Source: a virus (taxonomy: Duplodnaviria; Heunggongvirae; Uroviricota; Caudoviricetes). Taken from it: a DNA stretch of 22,668 bases. The stretch is from IMG/VR virus record IMGVR_UViG_2778260991_000002, positions 1 to 22,668 of that record. One strand, 5' to 3'. The notes beneath the pieces are model-generated. The model made no database searches and had not been told where the DNA came from. It was given only the letters and a program-made list of their open reading frames with translations. Positions 1-22,668 of the stretch are shown here, piece after piece (position 1 is the stretch's first letter; each line of letters starts with the position of its first letter). The translations under genes were made by a program, and so were the position numbers.

Positions 1-105
1 GACGAGCTGCATGCGGATACCGTGGCATTTGAAGAGAAGTATGGCTCCCAGCTGGAGCTGATATTTCGTTTTATCGACCGTGCGTTGGCAATTGGTGTGC
101 TAGCC
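1..105 (+). CDS. 3' end of an upstream gene of unknown function (partial, start lies outside window)
   Basis: Open frame from base 1 reading ...DELHADTVAFEEKYGSQLELIFRFIDRALAIGVLA, stop TGA at 103-105. Sits directly upstream of Q as expected for a nin-region gene. Product not recognised. Confidence 0.4.
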
Positions 106-122
106 TGATTTGGTGGAGAAAG

Positions 123-491
123 TTGATGCGTGATATTCAGATGGTTCTGGAGCGTTGGGGGGCATGGGCGGCGAGTGATAGTTCAGGCGTTGATTATTCA
201 CCTATAGCTGCTGGGTTTAAGGGACTTCTTCCCTATACAAGCAAGAAACGCTTGGCTTGTTCGGATAGTGATGCCTTAATTATTGAAGGTTGTCTTGCTC
301 GTCTAAAGCAAAAAAGGCCGGACGAACATTCGCTTCTTGTTGCCCATTACCTATACGGTATCTCTAAAAGAAAGCTCGCCAAGGCTCGTAAAAAAGATGA
401 GAAATTGATACGTATAGAAATACAGCTAGCCGAAGGATTTATTGATGGCTGCCTTTCCATGCTAGATCTAACATTAGATTTGGACGTTTAA
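123..491 (+). CDS. Q: Late-gene antitermination protein Q, short QuuD/phage-82-like type (122 aa), not the lambda Q type
   Basis: 122-aa ORF starting MMRDIQMVLERWGAWAA..., recalled as the N-terminus of the short Q antiterminators of E. coli lambdoid prophages. SD-like GGTGGAGAAAG upstream of the ATG at 123 (second ATG at 126). Position immediately upstream of the lysis region fits Q. Confidence 0.8.
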   Translation: MMRDIQMVLERWGAWAASDSSGVDYSPIAAGFKGLLPYTSKKRLACSDSDALIIEGCLARLKQKRPDEHSLLVAHYLYGISKRKLAKARKKDEKLIRIEIQLAEGFIDGCLSMLDLTLDLDV

Positions 492-520
492 TAATACGCC
501 CCTGCATGGGGCGTATTATT
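490..520. terminator. Strong hairpin between convergent Q and KAP NTPase genes; candidate bidirectional intrinsic terminator
   Basis: Perfect inverted repeat AATACGCCCC (493-502) / GGGGCGTATT (508-517) with loop TGCAT, extendable to about 13 bp (490-520). Overlaps the Q stop (489-491) and the minus-strand KAP stop (520-522). Flanked by moderately U-rich sequence on both strands. Confidence 0.55.
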
Positions 521-1851
521 TACTGGATGAATGACATTTGATTAATATATTTTATCAATAACTCTCTGGGGGTAGTACTCCAAAAATTTATGTGTTCATA
601 ATCAGTATAAACATTTGTGAATTTTTTAAGTTCTTCATCACTTTTAGGGGCAAATCGCTCATTAAGAGTAATACTGTCTTTAATTATTCCGAAGAATACA
701 ATGGATATTTCAGGGATTTGCGATCTTCTCTCATAAGAATAAGGTATTTCTTTTATGTTAAGCAGGTCTGCTAAATAAGATATAGATTCAGCGGTAATTT
801 CTTGTTTTAGTTTTTCCTTGTTACCAAAGCAATGTATGAAGGCAGCTACGACAAAGATCATATTTATTAAAGGATTACTGCTTTTGTTCTCATCGTCGTT
901 TAACAGTTGAAAAATGTTAAGATTGCGTGAAAATGTTTGTGTTTCACGTAATGATAAGTTGGTTCGTTGAATTAAATCACGGATAAAGTAACCTGATAAT
1001 CTATTGATTTTATTCAATAACCTTGTTTTTTCTACAAGATAATCCCAATATATAACAGAGGCTTTACATACGTTGTGACCATTTATCAAACATGTATCTG
1101 GAAGCGTGATGGTATATTTTATAAACTTGTCAAGATATTTTTGTGAGTTAATGCTATAACCATAAATATGATTTATAGATGCTTTTAATTGTTCTGTGTT
1201 TGTAACTAAAATAAAAAAGACATTATTGATGTCAAAAATGTGTTTTATTGTTTCAATAACATTTGTTGAAAAACTCGGCTTACATCGGTCTAATTCATCA
1301 ATTATAATTACGATTTTTTGATTTTTTGATATACTTTCGATGCAGGATTTAAGTGAATTTATGTTTTTCTCTGAGTCCATATGGTCTTCAAGCAAATTTT
1401 CAATAGTCCCATCTATTGCTGCATTGCTTGCTTTCTTCATCGCATCTTGGAATTCTTCGGCAACTTCACTAGCCTCCTGTCGTAAAAACCAACCTGCACC
1501 AGCTTTTAGTACCGTTTTTAAACCAAAGCGAATTGCAGGAAGAGATCTCTTAATGAAGTGTTGTTTTTCTTCCTCAGGCAAAATGCTGGCAATTGCAGAG
1601 GTTATGAGAAGTAATGGAGATTCTGCATGATCCCCTTTAAAGGCATCAATATAAACAACTTTAGATTCAGTTTCTTGCTCAATAATGAGATTTTTCAGTT
1701 TGATACTAAATTCTGTTTTCCCTGTTCCCCATGCGCCGTCTATTACCAGTGGTGAAATGTCTGCCTCTGGTTTTAGCAACTTGATGATATTTTCAGCGAT
1801 GTTTCTTCGTTGGAACTCGTCACGTTCAGTGAAAGATAGTGTATCTAACAT
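520..1851 (-). CDS. KAP-family P-loop NTPase (PifA-like), 443 aa; accessory gene, candidate phage-exclusion/defence protein
   Basis: Walker A with the KAP-typical tryptophan, GAWGTGKT, near the N-terminus, and Walker B IVIIIDELDRC (the DELDRC KAP hallmark). Local GC is much lower than the flanks (about 25% in a sampled 60-nt stretch at 1141-1200, against roughly 55-60% in the structural genes). Opposite strand to all phage late genes. Confidence 0.75.
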   Translation of the reverse strand: MLDTLSFTERDEFQRRNIAENIIKLLKPEADISPLVIDGAWGTGKTEFSIKLKNLIIEQETESKVVYIDAFKGDHAESPLLLITSAIASILPEEEKQHFIKRSLPAIRFGLKTVLKAGAGWFLRQEASEVAEEFQDAMKKASNAAIDGTIENLLEDHMDSEKNINSLKSCIESISKNQKIVIIIDELDRCKPSFSTNVIETIKHIFDINNVFFILVTNTEQLKASINHIYGYSINSQKYLDKFIKYTITLPDTCLINGHNVCKASVIYWDYLVEKTRLLNKINRLSGYFIRDLIQRTNLSLRETQTFSRNLNIFQLLNDDENKSSNPLINMIFVVAAFIHCFGNKEKLKQEITAESISYLADLLNIKEIPYSYERRSQIPEISIVFFGIIKDSITLNERFAPKSDEELKKFTNVYTDYEHINFWSTTPRELLIKYINQMSFIQ

Positions 1852-1974
1852 AATATAAACCTATTAACTCCTACAGTAAAAAACGAATAATACGACTTTG
1901 GGATTAAAAATCATTAACCCGGTCCGCAAAAATTCTTGTAATCTGTTAAGAGTGGTTACTTCGCCACACAGCTT

Positions 1975-1999
1975 AAACCCGCCGTCGAGCGGGTTTTTT
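1975..1999 (+). terminator. Rho-independent terminator-like hairpin followed by a T6 run
   Basis: AAACCCGC (1975-1982) pairs with GCGGGTTT (1989-1996) around loop CGTCGA, then T-run to 1999. Lies in the non-coding gap between the KAP gene start and the wHTH/methyltransferase genes, oriented for plus-strand transcription. Confidence 0.55.
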
Positions 2000-2121
2000 G
2001 TACCTGTAAACCAAGAGCAGTACGGTAAACACGCTGGTGGTCGTGAATACTGACTTTTTATCTTGCTGGCTTTTTAGACAAGAGTTATTGGTATGTCATG
2101 TTAACCAGAAGGGAAAAAGAC

Positions 2122-2316
2122 ATGCTAAAACAGCAAGATATGACAGAAACGGCGAAAGTTGTTTTTAATGAATTAAGCATCGAACCGGCAACAGTCGGGG
2201 AGATTGCACAAAACACATACCTTTCACGCGAACGCTGTCAGTTAATACTGACCCAGCTGGTTATGGCGGGGCTGGCAGATTACCAGTTCGGCTGTTACAG
2301 ACGCCTTCAGCAATGA
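2122..2316 (+). CDS. Small winged-helix DNA-binding protein (possibly FaeA/PapI-like), about 64 aa
   Basis: ORF 2098-2316; the ATG at 2122 is preferred because of SD GAAGGGA (2108-2114) 7 nt upstream, with 2098 and 2140 as alternatives. Segment TVGEIAQNTYLSRERCQLILTQLVMAGLADY has the helix-turn-helix/wing pattern of small wHTH regulators. Family assignment is from pattern only. Confidence 0.45.
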   Translation: MLKQQDMTETAKVVFNELSIEPATVGEIAQNTYLSRERCQLILTQLVMAGLADYQFGCYRRLQQ

Positions 2317-2465
2317 AGGGCTTTTAATTTGTGAAAATGGGCGGCTGGTGGGTGTTGGTAGCACTTGCCAGCCATTCGCTCATGCTTACTGGTCACAAGC
2401 GAACCATGGCCCACTGCTTTAGCGCAAAAGCAGAGTGAGCCTACCAGAGTTACGCTTACTGATCC

Positions 2466-3518
2466 ATGAAAAATACTGTAAAAATAAACAGTGTTGATTT
2501 AATCAACGCTGATTGCCTGCATTTTATTCAGTCCCTGCCTGATGACTCCATTGATCTGATTGTTACCGATCCACCGTACTTCAAAGTGAAGCCCAACGGC
2601 TGGGACAATCAGTGGAAAGGGGACGAAGATTACCTTAAGTGGCTGGACCACTGTCTGGCCCAGTTCTGGCGGGTGTTGAAACCTGCCGGAAGCCTTTACC
2701 TGTTCTGTGGACATCGCCTGGCATCTGATATCGAGATCATGATGCGTGAACGTTTCAATGTGCTTAACCATATCATCTGGGCGAAGCCGTCCGGACGTTG
2801 GAATGGGTGTAATAAAGAAAGTTTGCGCGCATATTTTCCTGCCACAGAGCGCGTTCTGTTTGCTGAACATTACCAGGGGCCATATCGCGGCAAAAGTGAC
2901 GGCTATGCGGCAAAAGAAAGGGAACTCAAACAGCACATAATGGCACCGCTGATATCGTATTTCAGGGATGCTCGTGCCGAACTGGGTATAACGGCAAAAC
3001 AGATTGCCGAAGCCACAGGTAAGAAAAATATGGTTTCCCACTGGTTTGGTGCCAGTCAGTGGCAGTTGCCGAATGAGGCTGACTACCGGAAGTTGCAGGC
3101 ACTTTTTTCCCGTATAGCGGCAGAGAAGTTTCAGAAACAACAACTGGAACAACCACACCACCAGCTGGTGGCATCTTATGATTCACTGAATCGCAAATAT
3201 TCTGAATTGCTGGATGAGTTTAAATCTCTCCGGCGCTATTTCTCCGTATCAGTCTCCGTGCCTTATACCGATGTCTGGATGCATAAACCCGTTCAGTTCT
3301 ACCCGGGTAAACATCCGTGTGAGAAACCGGCGGATATGCTCAGGCAAATAATCAACGCCAGTAGTCGACCAGGTGATCTGGTTGCTGATTTCTTTATGGG
3401 ATCCGGTTCCACAATAAAAGCAGCAATGGCGCTGGGGCGTCGGGCGTTAGGTGTTGAGCTTGAGTCAGAGCGGTTTAACCAGACGGTGAAAGAGGTAAGT
3501 GAACTGGTGGGGAAATAA
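2466..3518 (+). CDS. DNA methyltransferase, beta-class amino-methyltransferase (N6-adenine or N4-cytosine; DPPY suggests N6-adenine), 350 aa, no cognate endonuclease seen
   Basis: Motif IV IVTDPPYF near the N-terminus and AdoMet-binding motif I FFMGSGST near the C-terminus, which is the beta-class order. The central region between them is the presumptive target-recognition domain. No restriction endonuclease gene adjacent. Confidence 0.85.
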   Translation: MKNTVKINSVDLINADCLHFIQSLPDDSIDLIVTDPPYFKVKPNGWDNQWKGDEDYLKWLDHCLAQFWRVLKPAGSLYLFCGHRLASDIEIMMRERFNVLNHIIWAKPSGRWNGCNKESLRAYFPATERVLFAEHYQGPYRGKSDGYAAKERELKQHIMAPLISYFRDARAELGITAKQIAEATGKKNMVSHWFGASQWQLPNEADYRKLQALFSRIAAEKFQKQQLEQPHHQLVASYDSLNRKYSELLDEFKSLRRYFSVSVSVPYTDVWMHKPVQFYPGKHPCEKPADMLRQIINASSRPGDLVADFFMGSGSTIKAAMALGRRALGVELESERFNQTVKEVSELVGK

Positions 3519-3568
3519 TTCTGGTGTCAGAGCTTTTATTCGCTAATTTTTTCACTGGGAGGCTATTT

Positions 3569-3826
3569 ATGCATTCACACCATCATCAAATATCTATGAT
3601 CCCACTTACCATGAGTTCACCCATTAAAGGTTTTTCACTGTATGTAGAAAGCGAAGACATGGCTGTCGCTATAGCTGAGCTTGAAAATGCCTTATCACAG
3701 CTCAAGAATGGAAATAAGGCATTCAAAGAAAGTGGCACGCTGGTTGGTAACGTCAGAGCAAGTTATTGCTATCCTTACCGTCCTCATTGTGCCGCGAAAG
3801 GTCTTTATTGGGATGAAGGGGATTAA
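3569..3826 (+). CDS. Hypothetical protein, 85 aa
   Basis: ORF 3524-3826; start at ATG 3569 preferred because of strong SD GGGAGG (3557-3562) 6 nt upstream. Stop TAA 3824-3826 overlaps the stop of the convergent gene. No recognisable motif. Confidence 0.5.
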   Translation: MHSHHHQISMIPLTMSSPIKGFSLYVESEDMAVAIAELENALSQLKNGNKAFKESGTLVGNVRASYCYPYRPHCAAKGLYWDEGD

Positions 3827-4347
3827 GCAAGGACTTGTTCACCGATAGTTACTGGTAACGGACAAATGTATTCCCAGACTGGATCAGGGTTAAAAGTTTT
3901 TCCTGACCAGTAAAGTTCCATTCTGTAGGTGAATTCCAATACCGATGTATCATTTCTTAATAATGACATATCTCCGCGATGATAACTATCTGTTTGTATT
4001 ATGAAAATTTTATCTGATGGTTTTCCGTCTGTAAGTCGAAAATGTTTAGCCTCCTCCAGGTTACCCCAGGCGAAGAGTGACGTATAGCGAGAAGGTTTTT
4101 GCGGGCAAACTCCTCTTCGGTAAAACTCAAGTCCCCAGTCGATGAGTTCGTTTTTATTATAAATTTTTGCCGCATTATTAATGAGGTATCCTTCGCCTTG
4201 TGGAGCAAGCCCGCGCGGAAAAAGTTTGTCTACCAGAGATGACATTTCAACAGGAGTTATATCGGAGAATTGCTTTGGTGTAACGATATCGCCTGTTGAG
4301 TATATTCCTCGGCGATCAACCATAAATAGTTTCATTAATTTCTCCAT
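3823..4347 (-). CDS. Hypothetical protein, 174 aa, cytoplasmic (no signal peptide), moderately AT-rich accessory gene
   Basis: Uninterrupted 174-codon ORF on the minus strand; sampled GC about 37%. Convergent with the 3569-3826 gene and sharing the 4-nt TTAA stop overlap (3823-3826). No family recognised by eye. Confidence 0.6.
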   Translation of the reverse strand: MEKLMKLFMVDRRGIYSTGDIVTPKQFSDITPVEMSSLVDKLFPRGLAPQGEGYLINNAAKIYNKNELIDWGLEFYRRGVCPQKPSRYTSLFAWGNLEEAKHFRLTDGKPSDKIFIIQTDSYHRGDMSLLRNDTSVLEFTYRMELYWSGKTFNPDPVWEYICPLPVTIGEQVLA

Positions 4348-4575
4348 TGATAGTTGTTACTTTTGGCGATGTAACGATATCAAACGAGAATTTATATCGC
4401 CAGATGCTTAATCTGACACTTCATCTGACCCTAGTATGTGCCGTTTTTTTTATTTAAGGCCGCTGACAGGTCCATTTAGTGCGACGCCTTTCCCCGTTTC
4501 CGCTCCTGGAATATTCGGGGATTTTTTATTCCCTCAATTTGCACCCGCGATATGTGCGAGGTGAGAGATGACGAA

Positions 4576-4911
4576 ATGCCTCATAACCCAAATACCTGGC
4601 CGGACTGGCTGGAGTTGTTCCAGAGCTGGTGGCGTGGAGACACACCACTGGGCGCAGTGATTATGTCGATCGTTATGGCTGGTTTACGTATTGCCTATTT
4701 TGGCGGCGGTGGCGGCTGGAAACGAAAAACACTCGAAATTTTGCTCTGTGGTGCTCTGACGCTGACATTTGCATCCGCTCTTGAGTATGTCGGATGGCCT
4801 AAATCGCTTTCTGTTGCCATTGGTGGTGGCGTGGGGCTGATCGGTGTCGATGCTATTCGTGGGGCTGCAATGCGAGTAATCGGTAACAAATTTGGTAGCT
4901 CGAAGGAGTAA
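4576..4911 (+). CDS. Class I holin (three predicted TM segments), not lambda S-like in sequence
   Basis: ORF 4552-4911. ATG at 4576 preferred (SD GAGGTGAGAG at 4558-4567); upstream in-frame ATG at 4552 could give a longer antiholin-like form. Three hydrophobic stretches (LGAVIMSIVMAGLRIAYF, TLEILLCGALTLTFASALEYVGW, LSVAIGGGVGLIGVDAI) and a charged C-terminus. Immediately precedes endolysin R. Confidence 0.7.
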   Translation: MPHNPNTWPDWLELFQSWWRGDTPLGAVIMSIVMAGLRIAYFGGGGGWKRKTLEILLCGALTLTFASALEYVGWPKSLSVAIGGGVGLIGVDAIRGAAMRVIGNKFGSSKE

Positions 4912-4914
4912 TTT

Positions 4915-5391
4915 ATGCAGGCACTAAATTCCCAGCGTAAAGCTTTCCTTGATATGGTGGCATGGTCAGAAGGAACGGATAACGGGAGACAACCGACACG
5001 TAACCACGGTTATGACGTTATTGTCGGTGGCGAACTCTTCACTGATTACTCCGATCACCCTCGAAAACTTGTCACGCTAAATTCGAAAATCAAATCAACA
5101 GCAGCCGGACGTTACCAACTCCTTTCCCGTTGGTGGGATGCCTACCGCAAGCAGCTTGGTCTGAAAGACTTCTCTCCGAAAAGCCAGGACGCTGTTGCAC
5201 TGCAGCAGATTAAAGAGCGTGGCGCTTTACCGATGATTGATCGCGGTGATATTAGTCAGGCTATCGATCGTTGCAGCAATATCTGGGCTTCACTGCCGGG
5301 CGCTGGTTATGGTCAGTTCGAGCATAAAGTTGACAGCCTGATTGCAAAATTCAAAGAAGCAGGCGGAACGGTCAGAGAGATTGAGGTATGA
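4915..5391 (+). CDS. R: Endolysin R (lambda-type lytic transglycosylase), 158 aa
   Basis: Near-identical to recalled lambda R (…[52 protein letters not shown]…). Start 4 nt after the holin stop; its stop overlaps the Rz start. Confidence 0.95.
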
Positions 5392-5831
5392 GCAGAATAA
5401 CCGCGATTATCTCCGCTCTGGTTATTTGTATCATCGCCTGCCTGTCATTGGCTGTTAATCATTACCGTGATAACGCCATCACCTACAAAGAACAGCGCGA
5501 CAAAGCCGCATCCATTATCGCTGACATGCAGAAGCGTCAACGTGATGTAGCTGAACTCGATGCCAGATACACAAAGGAGCTTGCTGATGCTAACGCGACT
5601 ATCGAAAGTCTTCGTGCTGATGTTTCTGCTGGTCGTAAGTGGCTGTACGTCAAAGCAGTCTGTCCGGACATGCATAAAACCACCGCCGCCTCCGGCGTGG
5701 ATGATGGCGCCAGCCCCAGACTTACTGACACCGCTCAACGGGATTATTTCGTTCTCAGAGAGCGCATCGAAACCATAACTAACCAATTGAATGGCCTGCA
5801 AGAGTATGTGAGATCACAGTGTTCATATTAG
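5388..5831 (+). CDS. Rz: Spanin inner-membrane subunit Rz (i-spanin)
   Basis: N-terminal TM segment [20 protein letters not shown], then a coiled-coil region; matches lambda Rz. ATGA overlap with the R stop. Confidence 0.9.
5587..5778 (+). CDS. Rz1: Spanin outer-membrane lipoprotein subunit Rz1 (o-spanin), embedded in the +1 frame of Rz
   Basis: ORF 5560-5778 lies wholly inside Rz in another frame. ATG at 5587 preferred (SD AAGGAG 7 nt upstream). Lipobox-like LVVSGC followed by TSKQSV and a proline-rich stretch PPPPPAW, as in lambda Rz1. Confidence 0.8.
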
Positions 5832-5869
5832 AAAAGTCTTATCATAAGATTTTTGTATATGGATGCATT

Positions 5870-6244
5870 ATGTCTCAATACGCGCGCGCCGCTTTAATTG
5901 CTTATTATTTGGTTGCTGATAATTCAATATCCCCTCGTGATGCATGGGATGCTGCTGTCGCTGAGGTTACAGAAAGCGAATCGGCAAGAAAGAAGGGATG
6001 CCCAAGGGCAACGTTTCTCGCTCTGGCGGATAGCGGTTATCTGAAGAAAGTAAAACCACATCATGGGGAGAAAAAGATCGGTAAGTTGTACCAAAGGGCA
6101 ATTGAAGTTGCGAATCTGATTCTTGATTTACCCGGAATTAGCAAAGCTGAGCTAGTTGATAAAGCTTGCTATAAAGACAGGCAAGGGTCTTATGACATTG
6201 CTCTAACTCTCGCTCAGTGCGGATTACTCCAGCGTCCTCAATAA
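5870..6244 (+). CDS. Hypothetical protein (about 124 aa) downstream of the lysis cassette, at the position lambda uses for bor/accessory genes
   Basis: ORF 5819-6244 opens with a GTG inside the Rz 3' end; the in-frame ATG at 5870 is the more likely start (weak SD GGA). Followed by a terminator-like hairpin. No motif recognised. Confidence 0.45.
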   Translation: MSQYARAALIAYYLVADNSISPRDAWDAAVAEVTESESARKKGCPRATFLALADSGYLKKVKPHHGEKKIGKLYQRAIEVANLILDLPGISKAELVDKACYKDRQGSYDIALTLAQCGLLQRPQ

Positions 6245-6262
6245 GATATTAAGTGATTTATG

Positions 6263-6286
6263 GCCTCGCTTTTAGCGGGGCTTTTT
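6263..6286 (+). terminator. Rho-independent terminator-like hairpin
   Basis: GCCTCGC (6263-6269) / GCGGGGC (6275-6281) with one G-U pair, loop TTTTA, then T5 (6282-6286). Directly after the 5870-6244 ORF. Confidence 0.5.
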
Positions 6287-6342
6287 CATATCTGAATCTC
6301 ACCATGCATATCATCACCTGACTGGAACGTCAGGAGAATTCG

Positions 6343-6525
6343 TTACGGGGATTCGATAAAGGTATTCAAGCCTGACACATTATGCGCTGTATCGTCGCCG
6401 TATTCCCGCATTAACCATGACCGTAGCCCGACGGGGAATTCCTTCTGCGCGAGTGTGCGGGAATAATCAAAAACGATGCACACCGGGTTTTTACCGCGTT
6501 TATGATTCGCGGGTTTGTCACTCAT
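6343..6525 (-). CDS. Small hypothetical protein (about 60 aa; ORF extends to 6594), possibly a small prophage protein of the kind found just upstream of cos in other lambdoid prophages
   Basis: Minus-strand ORF 6343-6594; the internal Met at 6525 gives MSDKPANHKRGKNPVCIV.... The equivalent lambda region is non-coding as far as I recall, so this may not be a real gene. Confidence 0.25.
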   Translation of the reverse strand: MSDKPANHKRGKNPVCIVFDYSRTLAQKEFPVGLRSWLMREYGDDTAHNVSGLNTFIESP

Positions 6526-6679
6526 GCTCGCCAGTCCTGTGCGGGGGTGGAAGAAACAGGACGTGTATTCAGGTCTGTGCGACCGTGGTCGCACGACTTT
6601 GGTCGTTCAGATATTAAATCCCATTGCGAAGTAAACCCGAATTGCTGGCGGGTCCTTTCCGGCAATCCAGAACGTTACG

Positions 6680-6691
6680 GGGCGGAAGGCT
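6680..6691 (+). other. cosN, the 12-nt cohesive-end site: GGGCGGAAGGCT here, against GGGCGGCGACCT in lambda
   Basis: Flanks match the recalled lambda ends closely (…CGTTACG | 12-mer | CGCGGGTTTTCGCTATTTATGAAAATTTTCCGGTTTAAGG…), and Nu1 starts about 190 nt downstream as in lambda. The 12-mer differs from lambda at positions 7-10. Confidence 0.65.
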
Positions 6692-6868
6692 CGCGGGTTT
6701 TCGCTATTTATGAAAATTTTCCGGTTTAAGGTGTTTCCGTTCTTCTTCGTCGTAACTTAATGTTTTTATTTAAAATACCCCCTGAAAAGAAAGGAAACGA
6801 CAGGTGCTGAAAACGGGCTTTTTGGCCTTTGTCGTTTCCTTTCTCTGTTTTTGTCCGTGGAATGAACA
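6692..6868 (+). promoter_or_regulatory. cosB region (terminase small-subunit binding elements and IHF site) between cosN and Nu1
   Basis: Near-identical to the recalled lambda left-end leader (CGCGGGTTTTCGCTATTTATGAAAATTTTCCGGTTTAAGG...GAAAGGAAACGACAGGTGCTGAAA...), ending at the Nu1 ATG. Individual R and I1 elements not delimited. Confidence 0.55.
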
Positions 6869-7388
6869 ATGGAAGTCAACAAAAAGCAGCTGGCTGACAT
6901 TTTCGGTGCGAGTATCCGTACCATTCAGAACTGGCAGGAACAGGGAATGCCCGTTCTGCGAGGCGGTGGCAAGGGTAATGAGGTGCTTTATGATTCTGCC
7001 GCCGTTATAAAATGGTATGCCGAAAGGGATGCTGAAATTGAGAACGAAAAGCTGCGCCGGGAAGTTGAAGAACTGCGGCAGGCCAGCGAGACAGATCTCC
7101 AGCCAGGGACTATTGAGTACGAACGCCATCGACTTACGCGTGCGCAGGCCGACGCACAGGAGCTGAAAAATGCCAGAGACTCCGCTGAAGTGGTGGAAAC
7201 CGCATTCTGTACTTTCGTGCTGTCGCGGATCGCAGGTGAAATTGCCAGTATTCTCGACGGGATCCCCCTGTCGGTGCAGCGGCGTTTTCCGGAACTGGAA
7301 AACCGACATGTTGATTTCCTGAAACGGGATATCATCAAAGCCATGAACAAAGCAGCCGCGCTGGATGAACTGATACCGGGGTTGCTGA

Positions 7389-7414
<26 letters not shown>
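6869..7414 (+). CDS. Nu1: Terminase small subunit Nu1
   Basis: 181 aa, essentially identical to recalled lambda Nu1 (MEVNKKQLADIFGASIRTIQNWQEQGMPVLRGGGKGNEVLYDSAAVIKWYAERDAEIENEKLRREVEELRQ...), including the N-terminal wHTH. Confidence 0.97.
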
Positions 7415-11095
<3,681 letters not shown>

Positions 11096-11115
<20 letters not shown>

Positions 11116-12415
11116 TCTCCCGCATATTGCCAGCATGGCCTTTAATGAGCCGCTGATGCTTGAACCCGCCTATGCGCGGGTTTTCTTTTGTGCGCTTGCA
11201 AGCCAGCTTGGGATCAGCCGCCTGACGGATGCGGTGTCCGGTGACAGCCTAGCTGCCGGAGAGGCACCCGCGACGCTGGCGTTATCCGGTGATGATGACG
11301 GACCACGACAGGCCCGCAGTTATCAGGTCATGAACGGCATCGCCGTGCTGCCGGTGTCCGGCACGCTGGTCAGCCGGACGCGAGCGCTGCAGCCGTATTC
11401 GGGGATGACCGGTTACAACGGCATTATCGCCCGTCTGCAACAGGCTGCCAGCGACCCGATGGTGGACGGCATTCTGCTGGATATGGACACACCGGGCGGG
11501 ATGGTGGCGGGAGCATTTGACTGTGCTGACATCATCGCCCGTGTGCGTGACATAAAACCGGTATGGGCGCTTGCCAACGACATGAACTGCAGTGCAGGTC
11601 AGTTGCTTGCCAGTGCCGCCTCCCGGCGTCTGGTCACGCAGACCGCCCGGACAGGCTCCATCGGCGTCATGATGGCTCACAGTAATTACGGTGCTGCGCT
11701 GGAGAAACAGGGTGTGGAAATCACGCTGATTTACAGCGGCAGCCATAAGGTGGATGGCAACCCCTACAGCCATCTTCCGGATGACGTCCGGGAGACACTG
11801 CAGTCCCGGATGGACGCAACCCGCCGGATGTTTGCACAGAAGGTGTCGGCATATACCGGCCTGTCCGTGCAGGCTGTGCTGGATACCGAGGCTGCAGTGT
11901 ACAGCGGTCAGGAGGCCATTGATGCCGGACTGGCTGATGAACTTGTTAACAGCACCGATGCGATCACCGTCATGCGTGATGCACTGGATGCACGTAAATC
12001 CCGTCTCTCAGGAGGGCGAATGACCAAAGAGACTCAATCAACAACTGTTTCAGCCACTGCTTCGCAGGCTGACGTTACTGACGTGGTGCCAGCGACGGAG
12101 GGCGAAAACGCCAGCGCGGCGCAGCCGGACGTGAACGCGCAGATCACCGCAGCGGTTGCGGCAGAAAACAGCCGCATTATGGGGATCCTCAACTGTGAGG
12201 AGGCTCACGGACGCGAAGAACAGGCACGCGTGCTGGCCGAAACCCCCGGTATGACCGTGGAAACGGCCCGCCGCATTCTGGCCGCAGCACCACAGAGTGC
12301 ACAGGCGCGCAGTGACACTGCGCTGGATCGTCTGATGCAGGGGGCACCGGCACCGCTGGCTTCAGGTAACCCGGCATCTGATGCCGTTAACGATTTGCTG
12401 AACACACCAGTGTAA
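11096..12415 (+). CDS. C: Head maturation protease/scaffold protein C (439 aa), GTG start
   Basis: The listed ORF start at 10961 lies inside B. The lambda-equivalent start is GTG at 11096 (VTAELRNLPHIASMAFNEPLM...) with SD GAGGAGGAG upstream; the length is then exactly 1320 nt as in lambda C. Confidence 0.9.
11810..12415 (+). CDS. Nu3: Capsid scaffolding protein Nu3, in-frame internal start within C
   Basis: In-frame ATG at 11810 (MDATRRMFAQKVSAYTGLSVQ...), 714 nt after the C start, the same offset as lambda Nu3 relative to C. Shares the C stop. Confidence 0.75.
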   Translation: MDATRRMFAQKVSAYTGLSVQAVLDTEAAVYSGQEAIDAGLADELVNSTDAITVMRDALDARKSRLSGGRMTKETQSTTVSATASQADVTDVVPATEGENASAAQPDVNAQITAAVAAENSRIMGILNCEEAHGREEQARVLAETPGMTVETARRILAAAPQSAQARSDTALDRLMQGAPAPLASGNPASDAVNDLLNTPV

Positions 12416-12424
12416 GGGATGTTT

Positions 12425-12757
12425 ATGACGAGCAAAGAAACCTTTACCCATTACCAGCCGCTGGGCAACAGTGACCCGGCTCATACCGCAACCGCGCCCG
12501 GCGGATTGAGTAAGAAAACGCCAGCAATGACTCCGTTGATGCCGGATACCTCCACCCGTAAGCTGGTTGCGTGGGATGGCACCACCGACGGTGCTGCCGT
12601 TGGCATTCTTGCTGTTGCTGCTGACCAGACCAGCACCACGCTGACGTTCTACAAGTCCGGCACGTTCCGTTATGAGGATGTGCTCTGGCCGGAGGCTGCC
12701 AGCGACGAGGCGAAAAAACGGACCGCGTTTGCCGGAACGGCAATCAGCATCGTTTAA
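12425..12757 (+). CDS. D: Head decoration protein D
   Basis: [29 protein letters not shown]..., near-identical to lambda gpD. ATG at 12425 with SD AAGGGA upstream; an ATG two codons earlier at 12419 is less likely. Confidence 0.93.
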
Positions 12758-12774
12758 CCTGACCCTTCATCACT

Positions 12775-12799
12775 AAAGGCCGCCTGTGCGGCTTTTTTT
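12775..12799 (+). terminator. Terminator-like hairpin plus T7 run in the D-E intergenic region (inside the late operon)
   Basis: GCCGC (12779-12783) / GCGGC (12788-12792) with loop CTGT, flanking AAA/TTT extension, then seven T (12793-12799). Sits 14 nt upstream of the E start. Confidence 0.5.
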
Positions 12800-12812
12800 A
12801 CGGGATTTTTTT

Positions 12813-13838
12813 ATGTCGATGTACACAACCGCCCAGCTGCTGGCGGCAAATGAGCAGAAATTTAAGTTTGATCCGCTGTTTCTGCGTCTCTTTTTCCGTG
12901 AGAGCTATCCCTTCACCACGGAGAAAGTCTATCTCTCACAAATTCCGGGACTGGTAAACATGGCGCTGTACGTTTCGCCGATTGTTTCCGGTGAGGTTAT
13001 CCGTTCCCGTGGCGGCTCCACCTCTGAATTTACGCCGGGATATGTCAAGCCGAAGCATGAAGTGAATCCGCAGATGACCCTGCGTCGCCTGCCGGATGAA
13101 GATCCGCAGAATCTGGCTGACCCGGCTTACCGCCGCCGTCGCATCATCATGCAGAACATGCGTGACGAAGAGCTGGCCATTGCTCAGGTCGAAGAGATGC
13201 AGGCCGTTTCTGCCGTGCTCAAGGGCAAATACACCATGACCGGTGAAGCCTTCGATCCGGTTGAAGTGGATATGGGCCGCAGTGCGGCGAACAACATCAC
13301 ACAGTCCGGCGGCACGGAGTGGAGCAAGCGTGACAAGTCCACGTATGACCCGACCGACGATATCGAAGCCTACGCGCTGAACGCCAGCGGTGTGGTGAAT
13401 ATCATCGTGTTCGATCCGAAAGGCTGGGCGCTGTTCCGTTCCTTCAAAGCCGTCAGGGAGAAGCTGGATACCCGTCGTGGCTCTCATTCCGAGCTGGAGA
13501 CAGCGGTGAAAGACCTGGGTAAAGCGGTGTCCTATAAGGGGATGTATGGCGATGTGGCCATCGTCGTGTATTCCGGACAGTACGTGGAAAACGGCGTCAA
13601 AAAGAACTTCCTGCCGGACAACACGATGGTGCTGGGGAACACTCAGGCACGCGGTCTGCGCACCTATGGCTGCATTCAGGATGCGGACGCACAGCGCGAA
13701 GGCATTAACGCCTCTGCCCGTTACCCGAAAAACTGGGTGACCACCGGCGATCCGGCGCGAGAGTTCACCATGATTCAGTCAGCACCGCTGATGCTGCTGG
13801 CTGATCCTGATGAGTTCGTGTCCGTTCAACTGGCGTAA
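12813..13838 (+). CDS. E: Major capsid protein E
   Basis: MSMYTTAQLLAANEQKFKFDPLFLRLFFRESYPFTTEKVYLSQIPGLVNMALYVSPIVSGEV..., near-identical to lambda gpE (341 aa). ATG at 12813; the listed ORF start at 12786 is an upstream GTG inside the hairpin. Confidence 0.95.
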   Translation: MSMYTTAQLLAANEQKFKFDPLFLRLFFRESYPFTTEKVYLSQIPGLVNMALYVSPIVSGEVIRSRGGSTSEFTPGYVKPKHEVNPQMTLRRLPDEDPQNLADPAYRRRRIIMQNMRDEELAIAQVEEMQAVSAVLKGKYTMTGEAFDPVEVDMGRSAANNITQSGGTEWSKRDKSTYDPTDDIEAYALNASGVVNIIVFDPKGWALFRSFKAVREKLDTRRGSHSELETAVKDLGKAVSYKGMYGDVAIVVYSGQYVENGVKKNFLPDNTMVLGNTQARGLRTYGCIQDADAQREGINASARYPKNWVTTGDPAREFTMIQSAPLMLLADPDEFVSVQLA

Positions 13839-13840
13839 TC

Positions 13841-13861
13841 ATGGCCCTTCGGGGCCATTTT
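13841..13861 (+). terminator. Hairpin with UUCG tetraloop plus U-rich tail in the E-FI intergenic region
   Basis: ATGGCCC (13841-13847) / GGGCCAT (13852-13858) with loop TTCG, followed by TTTCTCTCT. Sits between the E stop (13838) and the FI start (13880). Confidence 0.5.
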
Positions 13862-13879
13862 CTCTCTGTGGGGGAGTCC

Positions 13880-14275
13880 ATGACGAAAGATGAACTGATT
13901 GCCCGTCTCCGGTCGCTGGGTGAGCAACTGAACCGTGATGTCAGCCTGACGGGAACGAAAGAAGAACTGGCGCTCCGTGTGGCAGAGCTGGAAGAGGAGC
14001 TTGATGACACGGATGACGCAGCCGGTCAGGACACGTCTGTCAGCCCGGAAAATGCGCTGACCGGACATGAAAATGAGGTGGTATCAGCACAGACGGATAC
14101 CGTGACTGATACGGCTGCTCTGGTCACGGTTGTGGCACTGGTGATGCTGCATACCGATGCACTTCACGCCACGCGGGATGAACCTGTGGCATTTGTGCTG
14201 CCGGGAACGGCGTTTCGTGTCTCTGCCGGTGTGGCAGCCGAAATGACAGAACGTGGCCTGGCCAGAATGCAATAA
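13880..14275 (+). CDS. FI: DNA packaging protein FI
   Basis: MTKDELIARLRSLGEQLNRDVSLTGTKEELALRVAELEEELDD... matches lambda gpFI. ATG at 13880 with SD GGGGGAG upstream. Confidence 0.92.
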   Translation: MTKDELIARLRSLGEQLNRDVSLTGTKEELALRVAELEEELDDTDDAAGQDTSVSPENALTGHENEVVSAQTDTVTDTAALVTVVALVMLHTDALHATRDEPVAFVLPGTAFRVSAGVAAEMTERGLARMQ

Positions 14276-14286
14276 CGGGAGGCGCT

Positions 14287-14640
14287 GTGGCTGATTTCGA
14301 TAACCTGTTCGATGCTGCCATTGCCCGCGCTGATGAAACGATACGCGGGTACATGGGAACGTCAGCCACCATGACATCCGGTGAGCAGTCCGGTGCTGTG
14401 ATACGTGGTGTTTTTGATGACCCTGAAAATATCAGCTATGCCGGACAGGGCGTGCGCGTTGAAGGCTCCAGCCCGTCCCTGTTTGTCCGGACTGATGAGG
14501 TGCGGCAGCTGCGGCGTGGAGACACGCTGACCATCGGTGAGGAAAACTTCTGGATAGACCGGGTTTCGCCGGATGATGGCGGAAGCTGTCATCTCTGGCT
14601 TGGGCGTGGCGTGCCGCCTGCCGTTAACCGTCGCCGCTGA
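14287..14640 (+). CDS. FII: Head-tail joining protein FII
   Basis: 117 aa, near-identical to lambda gpFII (MADFDNLFDAAIARADETIRGYMGTSAT...). Confidence 0.95.
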   Translation: MADFDNLFDAAIARADETIRGYMGTSATMTSGEQSGAVIRGVFDDPENISYAGQGVRVEGSSPSLFVRTDEVRQLRRGDTLTIGEENFWIDRVSPDDGGSCHLWLGRGVPPAVNRRR

Positions 14641-14651
14641 AAGGGGGATGT

Positions 14652-15230
14652 ATGGCCATAAAAGGTCTTGAGCAGGCCGTTGAAAACCTCAGCCGTATCA
14701 GCAAAACGGCGGTGCCTGGTGCCGCCGCAATGGCCATTAACCGCGTTGCGTCATCCGCGATATCGCAGTCTGCGTCACAGGTTGCCCGTGAGACAAAGGT
14801 ACGCCGGAAACTGGTAAAGGAAAGGGCCAGGCTGAAAAGGGCCACGGTCAAAAATCCGCAGGCCAGAATCAGGGTTAACCGGGGGGATTTGCCCGTAATC
14901 AAGCTGGGTAATGCGCGGGTTGTCCTGTCCCGCCGCAGGCGTCGTAAAAAGGGGCAGCGTTCATCCCTGAAAGGTGGCGGCAGCGTGCTTGTGGTGGGAA
15001 ACCGTCGTATTCCCGGCGCGTTTATTCAGCAACTGAAAAATGGCCGGTGGCATGTCATGCAGCGTGTGGCCGGGAAAAAACGTTACCCCATTGATGTGGT
15101 GAAAATCCCGATGGCGGTGCCGCTGACCACGGCGTTTAAACAGAATATTGAGCGGATACGGCGTGAGCGTCTTCCGAAAGAGCTGGGCTATGCGCTGCAG
15201 CATCAACTGAGAATGGTAATAAAGCGATGA
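14652..15230 (+). CDS. Z: Tail completion protein Z
   Basis: 192 aa, near-identical to lambda gpZ (MAIKGLEQAVENLSRISKTAVPGAAAMAINRVASSAISQ...). Confidence 0.95.
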   Translation: MAIKGLEQAVENLSRISKTAVPGAAAMAINRVASSAISQSASQVARETKVRRKLVKERARLKRATVKNPQARIRVNRGDLPVIKLGNARVVLSRRRRRKKGQRSSLKGGGSVLVVGNRRIPGAFIQQLKNGRWHVMQRVAGKKRYPIDVVKIPMAVPLTTAFKQNIERIRRERLPKELGYALQHQLRMVIKR

Positions 15231-15622
15231 AACATACTGAACTCCGTGCAGCCGTACTGGATGCACTGGAGAAGCATGACACCGGGGCGACGCTTTTTGA
15301 TGGTCGCCCCGCTGTTTTTGATGAGGAAGATTTTCCGGCAGTTGCCGTTTATCTCACCGGCGCTGAATACACGGGCGAAGAGCTGGACAGCGATACCTGG
15401 CAGGCGGAGCTGCATATCGAAGTTTTCCTGCCTGCTCAGGTGCCGGATTCAGAGCTGGATGCGTGGATGGAGTCCCGGATTTATCCGGTGATGAGTGATA
15501 TCCCGGCACTGTCAGATTTGATCACCAGTATGGTGGCCAGTGGCTATGACTACCGGCGCGACGATGATGCGGGCCTGTGGAGTTCAGCCGATCTGACTTA
15601 TGTCATTACCTATGAAATGTGA
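15227..15622 (+). CDS. U: Tail terminator protein U
   Basis: 131 aa, near-identical to lambda gpU ([22 protein letters not shown]...). ATGA overlap with the Z stop. Confidence 0.95.
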
Positions 15623-15629
15623 GGACGCT

Positions 15630-16370
15630 ATGCCTGTACCAAATCCTGTAATGCCGGTGAAAGGTGCCGGGACCACCCTGTGGGTTTATAAGGGGAGCGG
15701 TGACCCTTATGCGAACCCGCTTTCAGACGTTGACTGGTCGCGTCTGGCAAAAGTTAAAGACCTGACGCCCGGCGAACTGACCGCTGAGTCCTATGACGAC
15801 AGCTATCTCGATGATGAAGATGCAGACTGGACTGCGACCGGGCAGGGGCAGAAATCTGCCGGAGATACCAGCTTCACGCTGGCGTGGATGCCCGGAGAGC
15901 AGGGGCAGCAGGCGCTGCTGGCGTGGTTTAATGAAGGCGATACCCGTGCCTATAAAATCCGCTTCCCGAACGGCACGGTCGATGTGTTCCGTGGCTGGGT
16001 CAGCAGTATCGGTAAGGCGGTGACGGCGAAGGAAGTGATCACCCGCACGGTGAAAGTCACCAATGTGAGACGTCCGTCGATGGCAGAAGATCGCAGCACG
16101 GTAACAGCGGCAACCGGCATGACCGTGACGCCTGCCAGCACCTCGGTGGTGAAAGGGCAGAGCACCACGCTGACCGTGGCCTTCCAGCCGGAGGGCGTAA
16201 CCGACAAGAGCTTTCGTGCGGTGTCTGCGGATAAAACAAAAGCCACCGTGTCGGTCAGTGGTATGACCATCACCGTGAAAGGCGTTGCTGCAGGTAAGGT
16301 CAACATTCCGGTTTTATCCGGTAATGGTGAACTTGCTGCGGTTGCAGAAATCACTGTCACCGACAGTTAA
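15630..16370 (+). CDS. V: Major tail tube protein V
   Basis: [42 protein letters not shown]..., near-identical to lambda gpV including the C-terminal Ig-like domain. ATG at 15630 with SD GAGGA upstream. Confidence 0.95.
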
Positions 16371-16385
16371 TCCGGAGAGTCAGCG

Positions 16386-16808
16386 ATGTTCCTGAAAACC
16401 GAATCATTTGAACATAACGGCGTGACCGTCACGCTTTCTGAACTGTCAGCCCTGCAGCGTATTGAGCATCTCGCCCTGATGAAACGGCAGGCAGAACAGG
16501 CGGAGTCAGACAGCAACCGGAAGTTTACTGTGGAAGACGCCATCAGAACCGGTGCTTTTGTGGTAGCGATGTCCCTGTGGCATAACCATCCGCAGAAGAC
16601 AAAGCAGCCTTCCATGAATGAAGCCGTTAAACAGATTGAGCAGGAAGTGCTTACCACCTGGCCTACAGAGGCAATTTCTCATGCTGAAAACGTGGTGTAC
16701 CGGCTGTCCGGTATGTATGAGTTTGTGGTGAATGATGCCCCTGAACAGGCAGAGGACGCCGGGCCTGCAGAGCCTGTTTCTGCGGGAAAGTGTTCGACGG
16801 TGAGCTGA
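16386..16808 (+). CDS. G: Tail assembly chaperone G
   Basis: 140 aa, near-identical to lambda gpG (MFLKTESFEHNGVTVTLSELSALQRIEHLALMKRQAEQAESD...). Confidence 0.95.
   Translation: MFLKTESFEHNGVTVTLSELSALQRIEHLALMKRQAEQAESDSNRKFTVEDAIRTGAFVVAMSLWHNHPQKTKQPSMNEAVKQIEQEVLTTWPTEAISHAENVVYRLSGMYEFVVNDAPEQAEDAGPAEPVSAGKCSTVS
16784..16790 (+). other. Programmed -1 ribosomal frameshift slippery heptamer GGGAAAG (G to G-T)
   Basis: G GGA AAG lies in the G frame 6 codons before the G stop. The -1 frame is open from here to 17224 and encodes the T sequence, the conserved lambda G/G-T arrangement. Confidence 0.85.
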
Positions 16809-17224
16809 GTTTTGCCCTGAAACTGGCGCGCGAGATGGGGCGACCCGACTGGCGTGCCATGCTTGCCGGGATGTCATCCACGGAGTATGCCGACTGGCAC
16901 CGCTTTTACAGTACCCATTATTTTCATGATGTTCTGCTGGATATGCACTTTTCCGGGCTGACGTACACCGTGCTCAGCCTGTTTTTCAGCGATCCGGATA
17001 TGCATCCGCTGGATTTCAGTCTGCTGAACCGGCGCGAGGCTGACGAAGAGCCTGAAGATGATGTGCTGATGCAGAAAGCGGCAGGGCTTGCCGGAGGTGT
17101 CCGCTTTGGCCCGGACGGGAATGAAGTTATCCCTACTTCCCCGGATGTGGCGGACATGACGGAGGATGACGTAATGCTGATGACAGTATCAGAAGGGATC
17201 GCAGGAGGAGTCCGGTATGGCTGA
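16784..17224 (+). CDS. T: T portion of the G-T fusion tail assembly chaperone (made only by -1 frameshift from G; full product spans 16386-17224)
   Basis: The -1 frame ORF (listed 16790-17224) encodes ...FDGELSFALKLAREMGRPDWRAMLAGMSSTEYADWHRFYSTHYFHDVLLDMHFSGLTYTVLSLFF..., matching lambda gpT. It has no independent SD or start context. Confidence 0.85.
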   Translation, partial: GKVFDGELSFALKLAREMGRPDWRAMLAGMSSTEYADWHRFYSTHYFHDVLLDMHFSGLTYTVLSLFFSDPDMHPLDFSLLNRREADEEPEDDVLMQKAAGLAGGVRFGPDGNEVIPTSPDVADMTEDDVMLMTVSEGIAGGVRYG

Positions 17225-19766
17225 ACCGGTAGGCGATCTGGTCGTTGATTTGAGTCTGGATGCGGCCAGATTTGACGAGCAGATGGTCAGAGTCAGGCGT
17301 CATTTTTCCGGTACGGAAAGTGATGCGAAAAAAACAGCGGCAGTCGTTGAACAGTCAATGAACCGGCAGGCGCTGGCTGCACAGAAAGCGGGGATTTCCG
17401 TCGGACAGTATAAAGCCGCCATGCGTATGCTTCCTGCACAGTTCACCGACGTGGCCACGCAGCTTGCAGGCGGGCAAAGTCCGTGGCTGATCCTGCTGCA
17501 ACAGGGTGGTCAGGTTAAGGACTCCTTCGGCGGGATGATCCCCATGTTCAGGGGGCTTGCCGGTGCGATCACCCTGCCGATGGTCGGGGCCACCTCGCTG
17601 GCGGTGGCGACCGGTGCGCTGGCGTATGCCTGGTATCAGGGCAACTCAACCCTGTCCGATTTCAACAAAACGCTGGTCCTTTCCGGCAATCAGTCGGGTC
17701 TGACGGCAGATCGCATGCTGGTCCTGTCCAGAGCCGGGCAGGCGGCAGGGCTGACGTTTAACCAGACCAGCGAGTCACTCAGCGCACTGGTTAAGGCGGG
17801 AGTAAGCGGTGAGGCTCAGATTGCATCCATCAGCCAGAGTGTGGCGCGTTTCTCCTCTGCATCCGGCGTGGAGGTGGACAAGGTCGCTGAAGCCTTCGGG
17901 AAGCTGACCACAGACCCGACGTCGGGGCTGACGGCGATGGCACGCCAGTTCCATAACGTGACGGCGGAGCAGATTGCGTATGTTGCTCAGTTGCAGCGTT
18001 CCGGCGATGAAGCCGGGGCATTGCAGGCGGCGAACGAGGCCGCAACGAAAGGGTTTGATGACCAGACCCGCCGCCTGAAAGAGAACATGGGCACGCTGGA
18101 GACATGGGCAGACAGGACAGCGCGGGCATTCAAATCCATGTGGGATGCGGTGCTGGATATTGGTCGTCCTGATACCGCGCAGGAGATGCTGATTAAGGCA
18201 GAGGCTGCGTTTAAGAAAGCAGACGACATCTGGAATCTGCGCAAGGATGATTATTTTGTTAACGATGAAGCGCGGGCGCGTTACTGGGATGATCGTGAAA
18301 AGGCCCGTCTTGCGCTTGAAGCCGCCCGAAAGAAGGCTGAGCAGCAGACTCAACAGGACAAAAATGCGCAGCAGCAGAGCGATACCGAAGCGTCACGGCT
18401 GAAATATACCGAAGAGGCGCAGAAGGCTTACGAACGCCTGCAGCCGCCGCTGGAGAAATATACCGCCCGTCAGGAAGAACTGAATAAGGCACTGAAAGAC
18501 GGGAAAATTCTGCAGGCAGATTACAACACGCTGATGGCGGCGGCGAAAAAGGATTATGAAGCGACGCTGAAAAAGCCGAAACAGTCCGGCGTGAAGGTGT
18601 CTGCGGGCGATCGTCAGGAAGACAGTGCTCATGCTGCCCTGCTGACGCTTCAGGCTGAACTCCGGACGCTGGAGAAGCATGCCGGAGCAAATGAGAAAAT
18701 CAGCCAGCAGCGCCGGGATTTGTGGAAGGCGGAGAGTCAGTTCGCGGTACTGGAGGAGGCGGCGCAACGTCGCCAGCTGTCTGCACAGGAGAAATCCCTG
18801 CTGGCGCATAAAGATGAGACGCTGGAGTACAAACGCCAGCTGGCTGCACTTGGCGACAAGGTTACGTATCAGGAGCGCCTGAACGCGCTGGCGCAGCAGG
18901 CGGATAAATTCGCACAGCAGCAACGGGCAAAACGGGCCGCCATTGATGCGAAAAGCCGGGGGCTGACTGACCGGCAGGCAGAACGGGAAGCCACGGAACA
19001 GCGCCTGAAGGAACAGTATGGCGATAATCCGCTGGCGCTGAATAACGTCATGTCAGAGCAGAAAAAGACCTGGGCGGCTGAAGACCAGCTTCGCGGGAGC
19101 TGGATGGCAGGCCTGAAGTCCGGCTGGAGTGAGTGGGAAGAGAGCGCCACGGACAGTATGTCGCAGGTAAAAAGTGCAGCCACGCAGACCTTTGATGGTA
19201 TTGCACAGAATATGGCAGCGATGCTGACCGGCAGTGAGCAGAACTGGCGCAGCTTCACCCGTTCCGTGCTGTCCATGATGACAGAAATTCTGCTTAAGCA
19301 GGCAATGGTGGGGATTGTCGGAAGTATAGGCAGCGCCATTGGCGGCGGCGCATCAGCGTCAGGCGGCACAGCCATTCAGGCCGCTGCGGCGAAATTCCAT
19401 TTTGCAACCGGAGGATTTACGGGAACCGGCGGCAAATATGAGCCAGCGGGGATTGTTCACCGTGGTGAATTTGTCTTCACGAAGGAGGCAACCAGCCGGA
19501 TTGGCGTGGGAAATCTCTACCGGCTGATGCGCGGCTATGCCACCGGCGGTTATGTCGGTACACCGGGCAGCATGGCGGACAGCCGCTCGCAGGCGTCCGG
19601 GACGTTTGAGCAGAATAACCATGTGGTGATTAACAACGACGGCACGAACGGTCAGATAGGGCCACAGGCGCTGAAGGCGGTTTATGACGTAGCCCGTAAG
19701 GCGGCAATGGATGTTGTGACCGGGCAGATGCGCGATGGTGGTCTGTTCTCCGGAGGTGGACGATGA
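17217..19766 (+). CDS. H: Tail tape measure protein H
   Basis: 849 aa, near-identical to lambda gpH (MAEPVGDLVVDLSLDAARFDEQM...). Appears about 4 aa shorter than my recollection of lambda H (853 aa), within a glycine-rich stretch. Confidence 0.97.
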   Translation: MAEPVGDLVVDLSLDAARFDEQMVRVRRHFSGTESDAKKTAAVVEQSMNRQALAAQKAGISVGQYKAAMRMLPAQFTDVATQLAGGQSPWLILLQQGGQVKDSFGGMIPMFRGLAGAITLPMVGATSLAVATGALAYAWYQGNSTLSDFNKTLVLSGNQSGLTADRMLVLSRAGQAAGLTFNQTSESLSALVKAGVSGEAQIASISQSVARFSSASGVEVDKVAEAFGKLTTDPTSGLTAMARQFHNVTAEQIAYVAQLQRSGDEAGALQAANEAATKGFDDQTRRLKENMGTLETWADRTARAFKSMWDAVLDIGRPDTAQEMLIKAEAAFKKADDIWNLRKDDYFVNDEARARYWDDREKARLALEAARKKAEQQTQQDKNAQQQSDTEASRLKYTEEAQKAYERLQPPLEKYTARQEELNKALKDGKILQADYNTLMAAAKKDYEATLKKPKQSGVKVSAGDRQEDSAHAALLTLQAELRTLEKHAGANEKISQQRRDLWKAESQFAVLEEAAQRRQLSAQEKSLLAHKDETLEYKRQLAALGDKVTYQERLNALAQQADKFAQQQRAKRAAIDAKSRGLTDRQAEREATEQRLKEQYGDNPLALNNVMSEQKKTWAAEDQLRGSWMAGLKSGWSEWEESATDSMSQVKSAATQTFDGIAQNMAAMLTGSEQNWRSFTRSVLSMMTEILLKQAMVGIVGSIGSAIGGGASASGGTAIQAAAAKFHFATGGFTGTGGKYEPAGIVHRGEFVFTKEATSRIGVGNLYRLMRGYATGGYVGTPGSMADSRSQASGTFEQNNHVVINNDGTNGQIGPQALKAVYDVARKAAMDVVTGQMRDGGLFSGGGR

Positions 19767-20092
19767 AAACCTTCCGCTGGAAAGTGAAACCCGGTATGGA
19801 TGTGGCTTCGGCCCCTTCCGTAAGAAAGGTGCGCTTTGGTGATGGCTATTCCCAGCGAGCGCCTGCCGGGCTGAATGCCGACCTGAAAACGTACAGCGTG
19901 ACGCTTTCTGTTCCCCGTTGGGAGGCCACGGCGCTTGAGTCGTTTCTGGCTGAGCACGGGGGCTGGAAATCCTTTCTGTGGACGCCGCCTTATGAGTGGC
20001 GGCAGATAAAGGTGACCTGCGCAAAATGGTCGTCGCGGGTCAGTATGCTGCGTGTTGAGTTCAGCGCAGAGTTTGAACAGGTGGTGAACTGA
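19763..20092 (+). CDS. M: Tail tip protein M
   Basis: 109 aa, near-identical to lambda gpM (MKTFRWKVKPGMDVAS...). ATGA overlap with the H stop. Confidence 0.95.
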   Translation: MKTFRWKVKPGMDVASAPSVRKVRFGDGYSQRAPAGLNADLKTYSVTLSVPRWEATALESFLAEHGGWKSFLWTPPYEWRQIKVTCAKWSSRVSMLRVEFSAEFEQVVN

Positions 20093-20790
20093 TGCAGGAT
20101 ATCCGGCAGGAAACACTGAATGAATGCACCCGTGCGGAGCAGTCGGCCAGCGTGGTGCTCTGGGAAATCGACCTGACAGAGGTCGGTGGAGAACGTTATT
20201 TTTTCTGTAATGAGCAGAACGAAAAAGGTGAGCCGGTCACCTGGCAGGGGCGACAGTATCAGCCGTATCCCATTCAGGGGAGCGGTTTTGAACTGAATGG
20301 CAAAGGCACCAGTACGCGCCCCACGCTGACGGTTTCTAACCTGTACGGTATGGTCACCGGGATGGCGGAAGATATGCAGAGTCTGGTCGGCGGAACGGTG
20401 GTCCGGCGTAAGGTTTACGCCCGTTTTCTGGATGCGGTGAACTTCGTCAACGGAAACAGTTACGCCGATCCGGAGCAGGAGGTGATCAGCCGCTGGCGCA
20501 TTGAGCAGTGCAGCGAACTGAGCGCGGTGAGTGCCTCTTTTGTACTGTCCACGCCGACGGAAACGGACGGCGCTGTTTTTCCGGGACGTATCATGCTGGC
20601 CAACACCTGCACCTGGACCTATCGCGGCGATGAGTGCGGTTATCACGGTCCGGCGATCGCGGATGAATATGACCAGCCAACGTCCGATATCACGAAGGAT
20701 AAATGCAGCAAATGCCTGAGCGGCTGTAAGTTCCGCAATAACGTCGGCAACTTTGGCGGCTTCCTTTCCATTAACAAACTTTCGCAGTAA
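20092..20790 (+). CDS. L: Tail tip protein L
   Basis: 232 aa, near-identical to lambda gpL (MQDIRQETLNECTRAEQSASVVLWEIDLTEVGGERYFFCNEQ...), with the C-terminal cysteine cluster. TGATG overlap with the M stop. Confidence 0.95.
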   Translation: MQDIRQETLNECTRAEQSASVVLWEIDLTEVGGERYFFCNEQNEKGEPVTWQGRQYQPYPIQGSGFELNGKGTSTRPTLTVSNLYGMVTGMAEDMQSLVGGTVVRRKVYARFLDAVNFVNGNSYADPEQEVISRWRIEQCSELSAVSASFVLSTPTETDGAVFPGRIMLANTCTWTYRGDECGYHGPAIADEYDQPTSDITKDKCSKCLSGCKFRNNVGNFGGFLSINKLSQ

Positions 20791-20795
20791 ATCCC

Positions 20796-21539
20796 ATGAC
20801 ACAGACAGAATCAGCGATTCTGGCGCACGCCCGGCGATGTGCGCCAGCGGAGTCGTGCGGCTTCGTGGTAAGCACGCCGGAGGGGGAAAGATATTTCCCC
20901 TGCGTGAATATCTCCGGTGAGCCGGAGGCGTATTTCCGTATGTCGCCGGAAGACTGGCTGCAGGCAGAAATGCAGGGTGAGATTGTGGCGCTGGTCCACA
21001 GCCACCCCGGTGGTCTGCCCTGGCTGAGTGAGGCCGACCGGCGGCTGCAGGTGCAGAGTGATTTGCCGTGGTGGCTGGTCTGCCGGGGGACGATTCATAA
21101 GTTCCGCTGTGTGCCGCATCTCACCGGGCGGCGCTTTGAGCACGGTGTGACGGACTGTTACACACTGTTCCGGGATGCTTATCATCTGGCGGGGATTGAG
21201 ATGCCGGACTTTTATCGTGAGGATGACTGGTGGCGTAACGGCCAGAATCTCTATCTGGATAATCTGGAGGCGACGGGGCTGTATCAGGTGCCGTTGTCAG
21301 CGGCACAGCCGGGCGATGTGCTGCTGTGCTGTTTTGGTTCATCAGTGCCGAATCACGCCGCAATTTACTGCGGCGACGGCGAGCTGCTGCACCATATTCC
21401 TGAACAACTGAGCAAACGAGAGAGGTACACCGACAAATGGCAGCGACGCACACACTCCCTCTGGCGTCACCGGGCATGGCGCGCATCTGCCTTTACGGGG
21501 ATTTACAACGATTTGGTCGCCGCATCGACCTTCGTGTGA
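20796..21539 (+). CDS. K: Tail tip assembly protein K, long form (247 aa) with an N-terminal MPN/JAMM-like motif and a C-terminal NlpC/P60-like region
   Basis: Full ORF from ATG 20796. Contains HSHPGGLPWLSEAD (JAMM-type HxH...S..D pattern) and a downstream Cys/His-containing segment (…GVTDCYTLF…HAAIYCG…). The 3' end overlaps the I start by about 100 nt in another frame, as in lambda. Confidence 0.88.
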   Translation: MTQTESAILAHARRCAPAESCGFVVSTPEGERYFPCVNISGEPEAYFRMSPEDWLQAEMQGEIVALVHSHPGGLPWLSEADRRLQVQSDLPWWLVCRGTIHKFRCVPHLTGRRFEHGVTDCYTLFRDAYHLAGIEMPDFYREDDWWRNGQNLYLDNLEATGLYQVPLSAAQPGDVLLCCFGSSVPNHAAIYCGDGELLHHIPEQLSKRERYTDKWQRRTHSLWRHRAWRASAFTGIYNDLVAASTFV

Positions 21540-22108
21540 AAACGGGGGCTGAAGCCATCCGGGCACTGGCCACACAGCTCCCGGCGTTTCGTCAGAAACT
21601 GAGCGACGGCTGGTATCAGGTACGGATTGCCGGGCGGGACGTCAGCACGTCCGGGTTAACGGCGCAGTTACATGAGACTCTGCCTGATGGCGCTGTGATT
21701 CATATTGTTCCCAGAGTCGCCGGGGCCAAGTCAGGTGGCGTATTCCAGATTGTCCTGGGGGCTGCCGCCATTGCCGGATCATTCTTTACCGCCGGAGCCA
21801 CCCTTGCAGCATGGGGGGCAGCCATTGGGACCGGTGGTATGACCGGCATCTTGTTTTCTCTCGGTGCCAGTATGGTGCTCGGTGGTGTGGCGCAGATGCT
21901 GGCACCGAAAGCCAGAACTCCCCGTACACAGACAACGGATAACGGTAAGCAGAACACCTATTTCTCCTCACTGGATAACATGGTTGCCCAGGGCAATGTT
22001 CTGCCTGTTCTGTACGGGGAAATGCGCGTGGGGTCTCGCGTGGTTTCTCAGGAGATCAGCACGGCAGACGAAGGGGACGGTGGTCAGGTTGTGGTGATTG
22101 GTCGCTGA
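21437..22108 (+). CDS. I: Tail tip assembly protein I
   Basis: 223 aa, near-identical to lambda gpI (MAATHTLPLASPGMARICLYGDLQRFGRRIDLRVKTGAEAIRALATQLPAFRQ...). Confidence 0.95.
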   Translation: MAATHTLPLASPGMARICLYGDLQRFGRRIDLRVKTGAEAIRALATQLPAFRQKLSDGWYQVRIAGRDVSTSGLTAQLHETLPDGAVIHIVPRVAGAKSGGVFQIVLGAAAIAGSFFTAGATLAAWGAAIGTGGMTGILFSLGASMVLGGVAQMLAPKARTPRTQTTDNGKQNTYFSSLDNMVAQGNVLPVLYGEMRVGSRVVSQEISTADEGDGGQVVVIGR

Positions 22109-22126
22109 TGCAAAATGTTTTATGTG

Positions 22127-22147
22127 AAACCGCCTGCGGGCGGTTTT
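22127..22147 (+). terminator. Terminator-like stem-loop in the I-J intergenic region
   Basis: AAACCGCC (22127-22134) / GGCGGTTT (22139-22146) with loop TGCG, followed by T. Lies between the I stop (22108) and the J start (22169). Confidence 0.45.
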
Positions 22148-22168
22148 GTCATTTATGGAGCGTGAGGA

Positions 22169-22668
22169 ATGGGTAAAGGCAGCAGTAAGGGGCATACCCC
22201 GCGCGAAGCGAAGGACAACCTGAAGTCCACGCAGCTGCTGAGTGTGATCGATGCCATCAGCGAAGGGCCGGTTGAAGGTCCGGTGGATGGATTAAAAAGC
22301 GTGCTGCTGAACAGTACGCCGGTGCTGGACACTGAGGGGAATACCAACATCTCCGGTGTCACGGTGGTGTTCCGTGCCGGTGAGCAGGAGCAGACACCGC
22401 CGGAGGGGTTTGAATCCTCCGGCTCCGAGACGGTGCTGGGTACGGAAGTGAAATATGACACGCCGATCACCCGCACCATTACGTCTGCAAACATCGACCG
22501 TCTGCGCTTTACCTTCGGCGTGCAGGCACTGGTGGAAACCACCTCAAAGGGGGACCGGAATCCGTCGGAAGTCCGCCTGCTGGTTCAGATCCAGCGTAAT
22601 GGTGGCTGGGTGACGGAAAAAGACATCACCATTAAGGGCAAAACCACCTCGCAGTATCTGGCCTCGGT
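22169..22668 (+). CDS. J: Tail fibre/host-specificity protein J, N-terminal part (continues beyond window)
   Basis: ATG at 22169 with SD GAGGA upstream; MGKGSSKGHTPREAKDNLKSTQLLSVIDAISEGPVEGPVDGLKSVLLNSTPVLDTEGNTNISGV... matches the lambda gpJ N-terminus. Open to the window end. Confidence 0.95.
   Translation, partial: MGKGSSKGHTPREAKDNLKSTQLLSVIDAISEGPVEGPVDGLKSVLLNSTPVLDTEGNTNISGVTVVFRAGEQEQTPPEGFESSGSETVLGTEVKYDTPITRTITSANIDRLRFTFGVQALVETTSKGDRNPSEVRLLVQIQRNGGWVTEKDITIKGKTTSQYLAS

Follow-up and report, generated by a model that had tools for sequence, protein, structure and literature searches.

The left part of the window, by which we mean the whole 22,668-nucleotide stretch of phage DNA analysed, contains an accessory island of about 4 kb (490–4551) between two lambdoid landmarks, the gene for a 122 amino acid antiterminator Q (123–491, plus strand; PF06530, E=1.8e-52; phrog_79) and that for a λ-family holin S (4552–4911, plus strand; TIGR01594, E=6e-37; PF05106; phrog_126). 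The Q to S distance in phage λ is about 0.7 kb. The interval holds five intact non-structural ORFs, none of which matched a virion or lysis family in profile searches against Pfam, PADLOC and PHROGs; the boundaries and searches thus bear out an earlier, sequence-only reading that had described a roughly 4 kb island of five genes with no virion or lysis role. The patchy base composition reported in that reading also stands, and our computed values agree with its sampled ones: GC content is 32.6% in the gene for a KAP-family NTPase (26.7% in its lowest 300-nucleotide window), 47.8% in the methylase module (48.2% in the methyltransferase gene alone) and 40.7% in the cassette next to the holin gene (40.5% in its gene at 3823–4335), and 57.2% in the structural genes (7000–22668). 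Universal conservation of the gene set, which the same reading had named as evidence against itself, is not seen: none of 5426 complete E. coli genomes has at least 80% of window positions 1–7000 in one place, and the KAP gene occurs in 50 of them.

A predicted Q-dependent late promoter similar to pR' lies on the plus strand at 1907–1959. It was recognised in an alignment of relatives (53 unique sequences from 79 loci) by a near-invariant palindrome [G/C]CGGTCCGC at 1919–1927, a -10 sequence of the form TAnnnT (TAATCT, 1939–1944) and a conserved initial transcribed block GTTAAGAGTGGTTAC at 1945–1959. The promoter block is found directly 3' of the Q stop codon in one related locus with an empty site (L047), and it is absent from phage SfV, whose Q differs. 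A putative tR'-like intrinsic terminator, folding as an 8 bp stem followed by a U-run, is present at 1975–1999 on the same strand, and in the SfV record the corresponding position carries a terminator annotation. Block, palindrome and terminator are all conserved among relatives. The terminator is also the left edge of the methylase module, as similarity to loci without the methyltransferase ends at 1997 (in L005). The layout would then be Q, slot A, pR'-tR', slot B, slot C and S-R-Rz, with the modules set around a late-transcription control unit.

Slot A, which runs from the Q stop codon to pR', is filled by module A, a minus-strand cassette of 1415 bp and 32.7% GC (492–1906) that was delimited by blastn comparison with relatives and by the slot survey described below. 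Seven related loci have the same 1415 bp gap, and in the empty-site locus only 14 bp separate the Q stop codon from the conserved promoter block. A hairpin with a perfect 13 bp stem lies at 490–520, where Q and the KAP gene converge with their stop codons facing each other, and resembles a bidirectional terminator; its calculated stability is -21.3 kcal/mol on the plus strand and -20.8 on the minus strand (z = -5.1 and -7.1, with none of 200 shuffles as stable). The single gene of the cassette (520–1851, minus strand) encodes a 443 amino acid KAP-family P-loop NTPase that matches phrog_8614 and PF07693 (E=9e-71; 238.9 bits against a cut-off of 20; residues 15–317 aligned to profile positions 1–292 of 293). 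Both of its Walker motifs are intact (A, GAWGTGKT, at residue 39; B, VIIIDE, at residue 181). Transmembrane helices in or beside the NTPase domain are common in the KAP family, if not universal. No clear membrane-spanning segment was seen in this protein, the highest 19-residue Kyte-Doolittle mean being 1.53 (residues 325–343).

The suggestion that the island may include defence genes is supported by one candidate from a PADLOC search, the KAP NTPase, which is matched from residue 3 to 442 by the single-gene model of PDC-S20 (PDLC04956, E=3.7e-177, positions 4–449 of 450) and more weakly by those of PifA and QatA. We note that PDC-S20 is a purely computational candidate system, and no paper on it was found in a literature search. 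KAP NTPases with C-terminal regions of unknown function protect E. faecalis against phages, and an intact Walker B motif is needed for this (PMC13552941). The protein encoded here is a candidate single-gene anti-phage defence protein. Module A lies outside the late operon, as it comes after the Q stop codon and before the conserved late promoter. Possible promoters for the KAP gene and for the DUF2441 gene discussed below are weak consensus matches, and positions 1–5000 contain 11 promoter-like sequences against a shuffle expectation of 11.2.

Module B (2001–3526), downstream of pR'/tR', encodes a 72 amino acid winged-helix (wHTH) protein and a DNA methyltransferase. The former (2098–2316, plus strand; phrog_331, E=5e-35), whose RefSeq homologues are called as 64 amino acids, has weak matches to DprA_WH, TrmB and MarR_2. 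The latter (2466–3518, plus strand) is a 350 amino acid β-class N6-adenine DNA methyltransferase of the M.EcoGI/M.EcoGII family, with PF01555 (E=2e-42) covering residues 29–341 and the motifs in β order, VTDPPY (DPPY) at 33–38 preceding FFMGSGS (FxGxG) at 309–315. It is identical to M.EcoGII at 282 of 349 residues (81%, 2 gaps, full length; the reference was machine-read from Suppl. Table S1 of PMC11551740 and may contain a few errors), and it is also 81% identical to the enzyme of phage 1720a-02. The wHTH gene accompanies the methyltransferase gene in eight related loci and others and is missing wherever the latter is missing; the pair is a widespread lambdoid and Stx-phage module and is not special to this phage. 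M.EcoGII is a non-specific adenine methylase that is unexpressed in the lysogen and deleterious when expressed (PMC5778455); 81% identity to it does not prove the enzyme here non-specific, and we regard it as a candidate for that property. Its 81% identity to M.EcoGII makes the methyltransferase a probable phage counter-defence enzyme rather than a defence gene, and module B is probably a late-expressed anti-restriction module.

Module C (3547–4442), delimited by megablast and locus comparison, is an 896 bp mobile two-gene cassette found in only 7 of the 5426 complete E. coli genomes. Its plus-strand gene (3569–3826) encodes a conserved 85 amino acid protein of unknown function; the ORF is listed as 3524–3826, and its true start is most likely the ATG at 3569, as in homologues. 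Members of this narrow family (17 clusters) show protein-level conservation in prophages of Salmonella and Arsenophonus. The minus-strand gene (3823–4335; listed as 3823–4347, with 4335 the most likely start as in all homologues) is convergent with it, their 3' ends overlapping by 4 bp, and encodes a 170 amino acid DUF2441/BC2332-like protein. Although hmmscan of this single sequence against current Pfam gave no match, PF10386 is present on homologues in precomputed annotation, and a 125-sequence profile matched BC2332 (PDB 2AUA) in hmmsearch with E=2.2e-15; the protein is assigned the ADP-ribosyltransferase (ART) fold, and its activity is a putative one. To our knowledge the DUF2441 family has no characterised member. 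The catalytic triad of ARTs at the NAD site is R-S-E or H-Y-E; R73 and R83 are invariant and S82 and E155 at least 90% conserved in the family, and these residues are at most candidates for such a triad. The two genes had been listed as separate unknowns; they are better described as one conserved cassette, whose larger member has the ART fold.

The cassette and its relatives occur in varied surroundings. In two related loci a block 93% identical to it has a class II holin gene on one side and a different Q-like gene on the other, and in Salmonella prophages and one other (L123) the DUF2441 gene stands just before the holin gene, in the orientation opposite to its neighbours. A small convergent partner is kept beside DUF2441 homologues of only 32–34% identity and is weakly similar to the protein here (35–37% identity over 40 amino acids); distant family members (L107) lack the 85 amino acid partner. 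In Gordonia phage JuJu a DUF2441 homologue is beside a RelBE pair and an integrase gene, and locus L106 has a remnant of the 85 amino acid ORF with HicAB where DUF2441 would stand.

Blastn comparison with 10, and then 90, related loci showed that blocks A, B and C vary independently, so that the island is not one unit but three independently assorting, separately swappable modules; the prediction of independently acquired cargo is upheld, the pieces having been acquired separately. Q, KAP and holin genes occur without the methyltransferase in L005; Q, methyltransferase and holin without KAP in SfV and L010; KAP and methyltransferase without module C in L001 and L011; methyltransferase and module C without KAP in L008 and L100; and all three modules together in L102. 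Window positions 1–3526 are 99.5% identical to L011 and positions 1915–7500 are 99.5% identical to L100, and on this comparison the window arose by recombination between two near-identical sources.

The survey of slot A took in 73 Q-related loci, all with a promoter block that could be recognised; these loci do not count as independent samples. Q and the block are 0.8–2.7 kb apart in 72 of them and 14 bp apart in the other, and about 20 gene architectures are present, with minus-strand cargo in all but three loci. Besides KAP, the cargo includes TIR (PADLOC TIR-TM, E=2e-57), HNH-like (PDC-M68A), NYN, PDC-S42 and OLD-like ATPase-Toprim (HEC-04, E=4e-47) proteins, and many cassettes have no known family. 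About half of the loci carry a PADLOC-matching protein, counting candidate models and two weak matches. The commonest cargos (c0+c1 and c2) have no defence-model match, and the description of slot A as a defence hotspot therefore rests on about half of the loci. One conserved junction thus accepts many alternative, unrelated and mutually exclusive cassettes, a sizeable share of them with defence domains, which is the behaviour of a hotspot.

We favour, with moderate confidence, the view that the island is composed of three accessory modules, each exchangeable independently of the others, around the late control unit, with the following roles. Module A would be a classical moron, a low-GC KAP gene that has a terminator hairpin of its own and is inserted in antisense orientation after the Q stop codon and ahead of the late promoter. 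The gene would be expressed in the lysogen from a promoter of its own and would give single-protein anti-phage defence through an NTPase switch coupled to an uncharacterised C-terminal region of ~125 amino acids; upon induction of its own prophage it would be shut off by converging early and late transcription. Module B, just downstream of tR', would be made only after Q antitermination. Its enzyme would methylate adenines in the DNA of progeny phages with little or no regard to sequence, and DNA so methylated would survive restriction in the next host. Module C would pair an antisense ART-fold enzyme, possibly an NAD-dependent modifying enzyme serving lysogenic conversion or defence, with a co-evolving 85 amino acid protein on the late strand that may be its regulator or antidote. 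With these putative roles the island is a patchwork of a candidate anti-phage ATPase, a DNA methylase shielding phage DNA and an uncharacterised, toxin-like enzyme pair. Such cargo is of the ordinary prophage kind known from morons and defence hotspots, but sits at an unusually busy swap site.

A bolder proposal, which we offer only tentatively, is that the junction between Q stop codon and late promoter in this lambdoid Q family is an undescribed, high-turnover anti-phage hotspot on a par with those of P2 and P4 and, as a separate matter, that module C is a new NAD-dependent defence or conversion module. The site was not found named in the literature searched. If the proposal is right, the commonest slot A cassettes (a transmembrane protein with a 313 amino acid protein, a 339 amino acid protein, and a three-gene set) may be new defence systems, and the partner made from the late transcript may switch the module C enzyme off once its own prophage goes lytic.

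Module C could instead be a toxin-antitoxin or addiction module that stabilises the prophage, with the DUF2441 protein acting as an NAD-dependent toxin in the manner of DarT or RES and the 85 amino acid protein as its antitoxin. The genes are, however, convergent and not co-transcribed, and the partner has no family in Pfam, PADLOC, PHROGs or NCBIfam, hence no macrodomain or Xre-type domain; DarTG has an adjacent macrodomain antitoxin in one operon. Moreover, most of the 1061 DUF2441 family representatives are stand-alone proteins of ~170–190 amino acids, and a 44% identical homologue lacks the partner, so we consider this explanation rather unlikely.

That the whole island is neutral mosaic debris of prophage recombination, its genes having no selected function in this phage, is improbable. 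The recombinant nature of the window would agree with it, as would IS elements in module C of L105, which split the cassette, and in slot A of L078. The KAP gene, too, is disrupted in two related prophages (L012 and L041), and there is therefore no universal selection on it. Yet all five ORFs are intact here, KAP is full-length and 92–99% conserved in 11 of the 13 loci with the gene, L061 has a full-length homologue, 62% identical, in the same slot, and the protein sequences of DUF2441 and its partner are conserved from one genus to another. Neutral drift is also disfavoured because it would not keep slot A filled and antisense-oriented, as it is in 72 of 73 loci and in all but three, respectively.

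The sequence-only reading had placed the island where Stx phages carry stx. This is correct for module C alone, which is in the slot of stx2A in Stx phage 1720a-02 (order Q, wHTH, methyltransferase, stx2A), and incorrect for KAP, which is upstream of the late promoter and on the opposite strand. The position gives some credit to the idea, which we judge very improbable, that the DUF2441 protein serves virulence or is otherwise directed at the host, by analogy with Stx, and is released on induction; its fold is common to the catalytic domains of cholera, heat-labile, pertussis and diphtheria toxins, and ProFunc matched 2AUA to the active site of diphtheria toxin, of the H-Y-E class (PMC3024214). 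No ORF in 490–4551 matched a Shiga toxin subunit (stxA/stxB) in Pfam, PADLOC or PHROGs, and the DUF2441 gene is unlikely to be Q-driven because it is antisense to the late promoter. Stx phages often have tRNA genes between Q and stx. ARAGORN found no tRNA gene in the whole window, and there were no Rfam matches.

A type II restriction-modification defence unit of controller, methylase and convergent endonuclease, suggested by the C-M with convergent R gene order and by the match of the methyltransferase to the PADLOC 'MTase_II' model (PDLC03265, E=6e-152), is largely refuted and has hardly any likelihood left, since the convergent gene has an ART rather than a nuclease fold, the 170 amino acid protein and the other methyltransferase neighbours match no PADLOC or Pfam nuclease model, the holin gene directly follows the methyltransferase gene in all surveyed loci with that gene and a λ-type holin except L008 and the window, and the enzyme is a member of the M.EcoGII family, which is orphan and non-specific.

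No prophages are commoner in E. coli, Shigella and Salmonella than the lambdoid ones, which carry Shiga toxin at this same locus. Should the Q-pR' junction prove to be a defence hotspot, candidate immune genes could be collected from thousands of genomes with the help of two short conserved anchors, the 3' end of Q and the GCGGTCCGC...GTTAAGAGTGGTTAC block, much as has happened with P2 and P4. The presence of an M.EcoGII-type methylase in a predicted Q-dependent transcript suggests why such enzymes are silent in lysogens and how such phages could cross restriction barriers, and the DUF2441 cassette is a tractable way into a family of ADP-ribosyltransferases that has a solved structure (2AUA, released 2005) but no known function.

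The λ bor and lom genes and HK97 gp15 are examples of lambdoid morons. Like morons and the P2 and P4 prophage defence hotspots (Rousset et al. 2022, PMC9122126; Vassallo et al. 2022, PMC9519451), the locus has optional genes of atypical GC content, with their own terminator and in reverse orientation, flanked by conserved phage genes, and it shares with the hotspots many alternative cassettes at one junction, several with defence-type domains; it differs in that the junction runs from the Q stop codon to the late promoter of a lambdoid Q family and in that about half of its cassettes match nothing in PADLOC, Pfam or NCBIfam. The KAP protein shares the P-loop domain and intact Walker A and B motifs with PifA of the F plasmid, the Enterococcus and gut KAP defence proteins (PMC13552941) and PDC-S20, together with the single-gene layout and a C-terminal region of unknown function; its match to PifA is partial (E=6e-18, residues 7–252 of a 720-position model), and EF_KAP has a transmembrane helix where none is clear here. 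M.EcoGII and M.EcoGI have the same β-class motif order and the same prophage site beside the late control region, and the methyltransferase gene of phage 1720a-02 has the same neighbours, whereas 19% of M.EcoGII residues differ from the allele here, including some in the central target-recognition region. BC2332 of Bacillus cereus (2AUA; Pfam DUF2441, ADP-ribosyl clan; SCOP d.166.1.6), itself uncharacterised, is 16–18% identical to the module C enzyme and is longer, at 224 amino acids; the protein here is phage-borne, antisense and paired with the 85 amino acid protein. Finally, the order Q, late promoter and terminator, cargo and holin is that of the late locus of Stx-converting phages (Q, pR', tR', ..., stx, ..., S), down to the upstream wHTH and methyltransferase module, with module C taking the place of the toxin gene.

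At the start of the window lies an antiterminator Q gene (123–491; PF06530, E=1.8e-52), and a lambda-family holin gene starting at 4552 forms the right boundary of the island; downstream of the holin lie genes for an endolysin, Rz with an embedded Rz1, a DUF6979 protein, Nu1, and lambda-type head and tail proteins. Between 491 and 4552 there are five intact ORFs: a KAP NTPase gene (520–1851, minus strand), a gene for a small winged-helix protein (2098–2316), an N6_N4 methyltransferase gene (2466–3518), a plus-strand 85-aa ORF (ATG start at 3569, as corrected by its homologues, end at 3826) and a minus-strand 170-aa ORF that was called as 3823–4347. The start of the latter was corrected to 4335; a GGAG lies 6 bases 5' of this start, and the relatives of the protein are all 170 aa long. 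None of the five ORFs matches a virion or lysis family, and the island has no tRNAs or structured RNAs such as Stx phages have (ARAGORN; Rfam at gathering threshold). Its GC content is 32.6% in the KAP gene, 47.8% in the methyltransferase block and 40.7% in the distal block, versus 57.2% for positions 7000–22668. The ORF calls, family searches and composition bear out what the sequence-only reading described, a non-structural five-gene interval of about 4 kb and patchy GC between Q and the holin; the finding is real, and the interpretation first put on it is partly right.

That reading had proposed alignment against related prophages as a way to map insertion boundaries and cargo variability, and blastn of window positions 1–7500 against annotated relatives gave three blocks with sharp breakpoints at about 1997, 3526, 3547, 4442 and about 4495. 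Loci with the same Q are similar to the window up to about 1997, and similarity resumes at about 4495 where the methyltransferase is missing, as in locus L005. Phage SfV, which has a different Q, is similar only over 1976–3526 and from 4541 onwards, and the block at 3547–4442 is common, among the annotated relatives compared, to loci L007, L008 and L009 only. The island is three modules, A (492–1906), B (2001–3526) and C (3547–4442), and all combinations exist: Q-KAP-holin in L005, Q-methyltransferase-holin in SfV, KAP with the methyltransferase in L001, L002 and L011, the methyltransferase with the distal cassette in L008 and L100, and all three together in L102, one GenBank chromosome that is 95.8% identical over 1–5328. 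Over 1–3526 the window shares 99.5% identity with L011, an IMG/VR prophage, and over 1915–7500 it shares 99.5% with L100, from a different genome; since these left and right stretches overlap across the methyltransferase module, the window looks like a recent recombinant with its crossover inside that module. At least 80% of window positions 1–7000 is found in one place in none of 5426 complete E. coli genomes, of which 50 carry the KAP gene and 7 the distal cassette. No sign was seen that the cassettes came in by transposition or by site-specific insertion: 400–4600 contains no flanking direct repeats or att-like sites of at least 14 nt; given the absence of such repeats, the simplest route of cassette exchange would be recombination in the conserved flanks.

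Eighty IMG/VR loci encoding relatives of the window's Q were taken for comparison, and most of them have a conserved non-coding block 0.8–2.7 kb downstream of Q. Alignment of its 53 unique versions brings out a palindrome that hardly varies, GCGGTCCGC (CCGGTCCGC at 1919–1927 of the window), a -10 of the form TAnnnT (TAATCT, 1939–1944), a near-invariant GTTAAGAGTGGTTAC (1945–1959) and a GC-rich hairpin with a U-run (1975–1999 by folding). The block starts 14 bp past the Q stop codon in locus L047. SfV, whose Q is of another type, is without the portion of the block upstream of the terminator, and locus L003, whose Q is only 52% identical, has the block in common only from AAGAGTGGTTAC on. Because of its position, its conservation and its co-variation with Q type, the block is predicted to comprise the Q-dependent late promoter (pR'), the Q-utilisation site and the terminator tR'. 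A consensus promoter scan was uninformative (11 sites versus 11.2 expected), and both obvious hairpin terminators, which the tail rule of the scan missed, were folded directly. With the late promoter placed at this block, the KAP gene lies upstream of it, and the methyltransferase module and distal cassette lie downstream of tR'. The sequence-only reading had set the whole island at the position where Stx phages carry stx; this fails for the KAP gene, being upstream of the predicted promoter, and holds for the distal cassette, whose slot is the place of stx2A in Stx phage 1720a-02. We note that a weak plus-strand hairpin with a U-run (4504–4530; z = -1.7, indistinguishable from shuffles) is found some 20 nt before the holin gene begins, and that a putative terminator is annotated at the corresponding place in SfV, between the methyltransferase gene and S.

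The junction between the Q stop codon and the late promoter, slot A, was surveyed in the 73 loci with a recognisable promoter block. It is occupied in 72 and empty in one, with about 20 gene architectures, and its cargo is on the minus strand except in three loci. The commonest cargos are a 150-aa membrane protein plus a 313-aa protein (19 loci, e.g. L026, 882–2294), a 339-aa protein (14 loci, e.g. L060, 788–1807) and a three-gene set (8 loci, e.g. L048, 7403–8987). Against PADLOC and Pfam these gave no match except that of one member of the three-gene set, its largest, to PDC-S42 (one member of the set has an NCBIfam "LAPAL motif" match), and no defence model matched the two commonest. Other occupants are a TIR protein (PADLOC TIR-TM, E=2e-57), an HNH-like protein that matches PDC-M68A and CBASS-effector nuclease models, a NYN nuclease, an OLD-like ATPase-Toprim protein (HEC-04, E=4e-47), a Clp-like protease and several membrane-protein cassettes with no library match. 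An integrase-type transposase fragment is present in the slot in L078 (8535–9218).

In the window this slot holds the KAP gene, whose protein matches PF07693 (239 bits). The proposed search for defence systems among the translated island ORFs was run with PADLOC, and it identified the KAP protein as candidate PDC-S20 across its full length (E=3.7e-177), with weaker, partial matches to PifA and QatA. Both Walker motifs (A and B) are intact, the protein has no convincing transmembrane segment, and its residues 318–443 match nothing. A perfect 13-bp hairpin (490–520; -21 kcal/mol on either strand by folding) is flanked by the Q and KAP stop codons. The KAP gene is interrupted or shortened in the related prophages L012 (7401–8728) and L041 (7400–8732), with pieces of 214 aa, and of 113 and 280 aa, a sign that the cargo decays now and then. 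In Enterococcus, KAP NTPases whose C-terminal regions have no assigned function give protection from phages that depends on Walker B, and PifA, a KAP protein of the F plasmid, excludes T7 (PMC13552941). By analogy with these precedents, and given the hotspot pattern, the KAP protein most likely has a lysogen-expressed, NTPase-dependent anti-phage function; PDC-S20 is itself only a candidate, and we found nothing specific on it in the literature. The broken copies in L012 and L041, and the two commonest slot-A cargos with their negative result against defence models, count against this role.

The module B methyltransferase has the beta-class motif order, DPPY then FxGxG, and shares 81% identity, from end to end, with M.EcoGII (reference sequence from Suppl. 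Table S1 of PMC11551740) and 81% with the enzyme of phage 1720a-02, which has been named a close relative of M.EcoGII (PMC5778455). M.EcoGII is reported to modify adenines whatever their context, to be silent in the lysogen and to do harm if expressed (PMC5778455). Given the site of the gene directly past tR', the enzyme may be made only once Q has antiterminated, and may shield progeny DNA from restriction. The winged-helix gene (64–72 aa) always accompanies it in the surveyed loci. A restriction-modification system made up of the methyltransferase and the convergent gene is rejected, since the convergent gene encodes an ADP-ribosyltransferase (ART) fold and no nuclease is present, and since the methyltransferase is usually alone with the holin directly after it.

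The 170-aa protein of module C gave no match in a direct Pfam scan even at E=10, and its DUF2441 link comes from precomputed PF10386 assignments on homologues and from PDB structure 2AUA (BC2332). DUF2441 belongs to the Pfam ADP-ribosyl clan, SCOP has BC2332-like as one family within this superfamily (PMC7955679, PMC3000352), and the active site of 2AUA was matched to that of diphtheria toxin by structural genomics (PMC3024214). A profile search of the whole library gave 1061 representatives, most of them stand-alone and 165–200 aa long. R73 and R83 do not vary across an alignment of 125 sequences, in which E70, P81, S82, Y142, W143 and E155 are conserved in 90% or more. The AlphaFold model from this alignment has a pLDDT of 97.7 (one from a 10-sequence alignment, at 58.9, was discarded), and a BFVD fold search matched uncharacterised phage proteins only. 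To our knowledge no activity is known for any DUF2441 member.

The 85-aa protein has counterparts, conserved at the protein level, in prophages of Salmonella and Arsenophonus, where its gene and the DUF2441 gene are always convergent and their 3' ends overlap by 4 bp. DUF2441 homologues of only 32–34% identity have beside them a small convergent ORF that is weakly similar (35–37% over 40 aa), and in L123 this diverged pair is followed closely by a holin near-identical to that of the window. Exceptions to the pairing exist: a 44%-identical homologue is without a partner, and in L106 a remnant of the 85-aa gene occurs with HicAB. Nearly every phage context examined has the DUF2441 gene on the strand opposite to its neighbours, Klebsiella phage KP12 being an exception; the homologue in Gordonia phage JuJu adjoins a RelBE pair and the integrase. 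We read module C as encoding a predicted NAD-dependent modifying enzyme that would be expressed in the lysogen, together with a partner that would regulate it. A toxin-antitoxin pair and a virulence factor are less likely readings. In L106 (4001–5746), another prophage, a reverse-strand HicAB toxin-antitoxin pair occupies the position before the holin, next to the remnant of the 85-aa gene, which suggests cassette replacement via recombination inside that gene. A DDE transposase sits between the small ORF and the DUF2441 gene in L105 (6529–7737), and L093 (8930–10940) is a Salmonella prophage with a DUF2441 cassette whose early region has an NgoMIV-type restriction enzyme and a C5 methylase.

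The interval from Rz to the small terminase gene (5819–6868) is a second variable slot. The window carries its DUF6979 gene there, and relatives (L001, 6457–8195; L002, 6671–8300; L007, 7938–8785) carry alternative gene sets: KilA-N with DUF1398 and YlcI, a "sce7726 family" and "beta family" pair, the serum-resistance lipoprotein Iss with a YlcI/YnfO gene, or HNH genes. Inside Rz, a 72-aa ORF in another frame (5560–5778, plus strand) has the lipobox (LVVSGC) and proline-rich tail that are features of an Rz1 o-spanin.

Within the literature searched, three things appear to be new: the recognition of a busy hotspot at the Q stop-to-pR' junction, a conserved promoter block usable as an anchor for it, and a DUF2441 pair that is carried by phages and lies at the stx slot. 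We found nothing specific in the literature on a lambdoid Q-S or Q-pR' defence hotspot, and an earlier description may exist. The contents are all of known kinds, namely morons and prophage defence hotspots, an anti-restriction methylase of the M.EcoGII family and a protein of the ART superfamily, and slot A has the signature of a moron or defence hotspot of the P2 and P4 type (PMC9122126, PMC9519451).

Follow-up and report, generated by a model that had tools for sequence, protein, structure and literature searches.

PifA, the F-plasmid protein that excludes phage T7, is reported to act through membrane depolarisation and nucleotide leakage; it is one of the KAP proteins that are plasmid-borne and act in conflicts between elements, and Tmn senses a phage protein through its C-terminal arms and acts by ATP turnover (bioRxiv 10.64898/2026.03.01.708804). 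EF_KAP and three metagenomic KAPs are single-gene KAP NTPase defences, and defence by EF_KAP requires its Walker B motif and its C-terminal region (PMC13552941). Another KAP NTPase, Reve, comes from P4 hotspots and is reported to protect against several phage families (PMC13586616). The PDC set comprises 145 phage defence candidates, described by their source as untested and defined by embedding within known defence systems such as Type I restriction-modification, BREX or DISARM (Payne et al., bioRxiv 10.1101/2024.01.29.577857). Many defence genes of other kinds turn up embedded in this way too.

The gene described here, carried by an E. coli lambda-like prophage, lies near the start of the window (the whole 22,668-nucleotide stretch that was analysed). 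The following features concern the gene and its product:

520..1851, minus strand: KAP-family P-loop NTPase gene, 443 aa, PADLOC candidate family PDC-S20, also matching phrog_8614
1102..1851, minus strand: conserved NTPase core, aa 1-250, with Walker A, Walker B and a KAP-specific insertion (aa ~95-175)
523..1062, minus strand: C-terminal region, aa 264-443, AAA+ lid and helical domain

Judged by its sequence, the gene is a further member of PDC-S20, a family already catalogued, as a prediction only, as a single-gene defence candidate. The PADLOC model PDLC04956 matched nearly the whole protein (aa 3-442, aligned with positions 4-449 of the 450-position profile, E 3.7e-177), and Pfam KAP_NTPase (PF07693) matched aa 15-317 over profile positions 1-292 of 293 (E 9.4e-71, 238.9 bits against a cutoff of 20). 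In 50 E. coli genomes the RefSeq label of the gene is "KAP family NTPase". A first-pass annotation of this DNA had recognised the KAP-family P-loop NTPase correctly, but its statement that the gene could not be assigned to any named system fails because the full-length protein matches PDC-S20. No papers were found in the literature under the name "PDC-S20", and the preprint of Vassallo et al. nowhere mentions KAP, P-loop or NTPase.

Compared with PDC-S20 as catalogued, there is no difference at the family level, and the single-gene architecture of about 445 aa is the same; the copy in the window differs in its context, a lambdoid prophage slot by the antiterminator gene Q rather than embedding in a restriction-modification (R-M) system. 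The resemblance to PifA is narrower. Both are KAP P-loop NTPases without transmembrane helices, encoded by a single gene on a mobile element, but the PADLOC PifA model matched only aa 7-252 (profile positions 13-255 of 720, E 6.3e-18), and the two are not orthologues: PifA is far longer, has another C-terminal region and belongs to another replicon and operon context, an F-like plasmid, whereas the KAP gene is chromosomal, between Q and the prophage late region. The earlier label "PifA-like" is thus apt for the N-terminal NTPase domain and not beyond it. Exclusion of T7 by PifA is triggered by gp1.2 or gp10. By analogy, the output reported for PifA is a possible model for the KAP protein.

EF_KAP, like the three metagenomic KAPs, is a single KAP P-loop NTPase protein with a C-terminal region of unknown fold, but it comes from Firmicutes, bears a pair of transmembrane helices and extends over 322 aa in its C-terminal region, whereas the protein described here is soluble, with ~125-180 aa after the NTPase domain. 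Reve, by its description, is also a single KAP NTPase protein with such a C-terminal region. Tmn (YobI family) assembles as a decamer in the membrane and has two transmembrane helices inserted into its P-loop domain, in contrast to the KAP protein, which has no transmembrane segment and was not matched by the PADLOC Tmn models at E <= 1. Such helices are typical of many KAP members, although they are absent in PifA and here. RdrA of RADAR is larger (~800-850 aa) and is partnered by the adenosine deaminase RdrB, and there is no RdrB-like gene near the KAP gene. QatA of QatABCD is a defence P-loop NTPase related to KAP or compared with it, but its NCBIfam equivalog gave the KAP protein 34.4 bits where the cutoff is 600, and the neighbours of the KAP gene are Q and the late-region leader, with QatBCD genes absent nearby.

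Sequence, fold and selection of the KAP protein

The open reading frame is as first described, with the Walker A motif GAWGTGKT at aa 39-46 (nt 1714-1737) and the Walker B motif IIIDELDRC at aa 182-190 (nt 1282-1308), the latter with the KAP-typical DELDRC extension. Residues G39, W41-K45 and D185-C190 are unchanged in 37 homologues. The strong AT-richness already noted was also confirmed, with a GC content of 0.31-0.32 over the KAP gene; the Q region has 0.45, and values of 0.5-0.6 are found among the structural genes. Compared with the Salmonella orthologue, dN/dS is 0.14 for the whole gene, 0.08 for the N-terminal part and 0.25 for the C-terminal part. The KAP gene is intact and conserved, is far beyond chance and is maintained by purifying selection. 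Positive selection on the C-terminal half was considered and rejected; the value of 0.25 indicates relaxed constraint and does not demonstrate diversifying selection. Scans of the window for tRNA genes and Rfam families gave no matches.

Conservation is unevenly distributed along the protein, identity to homologues being 51-95% in the core (aa 1-250) and 18-88% in the C-terminal part. The KAP insertion holds a conserved cationic amphipathic stretch at aa 99-116 (hydrophobic moment 0.58), with aa 99-125 amphipathic rather than hydrophobic, and its segment at aa 113-151 has low confidence in the predicted structure (pLDDT <50). The C-terminal ~180 aa consist of an AAA+ lid carrying a conserved LSLRE motif (R302, R309) and a fast-evolving helical bundle of about six helices. 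The first-pass annotation had suggested searching the last 250 aa for an effector or sensor domain; as a measure of the part outside the NTPase this figure is too large, as the Pfam domain reaches aa 317 and the lid and bundle together make up ~180 aa, and no effector fold was found in the C-terminal region. Outside the NTPase domain we found no conserved catalytic residues. The protein contains no HEPN domain, anticodon-nuclease domain or Rx4-6H motif. A transmembrane KAP was also rejected, the maximum 19-residue Kyte-Doolittle mean being only 1.53, in a buried C-terminal helix. A sequence-profile search with the KAP protein against all PDB chains gave no match; the closest solved structure is RdrA of RADAR (PDB 8fnt, 8fnu, 8hr8), at a sequence identity of 11-15%.

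The swappable interval between Q and the putative late promoter

The gene is part of a mosaic locus with the following features:

123..491, plus strand: antiterminator Q gene, 122 aa, Pfam Phage_antitermQ E 1.8e-52, context outside the cargo
468..1905, no strand: swappable cargo module of ~1.4 kb, with the 3' tip of Q, the terminator, the KAP gene and the proximal upstream region
490..520, no strand: bidirectional terminator-like hairpin, arms 490-502 and 508-520, loop 503-507, U-rich flanks
1852..1917, minus strand: region upstream of the KAP gene, putative promoter
1906..2001, plus strand: backbone common to siblings of the same Q type, apparently the pR'/Q-utilisation region with a tR'-like terminator
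3527..4540, no strand: another cargo module, independent of the first and flanked by the DNA methylase and holin genes, not part of the KAP unit
3823..4347, minus strand: open reading frame of 174 aa, phrog_5663 match E 8e-58

Comparison with related prophages by BLASTN placed the junctions of the module at 467/1906 (cdtI), 469/1897 (EC190486), 232/1948 (MEI008) and 98/1976 (SfV). Siblings with the same Q type carry a different antisense cargo in the Q-pR' slot, and among sibling phages of the same or other Q types the slot is filled by unrelated cargo or empty. In sibling genomes RefSeq names Q "antiterminator Q family protein". One alternative antisense cargo is a HEC-04-like ATPase-TOPRIM gene (E 3.9e-47), from a family experimentally validated as defence; others are a PDC-S42-like gene (E 8e-33) and a DUF6731 gene. 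The KAP gene thus rides a module of 1.4 kb whose place is taken by other cargo in sibling prophages, and it is an expected kind of prophage cargo. It was found in 50 of 5426 E. coli genomes, with all 53 places chromosomal.

Q and the KAP gene are convergent, and their stop codons (489-491 and 520-522) both overlap the hairpin at 490-520, a perfect 13-bp stem that folds at -22.1 kcal/mol on the plus strand and -20.8 kcal/mol on the minus strand (z -5.4 and -6.3), with none of 200 shuffled sequences as stable. This strong hairpin shared with Q, which the first-pass annotation had also seen, shows 100% identity to its counterpart at the Salmonella locus (L004 7332-7362 for window 490-520), and as a bidirectional structure it insulates the KAP gene from Q.

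On the other side of the gene, an own promoter is plausible. Read from the sequence, a putative -35 (TTAATG, 1917-1912) and -10 (TATTAT, 1893-1888) are separated by an 18-nt spacer, with AGGAG at ~1868-1872 upstream of the gene. The putative -10 lies within the cassette and the -35 within the shared backbone, a -10-like hexamer of their own is present at a comparable distance in the sibling cargoes, and the upstream block is kept in Salmonella, Citrobacter and Klebsiella. A consensus promoter scan gave 7 sites against 6.7 expected by chance and lends the putative promoter no support; the consensus scan performed at chance level for promoters and terminators, and its rules made it overlook the hairpin at 490-520. 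Of the autonomous cassette with its own promoter proposed at first, the autonomous, AT-rich antisense cargo module stands; the promoter does not gain from the scan.

The adjoining backbone, 1906-2001, appears to hold the late promoter (TTAACC-16-TGTAAT, 1915-1942) and the Q-utilisation region, followed by a probable tR'-like terminator (stem 1975-1996, then a T-run) that folds at -12 to -13.7 kcal/mol (z -1.75); the SfV annotation has a rho-independent terminator at the equivalent of 1976-2011. Two siblings of the same Q type, cdtI and EC190486, share this region, while SfV, with a different Q, matches only from 1976. The KAP gene would then lie outside the late operon, upstream of the putative pR'/tR', and not in the late region where it had been placed. 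Nor is it the only gene there on the opposite strand, as had been claimed, since the open reading frame at 3823..4347 is also antisense. The module that contains it has a GC content of 0.40-0.42, occurs in 25 of 5426 E. coli genomes and is missing in SfV, MEI008 and EC190486 (junctions 3526 and 4541). The neighbouring methylase (2466-3518), on the late strand, is an orphan Type II-like N6/N4 methylase.

Relatives in other contexts and the alternatives to defence

The family extends across Proteobacteria and beyond, in prophages and R-M operons. Matches at E <= 1e-30 comprise 3,407 cluster representatives, broader KAP relatives included, and the compact architecture is kept in ~130 of the best 150 representatives of 50%-identity clusters. 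Full-length relatives hold two other defence-typical positions, cI-KAP-int and hsdM-hsdS-KAP-hsdR. The first is occupied by relatives at 43-47% identity, located on the cI strand between CI and the integrase in 186-like prophages of E. coli and Yersinia, with a 31-nt gap between cI and the KAP gene at the P0101 and P0102 loci; the other E. coli clusters of the family are also found in 186-like prophages and not in P4 satellites. The second is occupied by relatives at 36-42% identity, embedded in Type I R-M operons, with the gene order confirmed in L024, L030 and L046. Of 20 distant loci that were examined, about 9 show hsdM and hsdS directly upstream in the same orientation, the genes overlapping or lying 0-23 nt apart, and five of these also have hsdR directly downstream; the 105 neighbouring open reading frames of the 20 loci include 13 HsdS, 8 HsdM and 5 HsdR.

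Considering the defence-type cargo of the slot, the placements in 186-like prophages (cI-int) and in R-M operons, and the listing as PDC-S20, all the context evidence points to anti-phage defence, and a defence role of the KAP gene is likely. We hold with moderate confidence that it encodes a soluble, compact PDC-S20 KAP NTPase, carried as accessory cargo between Q and the late promoter region and serving most likely as a single-protein anti-phage defence. Weighing against this reading are the chance-level promoter scan, the lack of an effector domain or transmembrane segment, the merely relaxed constraint on the C-terminal half, the linkage with one Q type and the absence of close homologues from deposited phage genomes.

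The R-M operons also suggest a partner-dependent version of defence, in which the KAP protein would be a guard or back-up for an R-M enzyme, as PrrC is with EcoprrI: it would associate with the Type I R-M complex (the host's own in the case of a prophage copy) and be set off once an anti-restriction protein of a phage puts that complex out of action, in place of sensing a phage protein directly. prrC sits between hsdS and hsdR in the prr locus, the very position of the embedded relatives, and the PADLOC model, which these relatives match at 1e-172 to 1e-185, unites them with the prophage copies in one family. The analogy with PrrC and RloC is one of position, however, as these fuse an ABC-type ATPase to a HEPN nuclease, whereas the KAP protein has an AAA+/KAP fold without a nuclease domain. 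Moreover, the enteric prophage copies, including that of the window, are solo, with no R-M gene adjacent to them (the nearby methylase being an orphan), and many unrelated defence genes are embedded too. We regard such a guard as distinctly unlikely.

A function in the phage life cycle, tied to Q and the late promoter (late transcription, lysis-lysogeny or induction) and unrelated to host defence, would account for the conservation of the convergent pair. The KAP protein next to Q is 92% identical in Salmonella, 65% in Citrobacter and 61% in Klebsiella; from E. coli to Klebsiella the two genes are separated by 28-38 bp with the shared hairpin; the whole Q-KAP-pR' block co-diverges (~70% DNA identity in Citrobacter), and the putative KAP promoter would overlap the -35 region of pR'. 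The Salmonella orthologue lies beside Q in an SPI-12-like locus and, by gene order, is a candidate for STM2238, described in the literature only as a "putative phage protein"; the Q gene of SPI-12 (STM2239) has been reported to drive expression of the island and fitness. A function tied to Q could thus explain why the gene has stayed so closely linked to one Q type, for so long and in several genera. Yet the same family occurs without Q in 186-like prophages and R-M operons, siblings manage with unrelated cargo or none in the slot, and the KAP gene is intact in a heavily degraded prophage that has lost the terminase and most structural genes, so this explanation seems very improbable to us. 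Equally improbable is a selfish or neutral moron (addiction-like, engaged in competition with satellites or plasmids, or hitch-hiking without current benefit), for although its foreign low-GC composition, its patchy distribution, the lack of close homologues in 50,697 deposited phage genomes and the plasmid-borne, inter-element role of proteins such as PifA would fit, against it stand the strong purifying selection, the widely kept compact architecture, the repeated defence-typical positions and the absence of an adjacent antitoxin-like partner.

A proposed model for defence by the KAP protein

If the gene does act in defence, a weak promoter of its own, back-to-back with pR', would drive its transcription in the lysogen, whereas the copies in 186-like phages would share a transcript with cI. 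Its product, an AAA+-like core with a lid and a small helical domain as predicted, would probably form an NTP-dependent ring or oligomer like its structural neighbour RdrA, and the fast-evolving C-terminal helical bundle may be the specificity element that recognises a phage protein. As there is no effector domain, the output would be the NTPase itself, conceivably a drain of ATP or other NTPs as reported for Tmn. Another speculative output is an interaction with the membrane or with a partner through the conserved cationic amphipathic insert, which is placed where other KAPs bear transmembrane helices, and which might bring about a PifA-like collapse of membrane and nucleotides. Either output could lead to arrest of the infected cell or of the infecting phage.

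A bolder and, in our view, unlikely extension is that PDC-S20 is a new "effector-less" class of immune NTPases and the Q-pR' interval an undescribed defence hotspot. The class would consist of soluble KAP rings of ~445-aa subunits with a small hypervariable helical sensor and no nuclease, pore or NADase domain, and the phage would be stopped by the NTPase or the conserved amphipathic insert. In the hotspot, the antisense cargoes would share the backbone -35 region back-to-back with pR', which might couple their expression to occupancy of the late promoter.

The same Q-proximal neighbourhood is where the toxin genes of Stx phages are located. Should the KAP gene protect lysogens, it would provide the first functional data for PDC-S20, a large family, and an unusually small single-domain-effector system in which to see how a KAP/AAA+-like NTPase alone stops a phage, and the Q-proximal slot of lambdoid prophages would join the list of defence hotspots.

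The KAP gene and its neighbours

The window corresponds to the right arm of a lambdoid prophage, with the KAP gene antisense behind the antiterminator gene Q.

Features of the window
123-491, +, Q (Phage_antitermQ, E 1.8e-52)
490-502 and 508-520, both strands, arms of the Q-KAP hairpin (perfect 13-bp stem, loop 503-507)
520-1851, -, KAP gene (ORF call, ATG start, 443 aa)
1282-1308, -, Walker B IIIDELDRC, aa 182-190 (motif reading)
1714-1737, -, Walker A GAWGTGKT, aa 39-46 (motif reading)
1915-1942, +, candidate late promoter TTAACC-16-TGTAAT, inferred from sequence
1975-1996, +, tR'-like hairpin, then a T-run (fold computed)
2098-2316, conserved small late-leader ORF, 72 aa (phrog_331; weak TrmB/winged-helix similarity)
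2466-3518, N6/N4 DNA methylase
3527-4540, second cargo module, low GC, between methylase and holin
3524-3826, +, 100-aa ORF in the second module
3823-4347, -, antisense 174-aa ORF in the second module (phrog_5663, E 8e-58)
4552-4911, holin
4915-5391, 158-aa ORF, in lysozyme position by sibling-prophage annotation
3' of the 158-aa ORF, Rz
5819-6244, DUF6979 gene, after Rz
beyond the DUF6979 gene, Nu1/terminase and structural genes

The first-pass annotation had described an AT-rich KAP P-loop NTPase with Walker A and B motifs, ending in a strong hairpin shared with Q, and the core of that observation is real. Pfam KAP_NTPase matches aa 15-317 (E 9.4e-71), residues G39, W41-K45 and D185-C190 are invariant in the alignment (37 homologues), and GC is 0.31-0.32 in the gene versus 0.45 in the Q region and 0.5-0.6 in the structural genes. 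The hairpin overlaps both stop codons (Q, 489-491; KAP, 520-522) and folds at -22.1 kcal/mol (+) and -20.8 kcal/mol (-), with z of -5.4 and -6.3; 0 of 200 shuffles folded as well. Two details were wrong: the gene is not the only one on the opposite strand of the late region, as the antisense ORF at 3823-4347 demonstrates, and the C-terminal part outside the NTPase domain measures about 125-180 aa, not 250.

The second module is missing from the related phages and prophages SfV, MEI008 and EC190486 and was found in 25 of 5426 E. coli genomes. Its antisense ORF had no match in Pfam or PADLOC, and searches with the 100-aa ORF gave none; in other KAP-carrying E. coli genomes, annotation of the matched region, whose position may differ from this slot, names a "beta family protein" and a "sce7726 family protein". 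The 158-aa ORF had no match in the Pfam search, and the phrog_331 ORF is placed between tR' and the methylase.

The slot between Q and the proposed late promoter

Against cdtI and EC190486, sibling prophages with the same Q type, BLASTN homology ends at 467 and 469 and restarts at 1906 and 1897, respectively; it restarts at 1948 against MEI008 and at 1976 against SfV, whose Q is of another kind. These junctions indicate that the KAP gene lies on a swappable module. The SfV slot is empty, with no replacement for the KAP gene, and cargo is antisense wherever it is present.

Cargo of the sibling slots
cdtI (L002:2012-3400), -, 313-aa DUF6731 protein and 147-aa ORF
EC190486 (L021:2015-3569), -, 289-aa protein (PADLOC PDC-S42, E 8e-33) and 140-aa ORF
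MEI008 (L020:2170-3621), -, 483-aa ATPase-TOPRIM protein (HEC-04, E 3.9e-47)

HEC-04 is an experimentally validated defence that needs both Walker A and the TOPRIM metal site (bioRxiv 10.1101/2024.01.29.577857). Together, the KAP gene and the sibling cargoes make the interval between Q and the late promoter (pR') look like a possible undescribed defence hotspot of lambdoid phages, which we consider plausible for the slot. On balance, we favor the KAP gene being a prophage-borne, single-protein anti-phage defence, with appreciable room for doubt.

Since segment 1906-1975 is common only to phages with the Q type of the KAP prophage, and a rho-independent terminator is annotated in the SfV counterpart of 1976-2011, the 1906-2001 stretch is probably pR' with the Q-binding, pause and utilisation region, followed by tR'. 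On this reading, the KAP module would not belong to the late operon but sit in the Q-pR' interval. The backbone block 1906-2001 (...GCGGACCGnGTTAAT...CTTAAGAGTGGTTACTT...) is kept from E. coli to Klebsiella, co-varies with Q type and has a terminator at its end.

The KAP gene would be expressed in the lysogen. Its candidate promoter (-) has the -35 (TTAATG, 1917-1912) in the shared backbone and, after an 18-nt spacer, the -10 (TATTAT, 1893-1888) inside the cassette, and each sibling cargo comes with a -10-like hexamer of its own, similarly spaced; a consensus promoter scan for the KAP gene was at chance level. The putative cargo promoter would overlap the -35 region of the proposed pR' on the other strand.

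Distribution of the family

Relatives were found in two other settings.

Loci of the wider family
L012-L018 and L102-L105, 186-like prophages, KAP at 5001-6338 or 6001-7332
L024, L030 and L046 (KAP at ~3960-5335), also L025, L033, L029, L034, L043 and L023, embedded in restriction-modification (R-M) operons

In E. coli (three allelic clusters) and Yersinia (one), P2/186-like prophages carry the family in the interval from cI to int, in the same orientation as cI. In the loci P0101 and P0102, 31 nt separate cI from the start of the gene, and this gap and the common strand suggest co-transcription with the immunity repressor. Lysogenic operons of the 186 type are an established organisation, and by that layout these copies would be transcribed in lysogens. 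Their position falls inside the integrase-primase interval, a minor P2 defence hotspot with 8% of P2 systems (PMC13586616).

A scan of GTDB genomes returned full-length homologues (36-42% identity) in Shewanella, Alteromonas, Psychrobacter, Aliidiomarina, Vibrio, Neisseria and others, with a repeated ORF order of ~505 aa, ~400 aa, KAP and ~1,097 aa. When the 105 ORFs neighbouring the gene in 20 loci were scanned together against Pfam, 13 HsdS, 8 HsdM, 5 HsdR, 2 Abi_2 and 2 RhuM were identified. Individual scans verified hsdM-hsdS-KAP-hsdR as the gene order of three loci, where the overlap or gap at the ORF junctions measures 0-23 nt. In marine Gammaproteobacteria, the family is embedded in this order with overlapping or near-abutting ORFs. 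In the prr locus, prrC occupies the same position between hsdS and hsdR, and an R-M-linked guard, PrrC-like by position, is the least unlikely alternative, although still an unlikely one.

The R-M-type relatives match PADLOC PDLC04956 (PDC-S20) over their full length (1e-172 to 1e-185). The first-pass annotation had held that no named system could be assigned from sequence alone; the window protein matches the same profile at full length (3.7e-177). PDC systems were defined by "guilt-by-embedding" in BREX, DISARM and Type I R-M and termed "145 untested phage defence candidates" (bioRxiv 10.1101/2024.01.29.577857). When 1.84 billion cluster representatives were searched with the profile, 3,407 proteins matched at E <= 1e-30; among the best 150 of these, ~130 are roughly 410-545 aa long and match most of the profile, the remaining ~20 are truncated (186-373 aa), and none has an added domain.

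Of 5,426 complete E. coli genomes, 50 have the KAP gene itself, in each case on the chromosome and with >=95% identity; RefSeq labels it "KAP family NTPase". Q and KAP also form a convergent pair, 28-38 bp apart, in three further genera, Salmonella (92% identity; a cluster of 2,139 sequences), Citrobacter (65%) and Klebsiella (61%), and the association is old, since the entire Q-KAP-pR' block of Citrobacter is ~70% DNA-identical to the window. A function in the phage life cycle, tied to Q and pR', is improbable because the family is also found without Q and the slot is replaceable. We give the same low weight to a selfish or neutral moron, or one engaged in mobile-element competition; the dN/dS of 0.14 against the Salmonella orthologue indicates that selection maintains the gene. 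Strain LH10-b-1 keeps an intact copy (99.8% identity) in a badly decayed prophage whose terminase and DUF968 are truncated.

The Salmonella Typhimurium orthologue (L004:6001-7332) belongs to a remnant prophage. Its neighbours there are Q, a DUF968 gene and genes for an LRR-NEL effector and an OafA-like acyltransferase, an arrangement reminiscent of SPI-12. The SPI-12 Q gene, STM2239, reportedly drives fitness as well as transcription of the island; going by gene order only, the KAP gene would be the candidate STM2238. In 50,697 deposited phage genomes there was no close homologue (none >29% identity), and the lone 44% match in the phage collection was a Salmonella houtenae genome contig. That the gene is widespread in prophages yet missing from isolated phages suggests either that its carriers seldom undergo induction or isolation, or that many of them are defective.

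Protein architecture and proposed working

An AlphaFold2 model was built from the 37-sequence alignment (pLDDT 81.5, pTM 0.76).

Parts of the modelled KAP protein
core, alpha/beta NTPase
aa 264-317, three-helix lid with conserved LSLRE motif and invariant R302 and R309
C-terminal domain, six helices

Between the two Walker motifs, the KAP-specific insertion has invariant P105, A106, T113, K116, A117 and L123, and includes a conserved but poorly modelled stretch at aa 113-151 (nt 1399-1515, -; pLDDT <50). The segment FIKRSLPAIRFGLKTVLK (aa 99-116; nt 1500-1555, -) is cationic and amphipathic, with a hydrophobic moment of 0.58, ~2.3 sd above the protein mean. Many KAPs have transmembrane helices associated with the NTPase domain; no transmembrane segment was found in this protein. 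Identity to homologues is 51-95% over the N-terminal 250 aa and 18-88% over the C-terminal 193 aa, and the respective dN/dS values (0.08 and 0.25) indicate a less constrained C-terminus, the latter giving no support to positive selection.

The protein is a member of both PDC-S20 and the KAP family. Its proposed likeness to PifA held for the NTPase domain (E 6e-18) and failed for the protein as a whole. QatA (34 bits versus a cutoff of 600), RdrA/RADAR (no RdrB, half size), Tmn (no transmembrane helices here) and PrrC (different ATPase clade, no HEPN domain) were also rejected as identities.

As an anti-phage defence, the protein would oligomerise in an NTP-dependent manner, as RdrA does, and would recognise its target through the variable C-terminal bundle. 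Such a sensor has two parallels: EF_KAP depends on its C-terminal region as well as on Walker B (PMC13552941), and in Tmn the C-terminal arms are what the phage trigger binds to (bioRxiv 10.64898/2026.03.01.708804). A search for an effector domain found none. Speculatively, the output may be a Tmn-like NTP drain, a PifA-like collapse of membrane or nucleotides, or the remodelling or sequestering of a phage or host complex, each with much less weight than the defence reading itself.

The KAP gene is intact and under selection, a terminator insulates it, and the slot in which it is cargo exchanges genes of the defence type; its family is found repeatedly in defence-typical positions. This evidence from context is strong. 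A KAP candidate in a prophage cargo slot is unsurprising to a specialist; the protein, with its effector-less architecture, is correctly identified as belonging to an already catalogued PADLOC candidate family (PDC-S20), in a plausible lambdoid hotspot.

Follow-up and report, generated by a model that had tools for sequence, protein, structure and literature searches.

In lambda, late transcription is governed by a constitutive promoter, a promoter-proximal pause, a Q-binding element (QBE) lying between the -35 and -10 hexamers, a terminator and the late operon behind it, and the terminated RNA (6S) is 194 nt long. Phage 21 encodes a Q protein of an unrelated family (PF06530, as opposed to PF03589 for lambda); its QBE lies upstream of the -10 as a tandem direct repeat, ATTGAGCA AATGAGCA (-27 to -12), bound by two protomers arranged head to tail (6P18/6JNX), and its promoter combines a consensus -35 with an SDPE at +2 to +7. 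In 933W/Sakai Sp5, the Q protein belongs to the same Pfam family as Q21, and the cassette runs Q933W, pR', StxS/tR', tRNAs and stx2. A combination of dRNA-seq and Term-seq yields a 258-nt pR' RNA for Sp5/933W (the StxS sRNA, with a second terminator at +258). For Stx2e P27-type phages, both pR' and qut went undetected in a published analysis (PMC9729726).

Here we report the analysis of a 22,668-nt stretch of a Caudoviricetes genome (IMG/VR record IMGVR_UViG_2778260991_000002), referred to below as the window. Synteny, homology and conservation make it highly probable that positions 1906-1999 (+ strand) of this lambdoid prophage make up pR', qut and tR', the late promoter-terminator cassette belonging to an antiterminator of the Q21/933W family, separated from the Q gene by antisense cargo. 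As a switch, it is of the ordinary 933W/phage-21 kind. A candidate strain carrying the prophage is E. coli CUVET18-1475 (NZ_CP098841), at 99.7% identity.

The Q gene and the cargo at the Q/pR' junction

The Q gene of the window (126-491, + strand) encodes a 121-aa antiterminator of the Q21/933W family, with a full-length match to PF06530 (1-118/118, E 1.8e-52) and none to PF03589, the Q-lambda family, which the SfV Q protein matches with an E value of 9.5e-54. The protein is 48% identical to 933W Q, matches the Q21 structures 6JNX/6P18 weakly (E 0.005), and carries a putative recognition helix, ...KKDEKLIRIEIQLAEG. The "phage 82/21-type" label used in the initial annotation calls for refinement, this Q falling in the Q21/933W family and outside the Q82 family; the closest characterised cassette is that of 933W/Sp5.

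As had been proposed, Q is followed at once by a hairpin and an antisense KAP gene. The hairpin, read from the sequence at 493-517 between the two convergent genes, has a 10-bp stem (AATACGCCCC tgcat GGGGCGTATT) and is probably both a bidirectional terminator and the left end of a cargo cassette. The adjoining gene (520-1851, minus strand) encodes a KAP-family P-loop NTPase (PF07693, E 9.4e-71) matched by the PADLOC profile PDC-S20 over its full length (E 3.7e-177; residues 3-442 on profile positions 4-449 of 450), which makes it a candidate defence gene, an anti-phage role for PDC-S20 having candidate status in PADLOC. The region upstream of this gene (1852-1905) is a cassette-specific leader that is not shared with cargo-less relatives, and its right edge coincides with the insertion boundary. 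Together, hairpin, KAP gene and leader make up an antisense cargo cassette of 1.4 kb. By eye, TATTAT (1892-1887) can be read as a possible minus-strand -10 upstream of the KAP gene.

Homology to cargo-less relatives, which lack the KAP gene, starts at 1905/1906. In three of them with a Q protein of the same clade (Stx2_EH2201, 1720a-02 and RIVM_C037166), the homologue of 1906-2097 begins right at the Q stop codon, bearing out the earlier suggestion that pR' has been displaced to a position after the KAP gene; the distance from Q to the promoter is 1.46 kb in the window, while the two are adjacent in the cargo-less relatives. Unrelated cargo occupies the same junction in cdtI, NT1F31, ETEC1706 and AH02, which likewise supports the related proposal of a KAP gene insertion that parted Q from the site where it acts. 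The 212 validated modules divide evenly into 106 located fewer than 100 nt from the Q stop codon and 106 located behind cargo. Within IMG/VR, 64 of 74 loci carry cargo at the Q/pR' junction, comprising at least 14 types (KAP/PDC-S20, PDC-S42, TIR-TM, NYN and HNH among them) that are mostly antisense; the majority of cargo clusters match neither Pfam nor PADLOC.

The Q/pR' junction appears to be a defence-gene hotspot. It resembles the defence hotspots of P2/P4 prophages (Rousset et al. 2022, PMC9122126) in being a fixed temperate-phage junction that houses many alternative, mostly small cassettes in which defence genes, known or candidate, are enriched, and differs from them in belonging to lambdoid phages and in occupying the interval from the Q stop codon to pR' position -45. 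A literature search did not find the junction described as a hotspot; older papers on the late regions of H-19B, 82 and 21 fell outside that search. The junction could be mined for new defence systems. An old idea from the lambda literature of the 1970s-80s is that Q acts preferentially in cis; the present arrangement, in which Q can be encoded at a distance from its site, bears on that idea.

The probable late promoter and its candidate Q-binding element

Mechanical ORF calling between 1852 and 2097 returns only frames of up to 51 aa. About 200 relatives of this region were compared, with conservation percentages computed on 50 unique ones. The upstream edge of the conserved module is an A-tract (1906-1910, -45 to -41; A in 82-94% of the unique relatives) that is possibly UP-element-like. 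The predicted -10 hexamer, TAATCT (1939-1944, -12 to -7), aligns with the annotated 933W -10, TATCAT. In the 50 unique relatives, A-11 and T-7 of this hexamer are invariant (50/50 each) and T-12 is present in 44 (88%), whereas positions -10 and -8 vary freely, which is the conservation signature of a -10 element; the 212 validated modules display 22 different hexamers, all conforming to nAnnnT, a pattern that was itself a selection criterion. The -10 is followed by the block GTTAAG-A-GTGGT (1945-1956), which would cover the discriminator together with transcribed bases 1 to 6 and is 96-100% conserved, with the exception of T-5 (84%). The equivalent 933W/Sp5 region, annotated as pR', reads TATCAT-gataag-A-GTGGTTAC...AACCCGCCG...CGGGTTTTTTT, and the 258-nt length of its RNA places +1, give or take 1-2 nt, at the A homologous to A1951, the predicted start site. 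Each core motif of the module occurs exactly once in the whole window.

The initial annotation had found no convincing -35/-10 pair by eye. This holds for the -35, since no good hexamer was found at pR' (TTAACC at 1914-1919 would imply a 19-bp spacer) and a consensus promoter scan returned no promoter at 1906-1999, but the -10 emerges from homology and conservation. Two further candidates were ruled out: the scan match TTAACT-16-AATAAT (1864-1891), which lies in cassette-specific DNA absent from cargo-less relatives, and the by-eye promoter TTAACC-17-TGTAAT (1914-1942), whose -14 to -9 register loses the A at its second position and the T at its sixth in relatives. We also considered AAGAGT (-3 to +3) or TAAGAG as the true -10, given that phage 21 has TAAGCT at +2; AAGAGT is invariant but overlaps the start site, and we adopted neither, +1 being set within the same block by the length of the Sp5 RNA (258 nt). 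Either is an alternative candidate for the pause element.

The order of these elements provides a rule for finding pR' (a palindrome at -28, nAnnnT at -12 to -7, G(T/A)TAAG-A-GTGGT and a terminator) that can be transferred to many prophages in which this promoter has been described as unidentifiable. P27, whose Q protein belongs to a third clade sampled in IMG/VR by only three identical loci, does carry the module (L293, 2160-2275) and shares sequence with the window from -24 onward.

The palindrome is represented in the window by the candidate QBE CCGGTCCGCA (1919-1928, -32 to -23, + strand), of which there is a single exact copy. In relatives the element is GCGGTCCGC, a palindrome of 9 bp with its centre at -28. 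The window version, CCGGTCCGC at -32 to -24, departs from it at -32, with C in place of the G found in 48 of the 50 unique relatives. Positions -31 to -23 are 98-100% conserved in these relatives, in contrast with the stretch from -22 to -13, which is not conserved. Across the Enterobacterales, at least six palindrome classes can be distinguished at -34 to -21, the others including GTAATTAC, GCGTACGC, TCGTTACGA and GGAATTCC, each with its centre at -28 or -27.5. The class changes with the Q recognition helix, and in the two-way partition it does so in 83/83 and 70/70 loci. The correspondence extends to the central base pairs within the 933W clade, where the helix T.IGKRL pairs with the centre AT (74/75) and G.IGKKL with the centre TA (23/25). 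The palindrome at -34 to -21 is hence a candidate QBE specific to the cognate Q, as suggested by sequence covariation to which the physical linkage of Q and pR' could add.

It is rather unlikely that the module is the late promoter and yet this palindrome is not the QBE, being instead a feature of the -35 region or spacer, or the site of another regulator, with Q reading the invariant start block (GTTAAGAGTGGT) or the transcribed inverted repeat. Such a reading would account for the near invariance of the -6 to +6 block in all clades (96-100%, T-5 84%) and for the GenBank annotation of the 933W qut within the transcribed region (+8 to +15), and it would agree with the binding of Q21 to direct repeats, with no palindrome, and with the overlap between the 933W-clade palindrome and the -35 hexamer TTTACG. 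A start block common to all Q clades cannot, however, carry clade specificity, and the palindrome is the only element of the module that switches with the Q helix, down to an AT/TA centre tracking a Thr/Gly residue, whereas initial transcribed region (ITR) and terminator types are shared between clades.

Returning to the palindrome as the QBE, we are inclined to think that the Q subfamily with the N-terminus MRDIQMVLERWGAWAA, which includes Q933W and the window Q, may bind a dyad QBE at -28, presumably as a symmetric dimer and not on a tandem repeat, with specificity set by a few helix residues (Thr/Gly for AT/TA), and that the Q/QBE junction would be a previously unrecognised antisense defence hotspot in lambdoid prophages of the Enterobacterales. 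A palindromic docking site for Q does not seem to have been described: our literature search returned no QBE for Q933W, although a prior description is possible in older work on the H-19B, 82 and 21 late regions, which lay outside the search. For the subfamily regulating Shiga toxin expression, the candidate element suggests that Q is loaded in a geometry other than the one solved for Q21. A separate search of IMG/VR with the exact 14-mer of the Q21 QBE gave 120 hits, all of them due to chance and none with a second TGAGCA; the phage 21 sequence itself came from a tblastn search.

The predicted terminator and late transcript

The strong terminator that had been noted at 1975-1999 is found there exactly as AAACCCGC/GCGGGTTT plus T6. 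This predicted intrinsic terminator, tR' (+ strand), has a canonical, GC-rich 8-bp stem (1975-1982/1989-1996), the loop CGTCGA and a T-run (1994-1999) reaching +49. Folded, RNA 1951-2005 reaches -19.8 kcal/mol; shuffled sequences average -11.2 kcal/mol (z -3.69), and none of 200 is as good. A generic terminator scan did not list the hairpin, probably because the T-run is partly counted in the stem. Nearly all of 53 unique relatives have a terminator at about +25 to +70, built on several unrelated stems, and the SfV and Ayreon annotations put a terminator at the homologous site. No other terminator separates the start site from the wHTH gene in the window, 1996-2100 holding no second one. An RNA terminated at tR' would be about 49 nt long, as in phage 21.

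The leader RNA may also form a 5' stem-loop (GUGGU/GCCAC, 1952-1967, +2 to +17), which is part of the minimum free energy structure. Among 76 unique ITRs, 84% of cells are paired and the pair 5-14 occurs as GC in 27, AU in 16 and GU in 8, a pattern that is suggestive only; covariation of this hairpin is weak in the E. coli set. The loop holds TACTTC (1957-1962), a weak candidate for a sigma-dependent pause element aligning with TACATT of 933W (+7 to +12). The latter attains a -10-like score of 5.7, whereas TACTTC, without the key final T, falls below threshold, and a conserved nAnnnT sought at +1 to +28 across relatives was not found.

An unlikely reading is that the 1975-1999 hairpin is not a functional tR', so that constitutive reading from the promoter would express the wHTH and methylase genes in a lysogen, and only terminators lying beyond would require Q. 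The 258-nt Sp5/933W pR' RNA does run past the homologous first hairpin, which may be leaky there or may yield a product of about 49 nt that was not captured, and more terminator-like sites lie downstream (2304-2319 and 4504-4520). Against this stand the canonical stem followed by T6, the retention across genera of terminators of unrelated sequence at the same position, the phage 21 terminator at +3 to +50 (annotated with PMID 1704887) and the lack of any other terminator before the wHTH gene.

With tR' as the terminator that Q overcomes, the first genes of the Q-dependent transcript would be a wHTH/TrmB-like gene (2098-2316, + strand), identified through weak TrmB/DprA_WH profile matches, and an N6/N4 DNA methyltransferase gene (2466-3518, + strand; PF01555, E 1.9e-42). 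Their assignment to the late transcript, anticipated in the initial annotation, is supported by the comparison with SfV, whose Q is of the lambda family. Over window positions 99-1975 the two have no sequence in common; homology starts exactly at the terminator (1976), covers the wHTH gene and the methylase as far as 3526, and is picked up again at 4541, with the holin. These breakpoints indicate that the terminator and the genes downstream of it are exchangeable between Q families, and that the promoter and QBE are not. The layout of AH02, where a 1906-1999-type module directly precedes the holin, and the single terminator that a transcript would cross before reaching the wHTH gene point in the same direction. 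Gene order after the terminator is the same in SfV, cdtI, EH2201 and P27. The lysis cassette S-R-Rz (4552-5831, + strand; PF05106 holin) is followed by terminase and virion genes, as the ORF layout shows, and this is the late operon that pR' would serve; every late gene, lysis and structural, lies downstream of the module on the + strand. Gene order is consistent with readthrough into the lysis and virion genes.

The other location put forward for pR'/qut, 4348-4551 just upstream of the holin gene, which would reduce 1906-1999 to a mere terminator or to the promoter of an independent wHTH-methylase moron, is very improbable: although non-coding, directly before S and endowed with T-tracts and a terminator-like hairpin (4504-4520), it lacks both the palindrome and the TAAGAGTGGT block, folds unremarkably (z -1.16), falls within a 1-kb strain-specific insertion (3527-4540) that is mostly without match in the phage collection and absent from SfV, where about 80 bp separate the methylase from S, is at odds with the position of the module right before the holin in AH02, and would not explain why the module covaries with the Q clade.

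Proposed mechanism and comparison with 933W, phage 21 and lambda

By analogy with phage 21 and 933W, we infer promoter activity, termination efficiency, Q binding and a pause at 1906-1999. Sigma-70 RNA polymerase would start at about A1951, using the -10 TAATCT, the upstream A-tract and a poor -35, and without Q the transcript would end at 1975-1999. Q supplied in trans by the early rightward operon would bind the palindrome at -32 to -24 and load onto the promoter-proximally paused polymerase, rendering it terminator-resistant. Readthrough would then proceed into the wHTH and methyltransferase genes, the 3527-4540 insertion with its terminator-like hairpin (about 4504-4526) and the lysis and virion genes.

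Lambda follows the same logic with an unrelated Q family, of the type found in SfV. Phage 21 has a Q of the same family as the window, a QBE upstream of the -10 and a terminator ending at about +50 that gives an RNA of about 50 nt, as predicted for the window. Its Q is nevertheless longer (162 aa, against 121) and only marginally similar, its direct repeat contrasts with the single dyad-symmetric element of the window, and the window lacks its -35; the torus or nozzle that Q forms in the RNA exit channel is presumed for the window from Q21.

Alignment of the window with 933W is base for base between about -23 and +50. They have in common the A-tract, the position of the -10, the GxTAAG-A-GTGGTTAC ITR, the AACCCGCC...GGCGGGTTTTTT hairpin and a palindrome centred at -28/-27.5. 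The 933W palindrome, TTTACGATCGTAAA, is 14 bp long and includes a usable -35 (TTTACG) with a 16-bp spacer, whereas the window family has GCGGTCCGC and no -35; similarly, TACATT of 933W is a good -10-like element and its counterpart in the window is TACTTC. The StxS RNA (a 258-nt leader with a 74-nt Hfq-binding 3' part) is not found in the window, where 933W homology stops after the first hairpin, Rfam gives no match in 1-7000 and the second terminator of 933W has no equivalent. Finally, Q adjoins pR' in 933W, whereas 1.4 kb of antisense cargo lies between them in the window.

Position of the late-promoter module relative to Q

At the left end of the window, the Q gene (126-491, plus strand; PF06530, Q21/933W family, E 1.8e-52) is followed by a hairpin with no strand assigned (493-517), an antisense KAP-family NTPase gene (520-1851, minus strand; PF07693, E 9.4e-71) and a non-coding segment (1852-2097). 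Beyond it lie a small wHTH gene (2098-2316), an N6/N4 DNA methyltransferase gene (2466-3518) and an 85-aa ORF (3569-3826), all on the plus strand, a minus-strand 174-aa gene without Pfam or PADLOC match (3823-4347), a second non-coding segment (4348-4551) and S-R-Rz (4552-5831, plus strand), downstream of which the terminase and virion genes are on the plus strand throughout. This gene layout, together with RNA folding, bears out the elements described in the initial annotation, including the terminator at 1975-1999.

It had further been proposed that pR' is pushed away from Q, the KAP gene having been inserted between Q and its site of action, and comparison with related phages upholds both points. 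BLASTN against phage records, with 1852-2097 as query, revealed that 1906-2097 is common to many phages whose Q belongs to the clade of the window Q. Its homologue starts right at the Q stop codon in Stx2_EH2201, 1720a-02 and the RIVM_C037166 prophage, which places the module (1906-1999; promoter, candidate Q-binding element [QBE] and terminator tR') directly 3' of Q. Unrelated genes separate the same two flanks in phages cdtI (two unknown genes), NT1F31 (a 339-aa unknown), ETEC1706 (a DUF6731 protein and a membrane protein) and AH02 (a Clp-fold SDH protease, by RefSeq name). The AH02 holin lies directly 3' of the module, so no other late-promoter candidate is available in that phage. SfV and Ayreon, which encode a lambda-family Q (PF03589 in SfV), share no sequence with window 99-1975; their homology begins exactly at the terminator (1976), a hairpin annotated as such in both records, and in SfV continues through the wHTH gene and methylase. 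These breakpoints are as predicted if the promoter/qut segment is specific to Q and the terminator and late genes behind it form an exchangeable unit. A Q21/933W-family late cassette, whose activity we infer from comparison and which an antisense cargo gene has displaced from Q, largely explains the arrangement.

The other location put forward for the late promoter, 4348-4551, gained no support: neither core motif is present there (the window has a single copy of each, at 1920-1928 and 1947-1956), its fold is unremarkable, and it falls within a block (3527-4540) that is absent from SfV and mostly without match in the phage collection (only about 90 nt, 4354-4443, matched). The likely contents of this segment are the promoter driving the minus-strand 174-aa gene and, at 4504-4520, a terminator-like hairpin to which polymerase modified by Q would be insensitive. 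The block, which contains the 85-aa ORF and the 174-aa gene, constitutes a second insertion relative to SfV, between methylase and holin, and may be a second cargo site.

Predicted promoter core, terminator and leader RNA

The region 3' of Q in 933W aligns without gaps to the window (TTTACGATCGTAAAAATCTGCA-TATCAT-GATAAG-A-GTGGTTACATTGCCACGCAGTCGAACCCGCCGATGCGCGGGTTTTTTTGTACC in 933W, AACCCGGTCCGCAAAAATTCTTG-TAATCT-GTTAAG-A-GTGGTTACTTCGCCACACAGCTTAAACCCGCCGTCGAGCGGGTTTTTTGTACC in the window), and the 933W record labels TTTACG...TATCAT as pR'. In the Sakai Sp5 prophage, which is near-identical to 933W, the primary 5' end of PR' has been mapped by dRNA-seq, with a Term-seq 3' end 258 nt downstream of this start (Sy et al. 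2020; PMC7547250). Counting 258 nt back from the end of the second-terminator T-run leads to the A before GTGG in 933W and Sakai alike, with a 142-nt offset between genome versions that is the same at both RNA ends. By homology to 933W/Sp5, the window transcript is predicted to start at A1951 (+/- 1-2 nt) from a -10 element TAATCT (1939-1944), and the predicted start puts the end of the terminator T-run at +49.

Among 80 IMG/VR loci with a Q 74-100% identical to that of the window, 74 contained the module, and conservation was tabulated over their 50 unique sequences. Relative to the predicted start, an A-tract at -45 to -41 (A in 82-94%) and an invariant T at -36 precede GCGGTCCGCA at -32 to -23 (96-100%), followed by an essentially free stretch at -22 to -13. 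Within the putative -10, T-12 is conserved in 88% and both A-11 and T-7 in 100%, with positions -10 and -8 free; GTTAAG-A-GTGGT at -6 to +6 is again conserved in 96-100%, but T-5 in 84%. A working -10 characteristically retains nAnnnT while the other hexamer positions drift neutrally, as seen here; a wider set, for which nAnnnT was one selection criterion, contains 22 different hexamers. The initial annotation had found no convincing -35/-10 pair by eye. This stands for the -35, since TTAACC (1914-1919) matches at 4/6 positions but lies 19 bp from the -10, and the canonical distance falls within the palindrome taken as candidate QBE; it does not stand for the -10, which 933W homology and nAnnnT conservation identify as TAATCT. 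The promoter may draw its strength from the A-tract and the -10, or it may be weak.

The terminator at 1975-1999 (stem AAACCCGC/GCGGGTTT, loop CGTCGA, T6) is the only one before the wHTH gene in the window, and the 1951-2005 RNA folds at -19.8 kcal/mol (z = -3.69 versus shuffles). Nearly every unique relative sequence presents a hairpin and T-run ending at about +45 to +70, built on at least four unrelated stems (CCCGCC/GGCGGG, CCTCGC/GCGGGG, CCCTGCC/GGCGGGG and ACTCGC/GCGGGT), so selection, and not descent alone, keeps a terminator in place. The 933W/Sp5 homologue of the window hairpin spans +27 to +49 (1985-2007 of the 933W locus, L010), and a second terminator lies at 2188-2216. The published pR' RNA of Sp5, the 258-nt StxS, reads through the first hairpin, indicating either that this hairpin is leaky or that a product of about 49 nt went undetected. 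Because polymerase can pass the Sp5 hairpin, efficient termination at 1975-1999 remains putative.

As a candidate sigma-dependent pause element, 933W has a good -10-like sequence, TACATT, at +7 to +12, whereas the window has TACTTC at the homologous place, and across relatives nAnnnT is conserved at no position in +1 to +28. An inverted repeat at +2 to +17 (GUGGU/GCCAC; window 1952-1967) is kept across genera with a variable loop and shows some compensatory changes (pair 5-14 is GC in 27, AU in 16 and GU in 8; U6-G13 becomes C-G in Providencia). It could form a 5' stabilising stem-loop of the late RNA or part of a pause signal, the changes being suggestive only.

Cargo at the Q/pR' junction

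The junction, from the Q stop codon to about -45 of pR' (window 492-1905), bears 0.9-2.8 kb of unrelated cargo in 64 of the 74 same-clade IMG/VR loci; the other 10 are free of cargo, with the Q stop 33-44 nt upstream of the start site. With about four exceptions, the 64 loci have their largest cargo ORF on the minus strand. The cargo comprises at least 14 protein clusters, including the KAP NTPase (PADLOC PDC-S20, E 3.7e-177), PDC-S42-like (E 3.4e-27), TIR-TM (E 1.9e-57), NYN-domain and HNH/PDC-M68A-like (E 7.5e-27) proteins and a Clp-fold protease (RefSeq name); most remaining clusters gave no family match. The same junction is occupied in the 933W clade and in other genera, with 106/212 modules overall lying behind cargo, and the KAP arrangement (at least 80% of window 1-2400 covered) occurs in 50 complete E. 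coli genomes. Judged by these comparisons, the Q/pR' junction is a cargo hotspot, and no description of it as such was found in the literature searched.

Several features accompany the cargo in the window. The hairpin at 493-517, a perfect 10-bp stem (AATACGCCCC/GGGGCGTATT) where the Q and KAP genes converge, probably serves as a terminator in both directions, brought in with the cargo cassette. The 3'-terminal Q codons, too, are not the same as in cargo-less relatives, and a recombination joint may therefore fall within the 3' end of Q. A candidate KAP promoter on the minus strand, divergent from pR' (region 1852-1915), was identified by eye, with a -10 TATTAT (1892-1887) and a -35 region overlapping the pR' A-tract. 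A promoter-scan match at 1880-1852 (minus strand), probably non-functional, overlaps the KAP start codon.

Besides revealing this hotspot, the displaced cassette provides a usable rule for finding pR' where published analyses found none. Q and stx2e flank a TrmB-like gene and a methylase in one Stx2e prophage, for which neither pR' nor qut was reported (PMC9729726). Phage P27 has the same gene order and carries a full module at 2160-2275 of its locus (L293), composed of a GGAATTCC palindrome, TATCCT, GTTAAG-A-GTGGTTAC and a terminator, with a plus-strand GIY-YIG gene between Q and the module.

The candidate Q-binding element

The comparison also points to a palindromic, clade-specific candidate QBE, represented in the window by CCGGTCCGCA (1919-1928). 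Loci combining the module with the window-clade Q helix (..DEKLIRIEIQxAEG) have GCGGTCCGC in 83/83 cases, and those with the 933W-clade helix (..SDTCIGKRLHKAEG) have TTTACGWWCGTAAA in 70/70. The 933W clade (80 loci) presents TTTACGATCGTAAA or TTTACGTACGTAAA at the same position, both perfect 14-bp palindromes (933W copy, L010 1925-1938). Unlike the palindrome, the initial transcribed region and terminator types are common to both clades. P27 has a third helix, ISHTQILKRLQKAEG, its palindrome lying at -31 to -24 (L293 about 2196-2203) and its homology to the window starting at -24. At a finer scale, the AT or TA palindrome centre in the 933W clade tracks a Thr/Gly difference in the Q helix (T.IGKRL with AT, 74/75; G.IGKKL with TA, 23/25).

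A single wider scan, with one genome per species, found the module in Yersinia, Photorhabdus, Xenorhabdus, Proteus, Providencia, Pantoea, Salmonella, Citrobacter, Kosakonia and others, and added three palindrome classes: GTAATTAC, the only one scored for helix pairing, and GCGTACGC and TCGTTACGA, for which helix extraction mostly failed. The palindrome is centred at -27.5 in 119/224 loci and at -28 in 95/224, and its class shifts with the Q recognition helix, in about six classes across Enterobacterales. Physical linkage of Q and pR' could inflate this association; the 0.9-2.8 kb of unrelated cargo between them in half of the loci and the recombined neighbouring module parts count against linkage alone. 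The window itself has C at 1919 (-32), where 48/50 unique relatives have G, which breaks the outermost palindrome pair; another locus (L133) has a 100% identical Q, yet G at -32.

The start-to-terminator geometry of the module is shared with phage 21, the family prototype with a fully annotated genome, in which the terminator lies at +3 to +50 from the start site; phage 21 has a sigma-dependent pause element at +2 to +8. The dyad symmetry of the candidate element suggests a symmetric Q dimer, in contrast with the Q21 QBE, the only solved case, a tandem direct repeat (-27 to -12) on which two protomers bind in the same orientation.

Follow-up and report, generated by a model that had tools for sequence, protein, structure and literature searches.

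The DNA analysed here (the window) is a stretch of 22,668 nucleotides from a virus of the Caudoviricetes (IMG/VR record IMGVR_UViG_2778260991_000002), in which the antiterminator gene Q is followed by an intrinsic terminator, a small open reading frame (ORF), a DNA methyltransferase gene, the holin, lysozyme and Rz genes, and lambda-type packaging and tail genes. The two ORFs picked out by a first-pass annotation, 2098–2316 (72 aa) and 2466–3518 (350 aa), both on the plus strand, are real as described. The features of this region are collected in Table 1. The terminator that precedes the small ORF has a counterpart annotated as rho-independent at the homologous position of phage SfV, and a T-run aligns there in nearly all other loci. 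The box between this terminator and the small ORF is kept across genera, including Providencia and Plesiomonas, in an alignment of 23 sequences, and a consensus scan does not score it as a sigma-70 promoter. The hairpin at the end of the small ORF, whose stem covaries among Enterobacteriaceae and which is missing from Providencia-type loci, has the appearance of a weak terminator or attenuator. The spacer between the two genes was also checked for degenerate tRNAs of the kind known from Stx phages, and ARAGORN finds no tRNA genes there.

Table 1. Features of the late region in the window, with the evidence for each
Feature	Position	Strand	Basis or remark
Antiterminator Q gene	123–491	+	Pfam Phage_antitermQ, E 1.8e-52; marks the start of the late operon
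tR'-like intrinsic terminator upstream of the module	1977–1999	+	ACCCGC-loop-GCGGGU and U6; hairpin of -12.3 kcal/mol, z -3.1
Conserved box upstream of the small ORF	2066–2100	+	CTTGCTG-N9-10-CCAGAGTTATCTGTATGTCAC; 23-sequence alignment
Small protein, predicted winged helix, 64 aa	2122–2316	+	Frame open from 2098 (72 aa); PHROG 331, codon bias, AF2
Hairpin with the small-ORF stop codon at its apex (loop and first base of the 3' arm) and a U-rich tail	2304–2329	+	-8.1 kcal/mol
Structured leader of the methyltransferase mRNA	2329–2465	+	Nucleotide identity, covariance model, covariation
Leader segment a, AUGGGCG	2337–2343	+	
Leader P1 hairpin	2343–2373	+	
Leader segment b	2375–2384	+	
Leader segment c	2391–2403	+	
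Leader segment d and P3 hairpin, then an A-rich or CAGAG linker	2408–2441	+	
Leader segment f	2453–2464	+	Abuts the methyltransferase AUG
M.EcoGII-family beta-class N6-adenine methyltransferase, 350 aa	2466–3518	+	Pfam, identity to M.EcoGII, PADLOC
HTH-containing recognition domain of the methyltransferase	~2943–3176	+	Insert between the two Pfam halves

By its sequence, the methyltransferase belongs to the well-known M.EcoGII family, of which it is a typical representative. It matches Pfam N6_N4_Mtase (PF01555) at E 1.9e-42 and 146.2 bits, against a curated cut-off of 26.7, and the match is split by an insert of about 100 aa that holds a weak Pfam HTH_3 match (aa 167–193). Read from the translation, DPPY (aa 35–38, nt 2568–2579) lies N-terminal to FMGSG (aa 310–314, nt 3393–3407), so that the protein has the beta-class order of catalytic motif IV, recognition domain and then SAM motif I. 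The proposal of a phage-borne orphan methyltransferase of the beta class with an internal HTH-containing target-recognition region is borne out. Its sequence relatives in the PDB (M.RsrI, M1.MboII, CcrM and DpnA) are all beta-class, and no solved structure of a close relative is found among them, the best match (E 3e-24) covering the catalytic halves only. The identity to M.EcoGII extends over the full length, recognition domain included, at 282 of 349 residues (81%), the reference being a machine-read copy, with a few OCR errors, of Table S1 of PMC11551740. The enzyme of phage 1720a-02, which has been named a close relative of M.EcoGII (PMC5778455), is likewise 81% identical. With these two and with M.EcoGI (M.EcoGI and M.EcoGII being from prophages of E. 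coli O104:H4 C227-11) the window enzyme shares the beta-class order, a length of 349–352 aa and the same lambdoid-prophage site, between Q and the lysis or stx genes; it differs from all three in being another allele, closest to the SfV, cdtI and mEp460 group (97–99%).

M.EcoGII methylates adenine in any context, with no sequence specificity, and does so fully on its own (PMC5778455); it is silent in the lysogen and deleterious once expressed (PMC5778455; PMC12707154). All reconstructed ancestors of its clade methylate both DNA and RNA, and an RNA sequence motif is absent for Anc291 and Anc284 (SUPREM), the two ancestors tested in this respect (PMC11551740). We infer that the window allele, too, methylates adenine non-specifically and is toxic and silent in the lysogen. 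The first-pass annotation had overlooked that the enzyme belongs to a family already characterised, and one without a target motif to map.

Among the ORFs scanned across the 22.7-kb window, none encodes an endonuclease except for the nuclease domain of the terminase, in keeping with the earlier observation that no restriction enzyme is adjacent. As for a partner elsewhere in the prophage, which had been named as a possible refutation, the complete genome of SfV has the same module together with RusA and two phage HNH proteins, and no restriction enzyme; none lies near the module in phage 1720a-02, and none adjoins it in the other loci examined. The enzyme is encoded by a prophage gene between Q and the lysis genes without a cognate endonuclease, both in the window and in complete SfV, and a restriction-modification system was rejected because no linked partner was found in the window, SfV or the other loci. 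That an ordinary system might still have its endonuclease gene beyond the window is suggested by the 22.7 kb to which the visible prophage is confined and by PADLOC, which assigns MTase_II at 6e-152 with a best model labelled 'Type II methyltransferase'. We put the probability of this close to nil: besides SfV and 1720a-02, the neighbours of the module vary across more than 100 loci, and a methyltransferase that is non-specific for adenine context can have no cognate site-specific endonuclease.

The small ORF most likely starts at ATG 2122, a choice favoured by a GAAGGG Shine-Dalgarno sequence 5' of this codon, by the dominant length of 63–64 aa among homologues, by the match to PHROG 331 (E 5e-35), whose alignment begins at residue 9, and by the equivalent start annotated for SfV orf47. 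Differences from 14 orthologues fall 136:110:422 at codon positions 1:2:3, a third-position bias that marks the ORF as coding and under purifying selection. Its AlphaFold (AF2) model, with three helices (H1-H2-H3), a beta-hairpin wing and a pLDDT of 87, agrees with the winged helix proposed at first sight. Its 318 homologues carry the NCBI name 'TrmB family', and all score under the Pfam cut-offs; TrmB membership was rejected (16.8 bits against a cut-off of 25.6), the DprA_WH and MarR_2 matches are equally weak, and only the description 'generic winged helix' is justified. A search of 1.84 billion proteins for more distant relatives gives only 61 representative clusters (E<=0.001), most of which are fragments of this one family. 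Three divergent winged-helix subfamilies occupy the same position across loci.

The more specific reading drawn from the first-pass annotation, in which a co-regulator of the FaeA/PapI type, active at sites sensitive to methylation, is coupled to a sequence-specific methyltransferase, did not survive. A small winged-helix fold of similar size is common to both, and a GATC does lie at -7 to -4 of the methyltransferase AUG; however, Pfam FaeA (PF04703) has no match at E<=10 in 24 members of the small-protein family (the HMMER filters drop most matches above about 0.1), no specific structural similarity to PapI was found, and membership was rejected. No fimbrial-operon context with Lrp and a Dam GATC switch was found, the loci lying always in a phage late region. 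The GATC, moreover, is explained by its pairing with GGUCA, a pairing that covaries to UGGUCU/GGAUCA in one locus (L108), and the enzyme family lacks sequence specificity (PMC5778455). This reading, contradicted already by the tests run, keeps only a very slight probability.

As a two-gene module the pair is conserved, as had been suspected: at species level, 23 of 24 loci have the small ORF ahead of the methyltransferase, and an intact copy is present in 66 of 69 viral loci with enough DNA. Among the 5426 complete E. coli genomes, 2294 (~42%) carry the module, often in several copies, which means that the enzyme itself was already known. SfV carries the same module at 97–99% identity with a terminator on each side, and phage 1720a-02 has the equivalent small ORF and leader upstream of its methyltransferase. 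The module adjoins the stx genes in Shiga-toxin phages.

What had been overlooked is that the most conserved part of the module is non-coding. Nucleotide identity reaches 87% in the 150-nt spacer between the two genes, whereas the genes themselves stand at 73% and 75%. A coding spacer was rejected: the ORF that begins at the invariant AUG runs for 33 codons here and for 3 to more than 46 elsewhere, the AUG is absent in 9 variants, and there is no conserved uORF. A covariance model of this leader finds 74 matches in 754 kb, one per locus and always directly 5' of the methyltransferase, and among pattern matches in IMG/VR the methyltransferase comes next in all 116 that are testable. Against Rfam 15 the window yields no match at gathering thresholds; at E<=10 there is none on the plus strand of the leader in the window or in a second locus (L106), where the only overlap is an antisense P26 match at chance level (14.4 bits, E 2.1), and the window itself gives only chance-level matches near the upstream terminator, including a 14-bit isrK-like one at 1926–1999. 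The small RNAs AgvB, AsxR, Pas, STnc100 and Esr41 were excluded as identities of the leader, being located elsewhere in the moron region and already in Rfam. A literature search with strings of the leader sequence found no paper, and published work on M.EcoGII used the cloned ORF without its native leader and mentions neither leader nor small ORF; the folded leader is apparently undescribed, and it may explain how a toxic enzyme stays silent until the phage needs it.

The leader, with a z of -2.8 as a whole and of -4.3 for P1, can adopt two competing, mutually exclusive folds of similar support, with a gap of 1.6 kcal/mol in the window. In the first, 85.5% of alignment cells are paired, against 74% in shuffles and 29–42% with the partners slid; in the alternative, 83.6% are paired, including a helix a:d that is paired in 100% and has one double change. 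Both sides have changed in 10 of 12 pairs of P1, 7 of 7 pairs of inner P3 and 9 of 10 pairs of helix c:f next to the AUG; beyond P1 and P3, a few events at the level of clades could account for much of the covariation. Helix c:f, which is 74% paired and competes with another fold, engages bases -13 to -2 upstream of the AUG of the methyltransferase, a gene that has no Shine-Dalgarno sequence. In helices a:b and c:f, G-U pairs outnumber A-C mismatches (59:17 and 61:18, respectively), an excess that indicates an RNA of the plus strand; on the same strand P2 has 10 G-U pairs against 110 A-C mismatches.

The apex of P1 goes with the type of small protein encoded beside it. Apex type A accompanies proteins with a CQLILTQ recognition helix in 32 of 35 loci, types C and D accompany the second small-protein subfamily (10/10), and type B occurs only where the small ORF is not found (9/9); among truncated leaders (class III), P1 is kept alongside the small ORF in about half of the loci. 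Such a match could also arise simply because neighbouring stretches of DNA are inherited together.

P1 is also a DNA palindrome with 12-bp arms, and its G-U to A-C ratio is only 46:24, so that it can be read as a DNA operator. In a DNA-level account, which we consider possible but unlikely, TGTGAAAAT-GGGCGG at 2330–2343 would serve as a promoter of the extended -10 type, its discriminator being rich in GC, and transcripts would begin near 2345. The inverted repeat of P1 (+1 to +31) would then be an operator at which the small protein represses (or activates) the methyltransferase promoter, as a restriction-modification controller protein does, the downstream hairpins still shaping the mRNA. 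The invariant 5' edge of the leader can indeed be read in this way in the E. coli type, whose TGnGAAAAT has an A at -11 and a T at -7, and in one clade with TAGAAT, but other clades have TGGAAT or GGAAAT, without the A at -11, and a consensus scan calls no promoter there. The candidate promoter follows a terminator-like hairpin, as moron promoters do; the invariable pairing of segment a with d, and its double compensatory change, are meaningful only if segment a is transcribed, which counts against this account. The palindrome tracks the protein subfamily, yet its conserved 7-nt loop and covarying lower stem fit a hairpin better than an operator of two half-sites. The closest folds to the small protein are the DNA-binding winged helices of IclR, MarR and ArsR, but in its 64 aa no dimerisation domain is evident.

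It is also conceivable, although we think it improbable, that the small protein does not regulate the methyltransferase through the leader at all, being instead either a protein that joins the enzyme, as an inhibitor, an antitoxin-like lid or a targeting factor, or an unrelated, syntenic passenger of the late operon, and that the leader acts alone, for example as a SAM/SAH-sensing riboswitch or a kinetic trap. The long invariant unpaired stretches of the leader recall riboswitch cores. Winged helices are often protein-contact domains, and the top Foldseek matches to the small protein come from SAM-dependent O-methyltransferases, namely from their dimerisation domains. Members of subfamily 1 are acidic or neutral. 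The small protein is also dispensable, in that about 15 of 74 leader-bearing loci keep leader and methyltransferase without a recognisable small ORF, and it outlives the enzyme where the latter is deleted or broken (L055, L060, L063, L033, L062, L070). M.EcoGII, however, needs no partner for its activity (PMC5778455), three divergent subfamilies occur at one site, the P1 apex type follows the subfamily, and between E. coli alleles the small protein is 94% conserved against 81% for the enzyme.

From the observed family membership, synteny, and conservation and covariation of the leader, we judge that the module probably serves a lambdoid prophage as an anti-restriction cassette of its late operon, with translation gated by the leader, possibly together with the small protein. 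Non-specific N6-adenine methylation would shield newly replicated phage DNA from most adenine-sensitive restriction systems, a protection that would need no cognate endonuclease. Because an enzyme of this kind harms the host, the cassette seems designed to stay silent in the lysogen, which three layers would ensure. Its location past Q and a tR'-type terminator suggests that polymerase would enter it only when modified by Q; a second hairpin with its U-tail, on the stop codon of the small ORF, would add another layer in the E. coli type; and the folded leader of about 130 nt, in one conformation of which a long-range helix engages the bases just upstream of the AUG, would gate translation of the methyltransferase. 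By analogy with Com and mom, the 64-aa protein may act on the P1 hairpin, its presumed target, to license or repress expression. Against this explanation stand the loci without a small ORF, the A-C mismatches of P2, the ambiguity between two folds, the possible origin of much of the covariation in clade-level events, the palindromic character of P1, the promoter-like 5' edge of the leader in the E. coli type, and the possible co-inheritance of P1 apex and protein subfamily. So does the acidity of the window protein (net -1, pI 5.1), unusual for a nucleic-acid binder. More tentatively, and at somewhat less than an even chance, the leader would be a new class of bistable cis-regulatory RNA found only before non-specific adenine methyltransferases of enterobacterial prophages, with the winged-helix protein as its dedicated hairpin-binding partner, the two jointly licensing expression after transcription, so that a genome-wide methylase stays silent in the lysogen and is released late in infection.

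Several known systems resemble this arrangement in part. In phage Mu, Com is a zinc-finger protein, and com overlaps mom; Mu and, by prediction, the module have in common a toxic adenine-modifying enzyme of loose specificity that stays silent in lysogens and is made late; in both, a protein of about 60 aa is encoded just upstream, and the mRNA leader is structured near the start codon. The module differs in its winged helix, which has two scattered Cys residues and no CxxC pairs, in the 150 nt between its genes, in its leader of several helices, and in encoding a methyltransferase rather than Mom. The C proteins of Type II restriction-modification systems, which bind C-boxes as dimers with an Xre-type HTH, set the timing of the endonuclease; a small, in the module putatively, DNA-binding protein upstream of a nucleic-acid enzyme harmful if untimely, and intergenic palindromes, are shared, whereas the module has no endonuclease, a winged-helix fold and RNA-type covariation far past one palindrome. 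FaeA and PapI are alike only as small stand-alone winged-helix proteins, and the module has neither sequence similarity nor specific structural similarity to them, nor a fimbrial, Lrp or Dam context. Lambdoid late-operon morons, such as stx in Stx phages, share the terminator-flanked insertion between Q/pR'-tR' and the lysis cassette and an expected dependence on Q read-through, but the module comes with a conserved, putatively regulatory RNA of its own and with a small dedicated protein. The parallel between Mom and M.EcoGII has been drawn before (PMC12707154).

Researchers make wide use of M.EcoGII for the non-specific m6A labelling of DNA and RNA, and among phage methylases it is a textbook case of toxicity and of silence in lysogens; its native silencing and activation are not described in the literature searched. 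The conserved leader and the dedicated small protein offer a concrete, testable mechanism for this control, and the leader points to an unrecorded RNA family. Should the regulatory idea fail, the module would be just another copy of a known phage methylase; if leader and small protein do form a licensing system of the more tentative kind, they would represent a second answer, independently evolved, to the difficulty that Mu overcomes with Com and mom.

The best conserved part of the module, in an alignment of 23 loci, is the roughly 150-nt spacer between the small winged-helix open reading frame (ORF) and the methyltransferase gene, which the first-pass annotation overlooked: across 19 species-level loci its mean nucleotide identity to the window is 87%, whereas the small ORF reaches 73% and the methyltransferase 75%. 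The folded element that it holds, here called the leader, is kept in a further 80 more distant loci, whose methyltransferases are 63–86% identical to the Plesiomonas enzyme and in which the hairpin sequences are wholly replaced yet still complementary. Trained on 26 diverse copies and run over both strands of 754 kb, a covariance model returned 74 matches, exactly one in each locus, in every case on the coding strand with its end at the methyltransferase AUG; an exact-pattern scan of IMG/VR returned 118 matches, with a methyltransferase within 80 nt in all 116 that had enough downstream DNA. A coding role was rejected: the frame opened by the invariant AUG varies in length between 3 and more than 46 codons, and that AUG is absent in nine variants. 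No Rfam 15 family matches the leader at gathering thresholds, none matches it in the window at E≤10, and the sole overlap with a divergent copy was a chance-level antisense match to P26 (E 2.1). The known prophage sRNAs AgvB, AsxR, Pas, STnc100 and Esr41 are located elsewhere, literature text searches for the leader sequence found no paper, and this conserved structured leader is apparently the new, unrecorded element.

The leader comprises the segments a, b, c, d and f and the hairpins P1 and P3 (table), and covariation was counted over 63 distinct sequences. P1 shows changes on both sides at 10 of its 12 pairs and is 91% paired, and inner P3 shows them at 7 of 7. In fold X, a:b extends P1, c:f adjoins the AUG and P3 has outer GGC/GCC pairs; this fold is 85.5% paired, compared with 74% for shuffled and 29–42% for slid partners, with a covariation score of 0.351 and double changes at nine of the ten pairs of c:f. 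In fold Y', a:d closes a three-way junction of P1 and P2 (b:c), with 83.6% paired and a score of 0.315; the a:d helix pairs in 100% of sequences, and locus L105, the one sequence with a mutation in a, has a compensating change in d. The folds differ by 1.6 kcal/mol in the window, each is the more stable in 29 sequences across the family, and the whole leader folds with a z of -2.8. We read the leader as bistable, one state pairing the bases just 5' of the start codon, an AUG that has no Shine-Dalgarno sequence; alternatively, a single fold is real, and the second arises because a resembles c, and b resembles f, in sequence. In a:b (59:17) and c:f (61:18) there are more G-U pairs than A-C mismatches, ratios that point to RNA of the coding strand; P2 has the reverse ratio (10:110), and a rival account takes the 5' edge as a promoter and P1 as its operator. 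A Dam site (GATC, 2459–2462, -7 to -4 of the AUG) is widely conserved, which its pairing with GGUCA at 2391–2395 explains.

Features of the window around the module and its leader
Feature	Position	Strand	Remarks
Q antiterminator	123-491
KAP-family P-loop NTPase	520-1851	-	443 aa; between Q and pR'/tR' region
isrK-like Rfam match	1926-1999
tR'-type terminator	1977-1999		-12.3 kcal/mol; annotated in SfV
Box CTTGCTG-N9-10-CCAGAGTTATCTGTATGTCAC	2066-2100		between tR'-like terminator and small ORF
Small winged-helix ORF	2122-2316
Weaker second hairpin, E. coli type	2304-2329		small ORF stop codon at apex; U-rich tail
Leader 5' edge	2329-2343		invariant YUGUGRAA(A)UGGGCG; segment a = AUGGGCG
Hairpin P1	2343-2373		-20.5 kcal/mol, z -4.3
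Segment b	2375-2384
Segment c	2391-2403
Segment d (GGCCCA) and hairpin P3	2408-2441		linker next
Segment f	2453-2464		abuts methyltransferase AUG
Methyltransferase	2466-3518
100-aa ORF	3524-3826	+	no family match
174-aa ORF	3823-4347	-	PHROG 5663, function unknown
Holin	4552-4911		followed by lysozyme and Rz
141-aa ORF after Rz	5819-6244		PHROG 5039, function unknown; no Pfam/PADLOC match

One methyltransferase subgroup, with the N-terminus MHKHT and a normal AGGAG Shine-Dalgarno sequence (loci L114, L118, L127, L128, L167, L171, L172, L178, L180, L183 and L185), is preceded at about 170 nt by another conserved leader, which contains GCCUUGAGUACCUGAGACCC, a strong terminator hairpin and, more distally, UUCAAGGCUC, which could pair with the first segment; the same enzyme family may have here a second regulatory leader, unrelated to the first.

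The methyltransferase itself is already known and ordinary. Its beta-class assignment holds, in that DPPY (residues 35–38) precedes FMGSG (310–314) in the 350-aa protein, Pfam N6_N4_Mtase matches at E 1.9e-42, and its sequence relatives in the PDB are the beta-class enzymes M.RsrI, M1.MboII, CcrM and DpnA. The HTH-like target-recognition region noted at first reading matches the HTH-bearing, four-helix recognition domain modelled at residues 160–237 (PMC11551740), and a weak Pfam HTH_3 match lies inside the insert separating the two catalytic halves. Over its full length the protein shares 81% identity with the enzyme of phage 1720a-02, named a close relative by the authors of M.EcoGII (PMC5778455), and also 81% with M.EcoGII (sequence from Table S1 of PMC11551740, in a machine-read copy with a few errors). 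M.EcoGII is a characterised non-specific adenine methyltransferase that acts in any context in DNA and also on RNA, is prophage-encoded and unexpressed in the lysogen, and harms the cell once expressed (PMC5778455); a 2025 review groups it with Mu Mom as 'silent in lysogens and toxic' (PMC12707154). Every ancestor reconstructed for the clade, to as low as about 65% identity, methylated DNA and RNA, and on RNA no sequence motif was found for Anc291 and SUPREM, the two tested for one (PMC11551740). From the identity to M.EcoGII and these published family properties we strongly infer that the window's allele would have non-specific m6A activity. A restriction-modification system is effectively excluded: nothing resembling a restriction endonuclease was recognised among the scanned ORFs of the window, beside the gene or elsewhere, and the complete genome of SfV, which carries the same module flanked by two annotated terminators, has only RusA and two phage-type HNH proteins and no restriction enzyme. 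The module occurs in 2294 of 5426 complete E. coli genomes, at up to eight copies per genome.

The frame of the small ORF is open from 2098, but its start is put at ATG 2122, giving 64 aa, on four grounds: a GAAGGG Shine-Dalgarno sequence upstream, homologues mostly of 63–64 aa, a PHROG 331 alignment beginning at residue 9, and the identical annotated start of SfV orf47. It is a real gene, because its differences from 14 orthologues at codon positions 1, 2 and 3 (136:110:422) mirror the pattern of the methyltransferase (452:301:1524). AlphaFold2 predicts a canonical winged helix (pLDDT 87), in agreement with the original description; the proposed FaeA/PapI resemblance is effectively excluded, with no Pfam FaeA match among 24 family members and no retrieval of PapI from the PDB by the family profile at E≤10. 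Pfam gives only sub-threshold matches to the generic winged-helix families DprA_WH, TrmB and MarR_2, and the best Foldseek matches (E about 1e-3) are the winged helices of IclR regulators, O-methyltransferase dimerisation domains, MarR and SelB. The family is narrow, with only 61 representative clusters among 1.84 billion proteins, and among E. coli alleles the small protein is 94% conserved versus 81% for the enzyme.

The pairing of the two genes is real: the methyltransferase lies 150–190 nt 3' of the small ORF in 23 of 24 loci from different Enterobacterales species, including Providencia and Plesiomonas, whose proteins are only 46–63% identical to those of the window, and an intact methyltransferase follows in 66 of the 69 judgeable loci among the 80 viral contigs that a search with the small protein brought up. 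The idea of a regulator-methyltransferase module survives in modified form. In the other three judgeable loci (L055, L060 and L063) the enzyme is deleted or replaced; a broken copy is present in three (L033, L062 and L070) of the 11 with too little downstream DNA to judge, and the gene is frameshifted, internally deleted or truncated in these and in L100 and L102. The small ORF remains in all of these prophages, as does the leader in L070 and L100, which would fit selection on resident prophages to lose a toxic gene.

A small ORF is recognisable 5' of about 51–58 of the 74 leader-bearing loci (about 15 are without it) and belongs to three divergent winged-helix subfamilies. The third, a distant one of about 75 aa (MTExAL...EFIxEQM...GRYSLTxEY), occupies the same place 130–190 nt upstream of the leader in L110–L112, L117, L119, L120, L125, L126, L131, L132, L135, L138, L144 and L162, which carry different P1 hairpin sequences. 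Counted by locus, the P1 apex tracks the subfamily: GUGUUG..GCAC accompanies the recognition helix CQLILTQ (32/35), two other types accompany EFIxEQM (10/10), and a fourth occurs only where no small ORF was found (9/9). Since apex type follows subfamily, and the small ORF persists in nine of ten truncated-leader loci, about half of which keep a recognisable P1, these patterns suggest P1, as RNA hairpin or DNA palindrome, as a candidate target of the small protein. Co-inheritance of adjacent DNA could give the same pattern, and the acidity of the window's protein (pI 5.1) argues for caution; on a rival view it is a protein partner of the enzyme or a passenger.

The window corresponds to the late region of a lambda-like prophage of E. 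coli or Shigella, and past Rz its order is Nu1, terminase, portal, protease, capsid, tail tube, tape measure and tail tip. The KAP-family NTPase, whose PADLOC match is to the candidate defence family PDC-S20 (E 3.7e-177), with weaker ones to PifA and QatA, and which also matches PHROG 8614, is probably a prophage-borne defence moron; in phage 1720a-02, sequence homologous to the pR'/tR' region directly follows Q. At 1976–3526 the DNA shares 97% identity with phages SfV, cdtI and mEp460 and about 81% with Stx2 phages, among them 1720a-02 and phiP27. SfV-like homology stops at 3526, within the methyltransferase-holin gap (3524–4347), which looks like another moron slot. The isrK-like match (14 bits, E 2) falls far short of the family threshold; it ends at the tR'-like terminator and would fit a short pR'-derived transcript of the StxS/IsrK/6S type. 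The CTTGCTG box, a poor sigma-70 match, is kept even in Providencia and Plesiomonas, and the CAGAGUUA motif is seen again in the E. coli-type leader at 2445–2452.

From the cassette's place after Q, the tR'-type terminator and the hairpin at 2304–2329, expression would be expected only from Q-modified late transcription, and the leader would add a translational gate on an enzyme otherwise able to methylate the host genome; we consider this combination the most likely mechanism, a rival being that the leader is a ligand-sensing riboswitch. The nearest functional analogue is Mu com-mom, to which we do not claim that the cassette belongs, because protein fold, gene spacing and enzyme all differ. 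Through the leader, the silencing of M.EcoGII-type enzymes becomes open to direct test.

Follow-up and report, generated by a model that had tools for sequence, protein, structure and literature searches.

The window, that is, the whole stretch of 22,668 nucleotides that was analysed, was a lambdoid prophage. Its gene order began with a Q antiterminator (123-491), a KAP NTPase and an N6/N4 DNA methyltransferase. These were followed by a pair of convergent genes, a small one on the plus strand and a large one on the minus strand. Holin S, a lysozyme ORF, Rz and the Nu1 and gpA terminase genes came after the pair. The lysozyme ORF was named glycoside hydrolase family 24 in a near-identical record. 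The features of the locus were as follows.

520-1851, minus strand: KAP NTPase, placed by the gene order of the window
2466-3518, plus strand: flanking phage N6/N4 DNA methyltransferase (Pfam PF01555, E 1.9e-42)
3547-4442, no strand assigned: core of a mobile cassette, ~93-95% identical to a copy in a different prophage type
3557-3562, plus strand: Shine-Dalgarno sequence GGGAGG, 6 nt before ATG 3569, read from the sequence
3569-3826, plus strand: small partner gene, 85 aa (MHSHHHQ...KGLYWDEGD), from the translation
3686-3723, minus strand: perfect 10-bp inverted repeat (AATGCCTTAT / ATAAGGCATT) within the small gene, followed by UUUUC on the minus strand
3823-3826: shared stop tetranucleotide TTAA, with TAA of the plus strand at 3824-3826 and TAA of the minus strand, read as TTA, at 3823-3825
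3823-4335, minus strand: gene for a DUF2441/BC2332-like protein with a predicted ADP-ribosyltransferase (ART) fold, 170 aa (PHROG 5663, profile match to PDB 2AUA, AlphaFold2)
4356-4403, minus strand: conserved block upstream of the large gene, CTGGCG-N15-TGATAT-CGTTACATCGCCAAAAGTAAC
4504-4530, plus strand: terminator-like hairpin and T-run just before the holin (consensus scan)
4552-4911, plus strand: flanking lambda-family holin S (Pfam PF05106, E 3.3e-27)

The overlap of the two stop codons, reported in an earlier sequence-only reading of this DNA, was borne out by the sequence and by the list of open reading frames. That reading had presented the junction as a TTAA palindrome. The shared TTAA was present in the window, but the palindrome was not conserved. 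The junction was CTAA in the related loci L004, L005 and L012 and TTAG in L010. This meant that the conserved feature was a 4-nt YTAR overlap. The 85-aa plus-strand frame with a strong Shine-Dalgarno sequence was also upheld. The conserved ATG 3569 was accepted as the real start because the homologues all began with MxxHHHQ and because the similarity between cassettes began only ~22 nt upstream of the small gene. SD-like purine runs were found in other cassettes at the position equivalent to GGGAGG. Two starts used in some RefSeq annotations, GTG 3524 (100 aa) and an internal ATG (76 aa), were rejected. The minus-strand frame existed and had the stop position given for it, but its length of 174 aa, which would correspond to an upstream ATG at 4347, had to be revised. 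The start is most likely 4335, giving 170 aa. This choice was favoured by a GGAG at 4345-4342, 6 nt upstream of 4335, by the homologues used for start choice, which were all 170 aa and began with M[KE]LFMVD, and by the PGAP annotation of 170 aa.

A linkage scan was performed with HMMs of both proteins on 63 DNA stretches, namely the window and the loci L001-L062, several of which overlapped on one contig. The large proteins were clustered at 90% identity, which gave 16 clusters. The small partner was present in 10 of the 16, and the two genes were convergent in all ten. Four clusters with 71-100% identity to the window protein had a 4-nt overlap, four with 34-37% identity had an overlap of 77-107 nt, and two with ~37% identity had a gap of 4-8 nt. 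The four lineages at 71-100% identity kept the identical 4-nt overlap despite near-saturated synonymous divergence (dS ~1-2). Because the overlap was kept at this divergence and the genes converged in six distant lineages as well, the arrangement is more than chance. In one allele, L014 (IMGVR_UViG_2657244961_000008), an IS10 element stood between the two genes and left both ORFs intact. The partner-bearing lineages were lambdoid and Mu-like prophages, and the host genera were Escherichia, Salmonella, Providencia, Arsenophonus, Izhakiella, Klebsiella and Enterobacter. For the distant small proteins P0185, P0189 and P0192, found in Mu-like prophages of E. coli, Salmonella and Arsenophonus, the gene converged with one for a DUF2441 protein; the same pair was found in Klebsiella 'phage KP12' and on an Enterobacter plasmid. 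The gene overlap at these distant small-protein loci (Mu-like prophages, KP12 and the plasmid) was 77-80 nt. A scan of genome contigs gave only 2 loci. The site of insertion also varied by lineage: between methylase and holin, between RusA and methylase, between Q and holin, between Dam and holin, or after Mor. The two genes very probably form one functional unit built around the ART-fold protein. Seven large-protein clusters were found without the partner, six in clade C (41-45% identity) and one from Gordonia phage JuJu, so the enzyme can exist alone. On the longer contigs of clade C, the large gene lay between small-terminase-like and Rz/lysozyme-like ORFs, which were called by eye from the translations.

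The distribution of the pair was examined in complete E. coli genomes. It was found in 7 of 5,426 genomes, and the methylase and holin flanks with an empty site were found in ~1,600 of the same 5,426. The flanks of the empty sites were joined over ~420 bp among the matches listed. One empty site, L003, was read in detail and consisted of the methylase stop, a 77-nt spacer with a terminator hairpin, and then the holin. Comparison with the empty site put the insertion at ~3527-4520. E. coli C311 was one lysogen with the cassette. A second prophage type carried the 0.9-kb unit (3547-4442 of the window) in front of a class II holin. The sequence-only reading had called the pair moderately AT-rich, and the GC content agreed with this, being 40.7% in the cassette, 53.1% in the window and 48-52% in the flanking genes. 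Judged from its presence in 7 genomes, from the copy at ~93-95% identity in a second prophage type and from its composition, the pair is a rare, mobile, AT-rich accessory cassette. The sporadic insertion, deviant composition and independent orientation that mark a lambdoid moron were all found. As for a promoter and a terminator of its own, the cassette had the conserved upstream block and no consensus promoter; past the stop of the large gene there was no terminator, only the weak intragenic hairpin at 3686-3723. The KAP NTPase in the same Q-to-holin interval matched the defence candidate PDC-S20 in PADLOC (E 3.7e-177).

The earlier reading had recognised no motif in either protein. This was true of the small protein, in which no domain was found, but the large protein could be assigned to a family. 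Its only direct family match was PHROG 5663 (unknown function), with an E value of 8e-58. Direct Pfam, NCBIfam and PADLOC scans of the large protein gave no match, and nothing was returned from Pfam even at E values up to 10. Relatives at 41-44% identity were near the 25-bit cut-off of PF10386 (P0011, 25.1 bits; P0012, 23.4 bits). A precomputed PF10386 assignment was present for homologues, and more distant homologues were named 'DUF2441 domain-containing protein' in RefSeq. The profile of the large protein matched PDB 2AUA (BC2332 of Bacillus cereus) with an E value of 5.8e-14. A profile search of 1.84 billion representatives gave 1,054 relatives, and the DUF2441/BC2332 family comprised ~1,050 representatives at 50% clustering. 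Structure prediction, which the earlier reading had proposed as a check, gave an ART-fold model. AlphaFold2 reached a pLDDT of 97.5 with an alignment of 88 sequences, and the run with only 12 close sequences (pLDDT 56) was unusable. The model had the split beta-sheet of the ART core, and the homology to the founding structure 2AUA held by both profile and fold. AcrF11 and phage or effector ARTs were among the structural neighbours, and a fold search of BFVD returned only uncharacterised proteins. SCOP places the BC2332-like proteins (d.166.1.6) inside the ADP-ribosylation superfamily, Pfam places DUF2441 in the ART clan, and a published template match likens the active site of BC2332 to that of diphtheria toxin. 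The profile match and the predicted structure identify the large protein as a DUF2441/BC2332-like protein with an ADP-ribosyltransferase fold.

Conservation within the family was compared across clades. D7, E70, R73, R83, R100, D122, Y142, W143 and E155 were invariant in proteins with 29-80% identity to the window protein, and BC2332 shared the VR...PSR...YW...E pattern. Invariance across clades and the pattern common to BC2332 point to a working active site, which is a prediction from the alignment. R73, S82-R83 and E155 (at a strand start) were invariant and could form an R-S-E-like set. The large gene was under purifying selection (dN/dS 0.06-0.20), and its product had the properties of a soluble 170-aa enzyme fold (GRAVY -0.36). 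One family member was fused to a CHAT protease, with the DUF2441 domain at the C-terminus, and the homologue of Gordonia phage JuJu lay between a RelBE pair and an integrase. Both settings are typical of conflict effectors. Among sequenced phage isolates, the large protein occurred in 8 of 50,697 records and the small protein in 1. Neither cassette protein was found in the Escherichia, Shigella and Salmonella phage records of the searched collection.

The small protein gave 17 close relatives in the first homologue search, down to 58% identity, and 12 more distant relatives at ~30% identity in a profile search. The conserved core motif of the family was [FY][ST]L.V-x5-EAI..L..AL..L-x8-16-[MLV][IV]G.V.A. 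It was made up of two strands, the second being MIGNV.A, with an amphipathic helix (EAI..L..AL..L) between them. The close clade had HHH and H-C motifs that were not kept in the distant one. The small gene was under purifying selection as well (dN/dS 0.11-0.27). Since only 4 nt overlap, constraint from the opposite strand cannot explain the conservation of the small ORF here. No relative was found in Pfam, PHROG, NCBIfam, PADLOC or PDB, and the Pfam search at E values up to 10 gave no HTH, RHH, AbrB, Dmd, HicB or other domain. A HicB/Dmd-like beta-alpha-beta fold had been guessed for the small protein; Pfam gave no Dmd or HicB signal. The loci returned by the small-protein searches were linked to DUF2441 in all cases but one. 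One metagenomic phage contig (L009) carried the small gene alone, after RecT.

Transcription signals were examined around the junction. The sequence-only reading had stated that there was no intergenic terminator, and this proved correct. There was no intergenic space for one in the window, and in every pair-bearing lineage the stops left no room (at most an 8-nt gap). A consensus scan found no terminator inside 3569-4347. The first plus-strand terminator candidate downstream of the small gene was the hairpin at 4504-4530, and equivalent plus-strand terminators in L002, L010 and L012 lay just beyond the upstream block of the large gene. Because these terminators lie beyond the large gene, a plus-strand transcript through the small gene would be fully antisense to it. 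At all lambdoid loci the flanking phage operon had the same orientation as the small gene and the opposite one to the large gene. Since the pair sits between Q and the lysis genes here, late transcription that depends on Q has to pass through the large gene in antisense. The earlier claim of antisense read-through from each gene into the other was thus kept in part. The large gene is antisense to the Q-dependent late operon, but the hairpin at 3686-3723 may end the mRNA of the large gene. It is a possible weak terminator for this mRNA. A similar minus-strand hairpin was present in the L002, L010 and L012 types and absent from L004 and L005.

The cassette held ~107 nt upstream of the large gene, including the conserved block, and only ~22 nt upstream of the small gene. 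The block was conserved in the window and in L002, L004, L005, L010 and L012. It contained the inverted repeats TGGCGAT/ATCGCCA (4364-4370 / 4396-4402) and GTTAC/GTAAC. We presume that it is a promoter/operator. RNAalifold gave no covariation in the region upstream of the large gene, so the block is more likely a DNA-level element, and a structured RNA leader at this place was dropped for the same reason. A scan of the region before the large gene gave no consensus sigma-70 promoter, and no -10 or -35 hexamers could be made out. The sigma-70 candidate GTGTCA-17-TATAAA (4419-4391) was specific to the window, was not conserved in other cassettes and was rejected. A 12-nt direct repeat, TGTAACGATATC (4279-4290 and 4370-4381), showed no conservation outside the window and was put down to chance or codon effects. 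Rfam gave no match for the locus. In Mu-like prophages the large gene was co-directional with the late genes, so a model of shut-off by late antisense transcription does not generalise to them. Mutually exclusive expression of the two genes, which the earlier reading had favoured, can be put forward as a hypothesis only, because lysogens would also express the small gene if an upstream promoter, such as one serving the methylase, is active in them.

Based on these results, we favour a reading in which the pair encodes an ART-fold effector and its cognate neutraliser, that is, a toxin/antidote-type defence or addiction module, and we give this a probability of roughly 45%. Together the two genes would constitute an accessory module of temperate phages that is complete in itself. 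The 170-aa enzyme of the ART superfamily would use NAD+, either modifying a macromolecule or destroying NAD+, and would be the effector of a conflict system, be it prophage-encoded defence, superinfection exclusion or addiction. The partner dedicated to it would be the 85-aa protein, which would most likely neutralise it stoichiometrically as an antidote or immunity protein. With the genes tail to tail and no room for a terminator, each transcript would run antisense into the other. In this prophage a promoter of its own would drive the effector gene, in the direction opposite to the late operon. The onset of Q-dependent late transcription would then cross the effector gene antisense and make the partner, and as a result the effector would be switched off for the phage's own lytic growth.

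This proposal was drawn from the ART fold, the enzyme-like conservation, the CHAT fusion and the position of the JuJu homologue beside RelBE. The convergent linkage in ten of ten clusters, the moron-like status and the KAP NTPase neighbour that matched PDC-S20 argue in the same direction. Its regulatory part follows from the upstream block, which only the large gene has, from the antisense orientation and from the plus-strand terminators beyond the large gene. The L009 contig is consistent with the antidote idea, since the small gene stands there alone, as an orphan antidote would. Several observations argue against a conflict module. The ART toxin-antidote pairs known so far are co-directional operons, a neutraliser without a conserved promoter of its own is atypical for an antitoxin, and the partner had no DNA-binding or known antitoxin domain. 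The partner-free clusters, the absence of both proteins from PADLOC-DB 2.0 (no match at E values up to 0.1), the lack of a sigma-70 match and the orientation in Mu-like prophages count against it as well. That no canonical H-Y-E or R-S-E triad was assigned is a further point on this side.

Other explanations were weighed against the same evidence. The two genes might be unrelated morons brought together by chance in an insertion hot spot, with the stop overlap a by-product of compaction. Convergent overlaps of 4 nt arise easily, because TAA, TAG and their complements share TA. Accessory genes are also known to accumulate in the Q-to-holin interval, which holds the KAP NTPase too, and some clades have the large gene but no partner. 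However, convergence in all ten partner-bearing clusters, across ~30% identity of the small and 34-37% identity of the large protein, together with the differing insertion sites in unrelated phage backbones, makes a chance juxtaposition of two independent morons very unlikely. Both genes also move together as one cassette. By the co-occurrence data, chance adjacency is close to refuted. A different view is that the fold was kept without NAD+ enzyme activity, for example for binding nucleotides or RNA, and that the two proteins assemble into a non-toxic complex that serves lysogeny in a regulatory or structural way. None of the classical ART triads was identified in the large protein, R8, at the position after strand 1, was not conserved (S in other clades), and the pI of both proteins was unremarkable (~6.1-6.2). 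In contrast, eight residues from E70 to E155 (E70, R73, R83, R100, D122, Y142, W143 and E155) were invariant down to 29% identity and common to BC2332, and the CHAT fusion puts the domain in an effector position. The published match of BC2332 to the diphtheria-toxin active site also speaks for catalysis, and we consider a non-catalytic role unlikely.

The ART-fold protein could also serve phage offence by modifying a host or defence component for the benefit of the phage, with the small protein as a regulator, cofactor or chaperone. T4 Alt and Mod and the anti-CRISPR AcrIF11 are models of such ARTs. The structural neighbours, AcrF11 and phage or effector ARTs, would fit this role. A 2022 survey makes the case that hijacking of host functions is common among phage ARTs (PMC9503650). 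The large gene of Mu-like prophages was co-directional with the holin and late genes, so that co-expression is possible there, and in several contexts the pair adjoined DNA methyltransferases, which are themselves anti-restriction devices. Every lambdoid locus, however, had the large gene opposing the lytic operon with its own conserved upstream block, as is usual for morons expressed in the lysogen. The family was nearly absent from phage isolates, as the counts above indicate, and the partner had no HTH, unlike Aca regulators. An offensive function is improbable on this evidence.

Within the favoured toxin/antidote reading, the ART effector might be controlled at two levels, the partner protein neutralising it and the partner mRNA silencing it as an antisense RNA. 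We regard this extension as doubtful. If it is true, the cassette would represent a new class of prophage conflict system, combining the logic of type I with that of type II toxin-antitoxin systems, in which an ART-based defence is armed in the lysogen and disarmed for the prophage's own lytic cycle. Phages with the small gene alone, as in L009, would then be natural escapers. The regulation itself, if true, would give a clean model of how late-operon antisense transcription reprograms a lysogen-expressed gene. The structure of DUF2441/BC2332 was solved in 2005, and a literature search found no function reported for any DUF2441 protein. The cassette offers a genetic handle on this family, being a defined mobile unit of ~0.9 kb that includes a dedicated partner and occurs naturally in E. 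coli prophages. Should it be a defence or addiction system, the known repertoire would gain an ART family along with an unusual layout of convergent genes without a terminator. Such a layout would tend to escape operon-based or co-directional neighbourhood searches. We regard the conserved, mobile and uncharacterised ART-fold/partner cassette with its unusual architecture as real and non-trivial. It belongs with the ART-based conflict modules and is not categorically new, and the statements on its function are predictions.

The cassette was compared with known systems. BC2332 (PDB 2AUA; PF10386; SCOP d.166.1.6) shared only 16% identity with the window protein and was longer, with 224 residues in the deposited chain against 170 aa here. 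As BC2332 has no known function or partner, the match gives a fold and not an activity. In its parts the cassette resembled DarT-DarG, RES-Xre (ParT-ParS, MbcT-MbcA) and Rhs TreX-TriX / Tre1-Tri1, although its toxicity is a prediction. Those systems are co-directional operons with a macrodomain, an HTH protein or a member of a defined immunity family as the antidote, whereas the genes here converged with overlapping 3' ends and the partner belonged to an orphan family. The co-transcription of type II toxin-antitoxin systems was absent, the genes being convergent in every pair-bearing lineage. A DNA-binding antitoxin was likewise absent, since the partner had no Pfam domain at E values up to 10 and no PDB relative. 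A phage-borne pair of a p0068-family ART and a Dmd antitoxin has been predicted in entero-phages (Iyer et al. 2022, PMC9503650), and the cassette has in common with it a predicted phage-borne ART toxin and a small protein antidote. It is very probably a different system, because the partner had no Dmd match at E values up to 10 and neither cassette protein was found in Escherichia, Shigella or Salmonella phage isolates.

The convergent type I loci of B. subtilis prophages, txpA/RatA and bsrG/SR4, have 3'-overlapping transcripts. The cassette was similar to them in being prophage-borne and convergent with a 3' overlap, and the 77-107 nt of the Mu-like clade were similar to their RNA overlaps. 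However, type I toxins are small membrane peptides and their antitoxin is a non-coding RNA, whereas both partners here were conserved proteins. Neither a small hydrophobic peptide nor a non-coding antisense RNA was found, and the locus had no Rfam match. Lambdoid phages also carry morons and defence genes in the Q-to-lysis interval, such as stx in Stx phages, and BstA/aba is a case of prophage self-immunity. The cassette was like the Q-to-lysis morons in being an AT-rich sporadic insert, opposed to the operon and adjoining another defence candidate. A classical moron has its own terminator, whereas in this cassette a second conserved gene fills that position.

Three differing starts of the small gene were annotated in RefSeq, at window positions 3524, 3569 and 3596 (with loci L001 and L002), and these gave proteins of 100, 85 and 76 aa, respectively. 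The alignment of homologues supported the 85-aa form. In the Klebsiella phage KP12 (L029 4404-4784), the small gene was not annotated in RefSeq.

The small gene was also found in loci where the pair was separated or the large gene was missing or broken. Two features were as follows.
L014 5526-6859 (IMGVR_UViG_2657244961_000008): insertion encoding a 402-aa transposase, at the stop-stop junction, as also in L043
L009 828-1103 (JGI metagenome 3300024346): lone homologue of the small protein, 58% identical, immediately 3' of a RecT gene
The L014 insertion, whose transposase we take to be IS10-like, was located exactly at the stop-stop junction and placed the large and small genes approximately 1.3 kb apart, with both ORFs intact. 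It is a natural uncoupled allele of the pair. The large gene of Izhakiella australiensis (L012 1352-1864) carried an in-frame stop and is a pseudogene; the adjoining small gene was intact. In L009, the small gene and the RecT gene formed a co-directional operon, and no DUF2441 gene was found within that 1.8-kb contig. This small gene may be an orphan antidote on another phage.

The large protein was also found without its partner. In the clade at 41-45% identity to the window protein (L023-L028, L007 and L008), the 85-aa partner was absent, and the antisense large genes were flanked by small-terminase-subunit-like and Rz/lysozyme-like ORFs, called by eye. Another small convergent ORF (…DIYQITLTTQTGETFTGKMSRRQPELVNGFV…) was located 60-175 nt downstream of the large gene in L008, L023 and L024. 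In the actinophage JuJu of Gordonia (L030 3232-4480, genes 37-41), the homologue gp39 was flanked by a RelE/RelB pair and a serine integrase, and this position is the usual site of lysogen-expressed accessory genes. In P0073 (572 aa), a protein of the representative library, a CHAT caspase-like protease domain (E 1.7e-28) was N-terminal and the DUF2441 domain C-terminal. This fusion suggested that the DUF2441 domain serves as an effector in other conflict systems.

A DNA methyltransferase adjoined the pair in three unrelated contexts. A PF01555 enzyme was located upstream of the pair in the window (2466-3518) and downstream of it in Arsenophonus-type prophages (L005/L011), and a Dam-type enzyme (PF02086) adjoined the large gene in Mu-like prophages (L031/L032/L029/L064). 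No methyltransferase was found beside the pair in the L002 and L010 types. The adjacency may reflect a common hot spot or a functional link.

The interval between Q and the lysis genes contained two further features.
Window 520-1851, minus strand: KAP-family P-loop NTPase, 443 aa, a PADLOC match
Window about 492-520: GC-rich hairpin between the stops of Q and the KAP NTPase
The NTPase matched PDC-S20, a PADLOC defence candidate (E 3.7e-177), with further, weak matches to PifA/QatA. Related prophages carried other cargo at its position (ORF6N proteins, DUF6731), and the region from Q to the lysis genes is therefore a hot spot for variable cargo. The NTPase gene had a GC content of 32.6% and was an antisense insert with Q on one side and the methylase on the other.

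Follow-up and report, generated by a model that had tools for sequence, protein, structure and literature searches.

Comparison of related sequences identifies positions 5870-6244 of the window (the whole stretch of 22,668 nucleotides that was analysed) as a cargo gene that a lambda-like prophage acquired horizontally and carries in a variable slot after the spanin gene Rz. Its 124-residue product belongs to DUF6979, which Pfam and RefSeq already catalogue as a family. The gene belongs to a mobile unit which, as delimited by alignment of E. coli and Salmonella copies, comprises the 3' end of Rz, a conserved 49-nt leader, the DUF6979 gene and an intrinsic terminator (about 5732/5821-6292). We tentatively favour a reading in which the DUF6979 protein is cargo that serves in phage-host or phage-phage conflict and is made from the late transcript, with an Rz-coupled leader in front of the gene and an insulating terminator behind it.

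The window represents the late region of a lambda-like prophage. The features that bear on the gene are given below, with the strand where it is relevant.

123-491, Q antiterminator (PF06530)
4552-4911, holin (phrog_126)
4915-5391, endolysin R
5388-5831, + strand, Rz spanin gene, taken from the ORF list (named 'lysis protein' or Rz in relatives; PF03245 in related loci)
5560-5778, + strand, Rz1, embedded in Rz
5732-5831, + strand, Rz 3' end that travels with the gene, forming the left part of the transferable unit (seen as a remnant in prophages L083 and L085)
5819-5869, + strand, conserved non-coding leader, overlapping the last Rz codons (to 5831), in which TATTAGAAAAGTCTTATCAT is invariant
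5870-6244, + strand, DUF6979 coding sequence, ATG start, 124 aa, stop included in the coordinates (Pfam PF22399, phrog_5039, dN/dS, AlphaFold2 model)
6262-6292, + strand, Rho-independent terminator (stem 6262-6282, T-run 6283-6287), with which the transferable unit ends on the right
6680-6691, + strand, cosN (GGGCGGAAGGCT), placed by alignment of window 6649-6900 to phage DE3, in which cos is annotated
6869-7414, Nu1, taken from the ORF list, with terminase A after it

Several accessory genes are also found between the Q antiterminator and the holin gene.

The ATG of the DUF6979 gene lies 38 nt beyond the end of Rz and, with cosN at 6680-6691, no other + strand gene follows it on the right arm of the virion. 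The original prediction of a forward-strand accessory gene between Rz/Rz1 and cos is therefore borne out. It had also assigned the gene to the slot that holds bor in lambda, and here too the comparison agrees: phage PhiR34_1 carries a bor segment in place of window 5762-6383, with homology resuming on both sides, so the DUF6979 gene occupies the bor slot. The GC content of the DUF6979 unit is 45.3%, compared with 49.1% for Rz, 52.4% for Nu1 and 53.1% for the whole window (flanks 49-54%). A small convergent ORF at 6343-6525 was considered as the second member of a toxin-antitoxin pair and rejected, as the SfI-type and Salmonella contexts lack it. An Rfam scan of 5300-7000 found no known RNA.

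The ORF list contains a + strand ORF at 5819-6244 with a GTG start and 141 codons for amino acids, and the product had been put at 124-141 aa. The ORF exists, but its longer form is not the gene. In the closest chromosomal relatives a strong Shine-Dalgarno sequence and upstream stop codons are found at the ATG equivalent to 5870, and the leader of prophage L104 contains one additional T, a 1-nt insertion that shifts the GTG into another reading frame; the 141-aa form was rejected on these grounds. Distant DUF6979 relatives all start at the equivalent methionine and the family alignment runs end to end, which together with the upstream signals of the close relatives and the L104 frame break makes ATG 5870 the true start. 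Substitutions within the 17 codons between the GTG and the ATG fall 6:1:2 at codon positions 1:2:3. We judge the 17-codon GTG extension to be non-coding and the gene to run from ATG 5870 to 6244, encoding 124 aa.

Residues 1-121 of this protein align to positions 1-127 of the 127 in the Pfam DUF6979 model PF22399 (E 6.9e-28), scoring 97.8 bits against a curated gathering threshold of 27 bits, with alignment to the full model required. The whole protein (1-124 of 124) also aligns to phrog_5039, a family of unknown function (E 6.8e-67). The description of the gene as unassigned thus has to be given up: it is a member of DUF6979, and RefSeq already names it 'DUF6979 family protein', as in WP_039264502.1 of E. 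coli M18. The DNA at 5800-6300 is 99.4% identical to the M18 locus, 3 of the 124 residues are different in the M18 protein, and the identity of the window protein to the phage copies is 80-92%. A literature search on DUF6979, its PHROG and the locus tags found no paper, and the SfI genome paper is silent on the ORF.

The DUF6979 protein has a mass of 13.6 kDa and a pI of 8.97, in a family with a median pI of 9.2 and 86% of members above 8. It contains no signal peptide and no membrane segment (the highest 19-residue Kyte-Doolittle mean is 1.05), and inspection of the sequence near the N-terminus revealed no Cys-containing lipobox. The AlphaFold2 model, built with 123 sequences (pLDDT 91, pTM 0.87), is all-alpha with six main helices, helical segments being placed at residues 3-16, 22-33, 37-40, 43-54, 72-86, 92-99 and 107-116. 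The partly hydrophobic N-terminal stretch remarked on in the original prediction, ARAALIAYYLVA, is real. It is, however, helix 1 (residues 3-16, pLDDT about 94) of a globular helical domain, is charged in most family members, and is modelled as a buried or amphipathic helix of a soluble domain, not as a membrane segment.

Residues W26, K42, C44, P45, L50, G56, K72 and L95 are invariant in the family (44- and 123-sequence alignments). All the diagnostic ones are present in the window protein, which has the DUF6979 hallmarks of W26, K42-x-C44-P45, G56 and a length of about 125 aa. No enzymatic signature was recognised beyond the invariant K-x-C-P motif, and no solved relative of the modelled fold was found. 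Searches of PDB sequences with close and broad profiles returned nothing or spurious matches (caspase-4 pro-peptide, interferon), a scan of the protein against NCBIfam gave nothing meaningful, and a PADLOC-DB v2 scan matched 0 families at E up to 1.

The family extends far beyond phages. An exhaustive HMMER search (E up to 1e-3) recovered at least 527 representatives at 50% identity, nearly all of them stand-alone proteins of 120-140 aa, and a word-indexed search recovered 1,719 clusters at 90% identity. Their hosts include both bacteria and archaea (Paenibacillus, Acidobacteriota, Chloroflexota, Verrucomicrobiota, spirochaetes, Neisseria, gammaproteobacteria and methanogens). One apparent fusion (P0076, 1,629 aa) proved to be a spurious repeat match, and the portions of P0090 (348 aa, C-terminal) and P0106 (89 aa, N-terminal) that lie outside DUF6979 matched no Pfam family. 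Only 9 of 50,697 phage records, all lambdoid, and 1 of 72,556 plasmid records carry DUF6979. Since phages and plasmids carry the family so rarely, the prophage copy must have been acquired from the genes of cells or islands.

No conserved partner gene was detected in 65 loci, either by blastp and phmmer clustering or by Pfam and PADLOC scans of 276 neighbours. The type I restriction-modification gene hsdM lies within two genes of DUF6979 in 4 of the 65 loci, and RhuM is found in 3 of 65. A random gene can be expected within two genes of hsdM about once per thousand genes and, measured against this rough estimate with no matched control, the proximity to hsdM would be far above chance. Abi_alpha stands beside DUF6979 in the nrdA-nrdB region of Neisseria, one island has the order Zorya-I, DUF6979, GmrSD, integrase, and another has BREX, a DUF6979 fusion, McrBC. 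The Methanoculleus gene is located on an integrase-bearing element, and other neighbours include QueC/TGT, AAA_15/21 and DUF4407. Many homologues lie among genes of metabolism or housekeeping (the paa operon, the putP-efeU interval, a position beside a Zip transporter), so the association with defence is only partial.

It is the combination of a mostly chromosomal family, the lack of a fixed partner, the occurrence on defence islands and integrative elements, and the lack of an enzymatic signature beyond K-x-C-P that leads us to propose a lone role in conflict. The DUF6979 protein would act by itself as a binding protein for nucleic acid or a partner protein, and its role would lie in exclusion, counter-defence or their regulation, not in lysis, the envelope or packaging. 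A more far-reaching version, which we regard as doubtful, holds that DUF6979 is an unrecognised and widespread single-gene conflict player with K-x-C-P as its site. It would serve in exclusion or defence, in counter-defence, or as a sensor or regulator of type I restriction-modification, GmrSD or McrBC, and would have been captured by lambdoid prophages and placed under Rz-gated translation.

The DUF6979 gene was found in 249 of 5,426 complete E. coli genomes (4.6%; counted at 90-100% DNA identity over the 5' part of the gene), always on the chromosome and in one copy each. Each of the E. coli matches listed adjoins an Rz 'lysis protein' gene, and nearly all are annotated 'DUF6979 family protein'. 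A degraded remnant, which had been set beforehand as one outcome that would count against the prediction, is not what these copies represent: each of the 29 E. coli entries listed for the 5' part of the gene carries the annotation of an intact protein. The gene is also present in phages 4A7, D2, 1W, 3W, Lambda_4C10, mEp460 and SfI (orf65), and in Salmonella and other enteric prophages. In the enteric prophages examined it always follows Rz on the same strand, and four different types of packaging module are found downstream of it: lambda Nu1/A in the window, HNH+TerS/TerL in SfI and L087, KilA-N with another TerL in Salmonella L083-86 and L102, and a P22-like GP3/Terminase_6 module in L104.

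The limits of the transferable unit are apparent from the comparison of E. coli with Salmonella, in which homology extends from 5732 to exactly 6292, just beyond the terminator; elsewhere in Salmonella it begins at 5795 or 5821. Salmonella prophages L083 and L085 retain an untranslatable remnant of the window-type Rz 3' end (87% identical) between a different, complete Rz and the gene, so that the functional Rz is ~320 nt from the DUF6979 gene, and in L084 an insertion sequence is located 49 nt 5' of the DUF6979 ATG. Between E. coli and Salmonella the Rz-end segment is 87% identical, the 49-nt leader 84% (41/49) and the terminator 90% (28/31). The corresponding values are 60% for the third codon positions of DUF6979 and 41%, with gaps, for the 17-nt 3' spacer before the terminator, and the flanking elements are thus conserved well above the neutral level.

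A terminator belonging to the gene had been predicted as a hairpin at 6263-6286 and was confirmed with slightly different limits (6262-6282, with a T-run behind it). Nine base pairs, six of them G-C, enclose a 3-nt loop, the hairpin is followed by TTTTTCATAT, and the structure folds at -17.1 kcal/mol (z = -3.84), with 0 of 200 shuffles as stable. The structure is strand-specific, the - strand reaching only -9.8 kcal/mol and lacking a U-tract, and it is missing in the SfI/L087 lineage. The terminator would halt polymerase travelling without Q, for example from a weak lysogen promoter, before it reaches cos and the head genes.

A search of the + strand upstream of the DUF6979 gene for sigma-70 promoters matching at 9/12 positions or better found none. 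The best candidates by eye are TTCATA-17-TAAGAT (8/12, 5822-5850) and an invariant TATCAT (5840-5845) that has no -35 element. Conservation exceeds the neutral level over the 138 nt that precede the ATG, a pattern that an RNA hairpin could equally explain. Such a hairpin is predicted at 5819-5866, where the end of Rz (5819-5828) pairs with the Shine-Dalgarno region (5857-5866). Its stability of -19.4 kcal/mol (z -2.0; Salmonella copy z -1.65) is a modest margin over shuffles, and the leader hairpins of the E. coli and Salmonella lineages have shifted registers with no compensatory pairs. Because no canonical promoter is detectable and the gene lies so close behind Rz, we infer that it is expressed at the very least as part of the Q-antiterminated late transcript, which would read through the terminator. 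Expression from the repressed prophage, the key property of a moron, is unsupported, as no promoter was detected, and this counts against the moron part of the favoured reading. The leader hairpin, with the last Rz codons as its 5' arm, would hide the ribosome-binding site, and since Rz codons are predicted to form this arm, translation of DUF6979 may be coupled to that of Rz. The coupling could not operate in L083 and L085, where the Rz remnant is untranslatable.

Four alternatives to a role in conflict were weighed; in descending order of likelihood they are a late function linked to lysis, a small regulator of transcription, a neutral passenger and, as an unlikely last, a Bor-like envelope factor. 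According to the first of these, the protein is a late phage function, made only together with S-R-Rz from pR', that modulates lysis timing, spanin action or another lytic step. We consider this improbable, although several features of the locus speak for it: the constant position directly after Rz on the same strand in all enteric prophages examined, the short gap with no detectable promoter, the pairing of the leader with the Rz end, and the co-travelling Rz 3' end. Against it, DUF6979 is overwhelmingly a non-phage family that reaches into archaea and metabolic operons, and most lambdoid phages lack the gene, the slot holding bor or other genes instead. The protein has no membrane or periplasmic targeting, and the lysis-protein hallmarks that were looked for (transmembrane segments and an outer-membrane lipoprotein signal) are missing from it, while the PHROG family that it matches is not one of the lysis families. 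The distance from the functional Rz in L083 and L085 and the insertion sequence in L084 likewise count against a strict link to lysis, and a conserved terminator would have no purpose if the gene were purely Q-dependent.

The second alternative, to which we give a similarly low probability, is a small DNA-binding transcription regulator with a winged-helix-like C-terminal half that would reprogramme host or prophage genes in the lysogen. Comparison with helix-turn-helix and winged-helix domains gave no significant structural or profile similarity. A NusB-like antitermination fold was also considered; neither a Z score well above background nor profile similarity was obtained.

The third alternative, that the gene is a passenger from which neither phage nor host now benefits, kept only by linkage and recent spread, bears on the question of selection. 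A dN/dS of about 1 between close variants (window vs 4A7) could represent relaxed constraint and fits with such a passenger, as do the presence of the gene in only 4.6% of E. coli genomes and the fact that no function is detectable. In E. coli-Salmonella comparisons, on the other hand, dN/dS is 0.19-0.30 at a dS of about 0.9, which indicates that the DUF6979 gene is under purifying selection. The intactness of all the listed E. coli copies, the conservation of leader and terminator above the neutral level, the retention of the gene in heavily deleted prophage remnants, and the maintenance of the family with its invariant residues across bacteria and archaea also argue against a mere passenger, and make it a poor candidate.

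The weakest alternative, and the lead that the original prediction had followed, is a Bor-like lysogenic-conversion factor acting at the envelope in serum resistance, adhesion or surface exclusion; the exact bor slot, the moron-like GC and terminator and the partly hydrophobic N-terminal helix agree with it, but it is most improbable, as signal peptide, lipobox and membrane segment are all lacking in the protein, helix 1 lies within a confidently modelled globular domain and is charged in most members, the Pfam scan of the protein matched DUF6979 with no match to Bor, and the family is basic and cytoplasmic-looking.

For the present the gain lies mainly in annotation: the start codon, the family, the non-envelope nature of the protein and the transferable unit have been defined. 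If the favoured role in conflict is true, DUF6979 would add a very small and structurally new component to the catalogue of conflict systems, and would give a function to a gene found in ~1/20 complete E. coli genomes, in prophages of Salmonella and Shigella and in hundreds of clusters from other phyla. The leader and terminator architecture, if true, would be a compact case of a phage both insulating and dosing its cargo within the late operon.

The moron concept comes from Juhala and Hendrix, and HK97 gene 15 is an example. A textbook moron stands out by its GC content and has a promoter and a terminator of its own (PMC3594210). The DUF6979 unit shows presence or absence among relatives, deviating GC and its own factor-independent terminator. 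It resembles lambda bor and the lambdoid morons in its slot between Rz and cos, its patchy presence, its GC and its terminator, but differs from them in having no detectable promoter of its own. The DUF6979 gene lies on the late-operon strand, whereas bor is antiparallel to it; its product is predicted to be cytoplasmic, whereas Bor is a lipoprotein; and the protein has no sequence or fold relationship to either Bor or HK97 gp15. Compared with typical defence effectors DUF6979 is much smaller, and many of its copies lie outside defence islands. It also differs from the passengers of such islands (RhuM, Abi_alpha and regulators such as BrxR) in having no PADLOC homology and no demonstrable WYL, HTH or nuclease domain. 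Like these passengers, however, relatives of DUF6979 are found beside type I restriction-modification, Zorya/GmrSD and BREX/McrBC systems, and have a sporadic, cross-phylum distribution on integrase-bearing islands.

The DUF6979 gene (window 5870-6244) and its relative in phage 4A7 differ by 10 amino-acid changes at a dS of 0.043, giving a dN/dS of approximately 1. Four of the 10 changes (positions 6, 10, 13 and 17) lie on one face of helix 1 in the modelled protein; this face may form an interaction surface that varies, or may just be exposed. Window 5800-6300 is 99.4% identical in E. coli M18 and, at an equal level, in several further genomes (strains M1, M3, M8, C10, C11 and others).

The gene is found intact in a prophage remnant of E. 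coli M18 (NZ_CP010219.1, 972573-987073), which has undergone heavy deletions and shows two fusions: one joins recT with an R fragment, and the other, nu1-lom, is annotated as an 'Ail/Lom' protein. Rz, the DUF6979 gene and a small convergent ORF are retained in this remnant. In a Salmonella relative (GCA_006022295.1), an IS3-type insertion sequence (4710-5914, encoding HTH_Tnp_1 and rve domains) lies between Rz and the DUF6979 gene, and since it stops 49 nt upstream of the ATG, the core of the conserved leader is retained.

The small ORF lies 3' of the DUF6979 gene:

6343-6525, minus strand: convergent ORF of 60 amino acids counted from its ATG, in a frame open up to a GTG at 6594.

It has no family match and is annotated as 'hypothetical protein' in the RefSeq entry for E. 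coli M18, as well as in phages 4A7 and D2. Over 6383-6560, DNA conservation with PhiR34_1, a Bor-type phage, is 86%, and that phage has no annotated feature there. The ORF is missing from the SfI-type and Salmonella contexts of the DUF6979 gene and, judged on this gene content, the two are unlinked.

In the wider family the only clear domain fusion seen was P0090 (locus L099, 6001-7431), in which DUF6979 is followed by a C-terminal region of 348 amino acids with no Pfam family. P0090 is flanked by a BREX system (PglX, PglZ, BrxL) on one side and McrBC on the other. In Neisseria spp. (loci L053 and L066) the gene order is nrdA, Abi_alpha, nrdB, DUF6979 and a 2Fe-2S ferredoxin, so that the ribonucleotide reductase operon holds two passenger genes, which suggests a local accessory-gene hotspot.

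The window carries further accessory genes between Q and the holin gene:

520-1851, minus strand: KAP-family P-loop NTPase of 442 amino acids, antiparallel to and directly downstream of Q.
2466-3518, plus strand: type-II-like DNA methyltransferase.
3524-3826, plus strand: ORF following the methyltransferase, with no matches in Pfam, PHROGs or PADLOC.
3823-4347, minus strand: second ORF after the methyltransferase, matching phrog_5663, a family of unknown function.

The NTPase matches the candidate defence system PDC-S20 in PADLOC (E 5.6e-177), with weaker matches to PifA and QatA. On these matches, the accessory slot between Q and S probably holds a defence gene in this prophage.

Just 5' of the Nu1 start codon lies an imperfect palindrome:

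6788-6844: inverted repeat with 26-nt arms, 81% complementary, and a 5-nt gap; positions 6815-6828 resemble a terminator weakly.

cosN was placed at 6680-6691 (GGGCGGAAGGCT) by alignment with phage DE3, whose cos site is annotated. It differs at four of 12 positions from the lambda cosN, GGGCGGCGACCT, and the surrounding cos and Nu1 region is otherwise approximately 94% lambda-like.

Follow-up and report, generated by a model that had tools for sequence, protein, structure and literature searches.

Gene content and spacers of the late operon

The window (the whole stretch of DNA analyzed, 22,668 nucleotides) is a segment of a lambda-like prophage that spans the region from the antiterminator gene Q to the start of the tail-fibre gene J and is about 97% identical to lambda from position 4933 onward. 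Gene positions were taken over from the annotated relative PhiR11_1. Gene Q is located at positions 123..491 (Pfam PF06530) and gene D at 12419..12757. Gene E, which encodes the major capsid protein of 341 amino acids, occupies positions 12813..13838 of the + strand (Pfam PF03864 Phage_cap_E, E=1e-71), and its product is 98.8% identical to that of lambda E. The stop codon of E (TAA, 13836..13838) is followed by TC. The next cistron downstream, FI, extends on the + strand from an ATG at 13880 to a stop at 14275 (PF14000 Packaging_FI, E=1e-50) and is preceded by the Shine-Dalgarno sequence GGGGGAG (13870..13876, + strand). The two genes are separated by a spacer of 41 nt, and their junction reads TAA-TC-ATGGCCC-TTCG-GGGCCAT-TTTCTCTCTG-T-GGGGGAG-TCC-ATG.

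Only three spacers in the structural late operon are longer than 20 nt, namely D-E (55 nt), E-FI (41 nt), and I-J (60 nt), which together amount to 156 nt. At nearly all other junctions, the late genes overlap or are at most 15 nt apart. Each of the three long spacers contains a GC hairpin, located 2 to 18 nt past the upstream stop codon. The major tail gene V is followed by a spacer of only 15 nt and has no 3′ hairpin, whereas gene I has one.

Three further features lie outside the spacers of the structural genes. Between Q and the holin gene (4552..4911), the window carries two cargo genes, one encoding a KAP-family P-loop NTPase (520..1851, − strand, PF07693, E=9e-71) and the other a DNA methylase (2466..3518, + strand, PF01555); PhiR11_1 has an OmpD-like porin gene in their place. 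A perfect 13-bp palindrome, AATAATACGCCCC-TGCAT-GGGGCGTATTATT (490..520, ΔG about −20), occupies the exact junction of the convergent genes for Q and the KAP NTPase. It resembles a bidirectional terminator and raises the question of where pR′ is located in this prophage. The hairpin GAACCCGC-CTATGC-GCGGGTTT (11162..11183), which is followed by TCTTTTG, is also terminator-like and is found within the coding sequence of gene C, just past the end of B.

Hairpins that flank the capsid gene

The E-FI spacer contains a + strand stem-loop at 13841..13858, which starts 2 nt past the E stop codon. The 5′ arm (A13841-C13847) and the 3′ arm (G13852-T13858) form seven perfect pairs (ATGGCCC/GGGCCAT), five of which are G-C, and the TTCG loop (T13848-T-C-G13851) is closed by a C-G pair, giving the cUUCGg motif in RNA (C13847-UUCG-G13852). 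A preliminary description of this DNA had singled out this 7-bp stem and its loop just past E, and both sequence and folding bear it out. The span given there, 13841-13861, is correct for the start of the stem, but the stem ends at 13858 and the remaining positions are the first three T of the tail. The isolated hairpin has a ΔG of −12.3 kcal/mol. It is retained in both the MFE and the centroid structures of an 80-nt context, and its five inner pairs have pair probabilities of 0.92-0.99 with 50-250 nt of flank. A simple terminator scan listed the hairpin, whose 7-bp stem and 4-nt loop are within the range of intrinsic terminators (about 5-14 bp, G+C rich, with a loop of 3-8 nt).

On its 3′ side, the stem is followed by a TTTCTCTCT tail. 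The whole tail (13859..13868, + strand) is rich in pyrimidines and U and immediately precedes the FI ribosome-binding site. The U-rich tail of the preliminary description is therefore present, with 5 U in the first 8 positions of UUUCUCUC, but only 3 of them are consecutive, whereas a typical terminator has at least 4 near-consecutive U within 8 nt. The lambda tail at the same site is UUGUUUCU. As a terminator U-tract, the tail at 13859..13868 is weak. In the MFE fold of the window, its CUCUCU stretch can pair with the GGGGGAG Shine-Dalgarno sequence, although this helix is absent from the centroid.

Upstream of E, the D-E spacer contains the hairpin AAAGGCCGC-CTGT-GCGGCTTTT (12775..12796, with a T run to 12799, + strand; ΔG −11.7, pair probability 0.87-1.0), which has the canonical shape of an intrinsic terminator. 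A D-E spacer hairpin is present in 8 of the 8 phages examined. The D-E hairpin is thus real and, as had been proposed, brackets E together with the E-FI hairpin. The third hairpin, AAACCGCC-TGCG-GGCGGTTT (22127..22146, + strand; ΔG −13.1), has a UNCG loop and is located 18 nt past the stop codon of the tail gene I, within the 60-nt I-J spacer.

No Rfam family matched at its gathering score anywhere in the window, and around the E-FI hairpin only chance-level matches were found at E values up to 10. The best nearby match, to isrK on the D-E hairpin, scored 18 bits against a threshold of 50. We therefore rejected membership in an Rfam family, including the REP element. An RNase III site was also rejected, because by established knowledge a 7-bp stem is far too short for one.

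An equally stable hairpin is found in 1.5% of the 41-nt tiles of the + strand late operon and in 364 of 5000 dinucleotide shuffles (7.3%) of the spacer, which is rich in G/C runs, and the 80-nt fold has a z-score of −1.9. Given a P value of about 0.07 in the spacer shuffles, the E-FI sequence alone proves nothing. Taken singly, the hairpin is only modestly unusual, and the convincing part of the evidence is comparative. As for the three long spacers as a group, hairpins with a ΔG of −11.5 or lower occur at about 18 places in 15.8 kb, and 3 of these are in the three spacers longer than 20 nt, where about 0.18 would be expected (Poisson P about 0.001, by hand arithmetic).

Conservation and covariation of the E-FI hairpin

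Among loci with at least 97% identical E proteins, which came mostly from IMG/VR and in part from genome contigs, the stem is kept everywhere. We found 85 copies of ATGGCCC...GGGCCAT and 21 copies of GTGGCCC...GGGCCAT, the latter with a G-U wobble that pairs only in + strand RNA. The loop variants UUCU, UUCA, and UUAG occur at single loci. The tails differ (TGTTTCTC, TGTTTTTC, TTTCTCTC, and TGTCTCTC) yet remain T-rich.

Locus searches with a single protein returned mostly near-identical prophages, and diverse relatives were obtained by an alignment search of genome contigs. The GGCCC/GGGCC core is kept in N15, phi80, HK225, and in prophages of Kluyvera, Klebsiella, Enterobacter, Citrobacter, Trabulsiella, Buttiauxella, and others. 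In relatives of the lambda/N15 type, E is 86-90% identical to the window E, and the outer pairs and the loop are changed. In a gap-free alignment of 24 distinct lambda/N15-type sequences, 97% of the stem cells are standard pairs. Two outer pairs of the seven covary via G-U intermediates: at pair 1, 10 rows have A-U, 8 have G-U, and 4 have G-C; at pair 2, 16 rows have U-A, 1 has U-G, and 4 have C-G. Both sides have changed in 8 cells, and the observed covariation score was reached by none of 500 shuffles. Sliding the 3′ partner by one column reduces pairing to 55-57%. The five inner pairs are invariant in part because the family was gathered with the pattern GGCCC-N4-GGGCC. The sole relative outside this pattern (L215, from Erwinia, with an E protein 75% identical to that of N15) has UGGUCCC-GUCC-GGGGCCA, a stem of seven pairs, one of which is U-G.

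The wobble pairs also identify the strand on which the structure is selected. In all nine rows of the alignment that contain a wobble, as well as in three variants of the D2 and 569R10 types described below, the wobbles are G-U or U-G on the + strand. No mismatch of the A-C type, which a minus-strand structure could tolerate, occurs in the alignment or among the wobble variants of the D2 and 569R10 types, and the selected structure is therefore + strand RNA. A minus-strand element was rejected because that strand has no T tail and the wobbles would be A-C mismatches on it. We conclude that the E-FI hairpin is a conserved structured RNA with compensatory changes. Conservation in lambda-like phages, which the preliminary description had named as a check, is what we find. 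The structure, strand, position, conservation, and covariation of the hairpin are direct observations.

The emphasis that had been placed on the UUCG tetraloop has to be tempered. Of the 24 rows, 15 have UUCG as the loop and another 3 have UCCG or UGCG, but the N15 group has AUUC, UGUC, UGUU, or UUUC on the same stem (phi80 and HK225 also carry AUUC or UGUC), and GAAA is the loop of another group. UUCG is therefore favored and not required. Within the lambda/N15-type family, 39-50 nt separate the E stop codon from the FI ATG. In N15-type spacers, CUUUCU runs directly into GGAG, and the helix between the tail and the Shine-Dalgarno sequence is not conserved.

Of 5426 complete E. coli genomes, 3204 (about 59%) contain the segment 13700..14000 at 95% identity or higher, with up to 5 copies in each. 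No annotation of the hairpin was found in the sampled RefSeq records.

Several other features of the relatives are worth recording. It is exactly at the E stop codon (13838/13839; query position 139) that DNA homology to HK225, mEp237, and one phi80 record breaks off, so that a mosaic recombination joint coincides with the hairpin. The start codons of FI are probably mis-called in D2 (OM475427, L085 1648), where FI is called at an ATG in the hairpin loop, and in phi80 (JX871397, L002 1649), where it is called at a GTG at the very start of the stem; in both, a Shine-Dalgarno sequence and an ATG are found downstream of the hairpin. Lastly, contigs that are 96-100% identical to lambda E, often at about 1× coverage, occur in assemblies of unrelated organisms (loci L185-L200, L218, L221, and L226-L242), including Chromatium, Neobacillus, Kitasatospora, Bradyrhizobium, Akkermansia, and Corynebacterium. 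These contigs are almost certainly lambda DNA contamination of sequencing libraries.

Hairpins at the 3′ ends of distant capsid genes

Capsid stop codons were placed by tblastn in 240 loci, and the next 75 nt were searched for hairpins. A hairpin with a ΔG of −9.5 kcal/mol or lower that starts within 25 nt of the capsid stop codon was found in 13 of 17 sequence-unrelated E-family lineages, which are not strictly independent (L215 is perhaps homologous to the lambda type), against a control rate of 5.4% in 578 windows drawn from within the E genes of these loci and hence coding rather than intergenic (binomial P about 6e−14).

The hairpins vary widely in sequence and length. In the D2 type, whose E is 62% identical to that of the window, the hairpin is GCGGGGGC-GAAAU-GCCCCCGU, followed by GUCUUUUUU, and a G-C to A-U compensatory change is found in L222. 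The annotated spacer of 18 nt in D2 had pointed to a lack of the hairpin, which was ruled out by the finding of an 8-bp hairpin followed by T6. The 569R10 type (E 57% identical to the window E) has AAGAGCC-GAAA-GGCUCUU, followed by U4-6 and overlapping the stop codon, with U-G and G-U variants in L086 and L098. The motif cUUCGg occurs independently in L223 (E 59% identical to the window E), as GGGGC-UUCG-GCCCC. The stems measure 8 bp in L216 (E 72% identical to the window E), 11 bp in L227 (E 79% identical to D2 E), and 7 bp in L099 (E 83% identical to 569R10 E). In lineages whose E is more distant from the window E, they measure 12 bp in L243 (43%), 10 bp in Vibrio phage K251 (33%), and 8 to 15 bp in L257, L259, and L260 (32-35%). 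No hairpin was found after the capsid stop codon in four marine lineages (L247, L251, L252, and L253).

Across 43 distinct variants of hairpin plus tail, the downstream 8 nt contain on average 4.6 T and the upstream 8 nt contain 2.0 A, against a T frequency of 0.20 in the background. T-rich tails are confined to the + strand side. By their sequence, most enterobacterial versions look like + strand intrinsic terminators. Their U-tracts range from good (UUUUUUCU, with U8, in L254) through poor (UUGUUUCU in lambda) to none (L227 and L257). In five hairpin-bearing lineages (L227, L099, L087, L257, and L260), the tail has only 0-3 T of 8, and in these same five lineages the hairpin nearly abuts the Shine-Dalgarno sequence of the next gene. 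Because these five lineages have hairpins without a U-tract, the hairpin at the capsid 3′ end is the invariant feature, while the U-tract is frequent and optional. The position at the capsid 3′ end is convergently occupied by hairpins across E-family capsid modules.

Proposed role of the E-FI hairpin

Lambda makes about 400 copies each of E and D and catalytic amounts of the neighboring proteins, and this balance has traditionally been ascribed to translation initiation alone. Sampson et al. (1988, PNAS) reportedly named translation initiation as the main determinant of how strongly the lambda late genes are expressed relative to one another, an attribution that would leave little for control at the mRNA level. 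Our search of the full-text literature turned up no measured 3′ ends of lambda late mRNA and no measured levels of E versus FI RNA. The effects of the hairpin on RNA 3′ ends, RNA stability, and protein stoichiometry we infer from its shape and conservation only.

We propose, with about even confidence, that the E-FI hairpin is a 3′-end protective structure or a leaky terminator that favors E RNA. The stem-loop would be made in the rightward late transcript, and its shape is that of a weak factor-independent terminator inside an operon. Lambdoid late operons are transcribed from pR′ by a Q-carrying polymerase. Q proteins narrow the RNA exit channel and thereby prevent the formation of termination hairpins (review PMC12360218). 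Because the Q-modified polymerase suppresses termination at hairpins, most polymerases should read through the E-FI hairpin, which would then stay within the polycistronic mRNA. There, it would most likely block 3′-to-5′ exonucleases after endonucleolytic cuts downstream, and a minority of unprotected polymerases may also stop at it. As a result, RNA that ends just past E would outlast and outnumber RNA that extends over FI and the distal genes.

Several observations bear on which of these two activities prevails. A stable stem-loop at the 3′ end of the upstream cistron, 2 nt past the E stop codon, is the placement expected of a 3′ stabilizer. The terminator-like D-E hairpin is much stronger than the E-FI one, and if it terminated transcription it would lower transcription of E itself; the bracketing of E is therefore easier to explain by protection of RNA ends. 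Because the U-tract is absent in five hairpin-bearing lineages, a role as an RNA structure also fits better than obligatory termination. Conversely, the T-rich tails that recur after most enterobacterial variants point to selection for termination competence and not for a pure exonuclease barrier. A further point against the proposed role is that a hairpin only 2 nt past the stop codon must be transiently melted by terminating ribosomes. Since V, likewise a highly expressed gene, has no hairpin and the low-abundance gene I has one, hairpin placement does not simply track protein abundance. The preliminary description had suggested either protective 3′ structures or partial terminators that raise E stoichiometry. 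The protective half of that proposal appears to us to fit better, since the partial-terminator half is complicated by a Q-modified polymerase that prevents hairpin formation in the RNA exit channel.

A broader version of the protective reading treats the D-E, E-FI, and I-J hairpins together as a conserved RNA-stability cassette. We hold it only tentatively that these hairpins are not terminators in lytic growth, during which Q disables termination, but stability elements. It is possible, although we would not expect it, that they serve purely to protect the 3′ (and possibly also the 5′) ends of D and E mRNA segments after processing. With similar reserve, we suggest that the cassette might help to set the ratio of capsid to accessory proteins across E-family capsid modules.

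Alternatively, the hairpin could be a fail-safe terminator that stops Q-less polymerase, arising from leak-through at tR′ or from spurious starts inside the prophage, and keeps the late genes silent in lysogens, with no role in the E:FI ratio during lytic growth. We consider this rather unlikely. It would account for the terminator shape, for the listing of the hairpin by the terminator scan, for the T-rich tails found on the + strand side only after most independent enterobacterial variants, and for the annotation of homologous hairpins in N15 and HK225 as putative rho-independent terminators. Action against Q-less polymerase is also one possibility named for terminators of P22-like phages, whose roles are said not to be known (PMC8022706), and the occurrence of these prophages in 3204 of 5426 complete E. 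coli genomes makes the lysogenic state the common one. However, the U-tract is poor both here (UUUCUCUC) and in lambda (UUGUUUCU), and the five lineages mentioned above have hairpins without any U-tract. Moreover, a terminator downstream of E cannot stop leaky expression of E, and the consistent siting at the 3′ end of the capsid gene would be left unexplained. Term-seq data for EHEC Sakai exist, as cited in PMC7547250.

Two other explanations do not involve RNA 3′ ends. The hairpin may serve as a translational insulator that uncouples the heavily translated E from FI by blocking post-termination ribosomes, and it may hold the pyrimidine tract and the FI Shine-Dalgarno sequence in a set conformation so that FI is translated at its own rate. 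The tight junctions of the other late genes, which overlap or are at most 15 nt apart and are thus coupled, set E apart as a gene flanked on both sides by spacers with hairpins, and both the narrow range of the distance from the E stop codon to the FI ATG (39-50 nt in the lambda/N15-type family) and the potential pairing of CUCUCU with GGGGGAG in the MFE fold of the window agree with such a role. We nevertheless find it improbable, because the helix between the tail and the Shine-Dalgarno sequence is weak, is absent from the centroid, and is not formed in N15-type spacers, and because insulation offers no reason for recurrent U-rich tails or for GC-rich, terminator-like stems. It is very improbable that the feature acts at the DNA level or is neutral, whether as a palindrome at a module joint, a protein site, a chance inverted repeat, or the start of an extended FI. 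The coincidence with the mosaic joint at the E stop codon and the 7% of spacer shuffles that are equally stable would be expected under such an explanation, and the ATG or GTG of the stem is in frame with FI in lambda and N15, with the phi80 record starting FI there. This explanation is already largely refuted by the covariation via G-U intermediates that pair only in + strand RNA and by the unrelated hairpins at the same position in 13 of 17 lineages. An N-terminally extended FI from the stem ATG was rejected because in 11 of 37 distinct relatives the frame or the start codon is lost while the stem is kept; in addition, the ATG is buried in the stem and no Shine-Dalgarno sequence precedes it.

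If the hairpin does control RNA ends, as the protective or leaky-terminator reading proposes, it would add an RNA-level layer to the balance of lambda capsid proteins. Since about 59% of complete E. coli genomes have prophages with the element, it is a very common RNA structure, and it offers a cheap and well-defined test case for terminator-shaped hairpins inside antiterminated operons. New in this analysis are the covariation, the strand assignment, the convergent position across E-family modules, and the dispensability of UUCG. The preliminary description thus read a known kind of feature correctly, which does not amount to a discovery.

Comparison with known systems

The E-FI hairpin is a real, conserved feature of a known kind, and it has already been annotated as a putative terminator in relatives. 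Homologous hairpins are recorded as putative rho-independent terminators in N15 (NC_001901, stem_loop 7053..7073) and HK225 (JQ086371, terminator 7009..7028), and these terminator annotations are predictions only. Like the hairpin in the window, they have a GGCCC/GGGCC core, lie between the E and FI homologues, and have a partner hairpin between D and E. They differ in having G-C instead of A-U as the outer pair, AUUC or UGUC as the loop, and CUUUCUGG as the tail. The D-E hairpin is also annotated as a rho-independent terminator in N15 and HK225, and in the phage 434 record the D-E terminator is the only one annotated.

In the textbook case of T7, the terminator Tphi is located directly past the capsid gene 10, and sequencing reads drop after it (PMC6938266). 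An equivalent terminator follows the capsid gene of LUZ100 (PMC10134795). As in the window, a hairpin is positioned directly 3′ of the top-expressed structural gene within a long co-directional late region. In contrast, Tphi acts on a single-subunit phage polymerase, with dedicated promoters before the capsid gene, whereas the window has one distal promoter and depends on a host polymerase made termination-resistant by Q.

The terminators TJ, TF, TG, and TH of phiX174 resemble the hairpin of the window in that they are weak, intrinsic, and situated in spacers that follow structural genes, among them the major capsid gene F. At TJ, TF, and TG, only 20-40% of transcription is blocked each time, and the phiX174 terminators, which are mostly read through, shape a staircase of transcript abundance (bioRxiv 10.1101/2020.03.05.979765). 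Unlike the late operon of the window, phiX174 has no antitermination, so that termination efficiency is the operative variable, and its hairpin sequences are unrelated.

A predicted terminator is also found after the procapsid module of the P22-like phage L, and such terminators were described as not unique and as having roles that are not known (PMC8022706). Phage L shares with the window a predicted terminator at the end of a capsid block in an antiterminated late operon with a single promoter. It differs in its capsid family and hairpin sequence, and its terminator follows the whole procapsid module instead of bracketing the capsid gene.

Stem-loops that stabilize mRNA between cistrons include the REP sequences in malEFG and the hairpins of the puf operon of Rhodobacter. 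Hairpins with cUUCGg are said to have been first described by Tuerk et al. (1988, PNAS) in intercistronic regions of T4, and E. coli terminators are reportedly enriched in UUCG and GNRA loops (d'Aubenton Carafa et al., 1990). The E-FI hairpin is not a REP sequence, and its tetraloop is replaceable in relatives. What it has in common with the T4, REP, and puf hairpins is an intercistronic position, which in T4 extends to the exact cUUCGg motif in phage mRNA, and a proposed function as a barrier to 3′ exonucleases that favors the upstream cistron.
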